Below, in pieces: positions 1 through 64,000 of a stretch of 64,000 nt of DNA (position 1 is the stretch's first letter; each line of letters opens with the position of its first letter). The stretch comes from Elusimicrobiota bacterium. Lineage in GTDB: Bacteria; Elusimicrobiota; Endomicrobiia; CG1-02-37-114; XYA2-FULL-39-19. The notes under the pieces are model-generated. The model had not been told where the DNA came from and made no database searches. It saw nothing but the letters and a program-made list of their open reading frames with translations. The stretch covers positions 9,047-73,046 of the forward strand of contig JAHIVV010000054.1 of NCBI GenBank assembly GCA_018816525.1, given 5' to 3'. A program made the translations under genes and the position numbers.

Positions 1-470
1 CCTATAGAAACCAATTTAAATTACCGATACTCACTGCCCGCCCGTTTGCATTCCTTGGCCCTTATCAACTAATCGATAAACCCTGGGCAATCAACAATTT
101 CATCAGAGACAGCCTGTTAGGCGGGCCTATAAGGATCCTTGGCAATGAAAATACTGTAAGAAGCTATATGTATGCTTCAGATATGGCTTTCTGGTTTTTA
201 AGCATACTTTCTAACGGCAAGGCAGGTTTAGCCTACAACGTCGGAAGCCCTAACAGCATAACGCTTAAAAATCTAGCAGAAAAAATATCCAATAATTTTC
301 CGAATAAAATTAAGATCGTTTCTGAACTTCCTCCTAATAAGAACGCTGATAAATCCAGGTTTGTCCCGGATACTACTTTAGCCAATGAATTTTTAGGATT
401 GAAAGAAACGGTTGATATTGAAGATGCCCTGAGGCGGACTATTACCTGGTACCATGAATTTTTAAAATGA
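1..470 (+). CDS. NAD-dependent NDP-sugar epimerase/dehydratase family protein. This is a C-terminal fragment; the gene starts upstream of the window.
   Basis: The frame is open from nt 3 with no stop (YRNQFKLPILTARPFAFLGPYQ...RSYMYASDMAFWF...TITWYHEFLK*). The SDR-type C-terminal region resembles GDP-fucose-synthase/epimerase C-termini. Its stop overlaps the next start (ATGA). Confidence 0.6.
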   Translation, partial: YRNQFKLPILTARPFAFLGPYQLIDKPWAINNFIRDSLLGGPIRILGNENTVRSYMYASDMAFWFLSILSNGKAGLAYNVGSPNSITLKNLAEKISNNFPNKIKIVSELPPNKNADKSRFVPDTTLANEFLGLKETVDIEDALRRTITWYHEFLK

Positions 471-1405
471 AAAAAAATAAAAAGAACATTCTTATTACCG
501 GAGCAAGGGGATTCATAGGGAAAAACTTAATTGAGCATTTATTGAGTTTTTCTTCATCCAAATATTCACTTTTTTATCCTTACCATTCAGAACTAGATTT
601 ATTAGACTGTGAAAAAGTTCAAGCTTATCTCAAGGATAAAAAAATAGACACTATAGTTCACTGCGCTAATACCGGAGGAACCAGAAAAACCGCATATGAT
701 GCCGGCAGGACGGATGTAACATCAAATAATCTAAGGATGTTTTTTAATTTAGCTCATTGCTTAAACTCAAATATGAAGCTGATAAATTTAGGCACCGGGG
801 CTGAATACTCAATTAAAAATTATAAGCCGAAGATGCCTGAAAACTATTTTGATAAATATGTACCTGAAGATGCTTATGGGTTCTCCAAATATATTTGTTC
901 AAAATTCGCAGAAAAATCAAGCAATATTGTAAGCCTGCGCCTTTTTGGCGTTTATGGTAAATACGAAGATTATGAATACAAATTCATATCAAACTCAATT
1001 GTTAGAAACTTGCTTGGCCTGCCTATTGTTATATCGCAAAATGTCTTATTTGATTTTAGCTATATCAACGATTTAGTAAAAATAATAGAGTATTTCATTA
1101 AAAATAAGCCGAAATACAATACTTACAATCTTGTAACCGGTAAACCAATAGACCTTATAACAATTGCCAAAAATATTAATGATATTTCTTTAAATCCTTC
1201 TAAAATTGTTATTAAGCACCCCGGGCTTAACACCGAATACAGCGGCTCAAATATAAGATTATTGAAGGAAATAGGAAATTTTACTTTTACACCAATTAAC
1301 CGGGCACTTAAAAATTTATATTCATGGTACAAAGACAATATAAACAAAATAGATAAAAAACTTATATATGAGGACAAATATATTCAATACTGCAGAGTAA
1401 AATAA
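467..1405 (+). CDS. NDP-sugar epimerase/reductase of the extended SDR family. It is Fcl/AscE-AscF-like and could be a 3,6-dideoxyhexose synthase.
   Basis: Rossmann motif ILITGARGFIGKNL. ELDLLD...KIDTIVHCANTGG is like GDP-L-fucose synthase. The YxxxK catalytic motif is present (YGFSKYICSK). It sits directly upstream of ddhC. Confidence 0.65.
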   Translation: MKKNKKNILITGARGFIGKNLIEHLLSFSSSKYSLFYPYHSELDLLDCEKVQAYLKDKKIDTIVHCANTGGTRKTAYDAGRTDVTSNNLRMFFNLAHCLNSNMKLINLGTGAEYSIKNYKPKMPENYFDKYVPEDAYGFSKYICSKFAEKSSNIVSLRLFGVYGKYEDYEYKFISNSIVRNLLGLPIVISQNVLFDFSYINDLVKIIEYFIKNKPKYNTYNLVTGKPIDLITIAKNINDISLNPSKIVIKHPGLNTEYSGSNIRLLKEIGNFTFTPINRALKNLYSWYKDNINKIDKKLIYEDKYIQYCRVK

Positions 1406-1416
1406 GGGACATAGTC

Positions 1417-2745
1417 ATGACAAAATTAAAAGAAAATTTAATTAGAGAAGAAATTTTAAAAAAGGTTAAAGAGTATCATTTTTCGAAAATACCCCAAAAG
1501 TTTATTCCGGGTGAAACTTTAGTAAATTATGCCGGTAGAATTTATGACGAAAATGAATTAATGAATCTTGTAAGCTCTTCATTGGATTTTTGGTTGACTG
1601 CAGGGGAATATGCCCAGAAATTCGAAAATAAGTTAGCCGAATTCTTGGGTGTAAAATACTGCCTTTTGAATAATTCCGGTTCTTCAGCGAATCTGCTCGC
1701 TATTTCCGCGCTAACTTCACCCAAACTTAAAGAAAAAAGATTAGTTCCGGGTGACGAAGTAATAACAACTGCCTGCGGTTTTCCTACTACGTTGAACCCT
1801 ATAATCCAAAATAATTTGATCCCTGTATTAATAGATGTTGATTTAGGAACCTACAATATTAAAACAGAAAATATCGAAAAAGCAATCACAAAAAAAACAA
1901 AAGCAATATTTATTCCTCATACATTGGGAAACCCCTTCAATATTGATAAAGTCCAACAGATCGCAGAAAAACATAATTTATGGCTTGTTGAAGACAATTG
2001 TGATGCGTTAGGTTCCAAATATAAAGGAAAGCATACCGGCACGTTCGGCCATTTATCAACTTGCAGTTTTTATCCTGCACACCATATAACCATGGGAGAA
2101 GGGGGCGCTGTTTTAACCAATGATCCTTTATTAAAAAAAATAGTTCTTTCTTTAAGAGATTGGGGCAGGGATTGCTGGTGTGAACCAGGCCATGATGACA
2201 GCTGCGGCAAAAGGTTCAATCAAAAGTTCGGTAAACTCCCTTTTGGTTACGACCACAAATATGTATATTCACACATTGGTTATAATTTAAAACTCACTGA
2301 TATGCAGGCCGCTATAGGTCTGGCGCAATTAGACAAACTTCCAGCATTTATCAAAAAGAGAAAGAAAAATTTCAGTACTCTTTTCGAGCATCTAAAAAAA
2401 CATGATAAGTTTTTACTTTTGCCTGAAAAAACAGAATACTCAGATCCCAGCTGGTTTGGCTTCCCGATTCTGGTAAAGCAAAATGCTCCTTTTAAAAGAA
2501 ACGATATCGTAAGCTTTTTAGAAAACAATAAAATAGCTACCCGTATGCTTTTTGGCGGGAATCTTATTAAACAGCCGGCTTATCAGGATATTAAATATAG
2601 GATTTTTGACAATCTGAATAACACGGATAATGTCATGGACAATTTATTCTGGATAGGCGTATATCCCGGTATAACAAATGAAAAATTAAAATATATCTTT
2701 AAAATAACGAATAGCTTTTTTAATGGTCTCAAAACTTTAAAATGA
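1417..2745 (+). CDS. ddhC: CDP-4-dehydro-6-deoxy-D-glucose 3-dehydrase (E1, PMP-dependent, with a [2Fe-2S] cluster)
   Basis: DegT/DnrJ fold, with the active-site Lys replaced by His (SFYPAHHITMGEGG). The exact E1 Fe-S motif C-X57-C-X1-C-X7-C is present (DNC...DCWCEPGHDDSC). Length is 442 aa, matching RfbH/DdhC. Confidence 0.85.
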   Translation: MTKLKENLIREEILKKVKEYHFSKIPQKFIPGETLVNYAGRIYDENELMNLVSSSLDFWLTAGEYAQKFENKLAEFLGVKYCLLNNSGSSANLLAISALTSPKLKEKRLVPGDEVITTACGFPTTLNPIIQNNLIPVLIDVDLGTYNIKTENIEKAITKKTKAIFIPHTLGNPFNIDKVQQIAEKHNLWLVEDNCDALGSKYKGKHTGTFGHLSTCSFYPAHHITMGEGGAVLTNDPLLKKIVLSLRDWGRDCWCEPGHDDSCGKRFNQKFGKLPFGYDHKYVYSHIGYNLKLTDMQAAIGLAQLDKLPAFIKKRKKNFSTLFEHLKKHDKFLLLPEKTEYSDPSWFGFPILVKQNAPFKRNDIVSFLENNKIATRMLFGGNLIKQPAYQDIKYRIFDNLNNTDNVMDNLFWIGVYPGITNEKLKYIFKITNSFFNGLKTLK

Positions 2746-3776
2746 ATAATGTTAATTTGGAACAAAACATTCTGCTTTCTATTTGTATCCCTACCTGGAA
2801 CAGATATTCCCTTTTAAAAGATTTATTATCAAATCTTTCAAAACAATTAGAAAATACCGATAATGTAGAAATTTGCATCAGCGATAATGCTTCAATTGAC
2901 CAAACCAGAGATTTATCAAACGAAAGCCAGTTCAACTTCAAGTATTTATCTATAAATCATAATAACGAAAACATAGGCTTTGATAGAAATGTTATATACG
3001 TATCAAAAATGGCCAAAGGAAAATATGTATGGCTTTTATCAGATGATGAAGTACTTTGTAAAGATTGTATTAAAAATATTTTAAACTTGATCGAACATTA
3101 TGAACCCTCTGTAATAGCCTTAAATTTTTTAAGGATAACAATATACGGAGAAATGGTGCCGTTCTTTGCCATAAAGGAAACCTTAATTATTGATAAATTA
3201 ACACCTAAATTGAACCCTTTGACATATCTGAGTAAAATCACCTCCATTGTAGTAAAAAGAGACAATATTGATTATTTGAAGCTTGAAGAATTCATAGGGT
3301 CTGAATTCATACATAGTGCGCTTGCAATCACTTGTTTGGTAAGACAATGTAAAATGATCGTTACCAGCGAACCATTTACCGAAGAATTGAAGACGCTTTA
3401 TGTAATAAGATTCAGCCCAAAAAAACTTTTACTTAAAATGATAAAGTTCGGGGGTAAACTCGCAAAATATACACCTTTTGATGAAAATACTTACACCAAA
3501 GATTCAGTTCAACTTTTAGGCATTTATTATGGCTGTAAACAAGGAAATTTCATTGCACCTGATAGATTTCACGTTTGGGATTTACTTCCTTTAATATCAA
3601 GAATCCGGTTTAAAATCTTTTCACCTTTAATCCTAAGGAGAATTGTTTCAATTCTGTTGCCAAAATTCCTTATTCAAATAATTGATAATTTAAGAAATTT
3701 AAAACTTCCTACAGAAAAACATAATAGATTAAAAAAACACAAACAATTCATAAAACATTGGAAGATCGATGAATAA
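2742..3776 (+). CDS. Glycosyltransferase family 2
   Basis: N-terminal LSICIPTWNRYSLL...ICISDNAS, a GT2 DxD-type fold signature. Translationally coupled to its neighbour (ATGA overlap). Confidence 0.7.
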   Translation: MNNVNLEQNILLSICIPTWNRYSLLKDLLSNLSKQLENTDNVEICISDNASIDQTRDLSNESQFNFKYLSINHNNENIGFDRNVIYVSKMAKGKYVWLLSDDEVLCKDCIKNILNLIEHYEPSVIALNFLRITIYGEMVPFFAIKETLIIDKLTPKLNPLTYLSKITSIVVKRDNIDYLKLEEFIGSEFIHSALAITCLVRQCKMIVTSEPFTEELKTLYVIRFSPKKLLLKMIKFGGKLAKYTPFDENTYTKDSVQLLGIYYGCKQGNFIAPDRFHVWDLLPLISRIRFKIFSPLILRRIVSILLPKFLIQIIDNLRNLKLPTEKHNRLKKHKQFIKHWKIDE

Positions 3777-5241
3777 AATACAAGATGCCTCGGTATTATT
3801 GATTGGAAGAGTATTACAAATGGTAGCTGCTGTTATCAGCCTAAGATTACTGACTACTTTTCTGCTTCCAAACGAAGTTGGGCGCTATTATATCATCCTT
3901 AGCGTAATTGCATGGTTCGGCGGAGTTTTTATCAACCCGATATGTATGTATGTAAGCAGAAAATTGATAGAATGGAATTTAGAAGGTTTATCGCGCAAAT
4001 ATATGCTAAAATTCGCTGTTTATTTAATTTACATCACCGCTTTCAGTCTAATATTAACTTTAATATTTTTGAAATTATTTGGAATAGGCACAAACGTTAG
4101 TTATTTTTGGATGTCATCAATACTTGTTGGTAATTTATTGTTTGTCACTTTAACAGGTACCATGCTGAATAATTTGAATATTTTAGGACATCGTATATAT
4201 TTTGTTTTATTCACAAATTTGACTTTGTGGTTCGGCTTGGCTATTTCTATTCTATTAGTAAAGTTTTTTTCGCCGCAAGCAGAATACTGGATTTTTGGGT
4301 CAATTATTTCGAATGTTATAATTCTGCTATTTTCCGCCTTTATTCTATGGAAAATGCTAAATGTTTCTACAAATAACGACGATCTTCCCTATAAAAATGA
4401 TAAAAGTTTTTCATTTTTAGTTGTATTTAAATTTTCAATCCCATTAGCAGTTACGGTATGTTTTTATTGGCTTCATACGCAATCTTACCGTTTTATACTT
4501 GGTTTTAATAGCCAGGAAAACCTGGTTGGCTTATTTGCAGCCGGTTATTCAGTCGCAGCCGGAATAATGATTGCTTTTGAAAATTTGTTCGGGCAATTCT
4601 ATAATCCCTACTTTTTTAATCAAATTGCTAATAAAGACAAGCAGCAAAAAGCAATCGCATGGAATAAATACGCTGATTGTTTCATCCCGTCAATTGTTAT
4701 CATGGGAGTATTTATATCTTGTTCAGCACACTTTTTAATAAAAATATTTGTTGGCAGTAAATTTCAAAATGTTCCTTATATCGTTTTAGGAGCCGCTTTA
4801 ATTGAAACTGTAAGACTCATAGGCAGTTCTTATTATATGGCAGCGCTCGCTCAAATTGACATGAAAATACTTGTGGTGCCTCAATTTATTGGAGCCGCAA
4901 TAGTTCTACTTGGAATATTCACAACACTTCAAATAAACCCATTTGCTTCAATAATTATTTCTATGCTTCTTGGATATATTGTAACTGTTGTTTTAGTTGA
5001 TCTAAAATTAAAGAATGAACTGCCTGTTAAATTTCCATGGGTCAGATTTTTCAAATCTTTTAGTCTAATGATTCCATTTATAGTGTTAACCCTACTACTT
5101 ACAATTTTGATACCAATACCTAATTTCAAACAATCGCTTTTAGTAGTCTGTTTTGGCGGTGTTTATATGATTCTAGCCCAATACATTATTTCTAAATCAT
5201 GGTTGTTTGAAGGATTAAGATTAAAGGGTGATATAGCTTGA
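3769..5241 (+). CDS. wzx: Polysaccharide flippase (Wzx-like, MOP/PST superfamily)
   Basis: 490 aa, about 12-14 hydrophobic helices throughout, typical length and position in an O-antigen locus. Confidence 0.6.
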   Translation: MNKIQDASVLLIGRVLQMVAAVISLRLLTTFLLPNEVGRYYIILSVIAWFGGVFINPICMYVSRKLIEWNLEGLSRKYMLKFAVYLIYITAFSLILTLIFLKLFGIGTNVSYFWMSSILVGNLLFVTLTGTMLNNLNILGHRIYFVLFTNLTLWFGLAISILLVKFFSPQAEYWIFGSIISNVIILLFSAFILWKMLNVSTNNDDLPYKNDKSFSFLVVFKFSIPLAVTVCFYWLHTQSYRFILGFNSQENLVGLFAAGYSVAAGIMIAFENLFGQFYNPYFFNQIANKDKQQKAIAWNKYADCFIPSIVIMGVFISCSAHFLIKIFVGSKFQNVPYIVLGAALIETVRLIGSSYYMAALAQIDMKILVVPQFIGAAIVLLGIFTTLQINPFASIIISMLLGYIVTVVLVDLKLKNELPVKFPWVRFFKSFSLMIPFIVLTLLLTILIPIPNFKQSLLVVCFGGVYMILAQYIISKSWLFEGLRLKGDIA

Positions 5242-6176
5242 AAAATATTAAAATTCCAAATTGTCCGGTATGTGGTTCTACAATTTCCAAAGTACTGTAT
5301 ACTGACCGTAATCGAAGGGACGGGATTGACTGTTCAGGAACTTATGTCAAATGCAATAATTGTAAATTAATTTACTTGAATGAACGGCCGGAATGGGAAA
5401 CAATTGCCGGATATTATTCTTCAACTGAATCTAAACATACAAATACGGGTATTGTGAATTTGGCCGAAGTATTAACAAAAAGTAAAGTTCCCTTTTGGAA
5501 AAAAATTTTGAGAAAATTTATTTCACGCCCACATTCCTGGCCAATAAAGGAAGTTGAAAAAGGAACTTTTAATATACTTGATATTGGCTGCGGCTGCGGA
5601 GCTAAATTGCTAGAATTTAATCAGAGAGGTTATGATGTCTGGGGTTTGGATGTTGGCATTCAGTCTATTCAAAAATGCAAAGAATTATTGCCAAACGGTC
5701 ATTTTATCTGCGGTGAATTACAAACAGCTGGATTACCTAAAGAGACTTTTGATTATATAAGAATTGATAATGCTTTAGAGCATATGCCCAACTGTAGCGA
5801 AGTAATTAAAGAATGTTATCAAATACTTAAAAAAGGCGGAAAACTCATTATTTATGTGCCTCACGGAAATAGTATTACAATGCGTATCCTTGGAAAATAT
5901 TCCATATCATCATGGATACCTTTCCATTTACAACTTTTTACAAAAAAATCTATTTATAAATTACTGAAAGACTCAGGTTTTGATGATATAAAGACTCATT
6001 ATTGTACTCCATCATCCTGGATAATTTTAAGCATATTTCAATTATTCAACAAAAATAGTACTTCTGCCATAAAAATTAATTACCCTGCATGGATTGATTT
6101 TGTAATTTATCCGTTTAATTACATATTGGACCGGTTAGGGATCTCAGAAGAATTAATAGCAGTTGGAAAGAAATAG
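5238..6176 (+). CDS. Class I SAM-dependent methyltransferase with an N-terminal Cys4 zinc ribbon
   Basis: TTG start overlapping the wzx stop. CPVCGS...CNNC zinc-ribbon. Motif I ILDIGCGCGAKLLEF. Confidence 0.7.
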   Translation: MKNIKIPNCPVCGSTISKVLYTDRNRRDGIDCSGTYVKCNNCKLIYLNERPEWETIAGYYSSTESKHTNTGIVNLAEVLTKSKVPFWKKILRKFISRPHSWPIKEVEKGTFNILDIGCGCGAKLLEFNQRGYDVWGLDVGIQSIQKCKELLPNGHFICGELQTAGLPKETFDYIRIDNALEHMPNCSEVIKECYQILKKGGKLIIYVPHGNSITMRILGKYSISSWIPFHLQLFTKKSIYKLLKDSGFDDIKTHYCTPSSWIILSIFQLFNKNSTSAIKINYPAWIDFVIYPFNYILDRLGISEELIAVGKK

Positions 6177-6178
6177 AA

Positions 6179-7594
6179 ATGATAACTAATAATTGGCGTA
6201 AATACTTTTTAGGATTTGGCGTCATAGCAACAATATATTGCTTAATTTCTTTTTCATTAAATGGCTTGACCGAACATAAATCAGAATTCAATGTTCTGTA
6301 TGGGGTTGTGCTCTCCATTACAGCATTCATCGCTATGTATATCTGCTGTCAAGGTAAAAGAGTTTATTACTCTCCAATTACTTTTGCAATGCATTTTATA
6401 ATAGGTTTTCCATTAGCTTTAACATTTGTTTTAGAAGACGAAAATAGCGGTTTTGCCCACAAATATGGACAATATGGCTTTTTCGGGTTTACAAATGCAG
6501 AATATGTAAATGTTGTTTTAGTTGCAATAGTTGGAATTGCAGGCATTGTATTTGGACAATTAATTGCTAAATCACTGGTGAATAAAAACTTTAAAATAAC
6601 AGAAACCTATTTTAAATTGTCGGAAAATAAATTATTATTTTTAATAATTCTATGGTTTGCATTAAGTATTATCCTTAGTACTTTAATGTGGAATTTGGGT
6701 GTGGGACAACTTGGATTAGTGAGGATTGACCCTTTGCCCTTTAGGCTTACTGGAATCATGAATTATACTAGATACATAATTGTTCCAGTAACAAGCATAA
6801 TCTTATTAAGTTTGACACTAAAATATCAAAAAACAACGAATCTAAAAATACTTTTATTACTGATATTCACTGAAGGTTTATATTCAGGAATAGAAGCATT
6901 AAGCAGAGCAGCCTTATTTTTTAGGCTTATTCCGGTAATTCTATATGTATTTATGACTATCCAGACTAACGCAACTAAACGACTTGTATCAAAGTACCTA
7001 ATTTTTGGCTCACTTTTACTTTTATTTTTGTTGCCTTTAACAACTGTTTTGCGCGATATGGCTTACGAAAAAGGTTCATATAAAATTAGTGAAGTTGTTG
7101 AAAAAAAAGATAAACTACATACCGGGGGTTTCCTGAATATTAAAGAAGTTGTTTCTTTTGCAGTCATGAGAATTGGCGGGGTTACTGAATTGATGGCTGT
7201 TTCTGCAAGTCCGTTAAATGATCTGGAAAGCTTTTATGGATCGATGGCTCAAAAAATAGACTTTAATAAGATTGTATATGGTCTTGATCTTACTAACGGA
7301 CCAGGATTCGCGATGGGCTGGGGGGTTAGTTTCTTTGGATATCTGTTTACAAGCGGGAGTACATTAATTGTATTTTTATCATCAGCATTTATATCCGCAT
7401 TTCTTGTTTGGTTAGAATTTAAGTTTTATAAGATTGATGCCCCGGAAGTAAACGCCGTTGTCGGTTTCATGCTGGCTCATTTTTGCTGGGAAGGGGTTAT
7501 TAATCACGTGATTTTTTCATTGTCAGTGGTAGTATTTATTTATTTACTTTTGTCATACAAATACCATCTTAGGGAAACTAAACTTAATGTTTAA
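6179..7594 (+). CDS. Polytopic membrane protein, putative O-antigen polymerase (Wzy-like)
   Basis: 471 aa, more than 10 TM helices, no soluble domain, located between the methyltransferase and a glycosyltransferase in the glycan operon. Confidence 0.4.
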   Translation: MITNNWRKYFLGFGVIATIYCLISFSLNGLTEHKSEFNVLYGVVLSITAFIAMYICCQGKRVYYSPITFAMHFIIGFPLALTFVLEDENSGFAHKYGQYGFFGFTNAEYVNVVLVAIVGIAGIVFGQLIAKSLVNKNFKITETYFKLSENKLLFLIILWFALSIILSTLMWNLGVGQLGLVRIDPLPFRLTGIMNYTRYIIVPVTSIILLSLTLKYQKTTNLKILLLLIFTEGLYSGIEALSRAALFFRLIPVILYVFMTIQTNATKRLVSKYLIFGSLLLLFLLPLTTVLRDMAYEKGSYKISEVVEKKDKLHTGGFLNIKEVVSFAVMRIGGVTELMAVSASPLNDLESFYGSMAQKIDFNKIVYGLDLTNGPGFAMGWGVSFFGYLFTSGSTLIVFLSSAFISAFLVWLEFKFYKIDAPEVNAVVGFMLAHFCWEGVINHVIFSLSVVVFIYLLLSYKYHLRETKLNV

Positions 7595-8783
7595 TAAATT
7601 CAAACATTGCTTGAAAAAAATCAGTCTTTTAAATAAATTAAATACTTCGCTTAAGGGTTTTTATCAATATTATAAAAATAAAAGTGAATTGGCTTATTAT
7701 CGTAGGCAGGCGGCCAGACATAATTTAAAGGTTAGCACTAGTGATGAGTTACGAATAGAGCTTCAAAACCGGCTTAATTCTAAAGGGATAAACCCAAAGC
7801 CAAAGCAAAAAGGCAATCTCCATATTTTTCTTGCCTATGAACAAAACAACTGGGAATCCGTGCTTCCTAGAACCTTGCAGTGCTTTGGAAAGTTAACAAC
7901 ATTTGAATGGAAATCATCTGGTTATAATCAGAGTTCAAACAAATGGATTAGTGTACGCGGAGAAATGAACAATAAAATGTTAAAATGTTTCGAAGAAGCC
8001 GACAAAATACAGCGAATAGACGCTTTCGTAGGATATTTGTGCGGTTACAATATATCTACGAATATTCTTAATGAATTCACTAAGTCAGGAACACCAATAT
8101 TCAATTTTTGCTGGGATGATAAGCTTTTTTTTAAGGGGCCAAAAATTGAAAAAAGGTTTTATGGGTTGGCTGAAATAGCTTCCAGCATAGATTTAAATTT
8201 AACTAATGCGCCAGATTCAATTATAAAATACACTGTTCACGGCGGATTAGCAAAATTTTGGCCTGAAGCAGCGCATCCTGACATTCATAAACCTCATGAA
8301 TGCAATTATCTCTATGATGTATCTTTCGTAGGTAAAAAATACGGATATAGGCCTGCCTTAATCAATTACCTTAGGAGAAATGGCATAAATGTGACGGCCT
8401 TTGGGCAAGGCTGGGAAAACGGGAGTTTATCTGACGAAGAGATGATAAAACTTTACTCAAAAAGCAGGATTAATTTAGGATTCGCCGGAGTTGCTCAGTC
8501 AAATAAACTAATGTGTTTGAAAGGCAGAGATTTTGAGATTCCGATGTCAGGCGGCTTGTATTTAACGCAAGACAACCCGGAATTGAAGCTTGTTTACGCC
8601 ATAGGCAATGAAATATTAACTTATGAAAACAAAAAAGCTTGCCTTGAAAAAATTAAATGGATTTTAAATAACCCATCGAAAGCCGAAAATATTAGAAAAA
8701 ACGGGAGAAGCCGTGCATTAAAGGACCATACCTGGGAAAAACGATTCGAAGAAATATTTCGATTATCGCATATTATGGCATAA
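7587..8783 (+). CDS. CgeB-family / DUF3880-type glycosyltransferase (GT1-like C-terminal domain)
   Basis: C-terminal DFEIPMSGGLYLTQDNPELKLVY...LTYENKKACLEKIKWILNNPSKAENIRKNGRSRALKDHTWEKRFEEIF matches the CgeB / Glyco_trans_1_2 pattern. Confidence 0.55.
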   Translation: MFNKFKHCLKKISLLNKLNTSLKGFYQYYKNKSELAYYRRQAARHNLKVSTSDELRIELQNRLNSKGINPKPKQKGNLHIFLAYEQNNWESVLPRTLQCFGKLTTFEWKSSGYNQSSNKWISVRGEMNNKMLKCFEEADKIQRIDAFVGYLCGYNISTNILNEFTKSGTPIFNFCWDDKLFFKGPKIEKRFYGLAEIASSIDLNLTNAPDSIIKYTVHGGLAKFWPEAAHPDIHKPHECNYLYDVSFVGKKYGYRPALINYLRRNGINVTAFGQGWENGSLSDEEMIKLYSKSRINLGFAGVAQSNKLMCLKGRDFEIPMSGGLYLTQDNPELKLVYAIGNEILTYENKKACLEKIKWILNNPSKAENIRKNGRSRALKDHTWEKRFEEIFRLSHIMA

Positions 8784-8786
8784 ATT

Positions 8787-10151
8787 ATGAAACTATTATT
8801 TATTAACGCAATAAACACAAAAAAGTATATTGAAACTGTTTATCCGCCTTTAGGCCTGGCTTATTTGTCATCCTATTTAAAAAAGCATTTCCAGGCTATT
8901 CAAATTAAAATTATTGACAGCAAAATCGAAGAAACATTAAAAGAGTTTCGACCAAATTATGTAGGTGTTTCATCAGTTTCTCAAAATTTCAATAGAGCTA
9001 TTTTTGTAGCCGATTTGTGTAAAAAGTTGAATATTCCTGTATTTGTCGGAGGAGTTCATATAACGATGCTTCCTGAAAGCTTACCCAAAATATTTGATTT
9101 CGGGGTAGTAGGAGAAGCAGAACAAACAATGGTAGAAGTTGTTGATTACTTGTCTAAAGGCGGCAAATCTGGCTCAATGGAGATGAAATCTATCAATGGC
9201 CTGGTTTTACATGACAATGAAGGTATTTTATTAACAAACAAAAGGCCTCTTTTGGAAAATCTTGACTTACTGCCCTTTCCAGACAGAGATTTGCTGAATA
9301 TACACATTGGCGAAACTACTTATCTATTTTCCTCGCGTGGCTGCCCGTATAAATGTACATTTTGCGCATCAACGCGTTTCTGGAATAAAACCCGCTGGTT
9401 CTCTTCAAATTATGTTTTAGCTGAATTAGAATTGATAATAAATAAATACAAACCAAAAGTTATTACTTTTTATGACGATCTTGCTGTAGCAAATTTAAGT
9501 AGATTTCAAGAGATTGTGAAAGGCATCAAATCTAAAGGAATTGACAAAAAGGTTAAATTTAACTTCTCTTGCAGAGCCAATCTTGTAAACGAAAATTTAA
9601 TAGCAACTCTAAAACAACTTGATATTGAAAGAATATGTTTTGGCCTTGAGTCTGGGTCACAAAAAACGCTGGATTTTCTCAAACCTAAAATGACAATTGA
9701 GAAAAACCGGCTGGCCCTGGATATGTTTCATAAGGCAAAAATTCCTATTCAAGCCACATTTATCATAGGTTCACCGGACGAAAGTGAAAAAGATATCCTT
9801 GAAACCTATTCATTTATAAAAAAAAGTAAATTAATAGACTTTGAGACCTATATATTAACTCCATTTCCCGGAACGCCAGTATGGGATATAGCTTTAAATA
9901 AAGGAATAGTTTCAAACGGCATGAATTGGGAAGATCTTGCCGTAGAAGTAGAAGATAACCCGGAAAATAAAATATTATTATCTAATTTGCCAAAAAACAA
10001 AATAATGGAGCTTTACAACCTGATAAAAAGAGAAAAAATTAGACGCAGGCATAAATACCTGATATTAAGGATAATAACAAATCCATTGTGGATTATAAAG
10101 AAAATTTATGAAAGATACAAAAATTACAAACATAGAAATTCTGTACGATAG
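8787..10151 (+). CDS. B12-binding radical SAM protein (class B radical-SAM, likely methyltransferase-type)
   Basis: N-terminal B12-binding Rossmann region (LLFINAINTKK...YVGVSSVS) followed by CxxxCxxC (SRGCPYKCTFCAS). 454 aa. Confidence 0.8.
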   Translation: MKLLFINAINTKKYIETVYPPLGLAYLSSYLKKHFQAIQIKIIDSKIEETLKEFRPNYVGVSSVSQNFNRAIFVADLCKKLNIPVFVGGVHITMLPESLPKIFDFGVVGEAEQTMVEVVDYLSKGGKSGSMEMKSINGLVLHDNEGILLTNKRPLLENLDLLPFPDRDLLNIHIGETTYLFSSRGCPYKCTFCASTRFWNKTRWFSSNYVLAELELIINKYKPKVITFYDDLAVANLSRFQEIVKGIKSKGIDKKVKFNFSCRANLVNENLIATLKQLDIERICFGLESGSQKTLDFLKPKMTIEKNRLALDMFHKAKIPIQATFIIGSPDESEKDILETYSFIKKSKLIDFETYILTPFPGTPVWDIALNKGIVSNGMNWEDLAVEVEDNPENKILLSNLPKNKIMELYNLIKREKIRRRHKYLILRIITNPLWIIKKIYERYKNYKHRNSVR

Positions 10152-10779
10152 TAAAACCAGCTCTTATTTTAATCTTATAAGAGAAGATTTGATTTCTGAA
10201 ATTCCTTGCGGCCCAAACAGGATACTTGACATTGGCTGCGGTTCAGGGGCGACGGGTTTTGCCCTAAAACAAAAAGGTAAAGCTTCATATGTTGTAGGTA
10301 TTGAGATATCTGATACGATGGCAAAAATTGCTAAAAACCAAATAGATATAGTTATTTTAGGCAATATTGAAGAATTACAACTCGATTTACAAAGCGAAGA
10401 ATTTGATTTTATACTGTTAGGTGACGTGCTTGAACATTTGATAAATCCGTGGGAAGTATTGAATAAAATTAAAAACTATCTAAAACCAAATGGCCGGATA
10501 ATAGCAAGTATTCCAAATGTAAGATGCTGGAAAGTTCTTCTTCCTTTACTTCTTAAGGGGAATTGGGAATATGCTGAAAGCGGGCTTTTGGATATGTCTC
10601 ACCTAAGGTTCTTCACAAAAAAATCAATGATAGCTCTCTTTACTGCAGCAAAATTGAAGATATACAAGTCCTGTGCTCTAATAAATAAAAAAACTAAGAC
10701 CAAATATATTGACATTATGACGTTTGGTTTTTTAAAAGAATTCTTAACATCTCATTATTTGTTCGTTTTAGGGAAATAA
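10108..10779 (+). CDS. Class I SAM-dependent methyltransferase
   Basis: Motif I ILDIGCGSGATGFAL and motif II-like FDFILLGDVLEHL. 223 aa. Overlaps the radical SAM gene by 44 nt. Confidence 0.7.
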   Translation: MKDTKITNIEILYDSKTSSYFNLIREDLISEIPCGPNRILDIGCGSGATGFALKQKGKASYVVGIEISDTMAKIAKNQIDIVILGNIEELQLDLQSEEFDFILLGDVLEHLINPWEVLNKIKNYLKPNGRIIASIPNVRCWKVLLPLLLKGNWEYAESGLLDMSHLRFFTKKSMIALFTAAKLKIYKSCALINKKTKTKYIDIMTFGFLKEFLTSHYLFVLGK

Positions 10780-10781
10780 AA

Positions 10782-11822
10782 ATGAAAATATTAATATATG
10801 GCGAAGGGTATTTCTTTGCAATAGCTCCTCAACTAAAAAAATCCTTTGAACAGTTGAATTGTGAAACAGATATATTCAATTGGACTTCTTATCTTTATAC
10901 AGAACGAGGGGTTAATCTAAAAAATCGTGTCCTCAATAGAATAATGATGCCGCTTATTGCTTCCAGGATAAATAGGGATTTAGTAAATTGCGTAAAAAAC
11001 AGCACATACGATTTTGTTTTGGTGAATAACGGATGGCATCTTACGTCCAAAACCATTGATGCCATAAAAAAACATACTAAGCATGTTATAAATTGGAGCA
11101 CTGATGAATTTTTCAATAATGCGTTTTCTTCCTTTATACACACTGAAACAATTACAAAATATGATTGTGTCTTGACTCAGAGGAAACACCTATTCAACCT
11201 TTATCGCAGCAAGGGGATAAAAAAATTGGAATATTTACCTTTATTTTACTATCCTGAACATCACCCTATCGTTACATCTGAAAATGAAAAAATCATATGG
11301 GGGAGCGGTATCGCTTTTATCGGCTCCTGGAGCAAAAAGAGAGAAAGAATGATTAACTTTTTGGAAGGTCTTGATGTTAAAATATGGGGAGGCCGTTGGA
11401 ATAAAAGCAGTAAGGAATTCAAAAAAAAGTTTAAAGTAAAAAACAAAATAGCATGGTTAGAAGACATGTCCAGAGTAGTAAATTCCACCAAAATAATTAT
11501 AGATACTTTAACCACAGAACAAAACGATGAAATTAATATGAAAAATTACCAAGTGCCAGCTTGCGGAGGATTTCTAATTACAAATAGGACAAATATGCTA
11601 TTAGAATTATTTGAGGAAGGTAAAGAAATTGTCTGTTATGATTCATACAAGGAATTGAAGGAAAAATGTGAATACTATTTGCTTCACGAAGAAGAGAGAA
11701 TTAAAATAGCAGCTAACGCTCACAAAAAGGTTATTGGCGGGCAAAATACGATACTAGACATAGCAAAAAAAATATTGGATATCGTCAATACATTACCTGG
11801 AAAGGAGGTAAGACACGAATGA
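10782..11822 (+). CDS. CgeB-family glycosyltransferase
   Basis: IAFIGSWSKKRERMINFLEG...YQVPACGGFLITNRTNMLLELFEEGKEIVCYDSYKELKEKCEYYLLHEEERIKIAANAHKKV is a canonical CgeB C-terminal pattern. Confidence 0.65.
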   Translation: MKILIYGEGYFFAIAPQLKKSFEQLNCETDIFNWTSYLYTERGVNLKNRVLNRIMMPLIASRINRDLVNCVKNSTYDFVLVNNGWHLTSKTIDAIKKHTKHVINWSTDEFFNNAFSSFIHTETITKYDCVLTQRKHLFNLYRSKGIKKLEYLPLFYYPEHHPIVTSENEKIIWGSGIAFIGSWSKKRERMINFLEGLDVKIWGGRWNKSSKEFKKKFKVKNKIAWLEDMSRVVNSTKIIIDTLTTEQNDEINMKNYQVPACGGFLITNRTNMLLELFEEGKEIVCYDSYKELKEKCEYYLLHEEERIKIAANAHKKVIGGQNTILDIAKKILDIVNTLPGKEVRHE

Positions 11823-12760
11823 AATCTAAACTATTTTTTGTTACAGGCGGATTAGGGTTTATCGGCAAACATTTTGTGCAACGCTGCCTGGATATGAGCC
11901 ATTTTGTAACTAATGTGGACATAATTAATTATGCGGCCGACCGTGTCGCAAATGAGGGGTTCAAAAAACACAGTAATTACCGGCACATTCAGGAAGATAT
12001 TGCTAATCTCAGCCATCTGCCTGAAAGTGATTTCCTGGTCAATTTTGCGGCCGAGTCGCATGTCGACAACTCTATTGCAAACAATCGCCAGTTCTGCCAT
12101 TCGAACATACTTGGTGTTCAGCGGCTTCTCGAGCTTACACGCGCCAAATCCGCATCAGGTGCGCCGCATTTCATCCAGATAAGTACCGATGAAGTTTATG
12201 GCGACATTGTAAACGGCAGGCATACCGAGTCGGATCCACTACGGCCGTCGAACCCTTACTCGGCTACCAAAGCCGCCGCTGATATGCTTGTCATTGGATG
12301 GTCCCGGACCTACTCGCTTCGCTATAACATCGTCCGTATGACCAACAATTATGGGCCAAACCAATACCCGGAGAAACTTATTCCCAAATCGGCATGGCGG
12401 ATGCGGCGTGGCTTGCCGGCAATGATGCATGGCGATGGCAGTTATATACGTTCTTGGCTCCACGTTGAAGATTCGATTGACGCCATTCTCACTATCTTTG
12501 AGAAAGGAGAACCTAATACTGTTTACAACGTGCATGGCAACTGTGAATTGCCGAACATCGAAGTTTTGCGGAAGATCGCAGCCATTTTTAAAGTTCCGGA
12601 AAAGGACGCCTACATCCAAATACCTAACCGGGTTGGCCAAGATGTTCGATACAGTCTTGACGACACGCGTCTACGTGCGCTCGGCTGGAAACCGGTACGG
12701 GATTTTGACGAGGAAATCAAAAAGATTGTCGAGGAAGACGAGTTCAAAAGATTTCTATAA
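11819..12760 (+). CDS. NDP-hexose 4,6-dehydratase (RmlB-like, short form)
   Basis: FFVTGGLGFIGKHF Rossmann; ISTDEVYGD and YSATKAA (YxxxK). First gene of a GC-richer block. Confidence 0.7.
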   Translation: MKSKLFFVTGGLGFIGKHFVQRCLDMSHFVTNVDIINYAADRVANEGFKKHSNYRHIQEDIANLSHLPESDFLVNFAAESHVDNSIANNRQFCHSNILGVQRLLELTRAKSASGAPHFIQISTDEVYGDIVNGRHTESDPLRPSNPYSATKAAADMLVIGWSRTYSLRYNIVRMTNNYGPNQYPEKLIPKSAWRMRRGLPAMMHGDGSYIRSWLHVEDSIDAILTIFEKGEPNTVYNVHGNCELPNIEVLRKIAAIFKVPEKDAYIQIPNRVGQDVRYSLDDTRLRALGWKPVRDFDEEIKKIVEEDEFKRFL

Positions 12761-12784
12761 TAACCTAAACGGGAGGTAACTTAT

Positions 12785-13210
12785 ATGAGTAAGAATGATG
12801 TTTCAGCTTGTCCAACAGGTCCCATAGTTTCAATGATTGCGCCCTTTGAAGATGGCCGGGGTTATATCCAGACGTTAGTAGACGGAGGAATACAGGCTAT
12901 CCAGGTCATCACCTCCAAAGCGAACACTGTCCGGGCTAACCACTACCATAAAGCAGATTCACACTTTATGTATGTAATAAAAGGCACAATGAAATATTTC
13001 CATCGCCCGGCAGGAGATAAGTCGGCCCCAAGTTGGTTATTGGTGAAGGCAGGCCAGATGGTCTTCACTCCGCCTTTAGTGGAACACGCAGTTGAATTCA
13101 CTGAAGACTCGGAATTTCTCAACATCACCGGAAAACCGCGGGACCAGGGTTCGTACGAAGATGACATAGTGCGAGTCGAACTCCATAAACTTTCGGTAAA
13201 AGGGGGCTGA
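12785..13210 (+). CDS. Cupin-fold NDP-4-keto-6-deoxyhexose isomerase/epimerase (FdtA/QdtA-like 3,4-ketoisomerase or RmlC-like)
   Basis: 141 aa small cupin (ANHYHKADSHFMYVIKGTMKYF), strong SD GGGAGG, positioned between a dehydratase and a C-methyltransferase. Confidence 0.5.
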   Translation: MSKNDVSACPTGPIVSMIAPFEDGRGYIQTLVDGGIQAIQVITSKANTVRANHYHKADSHFMYVIKGTMKYFHRPAGDKSAPSWLLVKAGQMVFTPPLVEHAVEFTEDSEFLNITGKPRDQGSYEDDIVRVELHKLSVKGG

Positions 13211-13214
13211 TTCA

Positions 13215-14459
13215 ATGACGCTCCATCATCATAAACGAACAAATTGCAGGCTATGCGGTTCGAAGGAACTTGAAAGTGTGTTGCACCTCAAACCTACGCC
13301 TCCGGCTAACTCGTTTGTATCAGCGGCGGAGAAAGACAAACCGCAGGAATTATATCCTTTAGACGTTTACCGCTGTGCCGACTGCGGCCACCTGCAACTG
13401 CTTGATATTGTTGACCCGAAAGTAATGTTCAGCCACTACGTGTACGTATCAAGTACCTCTCCGGTAATGGTCGGCTATCTCAGAGATCAATGCGCCGCTA
13501 TTGTGCGCCGGCTGAATCTCAAACAGGGAGATCTAGTGGTTGAGTTCGGCTCTAACGACGGTGCGTTACTGCGTTTCTTTAAAGAAGCCGGAATGCGGGT
13601 TTTAGGCGTGGACCCGGCAGGAAATGTTGCCCCGGATTCAGCTGAGATTGAAAATATTATCGATTTTTTCGGCGCCAAAGTGGGTAAACAAATTCGAGAA
13701 AAATATGGCCCGGCAAAGGCAATATGCGCATACAATGTTTGTGCTCACATCGATGACCTTCGCGGAGTTATAGATGGTGTCCGTTCGCTGCTAGCGCCTG
13801 ATGGCCAGTTTGTGTTTGAAGTTGGCTACCTGTTGGATGTTTATCGCAAGACTCTATTTGACACTATATATCACGAACACGTTGATTTTCACCACGTCGA
13901 ACCGTTGAAACGATTTTTTGCCGACAATGGGCTCAAATTACTGCATGCCGAGCGCTCCGATATTCAGGGAGGCGCGCTGGTAGGTTATGTAGGCAGTTCT
14001 ACACAACATGAAGATAACACAGTTGCCGAACTTATCACTGAGGAACATAAAGCGGGACTGCACCTTGCCGATACTTTTCACCGTTGGAGTGATATGATTA
14101 ACATCCGAGGCGAAGAACTAATGTTATTGCTGCGAGGGTTGAAAGCAAAAGGCAGGTCAATTGCTGCCTATGGTGCGACGGCTAAAGCAACAACAATGAT
14201 GTATAACTTCGGGATAGATGTCTCCATCCTTGACTATATTGTCGATGACAATCCGCTCAAGCAGGGAATGTTCACTCCCGGATTACATATACCGGTATAC
14301 TCTGCAAATGTTCTCTATCAAAAAAAACCGGATTATGTTCTTTTGCTCGCGTGGAACTTTGCTGAACCGATAGTAAAAAAACACAGGCTTTATGCCGGAA
14401 ACAAGAGCCGTTTCATCCTGCCGCTTCCTAACCTGACTATAATCGGGGGTGAGTCTTAA
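13215..14459 (+). CDS. NDP-sugar C-methyltransferase (TylC3/NovU-type; SAM-dependent with an N-terminal Zn-binding domain)
   Basis: N-terminal CRLCGS...CADCGH zinc motif. Central VVEFGSNDGALL SAM motif. C-terminal C-methyltransferase-type domain. 414 aa. Confidence 0.65.
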   Translation: MTLHHHKRTNCRLCGSKELESVLHLKPTPPANSFVSAAEKDKPQELYPLDVYRCADCGHLQLLDIVDPKVMFSHYVYVSSTSPVMVGYLRDQCAAIVRRLNLKQGDLVVEFGSNDGALLRFFKEAGMRVLGVDPAGNVAPDSAEIENIIDFFGAKVGKQIREKYGPAKAICAYNVCAHIDDLRGVIDGVRSLLAPDGQFVFEVGYLLDVYRKTLFDTIYHEHVDFHHVEPLKRFFADNGLKLLHAERSDIQGGALVGYVGSSTQHEDNTVAELITEEHKAGLHLADTFHRWSDMINIRGEELMLLLRGLKAKGRSIAAYGATAKATTMMYNFGIDVSILDYIVDDNPLKQGMFTPGLHIPVYSANVLYQKKPDYVLLLAWNFAEPIVKKHRLYAGNKSRFILPLPNLTIIGGES

Positions 14460-15412
14460 TGCAAATTGGGCTGATAGGGGCCGGGCGCTGGGGTAAACGA
14501 TACATCGAGACCCTTAATCGCATGCCCGATATCAATCTTGCCTATTTAGCGAGCAGAAACCCTGAGAGCGTTTCGCTTGTCCCTTCAACCTGCAAGGTAA
14601 CTCCGGACTGGCGTAATCTTTTAGAAAATACCGGCCTTGATGGCATCATTATAGCTACACCGCCGGAAACTCACCTTGAAATAGCGATAGAGTCAATCCA
14701 TGCCGGCATACCGGTTTTAATTGAAAAACCCATGACGATTTCTCTGCCGGCTGCTCAAAATCTAGTTAAAGAAGCGGCTGATTGCGGAATTTTAATAATG
14801 GTTGGGCATACTCACCTGTTCAGTGCTGCGTTTCGTGGACTAAAAATGAAGGGCCAGTCTCTTGGTAAATTGAAAAATATGCATTCATCAGGAGGCGCTT
14901 GGGGACCCTTTCGCCCTGACACTCCGCCGCTGTGGGATTGGGCACCCCATGATATATCAATGTCCATAGAGCTTTCCGGAAGTTTTCCATCGCACATTAG
15001 TGCTAAACGAACCGGATTTATTCAACAACCGCAGGGAACAGGGGAGTCCTTCAGAATCATACTGGATTTCGAATCTGGTGCTTGTTCTGAAATCAATATC
15101 AGTAACATCCAACAAAATAAGCAACGGCTGTTTAAAGCCACATACGAAGGCGGTTCCCTGATTTATGATGACCTTGCGGAAAATAAACTTGTCTTTCAAT
15201 TTTCTTCTAAATCAGCCGTAGAACCTGTTGCGATTGATCACTCTCTGCCGCTTACTAACCTTGTGGCTGATTTCTGCCGCGCTATCGGAGAAGGCCGACG
15301 ATATGATCAGAGTTTGCATCTAGGCCTGCAGGTAGTGGAAGTGTTAACCGAATGTCAAAAGTCCCTTAATGTTACCGAGAGTTACTATAATGCAAAATCA
15401 AATAGAGCCTAA
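14459..15412 (+). CDS. Gfo/Idh/MocA-family NAD(P)-dependent oxidoreductase (probable sugar ketoreductase)
   Basis: N-terminal MQIGLIGAGRWGKRYIETL Rossmann and EKP motif (LIEKPMT). Last gene of the GC-rich block. Confidence 0.7.
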   Translation: MQIGLIGAGRWGKRYIETLNRMPDINLAYLASRNPESVSLVPSTCKVTPDWRNLLENTGLDGIIIATPPETHLEIAIESIHAGIPVLIEKPMTISLPAAQNLVKEAADCGILIMVGHTHLFSAAFRGLKMKGQSLGKLKNMHSSGGAWGPFRPDTPPLWDWAPHDISMSIELSGSFPSHISAKRTGFIQQPQGTGESFRIILDFESGACSEINISNIQQNKQRLFKATYEGGSLIYDDLAENKLVFQFSSKSAVEPVAIDHSLPLTNLVADFCRAIGEGRRYDQSLHLGLQVVEVLTECQKSLNVTESYYNAKSNRA

Positions 15413-16307
15413 AGTTTGTGTAATAATTCCCAATAAAAATGGGGCCAAACATCTTTATTACTCACTCGATTCTTTGGCAAAAACAAATTATAAAAATTAC
15501 AACGTAATATTAGTAGACGACGGTTCTGCAGATGAATCTTTAATCTATGTTAAAGATAAATTTCCAGAAATTAAGATATTAGAAAATATTGGCAAAAAGG
15601 GTTTTGCCGGAGCTGTAAATACCGGTATAAAATACGCCTTAAGTCAAAATGCTCATTATGTAGCTGTTTTTAATACTGATATTAAAATATTGCCTGAATG
15701 GATAAATCTTGTTGTCGATTTATTTGATAAGTTAAGTACGGTTGGGTTGATCGGATATACAGCAATTCCTAAAGAAGAAGAAATTAGTTTTGTAAACTGG
15801 AAAAATATTGACTTTAAATATGAAGAAATAAAGGATTCAAAAGGCGTAGAAGGCTGTTTATACTTATGTCCGTCAGCTGTATTCAGGCATATTGGTTTTT
15901 TTGACGAAGATTATTTTATGTATGGTGAAGATAATGATTTATTTCATAGACTTTTAAAAGCAAATTATAAAATCATAAAAACCAATATTCCTGTATGGCA
16001 CTACGGCGAAGGCTCATCGATAAACAAAGGTTTTTTTGCTACGTGGCTCGCTTATAGAAACGCATTAAGATTTTCAATAAAGAATGAAAATATCATTGGT
16101 GTGTTTTTTAAGGTTCTCTCTCTATTAAATCAGGGATGTAACCCCTTCAGAAAAAGGAAGAAACATAATTCTGTTTACAAAAGAATGAGAAGATATAATC
16201 CAATATTAAACTTCTTGATTATCATTGGAAGCATCTTGTGGAATATTTACCATTTACCAATAACTATCAAACAACGAAATATATTTAATTCGAACTGTAA
16301 GGAGTAA
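15369..16307 (+). CDS. Glycosyltransferase family 2
   Basis: VCVIIPNKNGAKHL...VILVDDGSADES...DEDYFMYGEDND (DxD). An alternative ATG at 15390 (MQNQ...) would give a shorter overlap with the upstream gene. Confidence 0.7.
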   Translation: MLPRVTIMQNQIEPKVCVIIPNKNGAKHLYYSLDSLAKTNYKNYNVILVDDGSADESLIYVKDKFPEIKILENIGKKGFAGAVNTGIKYALSQNAHYVAVFNTDIKILPEWINLVVDLFDKLSTVGLIGYTAIPKEEEISFVNWKNIDFKYEEIKDSKGVEGCLYLCPSAVFRHIGFFDEDYFMYGEDNDLFHRLLKANYKIIKTNIPVWHYGEGSSINKGFFATWLAYRNALRFSIKNENIIGVFFKVLSLLNQGCNPFRKRKKHNSVYKRMRRYNPILNFLIIIGSILWNIYHLPITIKQRNIFNSNCKE

Positions 16308-16311
16308 TAGC

Positions 16312-17367
16312 ATGGCTCAAATATTTTATTTGATAAAAAGAGTTACACGCCTAATTATTAAGCCTTTTAAGGAAAAGATACAAGTAAAATCACTGATAAA
16401 AGAGTTCGTTCTTTTAGTGAAACAATTTCTCCATTATAACATTTCAAGCCTTCCCCGCAGTATTCATATGGAGTTAACAAGTAAATGTAACCTAGCCTGT
16501 AAAGCGTGTTACAGGACCGGCGTTTTGAAAGAATATATGAATTTAAACACAACTATGACGCTATCCGACCTTAAAAAGTTAATTGGAAAGTACGACCCAA
16601 AAAAAGTTAAATCCATTGTTTTGTCGGGAGGTGAAAACCTTCTTCACCCTGACTTTTTCGAAGCTTTGGATATATTGAGAGACAAATTTACAAAAAGCCT
16701 TCTTTTACTTGCAACTAATGGTGTTATTCTTTCGAATGATAAAAACAAATTGGAAAAAGTATGCAAATCTTCGATAAATTCTATCCAGGTTTCGCTTCAT
16801 GGAGCAACACAGGAAACTATTGATTTATTGCAAAAAGGTATTAATTTACAAAAAGTTCTGGAAATAATTGAATTTATAACAAAAAATTCTAAAATAAATG
16901 TGTCTGTTAACTACGTAATTCAGGAAGAAAATGTAAACGAAATTTCAAAATTTCTTGATATAGTTTCGGAATTTAACGTCAAAGATGTTTCATTACATCC
17001 AATGAATTATGCCGGTCATAGAGAAGATGCAGTAAATTACATCGATTTATGGGAAAAAATGAATTTAGAAAAAATATTATCTAATGCCTATAAGAAAGCA
17101 AAATTTCTTGGTATAAATATTTGGCCCTTTAGCACTATGTGTACAAGTGTTTTTGATGTTGATGTTTTAACAGCCAGCGGCGATGTATTACCTTGCTGGG
17201 GACAGTATCTCGTTAAAAAATACAAAATTGGCAATGTTTTTCAGCAAAAGCCTGACGAAATACGTAAAAGTAAAGAAATTAAGGAATTAAAAAAATCGAT
17301 TCTTTCGGGACGCAGCAATAACGAAATGTGCAATTCCTGCTGGGCTAATGGCAAAAAATATATATGA
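16312..17367 (+). CDS. Radical SAM / SPASM-domain protein
   Basis: CNLACKACYRTG (CxxxCxxC) near the N-terminus; GGENLLHPDF; a C-terminal Cys-rich auxiliary-cluster region (LPCWGQY...CNSCWANG). Confidence 0.75.
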   Translation: MAQIFYLIKRVTRLIIKPFKEKIQVKSLIKEFVLLVKQFLHYNISSLPRSIHMELTSKCNLACKACYRTGVLKEYMNLNTTMTLSDLKKLIGKYDPKKVKSIVLSGGENLLHPDFFEALDILRDKFTKSLLLLATNGVILSNDKNKLEKVCKSSINSIQVSLHGATQETIDLLQKGINLQKVLEIIEFITKNSKINVSVNYVIQEENVNEISKFLDIVSEFNVKDVSLHPMNYAGHREDAVNYIDLWEKMNLEKILSNAYKKAKFLGINIWPFSTMCTSVFDVDVLTASGDVLPCWGQYLVKKYKIGNVFQQKPDEIRKSKEIKELKKSILSGRSNNEMCNSCWANGKKYI

Positions 17368-18503
17368 TCATTGCGATAAACGCTATAAATGCACTGGCTG
17401 GCGCAGGTATTTCTACATTAGCCAATCTTTTACCCAAAATTATAGAGCACGACAAAAATAACAAATATATAGTACTTTTATCTACAAAACAATTTGAATT
17501 AAGAAACACAATACCTTCAGGTATACAAATTATTGAAGTTAAATATCTTCCTGTAAATCCATACTTCAGAGTAGTGTTTGAGCAATTAATTCTTCCATTT
17601 TATATACTTTTTTACAAAGTTGATTTGCTTTATTCCATGGCTAATATGACTGTCTTATTTGCTCCTTGCAAAATTGTAATGACAATAGAAAACTCAAATC
17701 CATTTTCAAAAATACCTATAAAATGGTCCTTAAATAACAGAAGTAAAAACTCATTAATCAAATTTCTATCCTGGATTTTTGTCAGAAGAGTTGACATTAT
17801 ACGTTTTGTTTCAAACGACTCTTTAGTGAAAATATCTGAAGAATTAAACATAAATCCCAATAAATGTGTAATGATATCGCATGGATGTGATTTTAAATTC
17901 AGCAAAATAAATCAACTGAATAAAACAAATAATTTTATCTTAACTGTATCTGCAATCCTGCCGCATAAAAACTTAGATAGACTTATAAAAGCTTTTGCGA
18001 TCCTGTTTGACAAATATAACTATAGGGGTAACCTGGTGATAATAGGGGATATTTTAGATTATAGTTATTATAAAACCCTTTTAAAAACAGCTTCAGACTT
18101 TTCTGTAGCTGGTAAAGTTGAGTTAACTGGGAAAATAACATATAATGAACTATCTGCTTTTTACAGAGAGGCTGATGCATTTGTTTTTACATCTATAGAA
18201 GAAACTTTCGGGCTTCCGTTATTAGAAGCAATGACTGCAGGAGTGCCCGTAGCCGCTTCTGATTGTGACCTTAATCCATCATTAAAAAATAAGTGTTTTA
18301 ATCCATTTAAAGAAATTTGCGGTGACGCAATACGTTATTTTGATCCATTTGATCAAAATAATATCGCTGAAGAAGTTAGTAAAATATTGTTCAACGATGT
18401 TCTAAAAAAAGAATTAATAGAAAAAGGGTTATCAAGGGCTGCTTTGTTTTCCTGGGATAAAACTGCAATAAGCTTAATAAATGTTTTTAACAAATTAAAC
18501 TAG
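17364..18503 (+). CDS. Glycosyltransferase family 4 (GT-B, GT1-type)
   Basis: EETFGLPLLEAMTAGVPVAASD, the E-x7-E type motif. Confidence 0.7.
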   Translation: MIIAINAINALAGAGISTLANLLPKIIEHDKNNKYIVLLSTKQFELRNTIPSGIQIIEVKYLPVNPYFRVVFEQLILPFYILFYKVDLLYSMANMTVLFAPCKIVMTIENSNPFSKIPIKWSLNNRSKNSLIKFLSWIFVRRVDIIRFVSNDSLVKISEELNINPNKCVMISHGCDFKFSKINQLNKTNNFILTVSAILPHKNLDRLIKAFAILFDKYNYRGNLVIIGDILDYSYYKTLLKTASDFSVAGKVELTGKITYNELSAFYREADAFVFTSIEETFGLPLLEAMTAGVPVAASDCDLNPSLKNKCFNPFKEICGDAIRYFDPFDQNNIAEEVSKILFNDVLKKELIEKGLSRAALFSWDKTAISLINVFNKLN

Positions 18504-18504
18504 C

Positions 18505-19737
18505 ATGGCTAAACCTATGAACATTTTGTTTGTGCACCAACATTATTATCCGGAACTTGTCGGAACAGGGCGTAGAGCCACGGAGATGTGTGAATTGCTC
18601 GTTAAAAAAGGGCATGAAATAACTGTTCTAACTTCATTTCCGAAAAGAACCTATCACTTAAACAAGGAAGAGCACACCAAGTATCAAGAAATCCATAATG
18701 GAGTAAATATACTGAGGCTAAATCTGATTTTTACGCCTAAAAGCAATCCTATTTTAAGGATGTTGTCTTACTTTGAATTTTCTATCATTTCTCTGTTCAA
18801 AGCAATCAGTTTACGTAAAGAAGTTGATTTATGTTTATCAATGACACCTCTTGCTTCAGGAATTCCGGGTGCCTTGCTCAATAAATTCTACAATTTGCCG
18901 CACCACTTTGATGTCACGGATATTTTACCGGCACTTGGCGTAATTTCCGGAATGTTAAAAAACAAATTACTAATTGGCATCCTGCGAAATGTAGAGCTAT
19001 TTGTTTACAGAAACACAACAACTTTTTCAACAGTTACTGAAAGCATGGGGCAATATATACAGGGATGCTTGAAAACAAAAAAAGAGATGATTTGCGCGTC
19101 TGATTGGGTTGACGTATCTCTTTTTAATGAAAACAAAAATAAATACTGTTCAGAACTGAGAGATAACTATGCACTGAACAACAAAAAAGTTATCTTGTTT
19201 GAAGGTAATGTCGGAAAATTACAAAATTTGAGCATTGTTATTGATATTATTAAAATTTTAGATTCTAAAGGAATTAAGGATTTTGTTTTTTTACTAATCG
19301 GGGACGGTATTGATTTAAACAATATAAAACAACTAACAAAAAAAGAAAATATTGATAAAATAATTTTTATCGGAAGGGTCCAAAGGGAGTATATTCCAAG
19401 CTTTTTAAATATCAGCGACATTCTTTTCTCAAATTACATTGATAATACGCACCTCGATATGTATGTTCCGGGAAAAATGTACGAATATATTTCAGCAAAT
19501 AAACCAATTGTGATGGGGGCCAGAGGGGAATGTGAAAAATTACTCAAAGAAAACAAAATAGGTATAGCGGCAGAACCTTCAAATCCCGCTAAACTTGCAG
19601 AAGCGATAACAGATATCCTGAAAAATGATGGTTATAAAAGAATCAATAACGAGCAGTTGATAAAGAAATATTCTTCCGAGTCCGTCGTAGATAAACTAAA
19701 CAATTTTTTAGTTCATTCGTATGCAAGCAGGACTTAA
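18505..19737 (+). CDS. Glycosyltransferase family 4 (WcaI-like)
   Basis: N-terminal MNILFVHQHYYPELVGTGRRATEM, typical of WcaI-type GT4; 410 aa. Confidence 0.65.
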   Translation: MAKPMNILFVHQHYYPELVGTGRRATEMCELLVKKGHEITVLTSFPKRTYHLNKEEHTKYQEIHNGVNILRLNLIFTPKSNPILRMLSYFEFSIISLFKAISLRKEVDLCLSMTPLASGIPGALLNKFYNLPHHFDVTDILPALGVISGMLKNKLLIGILRNVELFVYRNTTTFSTVTESMGQYIQGCLKTKKEMICASDWVDVSLFNENKNKYCSELRDNYALNNKKVILFEGNVGKLQNLSIVIDIIKILDSKGIKDFVFLLIGDGIDLNNIKQLTKKENIDKIIFIGRVQREYIPSFLNISDILFSNYIDNTHLDMYVPGKMYEYISANKPIVMGARGECEKLLKENKIGIAAEPSNPAKLAEAITDILKNDGYKRINNEQLIKKYSSESVVDKLNNFLVHSYASRT

Positions 19738-19742
19738 CTAAA

Positions 19743-20624
19743 ATGAAAATCCTAATACTTGGCGGAAGCGGAATGCTGGGCCACAGAACATACCTTAAAT
19801 TCAAAGGTAAATTTGACACTTATGCAGCCTTTAGAAATTTTTCACATTACAAAAGATATAGTATTTTCGAAGAGAAAAATGTTATTGACAACTTCTCAAC
19901 CGAAAATATCGAACATATAAAAGGAACTTTATCAAAAATACACCCAAACTGCATTATTAACTGTATCGGCATAACCAAGCAGCAAAAAATTGCTGATGAC
20001 CCGGTTCAGATGATTACAACGAATTCCTTATTTCCGCATATTTTAAGTTCAATATGTGAAGAAGCTGACATAAAATTAATACATATCAGCACCGACTGTG
20101 TTTTTTCCGGAGAAAAAGGGAATTATAAGGAAGATGATTTTTCGGATGCTGTTGATTTGTACGGAAGAACTAAATTTCTTGGCGAAGTAAGAAACATGAA
20201 CAATACATTAACCATAAGAACATCTATAATCGGGAGGGAACTGAAAACCTCTCTGGGCCTGGTTGAATGGTTCTTAAACCAAAAAGAGAATATGATAAAA
20301 GGCTTCAAAAATGCTGTTTTTTCGGGTTTTACCACAGACGCATTATCAGATATCTTTATTGACATTATCCAAAACCATAGTAAAATAAGCGGATTATATA
20401 ACGTTTCTGCCGAACCGATAAATAAGTTTGACCTTTTGAATATTATAAAAAATTCATTCAATGTAAAAACCGAAATTGCTGCATTTGATGATTTTTATTG
20501 CGACCGAAGCCTTGATTCTACAAAATTCAGAGCAAATACCGGTTTCAAGCCTCTTCTCTGGCAAACAATGATTGATAAACTTGCAATCGATACCAATCAA
20601 TATAACATCTGGAGGAACTTATGA
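19743..20624 (+). CDS. RmlD-like NAD(P)H sugar-nucleotide 4-reductase (WbvR-like)
   Basis: MKILILGGSGMLGHR Rossmann. 293 aa, the RmlD_sub_bind size. Immediately precedes the FnlA-like dehydratase. Confidence 0.6.
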   Translation: MKILILGGSGMLGHRTYLKFKGKFDTYAAFRNFSHYKRYSIFEEKNVIDNFSTENIEHIKGTLSKIHPNCIINCIGITKQQKIADDPVQMITTNSLFPHILSSICEEADIKLIHISTDCVFSGEKGNYKEDDFSDAVDLYGRTKFLGEVRNMNNTLTIRTSIIGRELKTSLGLVEWFLNQKENMIKGFKNAVFSGFTTDALSDIFIDIIQNHSKISGLYNVSAEPINKFDLLNIIKNSFNVKTEIAAFDDFYCDRSLDSTKFRANTGFKPLLWQTMIDKLAIDTNQYNIWRNL

Positions 20625-21688
20625 TTTTCGAAGGAAAAAGAATTCTTATTACCGGGGGCACAGGTTCACTGGGTAAAACTCTTGTCCGAAGACTGCTATC
20701 AGGCAAGGATGGCAAACCAAAAAAAATAATCGTGTTTTCACGGGATGAAGCAAAACAGCACCAGATGCGTGTTGATTATAAACATAAAAAATTCGCTACT
20801 GATGAATTGATCTATCATAATTTTGAGGAATTACTTGAGTTTTGGATCGGCGACGTAAAAGATTATCACAGCGTCCTTTCAGCTTTAAGGGATGTTGATA
20901 TAGTTTTCAATGCAGCAGCCTTAAAACAGGTTCCAACCTGCGAATATTTTCCGTTCGAGGCCGTAATGACAAACATCGAAGGCCCCCAAAACATTGTCCG
21001 GGCCATAAAAGAAAATAATCTGCCGATAGAAACCGTAGTAGGCGTTTCTACCGATAAAGCCTGCAAACCTGTGAATGTCATGGGTATGACAAAAGCAATC
21101 CAGGAAAAAATATTTATAAATGCAAATTTGCAGTCTAAAAAAACAAGGTTTATTTGTGTCAGGTATGGGAATGTACTGGCTTCGAGAGGTTCTGTAATCC
21201 CTTTATTTCACGAACAAATTCTAGCCGGGCAGGATATAACCATTACTACAGAAGATATGACAAGATTTTTGCTGCCGCTTGATTATGCCGTAGATATAAT
21301 CTTTGCCGCCGTGAAGAAAGCAAATCCCGGAGAAACCTTTATCCCGCGCGTTCTTTCAGCAAATATGATGGATATTGCAAAAGCTCTTATAGGAAAAAGA
21401 AAAAATAAGATAAAAATAATTGGGATTAGGCCGGGAGAAAAAATCCACGAAATACTGGTTTCCGACGAAGAGGCTTACAGGACTACAACCAGGGGCGAAT
21501 ATTACGTAATACTCCCCATGTTACCCGAATTACAAAATAAAAACGCAGGCAAAACAACCTTCCTGACAAAGGAGTATAGTTCAGGAGACAACGTAATGTC
21601 AACGGATGAAACTTATGAATTATTGAAAAAATTTAAATTACTCTTGGAAAATGACATACTTACGCAAGAAGAGGAATTCCTAAGATGA
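20621..21688 (+). CDS. UDP-N-acetylglucosamine 4,6-dehydratase (FnlA/CapE/WbvB-type, CapD-like)
   Basis: MIFEGKRILITGGTGSLGKTLVRRLL. 355 aa. Short-form CapD/PseB/FnlA family signature. Confidence 0.75.
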   Translation: MIFEGKRILITGGTGSLGKTLVRRLLSGKDGKPKKIIVFSRDEAKQHQMRVDYKHKKFATDELIYHNFEELLEFWIGDVKDYHSVLSALRDVDIVFNAAALKQVPTCEYFPFEAVMTNIEGPQNIVRAIKENNLPIETVVGVSTDKACKPVNVMGMTKAIQEKIFINANLQSKKTRFICVRYGNVLASRGSVIPLFHEQILAGQDITITTEDMTRFLLPLDYAVDIIFAAVKKANPGETFIPRVLSANMMDIAKALIGKRKNKIKIIGIRPGEKIHEILVSDEEAYRTTTRGEYYVILPMLPELQNKNAGKTTFLTKEYSSGDNVMSTDETYELLKKFKLLLENDILTQEEEFLR

Positions 21689-22770
21689 AAATAATAACAA
21701 TACTTGGTACGAGGCCGGAAATAATACGTTTAAGCTTAATAATTGGAAAATTAGATAAAAATTCAAACCATGTATTAGTTCATACAGGCCAAAATTTCAC
21801 TGAATCCCTTAATACGATTTTCTTTGACCAGTTAAAAGTAAGAAAACCGGATTATTTTTTAAATGCAAGGGGAGCAACCATAGGAGAACAAATCAGCCAG
21901 ATTATAGAAAGGACTGAAAAGGTGTTAGTTAAGGAAAAACCGGATGCATTGCTTATCTTGGGAGATACAAATAGCGGCCTTTCCTGCATCCCGGCCAAAA
22001 GGCTGCATATACCGGTTTATCATATGGAGGCAGGCAATAGGTGTTATAATGATAAAGTCCCTGAAGAAATCAACAGAAGAATTATCGACCATTCCAGTGA
22101 TTTTCTCATGCCCTATACACAACGAAGCAAAGAAAACCTTGTGAGAGAAGGTATTGATAGAAATAAAATATTTGTAACCGGCAACCCTATTAATGAGGTA
22201 ATTCTACGCTTTAAAAAACAGATTGACACAAACACTATACTAAATAAGTTAAAAATTAAGAAAGACAAGTATTTCTTGATAACAATGCACAGAGCTGAAA
22301 ATGTCGACAATAATACCAATTTAAAGAGCTTGGTAAACGCATTAGAAAAACTGCATTCTATTTATGGGTATCCTATTATTTGCAGTTTGCATCCCAGAAC
22401 CGCTGACAAAATGAAAAAGTTCAATATTTCGATAACAAACAAAGATATCCGTTTTTTAACGCCTATGGGTTTTTTTGAATTTATCAAGCTTGAGCAAAAT
22501 GCTTTCTGCGTATTAAGCGATAGCGGGACTGTTCAGGAAGAATGTTCTATTTTGATGGTTCCAAATGTAACCATGCGTGATGTTACGGAAAGGCCAGAAA
22601 CCCTGGAATGCGGAAGCAATATACTTTCCGGACTCACCGTAGCTGATATAATTCAATCTGTTAAATTAGTAGCAAATTTAAAATCCAAATGGTCTGCACC
22701 GGAAGAATATAAGGAAAAAAACGTTTCGGATAAAGTGTTAAGGATTATTTTCAGCCGGTTCGATTTCTAA
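21685..22770 (+). CDS. UDP-N-acetylglucosamine 2-epimerase (non-hydrolysing; WecB/FnlC/Cap5G-type)
   Basis: MKIITILGTRPEIIRLS, the canonical WecB N-terminus. Internal HMEAGNR. 361 aa. Confidence 0.8.
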   Translation: MKIITILGTRPEIIRLSLIIGKLDKNSNHVLVHTGQNFTESLNTIFFDQLKVRKPDYFLNARGATIGEQISQIIERTEKVLVKEKPDALLILGDTNSGLSCIPAKRLHIPVYHMEAGNRCYNDKVPEEINRRIIDHSSDFLMPYTQRSKENLVREGIDRNKIFVTGNPINEVILRFKKQIDTNTILNKLKIKKDKYFLITMHRAENVDNNTNLKSLVNALEKLHSIYGYPIICSLHPRTADKMKKFNISITNKDIRFLTPMGFFEFIKLEQNAFCVLSDSGTVQEECSILMVPNVTMRDVTERPETLECGSNILSGLTVADIIQSVKLVANLKSKWSAPEEYKEKNVSDKVLRIIFSRFDF

Positions 22771-22787
22771 TCGTAAGTGGCAACATA

Positions 22788-24098
22788 ATGAAACTGGAAA
22801 CAATTGAACTATTGAGAGATAAGGTTACTAACAAAACCTCAACTGTGGGAGTGATAGGACTGGGCTATGTCGGGTTACCTTTGTTGATGCTCATTTCAAA
22901 ACACGGCTATAAAACCTACGGCTTCGATGTGGACAATAACAAAATCGAATCACTCAAGAAACATACAAGCTATATAGCTCATATTTCTGAAGACAGGCTA
23001 GCTGAGCTAGTGAATTTTTTGCCGACATCTGATTTCAAATTATTAAAACGCTGCGATATAATAGTAATTTGTGTGCCTACGCCTACAACAGAGACAAATG
23101 AGCCTGATTTGAGTTATATAGAGCAGACAGGTGAATCGGTAGCATCAAATATGCGTAAGGGCCAATTAATTGTTCTGGAAAGCACCTCGTATCCGACTAC
23201 AACAAGAGATGTTTTAAAACCTATCCTTGATTCAACGAAATTGAAATGCGGGAAAGATTATTTCCTGGCTTTTTCTCCAGAAAGAGAAGACCCCGGCAAC
23301 AAAAACTTTAATACTGAAACAATTACAAAAGTTGTCGGCGGAATTGACAAAAACTCGACAGAATTGGCTTCATTATTTTATTCAAAAATAATAAATAAAG
23401 TTGTTGTAGTCTCTTCTTGTGAAATAGCAGAATCAACCAAAATGCTCGAAAATACCTTTAGAGCCGTAAATATTGCCTTAGTAAACGAATTGAAAATGTT
23501 ATTTGACCGCATGGGCATTGATGTTTGGCAGGTCATCGAAGCCTCAAAAACAAAACCATTCGGTTTTATGCCGTTCTATCCCGGCCCCGGTTGGGGCGGA
23601 CACTGTATCCCCGTAGACCCGTTTTACCTTTCTTATATCGCCAAGAAGTATGATTATTCTACAAGATTTATAGAATTAGCCGGCCAAATTAATATAAAAA
23701 TGCCTGAATATGTAGTAGAAAAAACGATTGATGCTTTAAATCAAAACAAAAAACAATTAAAGGGGTCTAAAATTTTGATTTTAGGTATAGCTTACAAAAA
23801 GGATATTGGTGATCAAAGGGAATCCCCTGCATTTAAAATAATTGAACTTTTGGAATCAAAAGGCGCAAAAGTTGATTATAATGATCCTTTTATTCCCATT
23901 GTGCCCAAAATGAGAAAGTTCAAAATTTCAAAATCATCGATTAATTTAAATAAAAACTCATTAAGAAAATATGACTGCGTTATGATATTAACCAATCACA
24001 CTTGTTATGATTATGATATGATTTCGCGCTATTCTAAGCTCATCATCGATACAAGAAATTCTATAAAAACAACTTCCAAAAAAATAATTAAGGCATAA
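22788..24098 (+). CDS. Nucleotide-sugar dehydrogenase (UDP-ManNAc/UDP-GlcNAc 6-dehydrogenase-like)
   Basis: VGVIGLGYVGLPLLM Rossmann. GGHCIPVDP catalytic-Cys motif. 436 aa. Confidence 0.75.
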   Translation: MKLETIELLRDKVTNKTSTVGVIGLGYVGLPLLMLISKHGYKTYGFDVDNNKIESLKKHTSYIAHISEDRLAELVNFLPTSDFKLLKRCDIIVICVPTPTTETNEPDLSYIEQTGESVASNMRKGQLIVLESTSYPTTTRDVLKPILDSTKLKCGKDYFLAFSPEREDPGNKNFNTETITKVVGGIDKNSTELASLFYSKIINKVVVVSSCEIAESTKMLENTFRAVNIALVNELKMLFDRMGIDVWQVIEASKTKPFGFMPFYPGPGWGGHCIPVDPFYLSYIAKKYDYSTRFIELAGQINIKMPEYVVEKTIDALNQNKKQLKGSKILILGIAYKKDIGDQRESPAFKIIELLESKGAKVDYNDPFIPIVPKMRKFKISKSSINLNKNSLRKYDCVMILTNHTCYDYDMISRYSKLIIDTRNSIKTTSKKIIKA

Positions 24099-24129
24099 GC
24101 GGATGGCGGTGGGTGTTAAAGGGGATTAA

Positions 24130-25365
24130 ATGCAGTTTAGTAAAGAATTACATAATTCAAGGAATATAGTTTATTGGATATTCATAACCTTGTTTTTCCT
24201 GGTCTCTCTTGTTCCAATGAATTACTTACCTTTCAAAATAGGAGAAATACCATTCCACTACATTTTTACCAGCGGGCTTGTCCTTTTGCTAATTTCATTA
24301 TCCTGGCTTACAGAAAAAAGAATAACATTATTTGATAAGTGGCTTTTATTTGTAATTGCGGGTTTTTGTCTAAGTTTAATTTCGAGTGTTGACAGGCTTT
24401 ATACTATTCGCAGTATTGGCAGTTTCATTTTTAGGGGTTTAGGAATAGCTTTTATTTCACAACGGATTTTAAAAAATAATGGAAAAACGACATCGTCGGC
24501 TATTTTGATTTGTGCTTCCCTTGTTTGCATAGTGGGTTTAATAGAGTTCTTTTTCCATTGGAACCCATTTTCTAAGTTCCCGAGTTTTCAAACACACTGG
24601 GCTTTGTCTCCAAGGTCCGGGATGGCAGGTACAATGGGACATCCTCTTGTTTTGTCCGGCTATTTAGTATTGGTGTTACCTATTGCAATATGGTACATCC
24701 GGGGGCGAAATATAATACTCAAGTCAATTCCTCTTCTTTTAATTTCATTAACAATTTTCTTTTCTTTCTCACGCAGTTCGTGGATTTTAAGTTTGATGCT
24801 AATGTTTTTTTACTTTTACACAGAAAAAAATGAATTTTTTATTAGAAAATGGAAGTTGCTGTTGTCATTAATAATCATTATAACCTTCTTTTTCTTATTT
24901 ACGCATTCGAAGCCATTGTTTATAGAACGGTTTGGTTTCCAAAGTTTAAAATCTAGTATTGTGCACTCTCACCGTTCTGCTTCATACAATACAACCTGGA
25001 CTGTATTAAAAAAATACCCTTTTTTTGGAGTAGGCCTGGGTAATTACCCAATAGCACATGACTTCTATAGAGCTGAGGATTCTACAGAATATTTAAAAAC
25101 CCCTGATAACGTCTTTCTCAGATTTTTATGCGAAATAGGGCTTATAGGTACTGCTATGTTTATAATGTTCATTATTTATTGGCTTCACGTATTATGGAAA
25201 CATCGAATGAATTCCTATATATTTGCCATATTTTTGGGCCTTTCATTTTTCATGTTAAATCAATTAGTAGCAGATTTATTTTATTGGCTGGCGCCTCAAT
25301 TTACTTTTTGGATGCTTTTGGGTATCGCAGTGGGAAATTTAAAAAATAATAAAACCATAATTTAA
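24130..25365 (+). CDS. O-antigen ligase / polymerase family membrane protein (Wzy_C domain)
   Basis: Polytopic. FSFSRSSWILSL resembles the Wzy_C/WaaL signature. A large periplasmic loop precedes the final TM helices. Confidence 0.55.
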   Translation: MQFSKELHNSRNIVYWIFITLFFLVSLVPMNYLPFKIGEIPFHYIFTSGLVLLLISLSWLTEKRITLFDKWLLFVIAGFCLSLISSVDRLYTIRSIGSFIFRGLGIAFISQRILKNNGKTTSSAILICASLVCIVGLIEFFFHWNPFSKFPSFQTHWALSPRSGMAGTMGHPLVLSGYLVLVLPIAIWYIRGRNIILKSIPLLLISLTIFFSFSRSSWILSLMLMFFYFYTEKNEFFIRKWKLLLSLIIIITFFFLFTHSKPLFIERFGFQSLKSSIVHSHRSASYNTTWTVLKKYPFFGVGLGNYPIAHDFYRAEDSTEYLKTPDNVFLRFLCEIGLIGTAMFIMFIIYWLHVLWKHRMNSYIFAIFLGLSFFMLNQLVADLFYWLAPQFTFWMLLGIAVGNLKNNKTII

Positions 25366-25366
25366 A

Positions 25367-26299
25367 ATGAACGCTGATGACATTTCAATAAACATTGTAA
25401 ATTACAATAATATCCAGTTCCTGCAAAATTGCATAAAATCTATATATGAAAATACAAAAAAAATAAATTTTTCTATTTTAATTATAGATAATTTTTCTTC
25501 CGATAATTCCATTGAACTTATTGAAAAAACATTTCCGACCATAAAAATAATCAGAAACAATAAAAATATTGGTTTTGCCAAAGCGCAGAACACAGGATTT
25601 GACAAAGTTGACAGTAGGTATATTCTTATCTTAAATCCTGATACATTGATTCTGGATAATAGTATCGAAAAAATGGTTCTATTTTTAGACCGGAACCCGG
25701 AAGCTGGGATAGTCGGTCCAATTATTTTGAACCCTGATAAAAGCAACCAATGTACGGGAATTACCTATCCCAATAATGTTAATTTGTTATCTGAAACGCT
25801 TTTTTTGGACAGATTTTTTCCAAACAATCGTATCTTTGGAAAACACAAAAAGACATTCGAACCCTATAGAGATACTAAACAAGTTGATTATTTACAAGGC
25901 TCTTGCCTGATGATAAGAAAAAAAGTAATTGAGGAAATTGGTATTTTTGATGAAGATTTTTTCATGTACTTCGAAGAAACTGATTTTTGTTATCGCGCCA
26001 AAAGAAAGGGGTGGAGTATAACTCGTTTGGGAGATTGTTCAATAATACATTTTGGCGGCGGTGAAACAGGTTATTATGATGAATTCAGGCTTTTGCAATA
26101 CACAAGGAGCCTTATTCTATTCTATAAAAAACATTACTCTATAACGGCTGTTTTAGCACTTAAAGTTATTTTATCATTAAGAAATATTACCAGGCTGATT
26201 TTATGGCTTTTAATCGGGCTCACCCTTAGAAACAGAAGGAAAGAATCGAAGAGCAGGCTAAAAGGATATTTCAAGTCCTTTAAATTGCTTTTGGATTAA
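25367..26299 (+). CDS. Glycosyltransferase family 2
   Basis: ISINIVNYNN...LIIDNFSSDNS...DEDFFMYFEETDFCYR. Confidence 0.7.
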   Translation: MNADDISINIVNYNNIQFLQNCIKSIYENTKKINFSILIIDNFSSDNSIELIEKTFPTIKIIRNNKNIGFAKAQNTGFDKVDSRYILILNPDTLILDNSIEKMVLFLDRNPEAGIVGPIILNPDKSNQCTGITYPNNVNLLSETLFLDRFFPNNRIFGKHKKTFEPYRDTKQVDYLQGSCLMIRKKVIEEIGIFDEDFFMYFEETDFCYRAKRKGWSITRLGDCSIIHFGGGETGYYDEFRLLQYTRSLILFYKKHYSITAVLALKVILSLRNITRLILWLLIGLTLRNRRKESKSRLKGYFKSFKLLLD

Positions 26300-26311
26300 A
26301 ACAACTGAAAA

Positions 26312-27280
26312 ATGAAAAATCAGTTTATTTCAATTATTATTCCAACATATAACAGAAGAGAGCTGCTAGTTTCGTGTATTGATTCTATAAACAGACAAAA
26401 TTATTCAAAAGAAGACTTTGAGTTGATTATTGTTGACGACGGTTCAACTGTAAACATAAATGAATTTATAAAAGAATACACGGAAAAAATGCCGTTTTCT
26501 ACTTCAATTATTAATATAAATCGTTCAGGACCGGCTTTTGCCAGAAATACGGGAGTAGAAAAAGCCAGAGGAACTATAATTGCTTTTACAGAAGATGACA
26601 TAATCCTTGATCCAAACTGGCTGAAAACTGGGTCTGGCTGTTTTATCAATGATGAGATTTCAGCAGTTGAAGGAATTACAAAATATATCGATTCAAATAA
26701 ACCTGTTAGAAGGCTTGAGAAGCATTACCAATTAGCTTTCCTGCCATGCAATCTTATGTTTAGAAAAAGTATTTTTAATGAATTGGGCGGATATGACATA
26801 AGTTTTTACGATGAAAATATGAACATTTATTTTCGTGAAGATATCGAGCTTGGATTCAGGCTGCTGGAATCAGGCTATAAAGCGGTCGTTTCTCCGGAAA
26901 TGTTGGCGTATCACCCGCGACAATATCAAACTATTAAGGGCGCCTATGACCACGCTAAACGTTACTATTTTGACCCTTTTTTATGTAAAAAACATAACAA
27001 ATTGTTCAGAAAAATGATTGAAGTTAAAAAAATCGGCATTTTTACAATTAAAAGGCCATTACACTATCTTTCACTGTTCTCGGTTTTATCCTTTATTCTT
27101 GCAATTTCTTTTAATGCCCGTTTTATGCTGCTTTTGTTGTTATTAAACGTTGGTATTTGTTTTAAATACAAGATAAATAATCTTCCCGGCTATTTTGAAA
27201 TTTTACCATTGCCATTATATTACGTTTGGCATTTTTTAAAAGGATGTTTTGAATTCAAGTCTTTTAGGGCTGTCTTATGA
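26312..27280 (+). CDS. Glycosyltransferase family 2
   Basis: ISIIIPTYNRRELL...IIVDDGSTVN...FTEDDIILDPNW. Confidence 0.7.
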   Translation: MKNQFISIIIPTYNRRELLVSCIDSINRQNYSKEDFELIIVDDGSTVNINEFIKEYTEKMPFSTSIININRSGPAFARNTGVEKARGTIIAFTEDDIILDPNWLKTGSGCFINDEISAVEGITKYIDSNKPVRRLEKHYQLAFLPCNLMFRKSIFNELGGYDISFYDENMNIYFREDIELGFRLLESGYKAVVSPEMLAYHPRQYQTIKGAYDHAKRYYFDPFLCKKHNKLFRKMIEVKKIGIFTIKRPLHYLSLFSVLSFILAISFNARFMLLLLLLNVGICFKYKINNLPGYFEILPLPLYYVWHFLKGCFEFKSFRAVL

Positions 27281-27421
27281 GACCGCTGATCATTATTCCT
27301 ACATGCTTAATAAAATCCGAAGGTTACAGATGTTTAATAGAAATGAAATACAGGGCTTTTAGTAATGGTTTCAAAATAAAAGAATATTCGGAAGTGTCAT
27401 CATGGAGGCAATTTTCCTGGT

Positions 27422-28531
27422 ATGGAAATTAAAAATAAAGGGATAAATGTCGCAATTATCCATGATTGGCTAGCCGGAATGAGGGGCGGGGAAAAATGTT
27501 TGGAAGTTTTTTGTGAATTATTTCCTGAAGCAACTCTTTTCTCGCTGGTACATGTAAAAGGTTCTCTGTCTCCAACCATTGAGAAAATGAAAATTATCAC
27601 ATCTTTTCTTCAGCATTTTCCTGACATAGAAAATAAATATAGAAATTACCTGCCTTTAATGCCAATAGCTATAGGACAATTTGATTTAAACGGATATGAT
27701 TTGATAATTTCGTCCAGCCATTGTGTTGCTAAAGGTGTGAAAGTTCCCGAAAGGTCACTACATATATCATATTGTTACACCCCTATGCGTTACATATGGG
27801 ACCTGTACGACCAATATTTTGGAAATTCAAAACTATATGTTAAAATTGCAATGAAAATATTGAGACCAGTCCTTCAATGGTGGGATGTTAACAGTTCAAA
27901 GAGAGTTGACAATTTTGTTGCAATTTCTCAATACATTCAAGAAAGAATAAAAAGGCATTACAACCGCGATTCTATTGTCATTTATCCTCCGGTGAATACT
28001 GAATTTTATACTCTTTCTGATAAATTAGAAAAAAAAGATTACTACCTGGTTGTTTCTGCTTTTGCTCCTTATAAAAGAATAGATTTGGCAATAGAAACTT
28101 TTAATAAAATCGGATTGCCTTTAAAAATAATCGGATCAGGACAGGAGGAAAAAAAATTAAAAAAAATGGCAAATAAAAATATTGAATTTTTAGATTGGAA
28201 GAATGATGATGAACTAAAATATTATTATCAAAATTGCAAAGCTTTAATTTTCCCGGGTGAAGAAGATTTTGGGATCGTCCCCGTAGAAGCGCAGTCTTGC
28301 GGTACTCCTGTCATAGCCTATTCCAGGGGCGGGGCTATTGAAACCATAGTTGACGGCAAAACGGGTGTTTTTTTTGAAAATCAAACAGTCGAATCTCTAA
28401 CTAGAGCAATACATAAACTAGGTAAAATACAATTTGATTCAAAAGAAATTCACGTGCACGCACAAGATTTTAGTCGTAGTGTATTCAAAGAAAAGATCAG
28501 CAAATTCATTGAAAAAAATCTTAAAAACTAG
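27422..28531 (+). CDS. Glycosyltransferase family 4
   Basis: N-terminal VAIIHDWLAGMRGGEKCLE, typical of this GT4 subgroup. C-terminal EEDFGIVPVEAQSCGTPVIAYSRGGAIETI. Confidence 0.7.
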   Translation: MEIKNKGINVAIIHDWLAGMRGGEKCLEVFCELFPEATLFSLVHVKGSLSPTIEKMKIITSFLQHFPDIENKYRNYLPLMPIAIGQFDLNGYDLIISSSHCVAKGVKVPERSLHISYCYTPMRYIWDLYDQYFGNSKLYVKIAMKILRPVLQWWDVNSSKRVDNFVAISQYIQERIKRHYNRDSIVIYPPVNTEFYTLSDKLEKKDYYLVVSAFAPYKRIDLAIETFNKIGLPLKIIGSGQEEKKLKKMANKNIEFLDWKNDDELKYYYQNCKALIFPGEEDFGIVPVEAQSCGTPVIAYSRGGAIETIVDGKTGVFFENQTVESLTRAIHKLGKIQFDSKEIHVHAQDFSRSVFKEKISKFIEKNLKN

Positions 28532-28537
28532 TATAAT
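28509..28537 (+). promoter_or_regulatory. Sigma-70-like promoter candidate (TTGAAA-N17-TATAAT) in the 3' end of the GT4 gene, reading into the priming-transferase gene
   Basis: TTGAAA at 28509-28514, 17-nt spacer, TATAAT at 28532-28537. Followed by a 10-bp-stem hairpin at 28553-28583. Confidence 0.35.
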
Positions 28538-28605
28538 CTGAGTCAGACGAAATCCCAAAATTCGTTTCCACATTAATTTTGGGACAGGAATTGGATGACA
28601 AACTT

Positions 28606-29976
28606 ATGAAAAAACATTCTCACACACTTTTTATATGTGTTCTCTTCGCAGGCGACCTTTTACTGCTCTATTTTTCATTTGTGCTTGGATATTACATAAG
28701 GTTTTTTTGGGCGTCAATTATAACAGTATTTCCTCCTTTTAAAGGCATACCTAACTTTACCATCTACAATGAGTTATTTAAACTCGCGATTTTAGTCTGG
28801 CTGCCTGTATTTATATTTGTGGGATTTTATAAGAAAAAAATTGAATCAGACCTGGACGACCTCGTAAATGTTGTTAAAGGTACAGTCATAGCCACAATCC
28901 TTTTAATGGCTATTACTTTTGTTTACAGGGACGTGGAATTTTCAAGATTTGTTATTGGGATAATCTGGGTTATCAGCAGTATCCTGATATTCATCTGGCA
29001 CTTAACATCAAAATACGTTTTTCAACTCATTATAACTCACTCGCAAAATGTCCTCATTATCGGCAAAATCGAAGAAATTGAAATTCTTAAAAAAACCTTT
29101 CGAAGAAACAGGCACATTAAACCGTTTTTTTTATTTGACTATAAAAACGAAGAAAACATTTTTAACCTGATTACGCAAAAAGACATTAACGAAATACTGG
29201 TGATGAGTTCTCTGTTAAGCAAACAGGAACTGATAGATCTGTCTGATAAATGCGAGGAAAAGAAAATAGAGCTAAAAATAGTCCCAGACCTGCTACAGTT
29301 AAAACTCGGAGAAATACTTATTGACGACTCTTTAGGAATTCCGGTATTTCGTTTGAAATCGCCGTCTTTAGTGGGGGCAAATTTTTATTACAAAAAAATG
29401 TTTGATATATTCCTTTCTATAGTATTTTTGTCTTTCTCAATAGTTCCACTTATTTTCATTGCTATATTTATAAAACTTGATTCAAAAGGAAAAATTCTTT
29501 ATTCTCATCAACGAATGGGTTATAAAGGCAGAGTTTTTAATTTCTTTAAATTCAGAACCATGATGATAAATGCCGACGAAATGCTTGAAAAAATAAAACA
29601 TCTCACTGAACGAAAAGGCCCCGTATTTAAAATGAAAAATGACCCAAGGATTACGAAAATCGGAAAATTTTTAAGAAGATACAGTATCGATGAAATCCCT
29701 CAGATAATAAATATCCTTAGAGGAGAAATGAGTTGGATAGGGCCCAGGCCCCAGGTATTATGGGAAGCTAAAGCCTATGATAATTGGGCCAAGAGGCGCT
29801 TAAGCGTACTGCCGGGAGCAACTGGGCTTTGGCAGGTTTCAGGAAGAGCTTCTCTCAGTTACGAAGAGATGATAGAACTTGATATTTTTTACCTGGAAAA
29901 TTGGTCCTTAGGGCTTGATTTAAAAATATTGTTAAAAACTTTGCCGGCAATTTTCAGCCGAAAAGGAGCGTATTAA
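28606..29976 (+). CDS. Polyprenyl-phosphate sugar phosphotransferase (WbaP/EpsL-type initiating transferase, Bac_transf domain)
   Basis: N-terminal TM helices, a central CoA-like region, and a C-terminal sugar-transferase domain (FKFRTMMINADE...RPQVLWEAKAYDNWAKRRLSVLPGATGLWQVSGR). The ORF track starts at a TTG at 28579, which lies inside the hairpin; the ATG at 28606 is preferred. Confidence 0.8.
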   Translation: MKKHSHTLFICVLFAGDLLLLYFSFVLGYYIRFFWASIITVFPPFKGIPNFTIYNELFKLAILVWLPVFIFVGFYKKKIESDLDDLVNVVKGTVIATILLMAITFVYRDVEFSRFVIGIIWVISSILIFIWHLTSKYVFQLIITHSQNVLIIGKIEEIEILKKTFRRNRHIKPFFLFDYKNEENIFNLITQKDINEILVMSSLLSKQELIDLSDKCEEKKIELKIVPDLLQLKLGEILIDDSLGIPVFRLKSPSLVGANFYYKKMFDIFLSIVFLSFSIVPLIFIAIFIKLDSKGKILYSHQRMGYKGRVFNFFKFRTMMINADEMLEKIKHLTERKGPVFKMKNDPRITKIGKFLRRYSIDEIPQIINILRGEMSWIGPRPQVLWEAKAYDNWAKRRLSVLPGATGLWQVSGRASLSYEEMIELDIFYLENWSLGLDLKILLKTLPAIFSRKGAY

Positions 29977-29979
29977 ATA

Positions 29980-31035
29980 ATGAAAGCTCTCATTTTACTC
30001 GGGGGGATTGGTACCCGGCTAAGGCCATTTACCTGCACAACCCCAAAACCTTTGTTACCTATTTTAAACCAGCCGTTTATAACTTATCAGCTTAACTTAA
30101 TCAAAGAGTTTGGCATAAAAGAAGTAACTTTCTGCCTTAGCTACAGAGCCGAACAATTTAGTAAATTTGTAGGCACCGGAAAAAATTTCGGCCTTAAAGT
30201 GAATTATGTTTACGAAGAAAAACCTTTAGGCACAGGCGGCGCAATAAAAAATGCACAAAAGTTTATTGACCAAACCACGATTATTCTTAATGGAGACATT
30301 CTTACAGACATAAATCTGAAAGAGATGGCCAAATTTCATAACCAGAAAAATGCTATTCTTACTATAGGTCTTGTAAGGGTGAAGGACCCCACCATTTATG
30401 GACTGGTTGAAACAGACAAACAATCAAGAATAGAAAAATTTCTTGAAAAACCTTCCTGGGACGAGGTTACATGTAATACCATAAACAGCGGAATATATAT
30501 TTTTGAGCCTGAATTGCTTGATTACATACCTGTAAATATAAATTATTCTGTTGAAAGAGGATTATTTCCGCACCTTCTTGAAGAACAAAAACCTGTATTT
30601 GGATTCGTTTCTTCGCCATATTGGCTTGATATTGGCACGGTAGAAAAATATGTCCAGGCGCATTTCGACATACTTAAAGGAGAAGTAAAGATACCTGTGC
30701 CGGGCAAGCAGATCAAAAAATCTGTTTGGGCTGACAAAAATGTATCTATAAACGCGAAGTCAGTTATTGAAGGCAAGGTAATAATCGGGCACAACAGCAG
30801 AATTGACGAATTTGTCCAGCTTTCAGGGCTTGTTTCTATAGGAAAAAACTGCAAAATTAAAAAGGGAGCCCAGATTAGTGATTCAGTAATTTTAGACAAT
30901 ACAATAATCGGAGAAGGCACAAAGATTGAAAAATCCATAGTCGGCAGAAATTGTAACGTAGAACCTAATTCGATATTGACTCCAGGCTGTGCAATCGGAG
31001 ACAATTCATTGATAACAAGGTTTTCGAACTTGTAA
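29980..31035 (+). CDS. Sugar-1-phosphate nucleotidyltransferase with a C-terminal left-handed beta-helix (probable mannose-1-phosphate guanylyltransferase)
   Basis: MKALILLGGIGTRLRPFTCTTPKPLLPI, the NTP_transferase G-rich loop. C-terminal hexapeptide repeats. Followed by a PMI-cupin and phosphomannomutase. Confidence 0.7.
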   Translation: MKALILLGGIGTRLRPFTCTTPKPLLPILNQPFITYQLNLIKEFGIKEVTFCLSYRAEQFSKFVGTGKNFGLKVNYVYEEKPLGTGGAIKNAQKFIDQTTIILNGDILTDINLKEMAKFHNQKNAILTIGLVRVKDPTIYGLVETDKQSRIEKFLEKPSWDEVTCNTINSGIYIFEPELLDYIPVNINYSVERGLFPHLLEEQKPVFGFVSSPYWLDIGTVEKYVQAHFDILKGEVKIPVPGKQIKKSVWADKNVSINAKSVIEGKVIIGHNSRIDEFVQLSGLVSIGKNCKIKKGAQISDSVILDNTIIGEGTKIEKSIVGRNCNVEPNSILTPGCAIGDNSLITRFSNL

Positions 31036-31043
31036 AAGGAATG

Positions 31044-31078
31044 CACCCAATATCCTTCCAAGCGGATAGCATTGGGTG
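31044..31078 (+). promoter_or_regulatory. Conserved nested hairpin element, copy 1, about 19 nt upstream of the cupin gene start
   Basis: Outer stem CACCCAAT/ATTGGGTG, inner stem ATCC/GGAT, loop TTCCAAGC, 3' bulge AGC. See the findings. Confidence 0.5.
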
Positions 31079-31096
31079 TTTAAAAGGATAAAAAAA

Positions 31097-31426
31097 ATGA
31101 AAATTGTTAATAAACCATGGGGAAAAGAAATCTGGATTGCTTATACAAAAAAATATTTGGGAAAAATCCTGATAATTAAAAAAGGCCATAGATTAAGCAG
31201 GCAATATCACAAAATTAAAGATGAAACACTTTACTGTGATACCGGAAGATTTGAAATGGAGCTTGGAAGAAAAACATTTACCGTCAAACCGGGGCAAGCT
31301 ATCAGAGTAAAACCTAACACAATCCACCGCATGTTCGCAAAGTATTCCGATGTCAGAATAATTGAAACTTCAACGTCACATCCAAGAGATAGAGTAAGAA
31401 TGGAAGACGATTATGCAAGAAAATAA
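31097..31426 (+). CDS. Cupin domain protein (mannose-6-phosphate isomerase type II C-terminal domain-like)
   Basis: KPWGKEIWIA...GHRLSRQYHKIKDETLY...HPRDRVRMEDDYAR matches ManC C-terminal cupin. The track's GTG start (31076) lies inside the hairpin. The ATG at 31097 has AAGGA 8 nt upstream. Confidence 0.65.
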   Translation: MKIVNKPWGKEIWIAYTKKYLGKILIIKKGHRLSRQYHKIKDETLYCDTGRFEMELGRKTFTVKPGQAIRVKPNTIHRMFAKYSDVRIIETSTSHPRDRVRMEDDYARK

Positions 31427-32849
31427 CATCAAATTCGGTACTGAAGGCTGGAGAGGAATTATTTCCAAAGACTTTACTTTTGAAAATGTCGCAAAAGTAA
31501 GCCAGTCAATTTCCGATTACCTGCGAAGCACCCAAAAACCATCCAATTCGCAATCCGGGCAAAAAATTGCAATTGGTTATGACAACCGGTTTCTTTCAGA
31601 AAAATTTGCCAATTGCTGCGCTCAAGTGTTTTTACAAAACGGTTATGAAGTGATAATATCGGATTCATCTGTCACAACACCCAATCTTTGTTTCATTACA
31701 AAATCGAAAGAAGCGCAAATCGGCATCATGATAACCGCAAGCCATAATCCCGCTATATTTAACGGGCTTAAAGCAAAAGCGCAATATGGCGGGCCTGTAC
31801 CGGAATGGCTTAATAAGGAAATAGAAAAAAATATACCGCAAAGATTTGTCGAGTCTAAAATAGATAATGAGGGTCTAGCGCCTGTCGAATTTAAAGACGA
31901 CTATATTAAATACATCAAAATGTCAGTTGACTTCAGTAAAATAGGGAAAATAAAACAAAATATTGTCTTTGATTGCATGCATGGCCCGGCTTACCGCTAT
32001 ATCGACGGTTTATTTGGCAAGGATAATAAAAAAATAATCAAGTTAAGAGATACAAGGGACGTGCTGTTCGGCGGGTTTAATCCTGAACCGATTGAAAAAT
32101 ATATGTCTTTGACAAAATCGGAGGTAAAAAAACATAAAGCCGCGGCAGGTATTGTAACGGACGGCGACGGTGACCGCGTAGGAGTTGTGGCTGACGGCGG
32201 TATTTACCTGCCTCCTCATACGGTCTTTCCGCTGCTTTTATATTATCAGGCAAAATATAAAAATCAAAAACCAAAAGTCGCGCAAACAATTTCATTAGGC
32301 TATTTATCTGAGCGTATTGCAAAAAAATATAGTCTTGAATTTGAAGAAACACCCGTAGGCTTTAAGTATATAACTGAGAAAATACTTAAAGAGGGGAATA
32401 TCTTCGGCGGTGAGGAATCCTGCGGTTATGCGCTTCCAGGAGAACTGCCGGACAGGGATGGAATACTGTCGGGCCTTACCGTTTTGGAAATGATTGGTTC
32501 GTCAGGAAAAAAACTGTCTGAGCTTGTAAAAGAAATGCAAAAAGAATTCGGAAAATCGTCTTTCATGCGGTATGATTTTCGCCTACCTGAAATAATTTTT
32601 GACAAAAGTTGCTTTGTAAATATTATCAAGGGCTTTATTTCTGAGAAAATAAATGGTAAGACGTTGAAGTCTGTAAAAACCTTTGATGGGATAAAGATAG
32701 TACTTGAAGATGATTCCTGGCTTTTAATGCGGCCCTCAGGAACAGAACCACTGCTTCGGGTGTATTCAGAAACACCGTCACAGAAAACGACACAGCAACT
32801 AATTGATTACGGCAAAAAAATAACCATGAACTATTTTAAAAACAAATAA
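31413..32849 (+). CDS. Phosphomannomutase / phosphoglucomutase (alpha-D-phosphohexomutase family)
   Basis: Active-site TASHNP. Mg-binding GIVTDGDGDRVG. Sugar-binding GGEESCG. Confidence 0.8.
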   Translation: MQENNIKFGTEGWRGIISKDFTFENVAKVSQSISDYLRSTQKPSNSQSGQKIAIGYDNRFLSEKFANCCAQVFLQNGYEVIISDSSVTTPNLCFITKSKEAQIGIMITASHNPAIFNGLKAKAQYGGPVPEWLNKEIEKNIPQRFVESKIDNEGLAPVEFKDDYIKYIKMSVDFSKIGKIKQNIVFDCMHGPAYRYIDGLFGKDNKKIIKLRDTRDVLFGGFNPEPIEKYMSLTKSEVKKHKAAAGIVTDGDGDRVGVVADGGIYLPPHTVFPLLLYYQAKYKNQKPKVAQTISLGYLSERIAKKYSLEFEETPVGFKYITEKILKEGNIFGGEESCGYALPGELPDRDGILSGLTVLEMIGSSGKKLSELVKEMQKEFGKSSFMRYDFRLPEIIFDKSCFVNIIKGFISEKINGKTLKSVKTFDGIKIVLEDDSWLLMRPSGTEPLLRVYSETPSQKTTQQLIDYGKKITMNYFKNK

Positions 32850-32857
32850 AAGAGAGA

Positions 32858-32892
32858 TACCCCATGCTCTTCCAAGCGAGCAGAATGGGGTA
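32858..32892 (+). promoter_or_regulatory. Conserved nested hairpin element, copy 2, immediately upstream of the metK SD
   Basis: Outer stem TACCCCAT/ATGGGGTA, inner stem GCTC/GAGC, loop TTCCAAGC, 3' bulge AGA. The inner stem co-varies relative to copy 1. Confidence 0.5.
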
Positions 32893-32909
32893 CTCAAGAG
32901 GAGAAAGAG

Positions 32910-34079
32910 ATGAGTTTTGTTAGAAAAGATTTCTTTTTTACATCTGAATCAGTAGGCGCCGGCCATCCGGACAAAGTTTGCGACAAAGTTTCTGATGCAG
33001 TATTGGATGATGTTTTAAGGCAGGATCCAAAAGGGCGGGTAGCCTGTGAAACATTTATAACCTTGGGCCTGATCATTGTCGGGGGCGAAATAACCACAAA
33101 AGCTTATGTGGATGTCCCAAGCATTGTAAAAAGAGTAGTCAAAGATATCGGATATAATGATCCAAAATATGGTTTTGATTACAAGAACTGCGGGATATTA
33201 AACGGAATTCACTCTCAATCACCGGACATTTCCCAGGGAGTTGACACAGGCGGCGCCGGAGACCAGGGAATAATGATTGGTTATGCAAATAATCAGACTG
33301 AAGAACTAATGCCTATGCCGATTACTTTAGCCCATAAACTTATCAAAAAAACTAATGAAGCAAGGACTTCCGGCCTTCTTTCTTATTTAGGCCCTGATTG
33401 CAAATCCCAGGTGACTGTTGAATATGTCAACGGCAAACCGGCAAGAGTTGACGCTGTAGTCATTGCATGCCAGCACACCGAAGATGTTTTAGATAAAACC
33501 GGAAAACACATGTCTGAAAATGCAAAAAAACAAATGAAAAAGGAAATAATTGACCCCATAATCGGCAAAATGGCTGATTCAAAAACAAAATATTTTATTA
33601 ACGCAACAGGAAAATTTGTTATCGGCGGGCCTGCATCAGATACAGGTATGACCGGGAGAAAAATTATTGTCGATACTTATGGCGGTTGGGCTCAGCACGG
33701 CGGCGGAGCATTTTCAGGGAAAGACCCGACCAAAGTTGACAGGTCAGCAACTTATATGGCAAGGCATATTGCAAAAAATATTGTCGCAGCGAAGCTTGCT
33801 GATGAATGCCTGGTAGAACTTTCATATTGTATCGGTGTTGCCGACCCTATTTCAATCATGATTGATACCCATAACACAGGTGAAATCAGCGATGAAAGGC
33901 TTGAGAAAATCGTCAGGGACGTGTTCCCACTAACACCCAGGGGTATAATTGATTACCTCAAACTTCGCAGGCCCATATACTGCAAAACAGCTGCCGGCGG
34001 GCATTTTGGCAGAAAAGAAGCTGACTTTCTGTGGGAAAAAACCAACAAAGTTGATGAATTAAGAAAAGCAGCGAAATAA
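32910..34079 (+). CDS. metK: S-adenosylmethionine synthetase
   Basis: [31 protein letters not shown] and the [10 protein letters not shown]-loop, the canonical bacterial MetK motifs. 389 aa. Confidence 0.9.
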
Positions 34080-34102
34080 ATTTAAAAAATAATTAGGAGA
34101 AA

Positions 34103-35427
<1,325 letters not shown>

Positions 35428-35440
35428 AATAATCTAAAAA

Positions 35441-35470
35441 ACTGCCAGCTATAAACTGGCAGTTTTTTTT
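35441..35470 (+). terminator. Rho-independent terminator after ahcY
   Basis: CTGCCAG-CTATAAA-CTGGCAG hairpin followed by T8. Confidence 0.7.
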
Positions 35471-35471
35471 C

Positions 35472-35500
35472 TTGACAAACCGCCTTAATATTTATATAAT
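35472..35500 (+). promoter_or_regulatory. Consensus sigma-70 promoter (TTGACA-N17-TATAAT) for the giant surface-protein gene
   Basis: TTGACA at 35472-35477, exactly a 17-nt spacer, TATAAT at 35495-35500, ATG at 35512. Confidence 0.55.
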
Positions 35501-35511
35501 TTTAACGCTAA

Positions 35512-38500
35512 ATGAAAAAAATAATCTTCTTCCTTTTGGCCATTCTTGCAGTCAATCTTCTCTTACCTGCAATTTCTTTTTCTTCTGCAATTCAAACATC
35601 TACAGAAACAACAACCGGTGTCTGGAATTCAACTTACACTTGGTCCGGCGGTTTAATCCCTGGGCCCGATGATGAAGTAACTGTAAGTGAAGGGTTTTTA
35701 TTGTTAATAGATACTGCTGCTGAATGCAAAGCCATTTCTCTTACACTGGATCAATACGCAACTGTTGAATTCCATCCTTTTGGAGTAAATGCATCAACTC
35801 TTAATGTACGAGGGGATATCACTTTTGGCGATGGCGCTGCTATGACCATGAACGGTTCAAATGCAAATGACAGGATGCTATTAGACGCTAACGACTTAGT
35901 TTTAAACGGCGATGGCTCTTCCTTAACATCCCTGCTCAACACTACACAAACCCAAAATCTTACAATCAATGCCAGAGACATTAAATTAGGTGCTGATAAA
36001 TCAGCGCTTTTTAGAATCACAGCAAGCACAAAATCGATTATTAATTTGGCATGCCGTGATATATCGCTTGCCAATTGTGTTAATTACGGTAATTTTTTTG
36101 ATATAGAGATCAATGCGCCAGATACTACTCTTAATTTAGCTGCCGGACAAATAACTGTAGGGACTTTGAATGATCTTTACATTATGGTGAACTCACAGGC
36201 AAATAAGTGTTTAGCAAACATTTCTTTTGCAAAACTAACTACAAATTCTGAAGGAGTTTTTGATGCCAGGTGCTCTGTATTATCCAGCACGATGTCACTT
36301 TCTCTAAACGGTTCACTATCACCTGCCGCAGTTAGCAACAATGGTACTTTACGTTTAATCGGGACCAATCCAAGCGCAAACCCAAAACCCGATTCTGAAA
36401 ATACGAGAAGAAATATCTCTTTTACAGGTGTTTATGGTGACTCTTATATGCAATGCTATGGTTATACTGACTTTGAAAATGCTTCTATTACTCGTTTTGG
36501 TAAATTCAGAGCAGAAAATAAATATGGTATCTGCTTTTTCAATATAGACGGTGCGATAGATCAAAAAATTTTCCTTTATAACTGCGATATCTCTTCATCA
36601 ATTGATACTGGTATTTATCTTTCCGGGTGTACAAGGCTCAATAGGCAATGGTATGACCAGGGTATATTATCCTGCATAATAAGAGGAAACGGATATAACG
36701 GTATTTGGCTTGATTCAACACAAAAAAGCGAAATTAGAAATTGCAAGATTTATAATAACATTGGAGCAAATATCGGTTACGGAATTCATCTGACAAACAT
36801 ATCAAATGAAAACACAATCAAGAACAATGATGTTTATGCAAATAAAATTATAGGAATTTACCTTAATGGTTCTGATAAAAACCTTATTTCTAACAATCTT
36901 GTCCACGACCAACTGCCGGGTTACGGACAAGAGGGTATTTATCTTTATAACTCCAAAAAAAATATAATTGCCGGGAATAGCTGCTATAGCAACCCTGTTC
37001 ACGGAATTGCTCTAGAGAACGGTTCAAATCTTAACTACGTTGTAGGGAACAATTTCTCAAAAAATCTTGACGGAGGAATGAGAGTCCGTTACAATGCCAA
37101 CGGCAATATATTTATATCCAATGTGAGCTCAGAAAATGCCAGGACCGGTTTTACTTCTCATTCTTCAGTAGATACCTTTTGTGCAAATGAATTATTTCAA
37201 AATAATACAATTGGGGACATCTATATAGAAGGTGAAGAAAATATCGGTTATATTTCTCAACTCTGGATGAAAAATTGTTTATTCAGGAGTACTGTTACCT
37301 TCACGAATACACCGGAAAAACAGGAGTTTACTAAAGAAAATTCATGGGTTATAAGCCAAAAACATAACGGAACAAATGGGTTAACAAGAGTTTGGGGACA
37401 ATTCTCAATACCCCAATCTGCCCATTCCTGGCATACATCCGATCTCCTGAAATTTGACTATAGCGAAAAGTCATACACAGGAAAATCTCACGGCTGGAAC
37501 AAAACTATAAATAATTATGATACACCTATGCTGAGATACGACGATGGAGGTGCTGACGGAGCCGGCATGCCTCCCTTAGGGTCTAATGACATTACATCAA
37601 TTACGCCAAGTTCGACAACAAAAACAGAGCTTTGGATATTAACCTATGAGTCATCAATAAACCGCTGGACGGTTTGGGGTTCAAGTTCGGGGATGCAGAC
37701 AAGGGGCGGCTCTGAAGGAAATGGTTTTGCTAAACCTGACTCCGATTATATCAGTGATAACGGAGAAATAAGATTCAGAATCACTCACCACTACTCTCCT
37801 GTTTCGCCGGGTGAAGAATATACTTTTGTTATTTTAGCAGACTCAAATGACCAAAACACACAAAAAAAAGTAGAACTGTGTGATTTTTCTGATCCTAACT
37901 ATATTGGTGCAAGCTTTACTAATAAAACTGGTGCTACGGTTGAGTTTATTGGTTTATCTACTGCCCCAACTCTTGTCACCAGAAAACTGGCCGAAGACGT
38001 TCCTGATACAAGTTTCTATTACGGTTTGACTTTAGGCGGCATAATAAACAAAATAAAATACACCGATTTGTCATTCCTTGACGGAAAAGGTCTATTCTTA
38101 AATGCTAAACCAGAAAATAATACAGAAAATATCCGTATTGAAAATCTTCTTCCTGGCACAACTTATTCAACCTACATATCTGTTTTGAATGTAACCGACC
38201 ATTACCTTGATTCAGTTTATATTGAAACAACTTCTGTAACCGGAATCTACAACGTAAGGGCTGATGGTTCCACTTTATACTTTAGGGATTACACGAGGCC
38301 TTTCCTGCAGGATAAATTGAGCATTGGTTCAGCCGTTTACTGGGATCCAACTCTTGTATGGAGCGGATTATCAGGTTTTACTGATGATGGCATTGACCCC
38401 AATAACGCTGACCAATCCAGCGCAAGAGAGTTCCAGGTAAAATATATTGACCGCGGGCTGGGAGCTAACGGGAATGCCCCTACTACAGTTCAGGTTTGGA

Positions 38501-40719
38501 TCGATTTTAATGATAACGACACGTATGAAACTTCTGAAAGAATTGGAATGAAATTAAAAACCGGTGTTGGCAATGACAACAATTATACAAATGGCGAAAT
38601 TTTTTACTGTATTATTTCCTCTATCGCTTACACCGGAGACGGTATACTTTCTTTCAGGTTTTATGCAACAAACCCTAATAGCATGACCATTTCTACATAT
38701 TCTTACAGCCTCTATAGCGTAAACAACAATGTAATGAGCACTTATGAAGCTTCCGGTACAGGGATTTCGATGAGTACTTTCACTATTAAAGGAACACCGC
38801 CAAGGATTACGATTGTTACACCTTCAACCGAACAAACAGGCATTGTACCTATAGCTTTTAATTTAATTGATGATAACAACAGGCCTGATCCATTTAATAA
38901 ATGTTCTGTAACGGTTGAATATCGCGACCCTTCCTCAAACACGTGGAAACCGGCTACAATAGGCGTTGGGTCTGAACCTACTACGGATCTGACTGCTGTC
39001 GTTTCACCCGGTATGCTGCATACCTTTATATGGGATTCTTCAACTGATTTAGCAAATAAAGATGTTTCAACTGCAATAAGAATAACCCCTTCAGGAGGAG
39101 ATGGAACTGGTTCAGGAGCCACTACCGGTTCGTTCTTTGTAGATAACATAATCGTATCCAAGCTCATTTTTATATCTTCTGAACAAGAATTGCGCTCCGG
39201 AGCTACCTCACAAATAATTACAATTCAAGGCCAGGATTCAGCAAACAATAAAGATGTGGATGCCAATATGTCAATCAGTTTATTGAGTACATCTACAAAT
39301 TATGCTTTCGTAAGTTCAACTGCTAATGTAACTATTACCAGTGCAACTATGGTTTCAGGTGAAGCAACTTTCAGGTATTGTGATGAACAAAGGGGAAACC
39401 CGACAATTGTTGTTTCTTATCCCGGACTCCAATCAGCCAGCCAGAGTTGGTGGATAACCAAAAATGTAAGCGCCCCCGGCTCTGCCTTGTCTATTACTGT
39501 CACTGATAGTGTAGTAGGCTCCTCTCTGGTTCCAGTCAATGTTACTGTAACATTGAAAGATTTGGACGGCAATCCCGTTGCCAGCAAAGATGTTACTATT
39601 TCTGTATCGGGAACCGACAATTATATAACTCAACCAACTGACAAAACAAATTCAAATGGCCAGGCTTTTGCCTCATTCTGGTCAACAAAAGCTGAAAGAA
39701 AAACAATTACAGCAACAGATATTACTGATAATATCATGATTGTTTCCAGCGCATCAATTAACTTTACTCCTACAAATGTAAACGGCAGTATTTCAACAGT
39801 AAGCATATCCAGCCAGACAGCGATACTGGGCAGTACTGTTACAGTTTATGTAACCTTGCTTGATATATATAGTAATCCTGTTCCCAACAAGCTTGTAAAT
39901 GTAAGTATTCTTCCGAATATAGCAGGGGATTTGCTTACTCTCTCAACAAACTATACTGACAATGCAGGTTTTATCAGAGCTGCAACACTGATGTGTGTGA
40001 GTGCCGGGCAAAGAATAATAAGCGCGCAAGACCAGTCGGATGTTTTACCTTTGACGTCTTCTGTAACCGTAACATTTACTTCTTTAAATGCCATTGATTT
40101 ATCGTCTCCTACGATTGTATCAGTTACTCCTTCAAGCGCCAGCACGCTTACTTCGGGCTTTACTCAAATCATTATCATTGCCTCAGATACCTTATCAGGT
40201 TTAAATTTATCATCTTCCACTATTGCATTGCTTCAAAATGGCACAGCAGCCGCAGGAACATTGTCCATAAGCGGCTCTAATAGCCTGGTTTATACTATAA
40301 CCGGCGAGGTGCAAAATGGTAACTACTCAATAACTGCGACAATCTATGATAATGCAAATAATTATTCCACTTTCAATTCAAGTTTCACCGTAAACATTCA
40401 GAACCCCGAACAAGTGTTTAAAACTCAATCTTACACCTATCCCAACCCAAGCACTGATGGAAATGTAAGGGTTAACTACAGCCTCCTTAATAACGCGACT
40501 AAAGTCACTCTAAAAATTTATAACATTATCGGAGAACTTGTCAGACAGGAAACATTGGATACAACTGTAGGCTCAAATAAAACGTATGTATGGGACTCAA
40601 AAAACCAGGATGGGGAATTGGTAGGAACAGGTGTATATATAATTAAACTGCTTGCAGAAATGGATTCTTCAACCAAGTATACTACGACAAAAAAACAAAT
40701 AGTGATAAAACGTAAATGA
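35512..40719 (+). CDS. Giant secreted surface protein with a signal peptide, parallel beta-helix (PbH1/NosD-like) repeats, multiple Ig-like (Big) domains and a T9SS-type C-terminal sorting domain
   Basis: N-terminal MKKIIFFLLAILAVNLLLPAISFSSA. Repeated N-rich beta-helix rungs (IRNCKIYNN..., IKNNDVYAN..., ISNNLVHD..., IIAGNSCYSN...). Repeated about 90-aa Ig-like modules (ITVTDSVVGSSLVPVNVTVTLKDLDGNPVASKDVTISVSG...). C-terminal about 80 aa (YPNPSTDGNV...KIYNIIGELV...GTGVYIIKL) matches the Por/T9SS CTD pattern. Confidence 0.7.
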   Translation: MKKIIFFLLAILAVNLLLPAISFSSAIQTSTETTTGVWNSTYTWSGGLIPGPDDEVTVSEGFLLLIDTAAECKAISLTLDQYATVEFHPFGVNASTLNVRGDITFGDGAAMTMNGSNANDRMLLDANDLVLNGDGSSLTSLLNTTQTQNLTINARDIKLGADKSALFRITASTKSIINLACRDISLANCVNYGNFFDIEINAPDTTLNLAAGQITVGTLNDLYIMVNSQANKCLANISFAKLTTNSEGVFDARCSVLSSTMSLSLNGSLSPAAVSNNGTLRLIGTNPSANPKPDSENTRRNISFTGVYGDSYMQCYGYTDFENASITRFGKFRAENKYGICFFNIDGAIDQKIFLYNCDISSSIDTGIYLSGCTRLNRQWYDQGILSCIIRGNGYNGIWLDSTQKSEIRNCKIYNNIGANIGYGIHLTNISNENTIKNNDVYANKIIGIYLNGSDKNLISNNLVHDQLPGYGQEGIYLYNSKKNIIAGNSCYSNPVHGIALENGSNLNYVVGNNFSKNLDGGMRVRYNANGNIFISNVSSENARTGFTSHSSVDTFCANELFQNNTIGDIYIEGEENIGYISQLWMKNCLFRSTVTFTNTPEKQEFTKENSWVISQKHNGTNGLTRVWGQFSIPQSAHSWHTSDLLKFDYSEKSYTGKSHGWNKTINNYDTPMLRYDDGGADGAGMPPLGSNDITSITPSSTTKTELWILTYESSINRWTVWGSSSGMQTRGGSEGNGFAKPDSDYISDNGEIRFRITHHYSPVSPGEEYTFVILADSNDQNTQKKVELCDFSDPNYIGASFTNKTGATVEFIGLSTAPTLVTRKLAEDVPDTSFYYGLTLGGIINKIKYTDLSFLDGKGLFLNAKPENNTENIRIENLLPGTTYSTYISVLNVTDHYLDSVYIETTSVTGIYNVRADGSTLYFRDYTRPFLQDKLSIGSAVYWDPTLVWSGLSGFTDDGIDPNNADQSSAREFQVKYIDRGLGANGNAPTTVQVWIDFNDNDTYETSERIGMKLKTGVGNDNNYTNGEIFYCIISSIAYTGDGILSFRFYATNPNSMTISTYSYSLYSVNNNVMSTYEASGTGISMSTFTIKGTPPRITIVTPSTEQTGIVPIAFNLIDDNNRPDPFNKCSVTVEYRDPSSNTWKPATIGVGSEPTTDLTAVVSPGMLHTFIWDSSTDLANKDVSTAIRITPSGGDGTGSGATTGSFFVDNIIVSKLIFISSEQELRSGATSQIITIQGQDSANNKDVDANMSISLLSTSTNYAFVSSTANVTITSATMVSGEATFRYCDEQRGNPTIVVSYPGLQSASQSWWITKNVSAPGSALSITVTDSVVGSSLVPVNVTVTLKDLDGNPVASKDVTISVSGTDNYITQPTDKTNSNGQAFASFWSTKAERKTITATDITDNIMIVSSASINFTPTNVNGSISTVSISSQTAILGSTVTVYVTLLDIYSNPVPNKLVNVSILPNIAGDLLTLSTNYTDNAGFIRAATLMCVSAGQRIISAQDQSDVLPLTSSVTVTFTSLNAIDLSSPTIVSVTPSSASTLTSGFTQIIIIASDTLSGLNLSSSTIALLQNGTAAAGTLSISGSNSLVYTITGEVQNGNYSITATIYDNANNYSTFNSSFTVNIQNPEQVFKTQSYTYPNPSTDGNVRVNYSLLNNATKVTLKIYNIIGELVRQETLDTTVGSNKTYVWDSKNQDGELVGTGVYIIKLLAEMDSSTKYTTTKKQIVIKRK

Positions 40720-41711
40720 AAAAATTTATACTGACTATACTCTCTTTAACTATTTTTTCAATTCTTGCAGCTGATTCTTTTGTTGTCGCGGAATCACCAG
40801 GGACCAGTACGGCTGTCTTCCTTAAATTAATACCTGGTGCCAGGCCGGCAGGTATGGGAAATGCATTTACTGCCATCTCTGATGATTCAAATGCCATCTA
40901 TACGAACTCAAGCGGCCTTATCCAGATTAAATCAATAAATATTTCGGCAACTCATATCTTGTTATTTGAAGATATTACCCATACATCAGTCAACCTTGCT
41001 TATCCTTCAGGCGCTAACACTTTTGGTTTGGGCATCAGTTATCTTTCAACGGGTGAAATCGAAGCCAGGGATTCGACAGGCTTGCTACTTGCAACAAATA
41101 ACTCGGTAAGCAATTCGGTAATCTCAGTTGCTTATACCAGAAAAATAGTGGATAATTTTGGCGTGGGCCTGACAGCAAAAACAATATCACAGAAATACGG
41201 ACTGTATTCAGGCAACGGTATGGCAACAGACGTTTCCGGAATTTATAAGTTCAGAATAAGCGAAGGCTACGTATCAGCAGGATTAGCTTTACAAAACCTG
41301 GGTTCTCCAATCACAATTGCAGATGTAGGAAATAGCCTTCCTACAATTACCAGATTAGGTATTGCTTACATACCTTCAAGCCGCTTTAAGATTGATGTCG
41401 ATGCAGATAAAACATCCGACAGCGCAATGAAAATATATTCCGGAATCGAATACATTTATAACAATTCCTTTGTTTTAAGAGCCGGGCATAACCAGCTTAA
41501 TAAAATATCCGGTACTGAAGGCATTTGCCTTGGTATCGGAACCAGGACTAACCTCGAAAAAGAAGCTTTGTGGGAAGAAGGGACCGTAGAAGAATCAAAA
41601 GAAGAGGGTTCTGAATTTGATTTTGACTACGCTTTAACTTCAAACTCGGAAGATTTAGGCTACACTCACCGCATATCTGTAACCTATAAATTTGGTAACA
41701 AATTCCATTAA
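40716..41711 (+). CDS. Outer-membrane beta-barrel protein of the FadL/PorV (LptO)-like family
   Basis: Signal peptide. N-terminal hatch motif SPGTSTAVFLKLIPGARPAGMGNAFTAISDDSNAIYTNSSGL resembles FadL/PorV. Alternating-hydrophobic beta-strand pattern, C-terminal aromatic (KF). Start overlaps the stop of the giant cargo gene (ATGA). Confidence 0.45.
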   Translation: MKKFILTILSLTIFSILAADSFVVAESPGTSTAVFLKLIPGARPAGMGNAFTAISDDSNAIYTNSSGLIQIKSINISATHILLFEDITHTSVNLAYPSGANTFGLGISYLSTGEIEARDSTGLLLATNNSVSNSVISVAYTRKIVDNFGVGLTAKTISQKYGLYSGNGMATDVSGIYKFRISEGYVSAGLALQNLGSPITIADVGNSLPTITRLGIAYIPSSRFKIDVDADKTSDSAMKIYSGIEYIYNNSFVLRAGHNQLNKISGTEGICLGIGTRTNLEKEALWEEGTVEESKEEGSEFDFDYALTSNSEDLGYTHRISVTYKFGNKFH

Positions 41712-41775
41712 ATACTGCCTTAAATTGACACTACCAGCAAAAAATGATAAAATCACTGTCTAAACCAGGTTTTTT

Positions 41776-42870
41776 ATGAATATATTATTCGCTATACTTC
41801 TTGGAATAACCGTCGTTTTACTGATTTCACTGGTAATTTTGATGGTTCAGTCAAAACCTCAGGAAAAAAACGACCAGCCCTTCGTTCTTTTACAGCAACA
41901 GGTTGAATCTTTAAGGAAACAAGTAAATGATAGCATGCAATCAAATTCGCAAGCTATGGGGCAACAACTCAATTCTGTTATCGAAATAGTAAACAAGCAG
42001 CTCAATAATGTAAATAAAACGCTTGGTGACAGGCTGGAAAATACTTCAAGAGTTGTCGGAGAAGTTCAGAAAGGGCTCGGTTCTCTTTCACAATCAACCG
42101 AAAGAATCCTGGAAGTGGGCAAAGATATATCCTCTTTACAGGAAATTTTGAAAGCCCCGAAGCTAAGAGGATCATTGGGGGAACTATTTCTAAACGAATT
42201 ACTTTCCCAGATACTTCCCCCTGAAAATTTTGCCCAGCAATATAAATTTAAAAGCGGCGAAATCGTTGATGCAATAGTTAAAATAGGCAATAAGATTGTT
42301 TCAGTTGATTCAAAATTTCCGCTTGAGAATTTCGTCAAAATGCTCGAAGCTAAAACTGATGACGAAAAAAGGTCTTTGAGAAAGAAATTCATTACAGACG
42401 TGAAGAAACATATTGATTCAATAGCATCAAAATATATTCTTCCTGACGAAGGCACTTTTGATTTTGCTCTCATGTATATACCTGCAGAAAACGTATATTA
42501 TGAGACAATAATTAAAAACGACCTTCTTGACGAACGCGCTATATCTTCTTATGCTCTCGAGAAAAGAATAGTTCCAGTTTCTCCAAACTCGCTCTACGCA
42601 TATTTGCAGGTGATAGTGCTGGGTTTAAAGGGATTGCAGGTTGAAAAGAATGCTCAATCCATACTGGAAAATTTACAGCGCTTGAAAGGTGATTTTGAAC
42701 GTTTTAAAACGGAATTTGAAATTCTTGGGAAACATTTAAATAGCGCAAAATCCAAATATGAAGACTCCGACAAGCGCCTTATTAAATTCGAGGAGAGATT
42801 GGCCTCTTCAAGCGACAATGTAGCCGTGCCCGCAGGGACACCAGTACAAAAAAATCTACTGGATATCTGA
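41776..42870 (+). CDS. rmuC: DNA recombination protein RmuC
   Basis: N-terminal TM helix, long coiled-coil, then a C-terminal RmuC domain (KFPLENFVKMLEA...IPAENVYYE). Confidence 0.7.
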   Translation: MNILFAILLGITVVLLISLVILMVQSKPQEKNDQPFVLLQQQVESLRKQVNDSMQSNSQAMGQQLNSVIEIVNKQLNNVNKTLGDRLENTSRVVGEVQKGLGSLSQSTERILEVGKDISSLQEILKAPKLRGSLGELFLNELLSQILPPENFAQQYKFKSGEIVDAIVKIGNKIVSVDSKFPLENFVKMLEAKTDDEKRSLRKKFITDVKKHIDSIASKYILPDEGTFDFALMYIPAENVYYETIIKNDLLDERAISSYALEKRIVPVSPNSLYAYLQVIVLGLKGLQVEKNAQSILENLQRLKGDFERFKTEFEILGKHLNSAKSKYEDSDKRLIKFEERLASSSDNVAVPAGTPVQKNLLDI

Positions 42871-42892
42871 TCCAGATCTATGATCTCAGAGG

Positions 42893-42965
42893 GGCTCCAT
42901 CGACTAATGGTTTAGGTCGTAGCCCTCTCAAGGCTGAAATACGGGTTCGAATCCCGTTGGAGCCA
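42893..42965 (+). tRNA. tRNA, predicted anticodon CTC (tRNA-Glu)
   Basis: Hand-folded cloverleaf: acceptor GGCTCCA/TGGAGCC, D-stem GACT/GGTC, anticodon stem TAGCC/GGCTG with loop CTCTCAA (U33, A37), T-arm ACGGG-TTCGAAT-CCCGT, discriminator A, no encoded CCA. Confidence 0.6.
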
Positions 42966-42985
42966 TATAATTTAGACCTAACTAA

Positions 42986-43071
42986 GCCGGCGTGGTGGAA
43001 TGGCAGACACGCGGGTCTCAAAAACCCGTGTCCGTTATGCGGGCATGTCGGTTCAACTCCGACCGCCGGCA
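42986..43071 (+). tRNA. tRNA-Leu (anticodon CAA), type II with a long variable arm
   Basis: Acceptor GCCGGCG/CGCCGGC, anticodon stem CGGGT/ACCCG with loop CTCAAAA, an 18-nt variable arm, T-arm GTCGG-TTCAACT-CCGAC. 86 nt. Confidence 0.8.
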
Positions 43072-43093
43072 TTTTCAAAGTGATTTCTCAATT

Positions 43094-43936
43094 ATGTTAA
43101 GTTTTCCAGGTTTTATTTATCATTTAACGCCAGCTGTTGGAATTGAAACTATTGAGTTCAAGCATATAAGAGATAAAAAAGAACTCAAGGCAGTGATTTG
43201 GAAACCAAAAGGCAAGGGCCCTTTTCCTTTAATCGCTTTCGACGTAGGCTTGCAGTTTAGAATTTGGGAAATACCTGCTTCTGCCGAAATTATGGCCAGG
43301 GCTGGCTACGTAGTATTAGGAACGGAATACAGTCGTGTTGAAATAGCCAAAGGTGAAGTTCAGGCTATTATTAATGCAATAGAATATGCCCATAAAAATT
43401 TTCCATTTATCAGCCCTAAAACAGTACTTGTTGGAGTAAGCATGGGCGGGGCAACAATGCTCAATATCGCTTCGAAAGCAGGCGAAAGACTGAATGTAGA
43501 AGCAGTTATCGCAATGGGGCCTTTCGCTGATTTGGCCCGGGCATATTATTATACACAGGGGTATATCGAGGCCCATCCCCGAACCGATGAACGGGCCCGC
43601 CTTCTTAAACTTTATCAAAAATATGCTTTCACAACTCCTGCGAAAGAGCCAAAGGAGTTTGAGATACGTTCGCCGATGAACTTCGTAAAAAACATAAAAT
43701 GCCCTGTATATCTGATTCACGGTAAAGATGATGAGATCGTGTCGATGGACCATTCAATTGAACTTTATCATAAAATGAAAGAATTGAAAAAGGACGTGCA
43801 TCTCAAAATATTTCCAGGCGAAGGAATCCACACGCCTTTAAAATTAAAGTGTATGTTGACACGTTTTAATTTCTGGGGATTTTTCAGAACCTGGAATTAT
43901 GTTCACAAGATACTTACTAAACTAAGTTCTAAATGA
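43094..43936 (+). CDS. Alpha/beta hydrolase (dienelactone hydrolase / peptidase S9-like)
   Basis: Nucleophile elbow GVSMGGA. The catalytic His lies near the C-terminus (LIHGKDDEIV...IHTP). The track start 42992 overlaps tRNA-Leu, so the ATG at 43094 is preferred. Confidence 0.6.
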   Translation: MLSFPGFIYHLTPAVGIETIEFKHIRDKKELKAVIWKPKGKGPFPLIAFDVGLQFRIWEIPASAEIMARAGYVVLGTEYSRVEIAKGEVQAIINAIEYAHKNFPFISPKTVLVGVSMGGATMLNIASKAGERLNVEAVIAMGPFADLARAYYYTQGYIEAHPRTDERARLLKLYQKYAFTTPAKEPKEFEIRSPMNFVKNIKCPVYLIHGKDDEIVSMDHSIELYHKMKELKKDVHLKIFPGEGIHTPLKLKCMLTRFNFWGFFRTWNYVHKILTKLSSK

Positions 43937-43962
43937 CTGAGAAATTCCAAATAGGATAAAAT

Positions 43963-44922
43963 ATGAAAAAAATTAAAGATTTGTTATCTATTACCGACTT
44001 AAACAAACAGGAATTCACCAAGATTTTTGCGCTTTCCGTGGCCTTGAAAGACAAGGTAAAAAGAGGTATAAAATACCAGCCGCTTATCGGCAAAACACTT
44101 GCCATGATATTCCAAAAACCTTCCACCAGGACCAGGGCCTCATTTGAAGTAGGCATGACTCAGCTTGGAGGCCATGCAATATTCTTAAACAGCCAGGAAA
44201 CCCAGGTAAAAAGGGGGGAAACTTTTGCTGATACGGCAAGGACTTTATCCAGGTATGTGGACGGTATGATGGTACGCGCAAATACCCACCAGGATATCAT
44301 CGAACTTGCCAAATATTCCACAGTCCCGATAATAAACGGGCTAAGCGACATGGAACATCCTTGCCAGGTATTGGCCGATATTTTCACCATTCTTGAATAC
44401 AAAGTTAAAAGTATGGACGCAGAAAAATGGAAAAAGTACGGCCTTAATAATATCAAAATCACTTACGTAGGAGACGGGAACAATGTAGCAAATTCGCTTA
44501 TGCTGGCAACCTCAATTATGGGCATGAATCTTGTTGTCTGTACTCCTGCAGGTTACGAACCGCATCCGGGCATAATTGACAAAAGCAGGCAAATCTGCAG
44601 AAAATCAGGCGGTAAATTTCAACTTATAAGAAACCCTAAAGAAGCTGTAGAAAACAGCGACGTTCTTTATACGGATGTATGGACAAGCATGGGAAAAGAG
44701 AAAGAAAAGACTAAGCGTATCAAGATATTTGAAGATTACCAATTGAACGCAAGGCTTATATCAAATGCAAAACCAGGCGTCTTAGTAATGCATTGCCTGC
44801 CTGCTCACAGAGGAGAAGAAATAACCGGTGAAGTTATGGACGGCCCAAATTCAATAGTATTTGACCAGGCAGAAAACCGTTTGCATGTCCAAAAAGCCAT
44901 ACTTTTATATTTAATGAGGTAA
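43963..44922 (+). CDS. argF: Ornithine carbamoyltransferase (or a related transcarbamylase)
   Basis: Carbamoyl-phosphate motif STRTRASFE. HPCQ. HCLPAHRGEE, an OTCase-type motif. 319 aa. Confidence 0.65.
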   Translation: MKKIKDLLSITDLNKQEFTKIFALSVALKDKVKRGIKYQPLIGKTLAMIFQKPSTRTRASFEVGMTQLGGHAIFLNSQETQVKRGETFADTARTLSRYVDGMMVRANTHQDIIELAKYSTVPIINGLSDMEHPCQVLADIFTILEYKVKSMDAEKWKKYGLNNIKITYVGDGNNVANSLMLATSIMGMNLVVCTPAGYEPHPGIIDKSRQICRKSGGKFQLIRNPKEAVENSDVLYTDVWTSMGKEKEKTKRIKIFEDYQLNARLISNAKPGVLVMHCLPAHRGEEITGEVMDGPNSIVFDQAENRLHVQKAILLYLMR

Positions 44923-44928
44923 AACAAA

Positions 44929-45441
44929 ATGGCAGTATTACCGATAGTAAAATATCCGGATCCGATTCTCAAGAAAAAAACAAAAATAATTAAAAGCATA
45001 AATGCCAAGACAAAAAAACTCATTAAAGATATGAGCGATACACTCAAAAACGCTAAAGGGTTGGGCCTTGCGGCTAATCAGGTTGGCGTACCTATCAAAA
45101 TCCTTATTATTTCGATTCCGGATGAAAATAAAAATCAAGTTGAATTGGTCCTGATAAACCCGGAAATAACCCAAAAAAAAGACAGCTGCAGCCAGGAAGA
45201 AGGATGTTTATCATTCCCAGGGCTTTACTTGACAATAAAACGCGCTAAAAGCGTTGAAATCAAAGCAGTCGATGACAAAGGACAAATAATTGAGTTTATT
45301 GGGGACGGTTTATTGGCAAGAGTTCTTCAGCATGAAATTGACCACCTTGAAGGCAAGCAATTCATAGACAGGCTTTCAATTTTGTCGAAACTAAAAGTTA
45401 AAAGTGAAATTAAACGCAGAATAAAGGCAGGTACCTGGTAG
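44929..45441 (+). CDS. def: Peptide deformylase
   Basis: GLGLAANQVG, EGCLSFPG and QHEIDHLEG, the three canonical PDF motifs. Confidence 0.9.
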   Translation: MAVLPIVKYPDPILKKKTKIIKSINAKTKKLIKDMSDTLKNAKGLGLAANQVGVPIKILIISIPDENKNQVELVLINPEITQKKDSCSQEEGCLSFPGLYLTIKRAKSVEIKAVDDKGQIIEFIGDGLLARVLQHEIDHLEGKQFIDRLSILSKLKVKSEIKRRIKAGTW

Positions 45442-45454
45442 CTCCGTTAAGCTT

Positions 45455-46111
45455 TTACATAGCATCAACTAATCTATCCGCTTCTTCGGTAATTCTATTT
45501 AATTCATTTTCCAGCTCTAAGGCTTTTTCTTCCAAACTGTCGTTTTCATTTATTGTAATCGTATTACCATGGACAACTACGCATTTGCTAAACGGTACTG
45601 GAAACAGGTACTTATCCCAATTATTAAATATTTTCCTGTTTTTTGCAGAACTGGTTATGGGGATAATCGGGCGATTAATTTTCCTTGCTATGAATAAAAC
45701 TCCGTCTTTAACCTTGAAAACCGGCCCTTTAGGGCCGTCTACCGCAAAAGCTATATTGTTGCCTTCTTTAGCCAATTTTATCATATCAAGAGTGCCTTCA
45801 ATGGCGCCTCTTTTATTGTGCGACCCTCTGACAGGTTTATAACCCAATTTTTTAATTATATTTGTTTGTAATTCGCCGTCTCTGGAAAAACTTGTCATAA
45901 TGCAGATGTCTCTGAAACGATGGCTAAAGATGAGTAAAAACTGCCTTCCATGCCAGAAAGCGTAAATTACACCCTTGCTCTTCTCTTTTTCCTTTTTTAC
46001 AATGTCTTCATTTACAAATTTTATTTTGCAGGTATGGCCTATTAATTTCATCAAAAGGTAAGCGGTGAAAGAAAGGGTTTTGTCGCTAAGTTTGTTGAGG
46101 AAAAAATTCAT
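45455..46111 (-). CDS. DUF374-type lysophospholipid acyltransferase-like protein
   Basis: IYAFWHGRQFLL...FAVDGPKGP pattern of the DUF374/LPLAT family. 218 aa. Confidence 0.5.
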   Translation of the reverse strand: MNFFLNKLSDKTLSFTAYLLMKLIGHTCKIKFVNEDIVKKEKEKSKGVIYAFWHGRQFLLIFSHRFRDICIMTSFSRDGELQTNIIKKLGYKPVRGSHNKRGAIEGTLDMIKLAKEGNNIAFAVDGPKGPVFKVKDGVLFIARKINRPIIPITSSAKNRKIFNNWDKYLFPVPFSKCVVVHGNTITINENDSLEEKALELENELNRITEEADRLVDAM

Positions 46112-46719
46112 TTCTTAACTTTATTGATCCATCTGATTATTGCTGCGCAGCTATAAACCGGGTGAATTTGATTATTTTCGTCAATAGATACACCTATCCT
46201 CTGTGTATCCATTTTCTTGGTAACGCTTTTTTCAATATCGCCGGAGAGTTTTTCCAAGGGGAGCAATGTGCATTCTTCTTCTGCCGATTCTTCATTAATA
46301 ATCCTGTAAATGAAATTGAGGCTGCTGTTGCATGCTTCAAGCCCCAGACTATGGATGATTTCGGAATGCAAGGGTTTGCCGCTTTGCCTGGCAAGTTCTA
46401 TTTCTTTTTCAATTGTATTTCCGATTGTTACAACGATGACACTTACTGATATCGGTACAGGCTTTTGTTCAAAATCCTGGGGAGCTAATTCAAATTTACT
46501 CAGCGCTTCTGAAAGAGGGAACGTTTCGGTAACGCCCGCCGGAGATAAATAATTATTGGATTTTTCTATTTCTTTTAAGACTGCCTCATCAAGCTGGGGT
46601 GTAATTTCTTTTATCTCTGTTGTAAGTTTCAGGTTCCTGAATATTTCTTTTTTTCTTAGAGAAACCTTGAATTTCTTTATTTTCATTTTTTTCGTTTTGA
46701 ATTCTTGTACATAGTCCAT
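46108..46719 (-). CDS. Hypothetical protein
   Basis: 203 aa ORF, translationally coupled to the downstream DUF374 gene. No motif I can assign with confidence. Confidence 0.35.
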   Translation of the reverse strand: MDYVQEFKTKKMKIKKFKVSLRKKEIFRNLKLTTEIKEITPQLDEAVLKEIEKSNNYLSPAGVTETFPLSEALSKFELAPQDFEQKPVPISVSVIVVTIGNTIEKEIELARQSGKPLHSEIIHSLGLEACNSSLNFIYRIINEESAEEECTLLPLEKLSGDIEKSVTKKMDTQRIGVSIDENNQIHPVYSCAAIIRWINKVKK

Positions 46720-47594
46720 TCGTAAACCAGGGGACTAGCTACAAAAACGGTGGAATAGGTGCCTATAATACAACCAAACAAAAGGGCTAACGAAAAATCA
46801 TGAATAACATCTCCTCCAAAAAAGAATAGAGTCAGTAGTACCATTTCAACTGTTAAAGAAGTGATAATGGTCCTGGAAAGAGTCTGGTTTACGCTCACAT
46901 TTAAAATATTCCCTAACGATTCTTTTCTCAGCAATGAGATGTTTTCTCTAATTCTATCATAAATTACAATCGTATCATTTATTGAATATCCTGCAAGCGT
47001 GAGCAAAGCAGCAACAACGGTCAGTGTTATCTCTCTGTCAAATACAGAAAACATCCCAATAGTAATAACAACATCGTGTATCAATGCTAATACACCAGCA
47101 ATACCCCATATCGGCGATTTGAATCTGAATGCAACATAGACAATTATTCCAACAAAGGAAAGTAAAATCGCCCAAATGGCCTGTTTTGAAAGATGTTCGC
47201 TTACGCTGGGACCTACAAACTCGACGCGTTCAACTATAAAATCCTTCGTAGCATCAGATTTGCTCAATCCATCTTTTATTTGAGAAGAAATACTTTCTGC
47301 CGAAGCAGCTTGGCTATCTTTGACTCTTATATTAACCATATTTTTGTTAGGGAAACTCTGCAGCTCAAAGGAAGAAATCCCGGAATCATTTAATGCTTTT
47401 CTTACTGCTTCAATCTGGAAAGGTGCATTGAATTTTACTTCAACAAGCAAGCCTCCGCTAAAATCAATACCAAGATTAAGGCCGTGATGCAGTAAAATGG
47501 AGATGATAGTGATAAGTATTAGCGCTGTGGAAATACCAAAACAAATATACCTCTTACCGATAAAGTCAATGTTTGTGCTGTTTAATAGTCTCAT
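46683..47594 (-). CDS. secF: Protein translocase subunit SecF
   Basis: About 300 aa, six TM helices, conserved SecF regions (GIDFSGG, IHDVVITIG). Directly downstream of secD. Confidence 0.85.
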   Translation of the reverse strand: MRLLNSTNIDFIGKRYICFGISTALILITIISILLHHGLNLGIDFSGGLLVEVKFNAPFQIEAVRKALNDSGISSFELQSFPNKNMVNIRVKDSQAASAESISSQIKDGLSKSDATKDFIVERVEFVGPSVSEHLSKQAIWAILLSFVGIIVYVAFRFKSPIWGIAGVLALIHDVVITIGMFSVFDREITLTVVAALLTLAGYSINDTIVIYDRIRENISLLRKESLGNILNVSVNQTLSRTIITSLTVEMVLLTLFFFGGDVIHDFSLALLFGCIIGTYSTVFVASPLVYEWTMYKNSKRKK

Positions 47595-49012
47595 AATTTT
47601 ATTCTCTCCACCATTTTCTTTTTAAACATATAGTCATAAATGATTTTGGTTATAAAAATCGCCGTAAACATAGAAGTTATTATACCTAAAGTAAGAGTTA
47701 CTGCAAATCCCTTAATAGGCCCGGTTCCAAATTGGAACATAAAAGCTGCAGCTATAAGTGTAGTCAAATTAGAATCTACAATAGCTGAAAGCGCCCTTTC
47801 ATAGCCTAAATCAACGGCAACACGGCTCGTTTTACCCAAATCAAGCTCGTCACGCATCCTCTCCAAAATCAATACATTGGCATCAACTGCCATACCTAGG
47901 GAAAGTATTATACCTGCAATTCCAGGAAGTGTTAAAGTGGCATGAAAGACAGCCATGGCACCAAACAGTATAAAGAAATTCAAAAGTAATGCGATATTCG
48001 TGATAGTACCTGCAAGGGGCTTATAGTAAACAATCATAAAAATCATTACCAACAAAAGCCCTATAACACTAGCAAGTGTTCCTGCACGAATTGAATCTTC
48101 ACCCAATGAAGGGCCGACTGTTCTTTCCTCAATTATTCTTACCGGGGCAGGCAGGGCACCTGCACGAAGAACTGTAGCATAAAACTTCGCTTCTTCGATT
48201 GTAAAATTGCCTTCAATAACTGCTTTACCGTCAGGAATCCTTGTCCTAATAACTGGAGCAGATTGAACTACCCCATCTAACACGATAGCAAGATTTTTGT
48301 TAACATTAGCTTCAGTAACCCGTGAAAATATTTTTGCTCCGTCATTGTTGAATTCTATGCCGACTCTCGGAAGGCCGAATTCTCCGCCAAGTTCTACTTT
48401 TGCATTTACCAGGTAAGCGCCTGTAATTTCCGGGGATGATTTTACTAAGTAAAAACTGCCGTCATTTCTCCCTGACAGCATCATATAACCAGTTGGCATC
48501 ATTTTCAGTATTTCTTTTCTCGTAGATGCTTCTTCAAAACTGAGATTGAGTTCTTTCATTTTTGCCGATATATTGGGTAACTTGTCGGAAGTATCAACAA
48601 TCCTGAATTCAAGCAATGCTGTTTTACCTATGATTTCTTTGGCCCTTTCAGGGTCTTTTACTCCGGGTAATTGCACTGCAATCCATTTCTCGCCTTGTTT
48701 AGTGATAAGGGGTTCTGATACCCCGAATTGGTCAACCCTGTTTCTGACAATTTCAATAGCCCTCTCAAGTGCATCGGCAACACTGGTGTTTTTTTCAAGT
48801 TTTGAATCATCAATTTCGAGCAGAAGATATGTTCCGCCTTTCAAATCCAGACCCAAATTTATTACTTTTGATACGATTTTATCCCTGGACTTTTCTTTAT
48901 TTTCTCGTTCCTGCTGCCCCATACTGTACCATTGAATTGATGGGAAAAGGAAATATGTAGCTGCAGCCAGAACTCCTATAACCAGATAAATCCTCAACTG
49001 TAAATTTTTCAT
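47591..49012 (-). CDS. secD: Protein translocase subunit SecD
   Basis: 473 aa. N-terminal TM helix, a large periplasmic domain, a C-terminal six-TM bundle (GLDLKGG..., GIAGIILSLGMAVDANVLI). Confidence 0.85.
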   Translation of the reverse strand: MKNLQLRIYLVIGVLAAATYFLFPSIQWYSMGQQERENKEKSRDKIVSKVINLGLDLKGGTYLLLEIDDSKLEKNTSVADALERAIEIVRNRVDQFGVSEPLITKQGEKWIAVQLPGVKDPERAKEIIGKTALLEFRIVDTSDKLPNISAKMKELNLSFEEASTRKEILKMMPTGYMMLSGRNDGSFYLVKSSPEITGAYLVNAKVELGGEFGLPRVGIEFNNDGAKIFSRVTEANVNKNLAIVLDGVVQSAPVIRTRIPDGKAVIEGNFTIEEAKFYATVLRAGALPAPVRIIEERTVGPSLGEDSIRAGTLASVIGLLLVMIFMIVYYKPLAGTITNIALLLNFFILFGAMAVFHATLTLPGIAGIILSLGMAVDANVLILERMRDELDLGKTSRVAVDLGYERALSAIVDSNLTTLIAAAFMFQFGTGPIKGFAVTLTLGIITSMFTAIFITKIIYDYMFKKKMVERIKL

Positions 49013-49022
49013 ATTATCTCAC

Positions 49023-49370
49023 TCACGCTTTTTTTTCAGCTTCAATACCGGCCGGGTTTATAACCGTAGCAATAGCTGATTTTAGGATTTGAATTTTTGT
49101 ATTGTCATCAATCTTTAACTCAACAGCTTCAGGTTTTACGTTAATAACTGTTCCATAAATTCCGCCTGAAGTAATAACTTTATCGTCTTTTTTTAATGCG
49201 TTGAGCAATTTCTTATGCTCTTTCTCTCTTTTTTGCTGAGGCCTGATTAACAGGAAATAAAAAATGAAAAAGATAACTATAAGCGGCAAAAATCCGCCTA
49301 ATGCTCCCATTGGGCCTGCTGCCGGTACTGCTGCGCCTGGTGCTGCTTGTGCGTAAAGAAGTTCAATCAT
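49023..49370 (-). CDS. yajC: Preprotein translocase subunit YajC
   Basis: IVIFFIFYFLLIRPQQKREKEHKKLL...GGIYGTV is the YajC signature. The start was moved to the internal Met (MIELLY...), since the track's N-terminal extension MCNCKNNRK... is implausible. Confidence 0.75.
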   Translation of the reverse strand: MIELLYAQAAPGAAVPAAGPMGALGGFLPLIVIFFIFYFLLIRPQQKREKEHKKLLNALKKDDKVITSGGIYGTVINVKPEAVELKIDDNTKIQILKSAIATVINPAGIEAEKKA

Positions 49371-49500
49371 TGTGGTTTCCTCTCTTTTTTCCTTTCGATT
49401 ATTTTTACAATTGCACACGCAATGTTCAATCTGACGAGTTCATTTTTTTCACTGACAAATGCGTCATCTGCGTCATCCATTCAAAGTGTTTTTTTTAGCA

Positions 49501-50637
49501 TCAGCTGTTGTTTTTAGTGCCCAAATAATTTTCAATAAACTTTGCCTTTTCCTGATTGAAATTACCCTCAAGAATCGACTTTTTAATTAAATCGGTTAAT
49601 TTTAGCATAAAAAACACATTATGTAAAGATAATAGCTTTAAAGAAAGCAGCTCTCCGCAGCGGGAAATATGGTGAATATAAGCCCTGGAATACTCGACAC
49701 AAACAGGGCACTTGCAGCCTACTTCAAGCGGCCTGAAATCTTTCGCGTATTCCGCGTTACGGATATTGAGTTTGCCTGAGAAAGTCAACGCTTGCCCGTT
49801 TCGCCCGTTTCTTGTAGGTAAAACACAATCAAACATATCAATTCCCTGTTCAACATAGGACCAGATTTCTTCAGGAGTTCCTATTCCCATGGCATATCTG
49901 GGTTTGTTTTCAGGCAAAAGAGGCGTAATTTTATCAATAATTTCCTGTGAAATTTCCTGTGGCTCGCCTACCGCAAGGCCGCCGATCGCATAACCGTCAA
50001 AATCAAGATCAATGGTCCTTAAAGCGCTTTCTTTGCGCAAATCCAAATAGGTACTGCCCTGGATTATTCCATAAATCAATTGTTTCTGATTTGGCCGTTC
50101 GACATCTGAATTCATAAGCTGGCTTTTACATCTTTTTGCCCAATTTAAGGTCAATTCCATGGAATTCTTCGTATAGTCGTACGTTGAAGGGTAGGGGGGG
50201 CATTCATCGAAACACATCATAATGTCAGTTCCTAATTTTATCTGGATATCAACCACGCTTTCTGGGCTGAAAAAATGAGTGCTGCCGTCAACATGCGACT
50301 GGAACGACACTCCTTCGGAGCTTATTTTCCTTAAATCTGCCATGCTGTAAACCTGAAAACCGCCTGAGTCGGTTATAATACTTCTTTCCCAGTTAATAAA
50401 TTTATGAAGCCCTCCGGATAATTTTATTATTTCCAGGCCGGGCCTAAGGTATAAATGATAGGTATTAGCAATAAAAAGTTCAGTCCCGATTTTTCGAAGT
50501 TCATCATTTGAAATTGTTTTTACCGTACCCTGGGTGGCGACGGGCATAAAAACAGGAGTGGAAACCTCTCCGTGTGAAGTGGTGATTTTTCCAATACGCG
50601 CCTTTGTATTTTTTGATTTTGTTATTATCTGGAACAT
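49501..50637 (-). CDS. tgt: Queuine tRNA-ribosyltransferase
   Basis: N-terminal TSHGEVSTPVFMPVATQGTVK. Catalytic-Asp region. Zn site CKCPVC...H. 378 aa. Confidence 0.9.
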   Translation of the reverse strand: MFQIITKSKNTKARIGKITTSHGEVSTPVFMPVATQGTVKTISNDELRKIGTELFIANTYHLYLRPGLEIIKLSGGLHKFINWERSIITDSGGFQVYSMADLRKISSEGVSFQSHVDGSTHFFSPESVVDIQIKLGTDIMMCFDECPPYPSTYDYTKNSMELTLNWAKRCKSQLMNSDVERPNQKQLIYGIIQGSTYLDLRKESALRTIDLDFDGYAIGGLAVGEPQEISQEIIDKITPLLPENKPRYAMGIGTPEEIWSYVEQGIDMFDCVLPTRNGRNGQALTFSGKLNIRNAEYAKDFRPLEVGCKCPVCVEYSRAYIHHISRCGELLSLKLLSLHNVFFMLKLTDLIKKSILEGNFNQEKAKFIENYLGTKNNS

Positions 50638-50652
50638 TTTTTTATCTTCGGT

Positions 50653-51690
50653 TTATAGAATCAACATTGCATCGCCGTATGAATAAAAGCTGTAATTGTT
50701 TTCTATAGCGCTGCGATAAGCGTTTAAAATATTTTCTCTGCCAGCCAGGGCGCTTACTAAAACAATTGGCGTTGATTTAGGCAGATGAAAGTTAGTTATC
50801 ATGGCATCGACACATTTAAACTTATACCCGGGATAAATAAACAACCCCGTTTCTCCTATTGTTGGTTTTATTAGGCCGTCATTTTGCGAGACTGTTTCTA
50901 ATGTGCGGACTGCGCTGGTACCTGCGGCAAAAATTTTACCGCCTGATTTTTTCGCGCAATTTATCATTTCAGCTTGCTCGGTCCCAATTTCATATTTTTC
51001 CGGGAGCATCACATGTTTTGAAACATCTTCAGAAATAATAGGCCTGAACGTACCCCAGCCTATATGGAGGACAATTTCTGCTATTTTAACGCCTTTTTCT
51101 TTTAACTTTTTCAGGACATCTTCCGTAAAATGCAAACCGGCCGTCGGCGCGGCAATAGAACCAACTACTTTCGCATAAACAGTCTGATATTTTTTGTAAT
51201 CATCTTTTTTAAAAACGCTTTTCTCAGCTTTTCTTTTTATGTACGGAGGAAGGGGCATTTCTCCAAATTCATTAATTAGTTTAAAAACATCAATTCCGGG
51301 CTCAAATTCAAGAATAAATTCACCCGTATCGTTTTTTTCAAGAACTTTAGCGCTTATTTTCCCATCTGAAAAAAAGAGATTTTTATCAAGGATTTTTTGA
51401 CGGCAAAGCCCGGCCCAGCTGTTTTCGTTGATTTTTCGCAAAAACAGGATTTCGATATTTCCTCCTGTAGCTTTTTTGCAAAATACTTTTGCGGGGAAAA
51501 CTTTTGTCTTATTTATAACAAGGCAGTCTCCGGGTTTAATAAACTCGGTTATGTCCTTAAAAATACGATGCTGAATTGCCAGGGTTTTACGGTCTAAAAC
51601 GAGGAGTTTGCTTTCATCTCTTTTGTCTTTAGGAAATTGGGCGATAAAACTTTCAGGGAGAGTATATTCAAAATCGCTCATTCTTCCCAT
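50653..51690 (-). CDS. queA: S-adenosylmethionine:tRNA ribosyltransferase-isomerase
   Basis: MSDFEYTLPESFIAQFP and PLPPYI, canonical QueA motifs. The real start is probably the Met at 51681. Confidence 0.85.
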   Translation of the reverse strand: MGRMSDFEYTLPESFIAQFPKDKRDESKLLVLDRKTLAIQHRIFKDITEFIKPGDCLVINKTKVFPAKVFCKKATGGNIEILFLRKINENSWAGLCRQKILDKNLFFSDGKISAKVLEKNDTGEFILEFEPGIDVFKLINEFGEMPLPPYIKRKAEKSVFKKDDYKKYQTVYAKVVGSIAAPTAGLHFTEDVLKKLKEKGVKIAEIVLHIGWGTFRPIISEDVSKHVMLPEKYEIGTEQAEMINCAKKSGGKIFAAGTSAVRTLETVSQNDGLIKPTIGETGLFIYPGYKFKCVDAMITNFHLPKSTPIVLVSALAGRENILNAYRSAIENNYSFYSYGDAMLIL

Positions 51691-52850
51691 TTTTCTATCT
51701 TTGTGCTGGGGTAATAATGCGCCACTATTTCTTTATAATCATATCCTTTATCAGCCATGCCTTTTGCGCCCCATTGGCACATTCCAACGCCATGGCCCCA
51801 GCCGTTGCCCGTAAATTTGAAAGTTGAGTCATTAATCCTTTTTATCGAGCTGATTTTTGTGCTTTTTATCGTCCAGGGGTCAACAAACAGCCTGAATTTC
51901 GCGGAACTGATGCTTGTCTCGCCGGGTTTATCCTTTTTACTGATATATTTTATCCTGATAGTTTTTGACCTTCCTGATTTGGTTTTATTTTGAAAATAAA
52001 TTCCCGTTATTTCGGCAATGCCCGTGTAACCTTTATAAACGAGTTTTTTTCTTATATAACTTTCTTCTACGTTTTTGCTCCAATAATACTGCGGGCAATT
52101 CTTGCAAAATTTGCATTTAACCGCCGTAAGGTATTTAACAGTTTTACAATCATTTTTCCAGACATTTTTCACATCTTCTGTATAACCTGCGCAGCAGGAA
52201 TGGAAAACTGCATTTATAAGCCGACCGTTATAAACAAGGACCTGCCCCCGGGTTTCTTCAATAGCCTTATTTGTCCTTGGATTTTCACCGTCCATTCCGC
52301 CATAAACCTGGCAATGTACCTTATTGCATAATGAATAACCTTCATCTTTATGCCTGTCAAGGTTGCTTAATGTAAATGTCCGTGATACTACAGCCTGCGC
52401 TTTTAGGGATTCCATCGGCCAGGCAGGATCTACCTCCCGGGTAAGAACACCCGCCAAATAACTTTCTAATCCTAATTCATTTACCACGGTTATTTTACCG
52501 GTTTTTGTTTTTCTTATCAATATGCTGTCGCGGTATCTTTTTCCTTCTATACGGACACACTGATTGGCTGTTTCTGGGGAAAACCTGAGTTCATTTGCAG
52601 ATATTTCCTTATCACCTATAAGTATTCCTTTCTTTAATGGTTTCACCAGGTAGATATCCTTATCTGCCAGGAAACATTTTTCTCCTGTCACTAAGTCGCA
52701 ATAATAATATTCTCCTTCGCAGCCAATATTGACTTTATCCGCATTTTCTTCAATAGCTACTCTAATTATTGTATCCGGCAGCCGGCCTGCATGAAGAACT
52801 GCGGCGTAAAATGCTAATAACAAAAGAATTGGTAATTTATTTTTTTTCAT
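51678..52850 (-). CDS. SpoIID/LytB domain-containing protein
   Basis: Signal peptide. LESYLAGVLTREVDPAWPMESLKAQAVVSRTFTL and HSCCAGYTED are SpoIID/LytB signatures. Confidence 0.75.
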   Translation of the reverse strand: MKKNKLPILLLLAFYAAVLHAGRLPDTIIRVAIEENADKVNIGCEGEYYYCDLVTGEKCFLADKDIYLVKPLKKGILIGDKEISANELRFSPETANQCVRIEGKRYRDSILIRKTKTGKITVVNELGLESYLAGVLTREVDPAWPMESLKAQAVVSRTFTLSNLDRHKDEGYSLCNKVHCQVYGGMDGENPRTNKAIEETRGQVLVYNGRLINAVFHSCCAGYTEDVKNVWKNDCKTVKYLTAVKCKFCKNCPQYYWSKNVEESYIRKKLVYKGYTGIAEITGIYFQNKTKSGRSKTIRIKYISKKDKPGETSISSAKFRLFVDPWTIKSTKISSIKRINDSTFKFTGNGWGHGVGMCQWGAKGMADKGYDYKEIVAHYYPSTKIEKWEE

Positions 52851-53406
52851 TTATGGAATATAAACATCCGCAATATTTTTGCATATATAACTTTTTGTTC
52901 CAAATTTCATTCTTACCCTCATAAAACTCCGGCCTAAAATCCCTGTAAACAAAATCCAATCCTTCTTCCGCTGCTGCCTGAATACCCGCAGCTTTAATCA
53001 AATCGTGTTTTTGATGCGGGCTGGAAAGCAATGTAGTAGAAAAATGCCTAATATTCATCTTCTTTGCTGTCTGAGCTGTTATTTTCATTCTTATTGAATA
53101 ACAGATTCTGCATCTCTCAGGCTCTCCGCTGTTATTTTCTATACTCTTGCTCCACAAATCTTCCGGGTAATCATTCTTTTCCATAAGCCTGTGCTTTTTT
53201 TCTTCAGAAAAGACTTTCAGGGCTTCCTGCCTTTTTTTACGTTCATCAACGGGATATATATTCGGATTAAACCAAAAACCTATAACCTCTTTAAACTCTT
53301 TTTTGAAAGACTCCAGGACTTTCGGAGTACAAACAGCGCAGCAATGATGCAGGAGAATTTTATCAAACATACTTAAAATAGTATCATAATAATCGGTCGA
53401 TGTCAA
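52837..53406 (-). CDS. queH: Epoxyqueuosine reductase QueH (DUF208)
   Basis: LLHHCCAVCT Cys cluster plus downstream CRICY and CGCLYS. 189 aa. Located with tgt and queA. Confidence 0.7.
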   Translation of the reverse strand: MTSTDYYDTILSMFDKILLHHCCAVCTPKVLESFKKEFKEVIGFWFNPNIYPVDERKKRQEALKVFSEEKKHRLMEKNDYPEDLWSKSIENNSGEPERCRICYSIRMKITAQTAKKMNIRHFSTTLLSSPHQKHDLIKAAGIQAAAEEGLDFVYRDFRPEFYEGKNEIWNKKLYMQKYCGCLYSINEKK

Positions 53407-53421
53407 AATAAAACCCGTATT

Positions 53422-54270
53422 TCAGCGACGGAAACCTTCCAGGAAATTATAAACACATTCAGCTAAATCCCTGCTATAACCGCCTTCAAGCACAGCGAAC
53501 CTTTTTGTATGCAGGGCGGCTATCATTTTGCCTATTTTTTCATATGTAGCTGTCTCAAGATTCATCTGAGTAAGCGGGTCCCTTATATATGTATCAAATC
53601 CTGCTGATACTGCAATTACAGCGGGTTTAAATTTTTCTATTTCTTTCAGCGCAATTTCCAATGTTTTAAGGTATTTTTCTTCTCCCGTTTCAGGCGGCAG
53701 GGGAAAGTTTAGGCAATTTTTTTCGGAAGTTAACCCCGACCCTGGATAAAGCGGGACCTGATGCAAAGAAACAAAAAGAATGTTTTCTTTACCTAAAAAA
53801 ATGTTTTGAGTCCCGTTACCGTGATGACAATCTATATCTAAAATAGCAACCGGAGCGGTTCCGGACAAAATTAGTTTTTTTACGGCTATTGCTATGTTAT
53901 TAAAATAACAAAAACCTCCGGAATGGCTTTTTGTGGCATGGTGGCCGGGAGGCCTCATTAAACTAAAAGCGGGAAGACCTTTTAACGCAATTTCTGATGC
54001 CGTTATCGCAGCGCCGGCAGATAATAAGGCATATTCGTAAATTCCCGGAATCGGCTTTATGTCCGGGTCACTAAAAGCCAAAGTTTTGACTTTTTCTACC
54101 ATGGCTTTAGTATGAACTGCTAAAATATCGCTTTCAGCACATTTTTCAGGTTCTACAAATTCAAAGTTTTTCACTTTCAAACATTCGAAAGGTGTCTGGA
54201 TACGTTGTGCAGTTTCATTATAACCTGGATAACTGTATTGCCAACATTTGTTTGAGGTTACAATTTTCAT
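53422..54270 (-). CDS. Histone deacetylase-family (arginase/deacetylase fold) protein, AcuC/acetylpolyamine amidohydrolase-like
   Basis: Zn/catalytic motif ILDIDCHHGNGTQNIF and RPPGHHA. Confidence 0.75.
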   Translation of the reverse strand: MKIVTSNKCWQYSYPGYNETAQRIQTPFECLKVKNFEFVEPEKCAESDILAVHTKAMVEKVKTLAFSDPDIKPIPGIYEYALLSAGAAITASEIALKGLPAFSLMRPPGHHATKSHSGGFCYFNNIAIAVKKLILSGTAPVAILDIDCHHGNGTQNIFLGKENILFVSLHQVPLYPGSGLTSEKNCLNFPLPPETGEEKYLKTLEIALKEIEKFKPAVIAVSAGFDTYIRDPLTQMNLETATYEKIGKMIAALHTKRFAVLEGGYSRDLAECVYNFLEGFRR

Positions 54271-54293
54271 ATAATTGGTTTTTTATAAAAAGG

Positions 54294-55316
54294 TTAGCGC
54301 AATTCTTGCTGGTTCTGAGGCCTGGTTTTTTTTAAATGAGTATAAGCGGCAGGGGTTACAACTCTTCCGCGGGCTGTACGAGCCAGCAAACCTGCCTGAA
54401 TAAGGTAAGGCTCGTAAACATCGGTAAGAGTATCCACTTCTTCCGAAACAGCAACAGAAAGAGTGTCAATACCTACAGGCCCGCCCGAAAATTTATCTAT
54501 AATTGCATTCAAAATCCGGAGGTCCATTGAATCCAAACCTAATGCATCAACACCGAGGGATTGCATGGCTTCTTTAACTATGCCGATTCCAACCTTGCCT
54601 TGCGTTTTTACATCAGCGAAATCCCTGATCCGGCGGAGAAGCCTGTTTGCGATTCTTGGCGTGCCCCTGGAACGAAGAGCGATTTCATGCGCCGATTCAT
54701 CATCAATCGTAACATTTAATATTTTGCTTGAACGCAATATAATGGATTCCAATTCATTTATGGCATAAAAATTCAAGTATTCAACAATACCGAACCTGGC
54801 GCGCATAGGAGATGTTAAAAGGCCCGCCCGGGTTGTTGCGCCTATGAGGGTAAATTTAGGGATATCAAGTTTAATCGTTTTTGCGCTGGGCCCCTGGCCT
54901 ATAATGATGTCCAATTTAAAATCTTCCATTACCGGATAAAGAGCTTCCTCAACAACATGATTTAACCTGTGAATTTCATCAATGAAGAAAACATCTCCTT
55001 CGTTAAGGCTGGTTAATATCGCGGCAAGGTCGCCGACTCTTTCAAGCACCGGGCCGGTTGTAGAGCGCAGGTTTACTCCAAGCTCATTAGAAATAATATG
55101 AGCCAGAGTTGTTTTTCCAAGGCCGGGAGGGGAATAAAATAAGCAATGGTCAAGTGGCTCTTTTCTTTTGCGGGCCGCTTCAATAAATACATGCAGATTT
55201 TGTTTCAACTTCTCCTGGCCGACAAATTCCGCTAAATCCCTGGGCCTCAGAGTTGTTTCAACTTTTTCTTCTGCCTGGTTTGTAGTTCTGTTAGTCAGAT
55301 TTTCTTCGTTATTCAT
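54294..55316 (-). CDS. ruvB: Holliday junction branch-migration helicase RuvB
   Basis: Walker [12 protein letters not shown], Walker B FIDEIHRL, sensor and winged-helix regions. Confidence 0.9.
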
Positions 55317-55927
55317 TGCAGGTATCTCAGCGCTAATTTAATGATTTCGCTTACATTTACGGGATTCTCCAATATTGTCAAACTCTCTTCTACGGCATGG
55401 CGTGCCTGGGCTTCTTTGTATCCAAGCGAAACCAGTGCCTGTATTGCATCTTCCGGCATATTACCGTTTGTTTTTCCGGAGGGCCACTTTTCTTTTCCTG
55501 TAATTTTAACTTTTGAAAGTTTATCGTTTAATAAGGCTACTATTTTTTCTGCGGTTGGTTTTCTAAACCCGAATATAGACGTAAGCAGTTTAGTATCCTT
55601 CTGTGTTACGGCACGCTGAAAATCAGGAAGGGATTTCGTCGCTTTATCCATATAATCCAGGGCTTTTTTTGATCCTGTATTTTTGAGCCCGTCTTTAAAT
55701 ACAAGAAATATCTCTTTATCATCCAGGTTTGTAAAACCGTAAAGGGTTATTCCGCCGCCGTAAATTCCCTGGGTTTCATAAATATAGAGTTTAGCAAGTT
55801 TTCCAGTTGCAGGTAATTTCTCGTAGGTAACAGCTGATATGCTGATATCGTAACCTATGCCGTTTACAGCAAGAATTACAGAATCAACTGACTTCTCTTC
55901 TAATATACCTTCCAAAAATGCGATCAT
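55313..55927 (-). CDS. ruvA: Holliday junction DNA-binding protein RuvA
   Basis: MIAFLEGIL...GIGYDISIS is the RuvA domain I OB fold, followed by HhH motifs. Start set to the internal Met giving an ATGA overlap with ruvC; the track start is at 55975. Confidence 0.8.
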
Positions 55928-56424
55928 TTTACTCCTAAAGTCTGCAGGCGGGAATCGAAAGAATTCAAATGGCATAAACCAACAGCCATTGCATCAGCAA
56001 TGTCATCAGGTTTTGGAATTTCTTTCAATTTCAGGATTATCTTTACCATACGCTGTATTTGCTGCTTATCTGCCGCCCCATATCCTGTTACGGATATTTT
56101 TACCTGTTTTGGGTTATATTCTCTTATCTCCAGGTTGCTGCTGGACATCGCAAGCAATATTACCCCGCGGGCCTGGCTGGTAGCAAGGACTGATTTTGCG
56201 TTTTGAAAAAGATATTGTTTTTCTAAGCTGGCTATCTGGGGTTTATATTTTTTGATGATATTTTCAAGGGATGAATAAAGAATCGACAACCTTTGCGGCA
56301 AATCCATTTTTGCTGGTGTTTCTATACAGCCAAAACCTACTATTGAATTTTCCTTATTGGGCTTTTGTTCAATTACCGCCCAACCGCATCTGGCTAGACC
56401 GGGGTCTATGCCAAGAACTATCAT
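55924..56424 (-). CDS. ruvC: Crossover junction endodeoxyribonuclease RuvC
   Basis: MIVLGIDPGLARCGWAVIE, with downstream acidic catalytic residues. 166 aa. Confidence 0.85.
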   Translation of the reverse strand: MIVLGIDPGLARCGWAVIEQKPNKENSIVGFGCIETPAKMDLPQRLSILYSSLENIIKKYKPQIASLEKQYLFQNAKSVLATSQARGVILLAMSSSNLEIREYNPKQVKISVTGYGAADKQQIQRMVKIILKLKEIPKPDDIADAMAVGLCHLNSFDSRLQTLGVK

Positions 56425-57173
56425 ACACCTGCCTTCTCAAGTATTTCTTTATCTATATCGAAGTTTGCGGAAACATTGGTGACATCGTCGCTATCCTCAA
56501 GAGCATTCATTAATGAAATCATTTGATCTGCTTCTTTACCGGTAAGTTTGATATAGGTTTTTGGTATCATGGTAACCTCGGCATCCATGATGGGTATATT
56601 TTTCTTTTCCAGTTCCTGCTTAATTTTTTCAAAATTCTCCGGAGAAGTTATTATTTCAAAGTTATCTTCATCAGCCTGAAAATCTTCCGCGCCAAGTTCA
56701 AGCGATATGGACATAAGCTCGTCTTCATTGGAATACTTTGATTTTTCAACTGTGATGCTCCCTTTTTTTGAAAACATCCACGCAACGCTTCCGTTTTCGC
56801 CAAGATTTCCGGCGCTGTTGGAAAAAGTTTTTCTAAGCTCGCTTGTGGTCCTGTTTTTATTATCTGTTGTTACTTCAACCAGGACTGCGACTCCGCCCGG
56901 TCCATAACCTTCATAAACCGTTTCTTCATAAGTTACACCCGGAAGCTCACCGGTCCCGCGAAGCGTGGCTTTCTTTATATTATCCTGCGGCATGTTCGCT
57001 TCTTTTGCCTGTTCAATGGCTTTACGCAGCCGCACATTATTGTCGACATTACCGCCGCCGGATTTAGCAGCTACGGTGATTTCCCTTATCAGCCTGGTAA
57101 ATATCTTTCCGCGCTTGGCATCAATAGCACCTTTTTTATGCTTGATACCAGCCCATTTTGAATGTCCTGACAT
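56421..57173 (-). CDS. yebC: YebC/PmpR-family transcriptional regulator
   Basis: MSGHSKWAGIKHKKGAIDAKRGKIFTRLIREITVAAK is the near-universal YebC N-terminus. Confidence 0.9.
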   Translation of the reverse strand: MSGHSKWAGIKHKKGAIDAKRGKIFTRLIREITVAAKSGGGNVDNNVRLRKAIEQAKEANMPQDNIKKATLRGTGELPGVTYEETVYEGYGPGGVAVLVEVTTDNKNRTTSELRKTFSNSAGNLGENGSVAWMFSKKGSITVEKSKYSNEDELMSISLELGAEDFQADEDNFEIITSPENFEKIKQELEKKNIPIMDAEVTMIPKTYIKLTGKEADQMISLMNALEDSDDVTNVSANFDIDKEILEKAGV

Positions 57174-57223
57174 TTAATTACCTCCAAAAACATATAAATT
57201 CGCGTGAACGATATTCTACTAAA

Positions 57224-59653
57224 TTATCTCAAATAATTCAATCTTTCCTGAGCTATTTGGTTTTTTGGGTCTAATTCAAGAACTTTTTGAAATGCTGACC
57301 TGGCATTTTCTTTATCGTTTTTTTGCGAATAAGCCAAACCCAAATTTACCCAAGAAGGCAAGTTGGATGGGCTGATAGTAACAGCTTGCTTGTACTCATT
57401 TATGGCTTCATCAACTTTACCTAAAGTAAAAAATGCATTGGCCAGGTAAAAACGGGCTTTGTAACTGTTGGGGGAAATCTCAACCAGTTGCTTGCATAAC
57501 TTAAGAACTTCCGGCCAATTCTTCTCATTTATTTTCTGCTCAGCTGCTTTTACCAATCTGTCATATTCAAGAATCGGTTCCGATTTTATTCCTGCTTTTT
57601 GCGATGCCACTTCCAGGTTGTGCCTTGCCATCTGAAATTCGGGATTTATTTCTACTGCCCGGCGATAGGCTTCAGCGGCTTTTTTGTTGTCGTTTTTCTT
57701 CGTATAGGCAAAACCAAGATTATTCCAAAAATCTATATTGTTCGGAAAAAAGAAAACAGCCCTTTCAAGAAGCGCAATGGCCCTATCAGGGTCTTTGTCA
57801 ATATTTATCAGAAATATGTTTCCGAGCGCAAAATATCCTTCCTGTGAAATAGGGTTGATGTAAAGCGCCTGAGTGTAATTGTTTAAAGCTTTTTCCATGT
57901 CACCCATTTGTGCATAAACTGTCGCAAGGTTAAAATGTATTTCGTCATAACCGCAATTGGCCGATAAAGCGTTGTAATAAGCCCAAAGAGATTTATCCCG
58001 CTGGCCTAATCTCGCGTAACAATTAGCAAGCTCATACTCGCTGTTAACTTCTTTGTTATTGAAGTGAGCTTTTTCCAAATAAGGAATAGCTGCCGCGACA
58101 TCTCCTTTTTTTGACATCTTGAAACCTTGAAAATAATTTATTTCGCCGAGAAAAAAATTATACCATTTGAAAATAAGAAAAAAGAAAAAAACAATAAGGA
58201 CTGCAAAAATACCCTTCGAAACAGAATTCAATCTGTATTCCTTAATTTTCCTCGTATCATCCATGCCAACCAGTGTGCCCATATTCCACCAATAAAGGAA
58301 CGCCGGCACGCAAAACTGGGTGGACACATTCCCGAATATATTATCAAGAAACATACCTGCGGTTCCGCTCAAAATACCGATAAATATTAATCTTTTGCTT
58401 TCCAAAAATGTGTTTTTGTAAAGATATATTCCATAAGCAAAAAATGAAACTAAAAACCATAAATAAAACGCTACGCCCAGGGTACCTATCTGGGACCAGT
58501 ATTCCAGAATTTCATCGTGAGCATTATTTGCATGAGTCCTAAAACCGCGATAAAGGTCATTAAACAGACTTTTACCCTGGTAAAAAGGGTAGTATAATTC
58601 AAATAAACCCCAGCCTTTGCCTAAAATTGGGTCGTCTTTTACCATCAGCCAGGCGCAGGACCAAATCATAATCCTCTGATGCATAGGACCGTATGAAGTA
58701 TTAGCCACATTTTCTATCTCTGTAATTCTTGATATCGGCGTTGAGCCGCCCAGGCTTCTGGGCCAGGTAAGAAAAGTGACTATGATCACGATAGTGATCG
58801 CAATTATCCATTTCTTTTCGCGCGCAAAAATCGATTTGCTTTTTTCTTTTCTGTAGTCTTTCAGCAGGAACAAACCTATTACCGTAAAAGCCGTAAATAA
58901 ACCTACCCAGGATGACCTGGTCATTGTAGCTACGATGGAGCAAAAATATATTTCAAGCATTCCCAGAAAAAGTATTTTTTTTGCCGCGGAAATCTGGGAA
59001 AGATAAGTCATTAAAATAATGGGGAAAAGCATAACCAGGTAGGATGACATAAAGTTAGGGTTTCCAAACGTAGAAACGGGACGGCCGCCAAAAGGGTTAA
59101 GCGCCTTAGGCCAGACAGGCTCAATTTCCATGTATTGCAAAACACCGTAAAACGCGGCAACAAAACCTACGAAAAACAATGTGTTTATAATTGTGTTAAA
59201 AAACTTTGCGCGTTCCTGCCTTTCATACATGATAGGAATTAACATCGCAGGTATCCAATACGCCATAAGCAAATTAACAAGAGTAAAAATAAACTTTTTA
59301 AAACCTTCAGAAAAAATGCTTGAATAAAGATAGTTAATTCCAAAACCCGGAAGGTTTTTTCCGTCTTCAATTATTTGTTTTATCAGATAAGGCTGATTTG
59401 AAAAATAAGCATAGAGCCAGGTGAACACGGCAAAACCGGTAAAAACTACCAAGGGCAGCTCAATCGGGCTCCATGACCACTTGAAACTTTTTTTCATCAA
59501 AGCGTCAACCAAATACAAAATCCACAAAATTAATATTACGACATTTAATAAAAAAATCTGGAAAAAATAAGGATTCCTTGTGAGGTCAGTGAAGAAAATA
59601 ATAGGCGGGAATATAAGAAGGAATAGTATTATGTACCTGAAATATTTGTTCAT
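57224..59653 (-). CDS. Polytopic membrane protein with an O-antigen-ligase-like (Wzy_C) domain and C-terminal TPR repeats
   Basis: 809 aa. About 12 TM helices. TMTRSSWVGL Wzy_C-like motif. The C-terminal ~300 aa contain multiple 34-aa TPR units (WAYYNALSAN..., ALNNYTQALYINP..., AAEAYRRAVEINP...). Confidence 0.6.
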   Translation of the reverse strand: MNKYFRYIILFLLIFPPIIFFTDLTRNPYFFQIFLLNVVILILWILYLVDALMKKSFKWSWSPIELPLVVFTGFAVFTWLYAYFSNQPYLIKQIIEDGKNLPGFGINYLYSSIFSEGFKKFIFTLVNLLMAYWIPAMLIPIMYERQERAKFFNTIINTLFFVGFVAAFYGVLQYMEIEPVWPKALNPFGGRPVSTFGNPNFMSSYLVMLFPIILMTYLSQISAAKKILFLGMLEIYFCSIVATMTRSSWVGLFTAFTVIGLFLLKDYRKEKSKSIFAREKKWIIAITIVIIVTFLTWPRSLGGSTPISRITEIENVANTSYGPMHQRIMIWSCAWLMVKDDPILGKGWGLFELYYPFYQGKSLFNDLYRGFRTHANNAHDEILEYWSQIGTLGVAFYLWFLVSFFAYGIYLYKNTFLESKRLIFIGILSGTAGMFLDNIFGNVSTQFCVPAFLYWWNMGTLVGMDDTRKIKEYRLNSVSKGIFAVLIVFFFFLIFKWYNFFLGEINYFQGFKMSKKGDVAAAIPYLEKAHFNNKEVNSEYELANCYARLGQRDKSLWAYYNALSANCGYDEIHFNLATVYAQMGDMEKALNNYTQALYINPISQEGYFALGNIFLINIDKDPDRAIALLERAVFFFPNNIDFWNNLGFAYTKKNDNKKAAEAYRRAVEINPEFQMARHNLEVASQKAGIKSEPILEYDRLVKAAEQKINEKNWPEVLKLCKQLVEISPNSYKARFYLANAFFTLGKVDEAINEYKQAVTISPSNLPSWVNLGLAYSQKNDKENARSAFQKVLELDPKNQIAQERLNYLR

Positions 59654-59659
59654 TTCTCT

Positions 59660-62113
59660 CTACTTTTTCGGGGGAGACATAACTCGAAGCAAGTCCGGAT
59701 CTTGGGGATTAATTTCATGAATTCTCTGCCACATTTTCAAAGCTTCCTGAGGTTGGCCTCGTTTATTGTAAATTACTGCTAAATTTTTCAGAGCAGATAC
59801 ATTGTCTTTTCTAATTGTGGATGCTTTCAAATAATATTCTTCGGCCTTCTTTGCATCTCCAGTCATATATTTAAGGTTACCCAAATTAACATAGGTTTCT
59901 GCATATTCATAATTCCTTCTTTGGCCCCAATCTTCCCAGTAAAAACAATGGTAATTACCTTTATGAATTTCGCATTCAGGCGGCACGCTTTCTGCCGGCC
60001 TGCCAATTTGTTTGGAAACCCATTCTTTTTCATCGCTCCCTGGCTGCGTTAGGGATTCAGCCATGTACAAATGCCTCCAATAGGTTTCTTCAGCCTTCTT
60101 TAAATCTCCCATCTGGATATATACATATGCCAAACGGTAATAGTTTTGGGCGAAAATGGGGTCGATCTGGTGGTACATTTCAAATCTTTTTATTGATTCT
60201 TTCCATGCTTCCCTGGCCTTGTCCATTTGATTATTTGACCTGTAAGTTTCACCCAATTTCAAGTACAAAAGGCCTGCCTGATGGTGTGATTGGACGTAAT
60301 TTGGAGCCAGTGTCCAGCAATCCTGGTATTTGCTTATGGACCTTTCTACATCGATTCTTCCTTTATTGCCCAAGTTTATGCCTGACCAGGCCAAATCAGT
60401 TTCATGGTCACCCCATTCCGGATGATACTCGCGGTTGAGCATCCATCTGTCATTGAAAACATTGCCCATGAAATAGTGGGCCATAATAAAACCATAATTT
60501 TTTTGAGCAACAATGTTATAATTGCTCAACGCATCCGACCATTGCCCATTTTTTGAATGGAAAATGGCAATGTTATGATGCACGTCAGCAATAAAATACC
60601 CCCTGAAAACACCTTCAAAAGGGACTTTCACGCCAAAAATAGTTGCCCCTGTTATTCCTACTATAGAAAGTATTATTGCGATCGTCCCTGTAAGGTAATC
60701 GGTTATCAAGATTATTATGAACTGTATAACCCTGCGTGCAATTTTTGGTATAGGGTTGCGAAGGGGCAAAATTGGCTGGGATGCCTGCATAGGCAGCGGA
60801 TTATTTATAGTTAATGTGTTTATCAAACCTACGAGAAGCCACATAAAGATACCGGACGAAACAAATCTTAAAGAAACACACATCAGGTTATGCGATAACA
60901 TTCCTATAAATGCGGAAAGAAAACCAAGCATATAAAATGCTCTCGGGTCAGTTACTATTTTGGTTGCTTTGCCTTTTGCATTGGGCGGAGGTAAATCAAC
61001 TGCAGAAAATATCCTCAGATTTTTTAACCCGGAATTTATACACAAAACTATTATCCATAAGAAAATAGCAAAACCAACTATTCCTTCATCATACCAAACT
61101 TCCAGGTATTCGTTTTCCGGATGGTCTGATTCGGTATTATGTTTTGCTTCGATATAAAATATCTGCGGCCTGCGGAATGCGGGATAAGTCACATAAAATG
61201 TACCAATACCTGTACCTAATATCGGATTTGTATTAATCATTTCCCAGCAGGACATCCAGGTATAGACCCTGAATTTTACAGAATCAGTTCTTTTCATTAT
61301 CTGATCATATACGGCATAAGCGCAGATCAGCAAAACTAAAGAAACAATTATTGATACAATCTTTTTTATGTTATGTTTTTGCAGATGGGCAAAATGCAAT
61401 GCGTATAGAATGCAAAATGCAATAAATCCGGAAGTGAAGCCGATCCAGGCGCCTTTTGATGAAGTAAAAATTGCGTTGAATGCCGTCATCAAAAACAAGA
61501 TACCAAAAAACGGCTGCCGTGTTTTAAAAAACATTGCCAGGCATATAGGGCCTAAAACTACAAGAAAATCACCGTAAAAGTTAGGGTTTCCGAAAGTCGA
61601 GAATATTCTGGTACCGAATGCGCCTCTCCAAATAAACGGGTCCAGGCCTCTTTCAGACATGCCCTGAGGAAAATACCTGGTATCGAGAAACTGTATTATT
61701 CCATAAAAGGTTGCAACGAAACAGGCAAAAAACAGCCAACCCAATAATCTTTTTATTTTTTCTTCCGAGTTAAACTCTTTCATTATTATAAGAGCTATGC
61801 CGAAATAAATAACTTTACGGATTAGCTCCATGCCGCTTGCATATTGAAGAGGTGAGCGCAGATGTGAAATCGTATTGGAAAGCAACACGAGTAAAATGGG
61901 TATTATTACTACGAGGTTCTTTTTGAAGTAGTTTGTGTCATATTCTTCTATTAACTTTATGAGCCAGAGCATTAAAATTAACGCTCCGCCGATTTGGATC
62001 AAAGTAATTTTAATCTGGCAGGAATCATAAGTGCGCAGATAAAAAGCCAGGGAAACCGAGAAATAAAGGATGGGCAAAAAATGCTTGATTATTTTTTCAA
62101 AGGTTTTTGTCAT
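59660..62113 (-). CDS. Polytopic membrane protein with an O-antigen-ligase-like (Wzy_C) domain and C-terminal TPR repeats. A tandem paralog of the preceding gene.
   Basis: 817 aa. Same architecture as its neighbour. TSSKGAWIGF motif. TPRs (EEYYLKASTIRKDN..., ALKMWQRIHEINPQD). Confidence 0.6.
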   Translation of the reverse strand: MTKTFEKIIKHFLPILYFSVSLAFYLRTYDSCQIKITLIQIGGALILMLWLIKLIEEYDTNYFKKNLVVIIPILLVLLSNTISHLRSPLQYASGMELIRKVIYFGIALIIMKEFNSEEKIKRLLGWLFFACFVATFYGIIQFLDTRYFPQGMSERGLDPFIWRGAFGTRIFSTFGNPNFYGDFLVVLGPICLAMFFKTRQPFFGILFLMTAFNAIFTSSKGAWIGFTSGFIAFCILYALHFAHLQKHNIKKIVSIIVSLVLLICAYAVYDQIMKRTDSVKFRVYTWMSCWEMINTNPILGTGIGTFYVTYPAFRRPQIFYIEAKHNTESDHPENEYLEVWYDEGIVGFAIFLWIIVLCINSGLKNLRIFSAVDLPPPNAKGKATKIVTDPRAFYMLGFLSAFIGMLSHNLMCVSLRFVSSGIFMWLLVGLINTLTINNPLPMQASQPILPLRNPIPKIARRVIQFIIILITDYLTGTIAIILSIVGITGATIFGVKVPFEGVFRGYFIADVHHNIAIFHSKNGQWSDALSNYNIVAQKNYGFIMAHYFMGNVFNDRWMLNREYHPEWGDHETDLAWSGINLGNKGRIDVERSISKYQDCWTLAPNYVQSHHQAGLLYLKLGETYRSNNQMDKAREAWKESIKRFEMYHQIDPIFAQNYYRLAYVYIQMGDLKKAEETYWRHLYMAESLTQPGSDEKEWVSKQIGRPAESVPPECEIHKGNYHCFYWEDWGQRRNYEYAETYVNLGNLKYMTGDAKKAEEYYLKASTIRKDNVSALKNLAVIYNKRGQPQEALKMWQRIHEINPQDPDLLRVMSPPKK

Positions 62114-62129
62114 AATCTGTTGTTAAATG

Positions 62130-62201
62130 AGCCGGGAGTGGGGATTGAACCCACGGCCTACGGTTTACGAAACCGTTGCTCTACCACTGAGCTATCCCGG
62201 C
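62130..62201 (-). tRNA. tRNA-Thr (anticodon CGT)
   Basis: Reverse complement folds as acceptor GCCGGGA/TCCCGGC, D-arm GCTC-AGTGGTA-GAGC, anticodon stem ACGGT/ACCGT with loop TTCGTAA, T-arm GTGGG-TTCAATC-CCCAC. Confidence 0.8.
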
Positions 62202-62245
62202 AAAGAGAAATACTGGGTAGCCTGATTATTTTTTTTAATATAAAA

Positions 62246-62317
62246 TGCCGCGGAAGAGAATCGAACTCCCGACGCCAGGTTTTTCAGACCTGCGCTCTAC
62301 CACTGAGCTACCGCGGC
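62246..62317 (-). tRNA. tRNA-Phe (anticodon GAA)
   Basis: Reverse complement: acceptor GCCGCGG/CCGCGGC, D-arm GCTC-AGTGGTA-GAGC, anticodon stem CAGGT/ACCTG with loop CTGAAAA, T-loop TTCGATT. Confidence 0.8.
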
Positions 62318-62349
62318 ATTTTATTTTACCTTTTTAATAAAGAACTAAA

Positions 62350-62583
62350 TTAATCTTTTTTGGGAAGAATTTTACTTTTTGCCAGATTTACCAGATCTTC
62401 AACTTTATCCTTACCTTCTTCAACCCAACACTGGCCCTTTTCTCCCAGGTCTTCAGCTAATACTTTAAGCCTCTGCCTGGTTTCTTTGCCAGATTTTGGT
62501 GCGAAAAGAATGCCTAAACATGCGCCTGCAAGACCACCTAATAAAAAAACAAGAATCGTTTCTCCAGAACTTTTTTCAGACAT
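62350..62583 (-). CDS. YtxH-domain (DUF948-related) small stress protein
   Basis: GGLAGACLGILFAPKSGKETRQRL matches the YtxH signature. 77 aa. Confidence 0.6.
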   Translation of the reverse strand: MSEKSSGETILVFLLGGLAGACLGILFAPKSGKETRQRLKVLAEDLGEKGQCWVEEGKDKVEDLVNLAKSKILPKKD

Positions 62584-62584
62584 T

Positions 62585-62824
62585 TTAGCAACCTCCTTTA
62601 TTCTTTCTTGAAAGCATACTTGCTATAACCCCGATTACTGTGCCGAAAATACCCGTGCTGCTTGTTGTAAAGTTATTTAAAGCTCTTACAAATTTCTCTA
62701 ACTGGAACAAAACATTGCTTATTCTTAATAGAACCAGGCCGATAATTAAAGCTATGAAAAGGTTAGTCAAGGCTATAATGACAACACAAATCACCAAAAT
62801 TGTACCCATTGCTCCACTAATCAT
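62585..62824 (-). CDS. Small membrane protein (DUF948-like)
   Basis: 79 aa with an N-terminal TM helix followed by an amphipathic region. Adjacent and coupled to ytxH, as ytxG-ytxH are in Firmicutes. Confidence 0.35.
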   Translation of the reverse strand: MISGAMGTILVICVVIIALTNLFIALIIGLVLLRISNVLFQLEKFVRALNNFTTSSTGIFGTVIGVIASMLSRKNKGGC

Positions 62825-63204
62825 AATACCTCCCTTGTTTTTAATATTTTTTCAATCTTTTCTTTCATCGACGATATACTGAACGGTTTTCCAATAAAAT
62901 CTTCAGCACCAAAAGTCTTTAAATCATCAACTGTTTTTTTGTCAGCATAAGCCGTAAGCATGATTACAGGAATATTATTAAGCCCGGGCGCGCGTTTTAA
63001 CTCATGGCATAGTGAAATTCCATCCATGCCCGGCAGGCTGACATCTAAAAGAACCAGGTCAGGCTTATTTTTTGCTATTGCTTCAAAAAATAACTGGCCG
63101 TCCGGAATAACTTCTACCTCATACCCGGATTTTTCAAGTTCACCCCTTAACATCTCCTGAATGCCAATATCATCATCAACTAATGCGATACGTTTTTTTG
63201 TCAT
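62821..63204 (-). CDS. Single-domain response regulator (CheY-like receiver)
   Basis: LVDDD acidic pocket, phospho-acceptor D in LVLLDVSLPGMDG, T in IMLTA, K in IGKPF. 127 aa, no output domain. Confidence 0.8.
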   Translation of the reverse strand: MTKKRIALVDDDIGIQEMLRGELEKSGYEVEVIPDGQLFFEAIAKNKPDLVLLDVSLPGMDGISLCHELKRAPGLNNIPVIMLTAYADKKTVDDLKTFGAEDFIGKPFSISSMKEKIEKILKTREVL

Positions 63205-63299
63205 CTGTAATTATGCAATATAGTAAATTCCAAATAAAAGGTCAAGCCAAATTGATGACCAAATTGACAAAACCGGTTCTATATGATAAATTATTTTAT

Positions 63300-64000
63300 A
63301 TGAAGTTAAGGATTTTATATAAGCACATTTTGTGTTTTTTTTCATATCTGCTTGTCTTTATTGTGTCTTCTCAAAACCTGCACGCACTGGCCGAAGGAAA
63401 AGCCCAAATCTCTATAGCCTCACCGGATCCGGCAAATGCCGGTGAACAAATCACGTTCAGGACTGCATTATTAAATCAGGGGAACGAAATCTGGGAAAAG
63501 AACAAGTACTATGTTCAGGCAGAAATATTCAACGAGAACAAAAAATATGTGGGCAGAATAAGATCCGTTAAAGACAATAGCGATATAAGACCAGGGGAGA
63601 CTGCAACTACAGAAATAATATTTTCAGTCCCTACAAATTACAACGGAACTTATTTCTACAAAATATATTTAATCATGGACAATAAATATATTATTGAATC
63701 TGATTTCATCAGGTTCGATGTTTCGGCTATATCTCCTAAAGAACATAAGGCCTTCTGGAAAAGTTTCGGAGGGAGCCTAAATGTGTCTTTGAGGGACACG
63801 GATAAAAATAACTGGAAAGATTTTGTCGGAAGCATAAATTTAAATAGTATTTCTTACGATTCAGAAAACCCGACACAATTTTTCTTTAATACTTACCATA
63901 CTGCACAATCTACAGACACAACAGGCATAAGAAACGAATTATTCAGCTTCCTTTTCAGCAGATATGGAAATAATTACAGCTTTGAATTGGGTGATATCTT
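63300..64000 (+). CDS. Hypothetical secreted protein (3' end beyond the window)
   Basis: ATG at 63300, open to the window end. N-terminal hydrophobic signal-like region (ILCFFSYLLVFIVSSQNLHALA), then a low-complexity N/K/S-rich region. Divergent from the response-regulator gene. Confidence 0.45.
   Translation, partial: MKLRILYKHILCFFSYLLVFIVSSQNLHALAEGKAQISIASPDPANAGEQITFRTALLNQGNEIWEKNKYYVQAEIFNENKKYVGRIRSVKDNSDIRPGETATTEIIFSVPTNYNGTYFYKIYLIMDNKYIIESDFIRFDVSAISPKEHKAFWKSFGGSLNVSLRDTDKNNWKDFVGSINLNSISYDSENPTQFFFNTYHTAQSTDTTGIRNELFSFLFSRYGNNYSFELGDI

Follow-up and report, generated by a model that had tools for sequence, protein, structure and literature searches.

Tandem Wzy_C membrane proteins with TPR tails in Elusimicrobiota: putative glycan transferases

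We analyzed a 64,000-nucleotide stretch of the genome of an Elusimicrobiota bacterium (contig JAHIVV010000054.1; hereafter the window) and found two neighboring genes, A and B, whose products form a TPR-fused variant of the known Wzy_C (O-antigen-ligase/protein-glycosylase) superfamily. Their probable role is to load preassembled glycans onto a particular target, which may be protein. We tentatively read them as glycan transferases of the WaaL/PglL superfamily (Wzy_C, GT-C_B) whose TPR tail holds the acceptor, most likely a protein or peptide, and consider this specific form plausible while stopping short of calling it probable.

Architecture of the gene pair

An earlier note on this DNA had described two adjoining genes on the same strand, encoding paralogs of one architecture. 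Both open reading frames lie on the minus strand with 6 nt between them (Table 1), and a pairwise comparison aligned the two proteins over their whole length, the TPR regions as well, with 22% identity (E=4e-31). Judged by sequence, A and B are true but ancient paralogs and, as the alignment runs through the tails, the TPR fusion appears older than the duplication. The short spacer is a feature indicating a putative operon with translational coupling, and in orthologous tandems the B–A spacing is typically −4 to +10 nt. Scans for promoters and terminators gave signals no better than shuffled sequence.

Table 1. Positions of the gene pair, its domains and active-site residues, and two genes of the glycan locus, numbered from the first nucleotide of the window
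Feature	Position	Strand	Description
Gene A	57224..59653	minus	809 aa; Wzy_C membrane domain and TPR tail; accessory paralog with canonical triad
Gene B	59660..62113	minus	817 aa; Wzy_C membrane domain and TPR tail; phylum-wide core copy
Spacer, B stop codon (TAG) to A start codon (ATG)	59654..59659	minus	6 nt
A membrane domain	58154..59653	minus	aa 1-500; 13 TM helices, TM13 from 477 (AF2)
B membrane domain	60662..62113	minus	aa 1-484; 13 TM helices, TM1-12 WaaL-like core, TM13 457-484 (AF2)
A Wzy_C domain	58460..58951	minus	aa 235-398 (Pfam)
B Wzy_C domain	61058..61498	minus	aa 206-352 (Pfam); contains the catalytic loop, which is periplasmic
A triad R246 / R327 / H379	58517..58918 (58916-58918 / 58673-58675 / 58517-58519)	minus	canonical WaaL/PglL residues
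B variant residues K220 / R282 / H331 / E333	61115..61456 (61454-61456 / 61268-61270 / 61121-61123 / 61115-61117)	minus	
A TPR tail, predicted periplasmic	57224..58141	minus	aa 505-809
B TPR tail, predicted periplasmic	59660..60610	minus	aa 502-817; ~15 helices at 502-812 (AF2); two variable insertions, 554-587 and 690-723
Third Wzy_C protein	24130..25365	plus	411 aa; ends at TM12, no TPR, Asp at catalytic-His position; Pfam 66.8 bits
Polyprenyl glycosylphosphotransferase	28579..29976	plus	Pfam Bac_transf 210 bits; NCBIfam TIGR03025 367.7 bits (cut-off 295.55)

The tails were matched by Pfam TPR families at 77–125 bits (TPR_1 at 124.7 in A and 77.0 in B), and the six to eight repeats previously estimated for a tail of ~300 aa agree with the ~7–8 TPR-like helix pairs that we count. 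A Foldseek search of the tail returned TPR superhelices, those of OGT and SPY on top. In A, the tail is as conserved as the membrane domain, and among its repeats those closest to the membrane vary least; the invariant residues of their concave face (N537, Y540, E541, N544, D570, E571, and N575) occupy positions 2, 5, 6, and 9 of TPR helix A. The fusion extends to distant sequences: among 60 relatives at 20–40% identity, every one contained Wzy_C and ~49 the combination of Wzy_C and TPR.

Membrane domain, topology, and active site

Against the Pfam Wzy_C profile (PF04932; gathering threshold 31.7 bits), A scored 58.8–60.1 bits and B 75.4–77.6 bits, so that the domain assignment, for which a profile search had been proposed as a check, holds for both. 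The motifs on which the assignment was first based, TRSSW and SSKGAW, are located at residues 245–249 of A and 218–223 of B. Wzy_C was the sole signature of the membrane domains even at E≤10; neither PglL_A (PF15864) nor Wzy_C_2 (PF11846) was detected in them.

Fold searches with full-length models were dominated by TPR proteins, and the membrane domain of A was therefore modeled and searched alone (pLDDT 92.7, pTM 0.93); the model of B reached pLDDT 88.8 and pTM 0.88. Instead of the ~12 transmembrane helices initially estimated, AlphaFold2 shows 13, a WaaL-like core of 12 helices plus one extra. The best Foldseek match to the membrane domain of A was WaaL (7tpg_B; E=7.6e-6, TM 0.59), followed by SEDS polymerases. 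As single sequences, the membrane domains had no matches in the PDB, while a profile of the family matched a single entry, WaaL 7TPG (E=6.4e-11). The profile alignment stops at residue 402 of the 413 in WaaL, at its last helix, and A and B run on into TM13 and the TPRs. Lysines and arginines are concentrated in the inside loops (21 of 84 residues inside versus 4 of 56 outside in A; 23 of 112 versus 9 of 76 in B), in agreement with an N-in topology under the positive-inside rule. Given the 13 helices, the homology to WaaL, and this charge bias, the tails are predicted to be periplasmic, which answers a question posed in the earlier note. The C-terminal domain of the O-oligosaccharyltransferase (O-OTase) PglS is likewise periplasmic (PMC12800693).

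R246, R327, and H379 of A align with R215, R288, and H338 of Escherichia coli WaaL, functionally important residues of its periplasmic loops and the counterparts of R224, R298, and H349 of PglL (PMC3643930), and each is invariant in 86 of 86 orthologs. A has the complete WaaL triad; in B, the essential His and one of the arginines are replaced. With the residue register of B anchored on E. coli WaaL and the AF2 helix starts, E333 occupies the position of WaaL H338, and H331 lies two residues upstream. K220, R282, and E333 are each invariant in 84/84 orthologs and H331 is retained in 83/84. These substitutes never vary and remain able to do the chemistry (Lys in place of Arg; Glu with a His close by), which suggests a site under selection rather than one in decay.

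Distribution and genomic neighborhood

A B-type gene was present in all 84 Elusimicrobiota loci examined, reduced endosymbiont genomes included, and is kept in Endomicrobiellum genomes of only 1.2–1.4 Mb. Gene A lies directly downstream of B in 36 of the 84. In total, we found 497 homologs of B, nearly all 730–820 aa long and combining Wzy_C with TPRs, and 415 homologs of A; across the phylum, the pair genes are conserved at 40–80% identity. We considered an obligate heteromer of A and B and rejected it, given that 38 loci, that of the complete Endomicrobium proavitum genome among them, have B with no A next to it.

The pair is flanked by the genes for YebC, RuvC, RuvA, and RuvB downstream and by two tRNAs upstream. 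This fits the earlier description of a position near housekeeping genes and outside the glycan operon, the glycan locus lying at ~0.5–31 kb of the window on the opposite strand. In every context examined, the pair genes were found outside glycan loci. The glycan locus contains a Wzy_C gene of its own, whose product aligned with the profile of the pair at 98.5% probability (hhalign) and ended at profile position 427; we regard it as the candidate polymerase of that locus. A glycosylphosphotransferase encoded in that locus would, by its family assignment, initiate a lipid-linked glycan, a possible donor. This Wzy_C gene had escaped the earlier note, as had the variant catalytic triad of B, the 13th helix, and the division into a universal B and an accessory A.

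Secretin genes adjoin two distant relatives, which suggested a linkage with pilins. A scan for prepilin-type N-termini was essentially negative, with none in the window and a nearby one in only 1 of 87 loci, and the linkage stays no more than a weak lead.

Candidate functions and known relatives

In the mechanism that we propose, A and B would each place a 12-helix catalytic core in the inner membrane with the active-site loops toward the periplasm, and the 13th helix would bring the chain back across the membrane into a periplasmic TPR solenoid of ~300 aa. As donor, we envisage a glycan on undecaprenyl pyrophosphate that a pathway of the Wzx/Wzy type, like that of the window, has assembled and flipped; it would dock at the conserved Arg and Lys residues. 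The glycan would then be moved en bloc onto an acceptor gripped in the conserved groove that the TPRs nearest the membrane form. A protein or peptide is the single most likely acceptor, in which case the two would be TPR-guided O-OTases following the logic of WsfB, OGT, and TMTC. A would be the enzyme with the canonical triad and B the universally retained form with a Lys/Arg/Glu(+His) site. Domain content, fold, topology, residue conservation, and synteny come from the analysis itself, whereas donor, acceptor, and catalysis are inferred.

The earlier note had proposed protein O-oligosaccharyltransferases, or a ligase-like step, rather than polymerases. The preference for a ligase-like activity over polymerization is favored by the R/R/H triad of A, the phylum-wide conservation, the location outside glycan loci, and the existence of a separate, TPR-less Wzy_C gene. 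Protein O-glycosylation, on the other hand, we only infer, the pair having neither PglL_A nor Wzy_C_2 and no linked acceptor gene. These two signatures are also missing from the O-OTases TfpO and TfpM (PMC12645811), and WaaL ligases and O-OTases are indistinguishable by sequence (PMC3643930, PMC12645811).

Among known O-OTases, PglL and PglS share with the pair the Wzy_C core, the triad (that of A), and genes located away from glycan loci. The model of PglS also has an extra helix followed by a periplasmic C-terminal domain (PMC12800693), although the tail of A and B has the TPR fold and not Wzy_C_2. The pilin-specific enzymes TfpO, TfpM, and PglS are encoded next to their pilin or pilin-like substrate, whereas no pilin or acceptor gene adjoins the pair. 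The only precedent that we found in the literature for Wzy_C with TPR in protein glycosylation is WsfB, a predicted S-layer O-OTase of Paenibacillus alvei, which by its published description combines Wzy_C with a C-terminal TPR motif (PMC2943079). WsfB differs from A and B in its Gram-positive host, an organism with tyrosine O-glycosylation, and in being encoded within an S-layer glycan cluster. OGT/SPY and the eukaryotic TMTC1-4 follow the same design of a glycosyltransferase with a substrate-selecting TPR superhelix, including an Asn-rich concave face. The parallel is one of analogy only: their catalytic folds (GT-B and GT-C_A) are unrelated to that of the pair, and they use nucleotide- or dolichol-phosphate sugars and add one residue per step.

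Bacterial O-OTases are tools for conjugate vaccines and markers of general protein glycosylation, and to our knowledge only four classes are recognized, all from Proteobacteria-type systems. Elusimicrobiota, whose members live freely or as symbionts associated with insects or the rumen, have received little study. If A and B do work as proposed, a modular TPR choosing the acceptor would be a new mode of substrate specification, potentially open to re-engineering, and the pair would offer a first handle on the surface glycobiology of the phylum. In a bolder version, which we think unlikely, they would represent a TPR-guided fifth class of Wzy_C oligosaccharyltransferases, with the groove instead of PglL_A or Wzy_C_2 picking the protein acceptors and with B as the ancestral, near-essential general glycosylase of Elusimicrobiota, its Lys/Arg/Glu site related to that of the cyanobacterial IctB.

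The foremost alternative, which we rate as rather doubtful, is that A and B are WaaL-type ligases transferring glycans onto lipid A-core or another envelope glycolipid. The TPRs would then not select a protein substrate but dock the enzyme in the periplasm, for example to components of Lpt, the outer membrane, or peptidoglycan. WaaL genes typically sit outside O-antigen clusters, as the pair does. WaaL (Cupriavidus metallidurans, PDB 7TPG/7TPJ; E. coli) is the sole solved relative by sequence and the best by fold, sharing Wzy_C, the GT-C_B fold, and the periplasmic catalytic loop; A has its complete triad, and we saw no further ligase-type Wzy_C gene in the window, the third protein being devoid of the His. 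Elusimicrobiota are moreover diderms with LPS genes (PMC11257099). WaaL is ~12% identical to the pair, and B carries K/R/E(+H) in place of the triad. Against this reading, WaaL ends after TM12 with no C-terminal domain, whereas the extra helix and a conserved periplasmic domain of 300 aa are fixed across the phylum here. Two paralogs are kept, and B persists in Endomicrobiellum, many members of which lack key LPS genes according to a statement made at the genus level (PMC11257099). LPS ligases with a docking domain would amount to a modest architectural variant. The protein O-OTase assignment, for its part, is weakened by the closest structure being that of an LPS ligase and not of an O-OTase, by the triad residues missing from B, and by the use of periplasmic TPRs as scaffolds in polysaccharide export.

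It is less likely still that the pair are glycan polymerases or polymerase–export scaffolds, with Wzy_C polymerizing repeat units and the TPRs steering the polymer to an outer-membrane exporter in the manner of AlgK, BcsC, PelB, and PgaA. Periplasmic TPR proteins do serve as polysaccharide-export scaffolds (PMC9601211), and models of PgaA, BcsC, and PrsT match the TPR region of the pair, though below their thresholds; SEDS polymerases are the second-best folds, and the Wzy O-antigen and exopolysaccharide polymerases share the polytopic build and likewise belong to Pfam Wzy_C. Wzy polymerases, however, are usually locus-encoded and highly variable and have no essential His, whereas the pair genes are TPR-fused and, over 84 loci, conserved among housekeeping genes. 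The glycan locus already has a Wzy_C protein, and the window shows no linkage of the pair with an exporter gene.

Finally, we consider it improbable that the role of B, and perhaps also that of A, resembles that of IctB and is something other than en bloc glycan transfer, for instance as a regulatory or structural envelope protein with a degenerate active site: the cyanobacterial IctB model (TIGR00947) is the best curated non-TPR match over the full length and covers nearly the whole model (positions 37–421 of 425 in B), the FGNPNF of A and B resembles the clade signature NPNL (PMC4594306), a loop motif of the form NPN[LF], and B has Glu and Lys for the essential His and Arg, but the scores (99.0 bits in B, 65.4 in A) are far below the cut-off of 366.4 bits, conservation within the protein is highest in the periplasmic loops, and the substitutions in B bear the marks of selection noted above. 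A TPR tail is absent from IctB. This sub-threshold match is the only other curated one, and the membership in a known non-glycan family that the earlier note had allowed for was not observed. The label of IctB as a bicarbonate transporter has been discredited and its function is itself unresolved (PMC7861388); our literature search returned no functional resolution either. Like the pair, IctB is highly conserved within one phylum. The invariant Lys/Arg/Glu site of B and its affinity to IctB tie the pair to a protein function unresolved for 25 years, and if the TPR-guided class exists, solving B could also explain IctB.

A tandem pair of ligase-like membrane proteins with TPR tails

We analyzed two minus-strand genes, A and B, which the earlier note had described as adjacent paralogs combining a Wzy_C membrane domain with a C-terminal TPR array. 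This description was borne out. The TAG stop of B is followed by six bases and the ATG of A, and Pfam searches detected Wzy_C in both proteins (A, residues 235–398, 58.8 bits; B, residues 206–352, 75.4 bits; gathering cut-off 31.7) along with many TPR-family matches of 77–125 bits. The Wzy_C-type motifs named in that note, TRSSW and SSKGAW, are present at A 245 and B 218. The proteins align nearly end to end by BLASTP, tails included (22% identity, E=4e-31), which argues that they are real but ancient paralogs and that the TPR fusion is older than the duplication. The housekeeping surroundings were likewise as described, with YebC, RuvC, RuvA, RuvB and a deacetylase-like gene 3' of the pair on the same strand, tRNA-Thr and tRNA-Phe immediately 5' of it and the glycan locus lying apart, at ~0.5–31 kb.

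Features of the window discussed in the text
Feature	Positions	Strand	Remarks
Polytopic ORF	3769-5241	+	490 aa; ~12 hydrophobic segments
Polytopic ORF	6179-7594	+	471 aa; ~9 hydrophobic segments
B12-binding radical-SAM enzyme	8787-10151	+	glycan locus
Sugar C-methyltransferase	13215-14459	+	glycan locus
Radical-SAM/SPASM enzyme	16312-17367	+	glycan locus
Third Wzy_C protein	24130-25365	+	411 aa; 66.8 bits; inside glycan locus
1735-aa 'adhesin'	35512-40719	+	Beta_helix/NosD, Big_1, C-terminal FlgD_ig/Por_Secre_tail-like domain
PorV/PorQ-family protein	40716-41711	+	NCBIfam 154 bits (cut-off 90); overlaps adhesin gene
ORF A	57224-59653	-	809 aa
ORF B	59660-62113	-	817 aa

Searched against the PDB as single sequences, the membrane domains gave no match; a profile of both had a sole match, WaaL of C. 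metallidurans (7TPG/7TPJ, E=6.4e-11). The alignment begins at the 'TR' motif and stops at residue 402 of WaaL's 413, in the last helix. AlphaFold2 models built from family alignments were confident for full-length B (pLDDT 88.8, pTM 0.88) and for the membrane domain of A alone (pLDDT 92.7, pTM 0.93). In each, a core of twelve helices, the ninth and tenth joined by a large loop, is followed by one more (from residue 477 in A, 457–484 in B), after which B has ~15 TPR-type helices. With Foldseek, the membrane domain of A retrieved WaaL first (E=7.6e-6, TM 0.59) and the SEDS polymerases FtsW and RodA next, and the full-length model only TPR superhelices such as SPY and OGT. As the catalytic loops of WaaL are periplasmic and the even-numbered core is extended by one helix, both tails are predicted to be periplasmic rather than cytoplasmic. 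The positive-inside rule agrees: Lys and Arg account for 21 of 84 residues in the inside loops of A versus 4 of 56 outside, and for 23 of 112 versus 9 of 76 in B. The protein O-oligosaccharyltransferase (O-OTase) PglS, modeled with a large periplasmic C-terminal domain past a WaaL-like core, shares with A and B the addition of an extra helix and such a domain (PMC12800693).

The window's B also carries a ~24-aa insertion after or within TM13 (residues ~475–498; 60620–60690) that most B orthologs lack; in the AlphaFold2 model the helix is still unbroken, though kinked, with the insertion prolonging it and adding a short beta hairpin.

Distribution and genomic context

Membrane-domain searches returned 497 proteins for B and 415 for A, the named sources being Elusimicrobiota MAGs and, for one protein, the cultured Endomicrobium proavitum; the best matches, at 100% identity, come from an 'Elusimicrobia bacterium' MAG. 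Nearly all homologs have 660–850 aa and the Wzy_C plus TPR architecture, and their annotations go no further than 'O-antigen ligase family protein' or 'tetratricopeptide repeat protein'. Species-representative genomes contained 527 relatives, the best 80 of which are all from Elusimicrobiota. An exhaustive HMMER search with the membrane domain of A gave 6,132 representative clusters at E<=1e-3, of which 121 remained at E<=1e-30. Among 60 relatives at 20–40% identity, Wzy_C was found in all and TPRs in ~49, so the fusion is old and stable. Given the generic database annotation and a Gram-positive precedent, the architecture is not categorically new; it falls outside the four recognised O-OTase classes and is fixed across the whole phylum.

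Profile HMMs separated the A and B types cleanly (median scores 639 vs 116, and 132 vs 667). A B-type gene is present in 84 of 84 Elusimicrobiota loci, and B is the core gene of the two. An A-type gene lies directly 3' of it on the same strand in 36, typically with a 4-nt overlap or a gap of <10 nt; 38 loci, each with 2.5 kb or more of sequence past B, have B without adjacent A, and 10 are too short to judge. We rejected an obligate A+B heteromer on the grounds of those 38 loci, most of them from Endomicrobium, Endomicrobiellum or rumen lineages and one of them in the complete E. proavitum genome. A divergent A-like protein was found in an Elusimicrobiales MAG, and B-only status at the locus therefore need not mean that these lineages have lost A. 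B is kept in high-quality 1.2–1.4 Mb endosymbiont genomes. In their genus, key LPS genes are reported to be missing from many members, and their family has no appendages other than pilins (PMC11257099). The flanks of the pair differ between loci, with Ruv genes, efflux pumps or histidine biosynthesis genes in them, and glycan loci were never found beside it in the neighbourhoods compared across relatives.

In E. proavitum (CP009498.1, 12306–18336), a complete F-type ATP synthase operon separates the B-type gene from YebC-RuvC-RuvA-RuvB, occupying the site of gene A in other genomes. A single-domain response regulator (~120–135 aa) recurs just 5' of the pair in the window (62821–63204, minus strand) and in two divergent genomes (L002, 7274–7639; L003, 5381–5785). 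In the window, tRNA-Thr(CGT) ends only 15 nt from the start codon of B, with tRNA-Phe just past it (62129–62318, minus strand); B may be co-transcribed with the two tRNAs, and neither a promoter nor a Shine-Dalgarno sequence could be made out convincingly.

Active sites, tails and the acceptor

R215, R288 and H338 are important in E. coli WaaL and conserved in PglL as R224, R298 and H349 (Schulz et al., PMC3643930). We aligned E. coli WaaL to the family HMMs, setting the register by the conserved E...G..G helix and the AlphaFold2 helix starts. A has R246/R327/H379 at these positions, each invariant in 86 of 86 orthologs, and B has K220/R282/E333, each invariant in 84 of 84; the site of A is thus of the canonical ligase type, and that of B a variant that has become fixed, not one in decay. 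H331 of B, two residues before E333 and at the WaaL H336 position, is kept in 83 of 84. Beside its invariant Lys/Arg/Glu site, the core copy is distinguished by an affinity to cyanobacterial IctB (TIGR00947), the sole non-TPR NCBIfam match, which covers nearly the full model at 99 bits in B and 65 in A, far below the cut-off of 366. A periplasmic FGNPNF loop, invariant and common to both families, resembles the 'NPNL' signature of the IctB clade (PMC4594306).

The tail of A is as conserved as its membrane domain (mean column conservation 0.56 vs 0.54), most strongly in the three membrane-proximal repeats (0.64–0.73). Its invariant residues N537, Y540, E541 and N544, and D570, E571 and N575, fall at helix-A positions 2, 5, 6 and 9, which in TPR-peptide complexes line the concave groove, and by analogy they would do so here. 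The tail of B is less conserved overall (0.47), with conserved blocks at 520–553 and 588–621 and two variable insertions. The conserved groove beside the active site points to a conserved ligand for the tail, whether peptide, glycan or partner protein.

A and B are likely to be periplasm-facing, WaaL/PglL-type transferases of lipid-linked glycans, each fused to a TPR module that would bind an acceptor or a partner; the glycan locus is a plausible source of an Und-PP-glycan donor. That the acceptor is a protein, as the earlier note had suggested it might be, is a tentative reading, somewhat short of an even chance. It is favored by the PglS-like additions, the conserved groove, the conserved genomic position unlinked to glycan loci, the precedent of WsfB (PMC2943079) and, by analogy, OGT/TMTC. 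However, PglL_A and Wzy_C_2 are absent, although the O-OTases TfpO and TfpM lack them too (PMC12645811), and no acceptor gene is linked to the pair: a prepilin scan found none in the window and gave a hit in a single locus of 87. Sequence, moreover, cannot separate WaaL from O-OTases, and an LPS or glycolipid ligase using the TPRs for docking is a less probable alternative. A polymerase or export scaffold is improbable. The third Wzy_C protein aligns to the core of the pair (hhalign 98.5%), ends at TM12 without TPRs and has Asp at the WaaL H338 position (R/R/D); it is probably the glycan locus's own polymerase, and with this natural candidate a ligase-type step remains for A and/or B. An IctB-like other role is the least probable reading; IctB itself is no longer held to transport bicarbonate and still awaits a functional assignment (PMC7861388).

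Distant A-like relatives lie beside a secretin in two loci (L086, 1441–10969; L087, 3188–7689), the former also with an MshE/T2SSE-type (PilB-type) ATPase, which hints weakly at a link with type IV pili. In one Elusimicrobia locus (L065, 6985–7368), a true prepilin (GGFTLMELVV...) lies ~2 kb 3' of A.

The glycan locus and a putative secretion pair

The glycan locus encodes sugar-nucleotide enzymes, about nine glycosyltransferases, a polyprenyl glycosylphosphotransferase (367.7 bits; curated cut-off 295.55), a flippase-like ORF with 12 segments, and SAM, radical-SAM and B12-type methyltransferases. Its two polytopic ORFs have no match in Pfam or NCBIfam and could encode divergent proteins of a flippase- or polymerase-like kind. 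The radical-SAM, C-methyltransferase and several SAM methyltransferase genes, with those for SAM synthetase and AdoHcy hydrolase at 32910–35427, suggest a sugar that is heavily methylated or unusual in some other way. Within 12001–16000, G+C rises to 0.48 and 0.41 from ~0.33 in the surrounding locus, overlapping a 455-nt gap (12760–13215) and C-methyltransferase and oxidoreductase genes (13215–15412), and this stretch may be a horizontally acquired cassette.

The genes for the adhesin and the genuine PorV/PorQ-family protein form a pair of cargo and shuttle in the style of a T9SS, here in an Elusimicrobiota genome, the adhesin's C-terminal domain scoring slightly below its cut-off at 24.7 bits. 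CHU_C-tailed proteins are encoded a few kb 5' of the A and B genes in L002 and L003.
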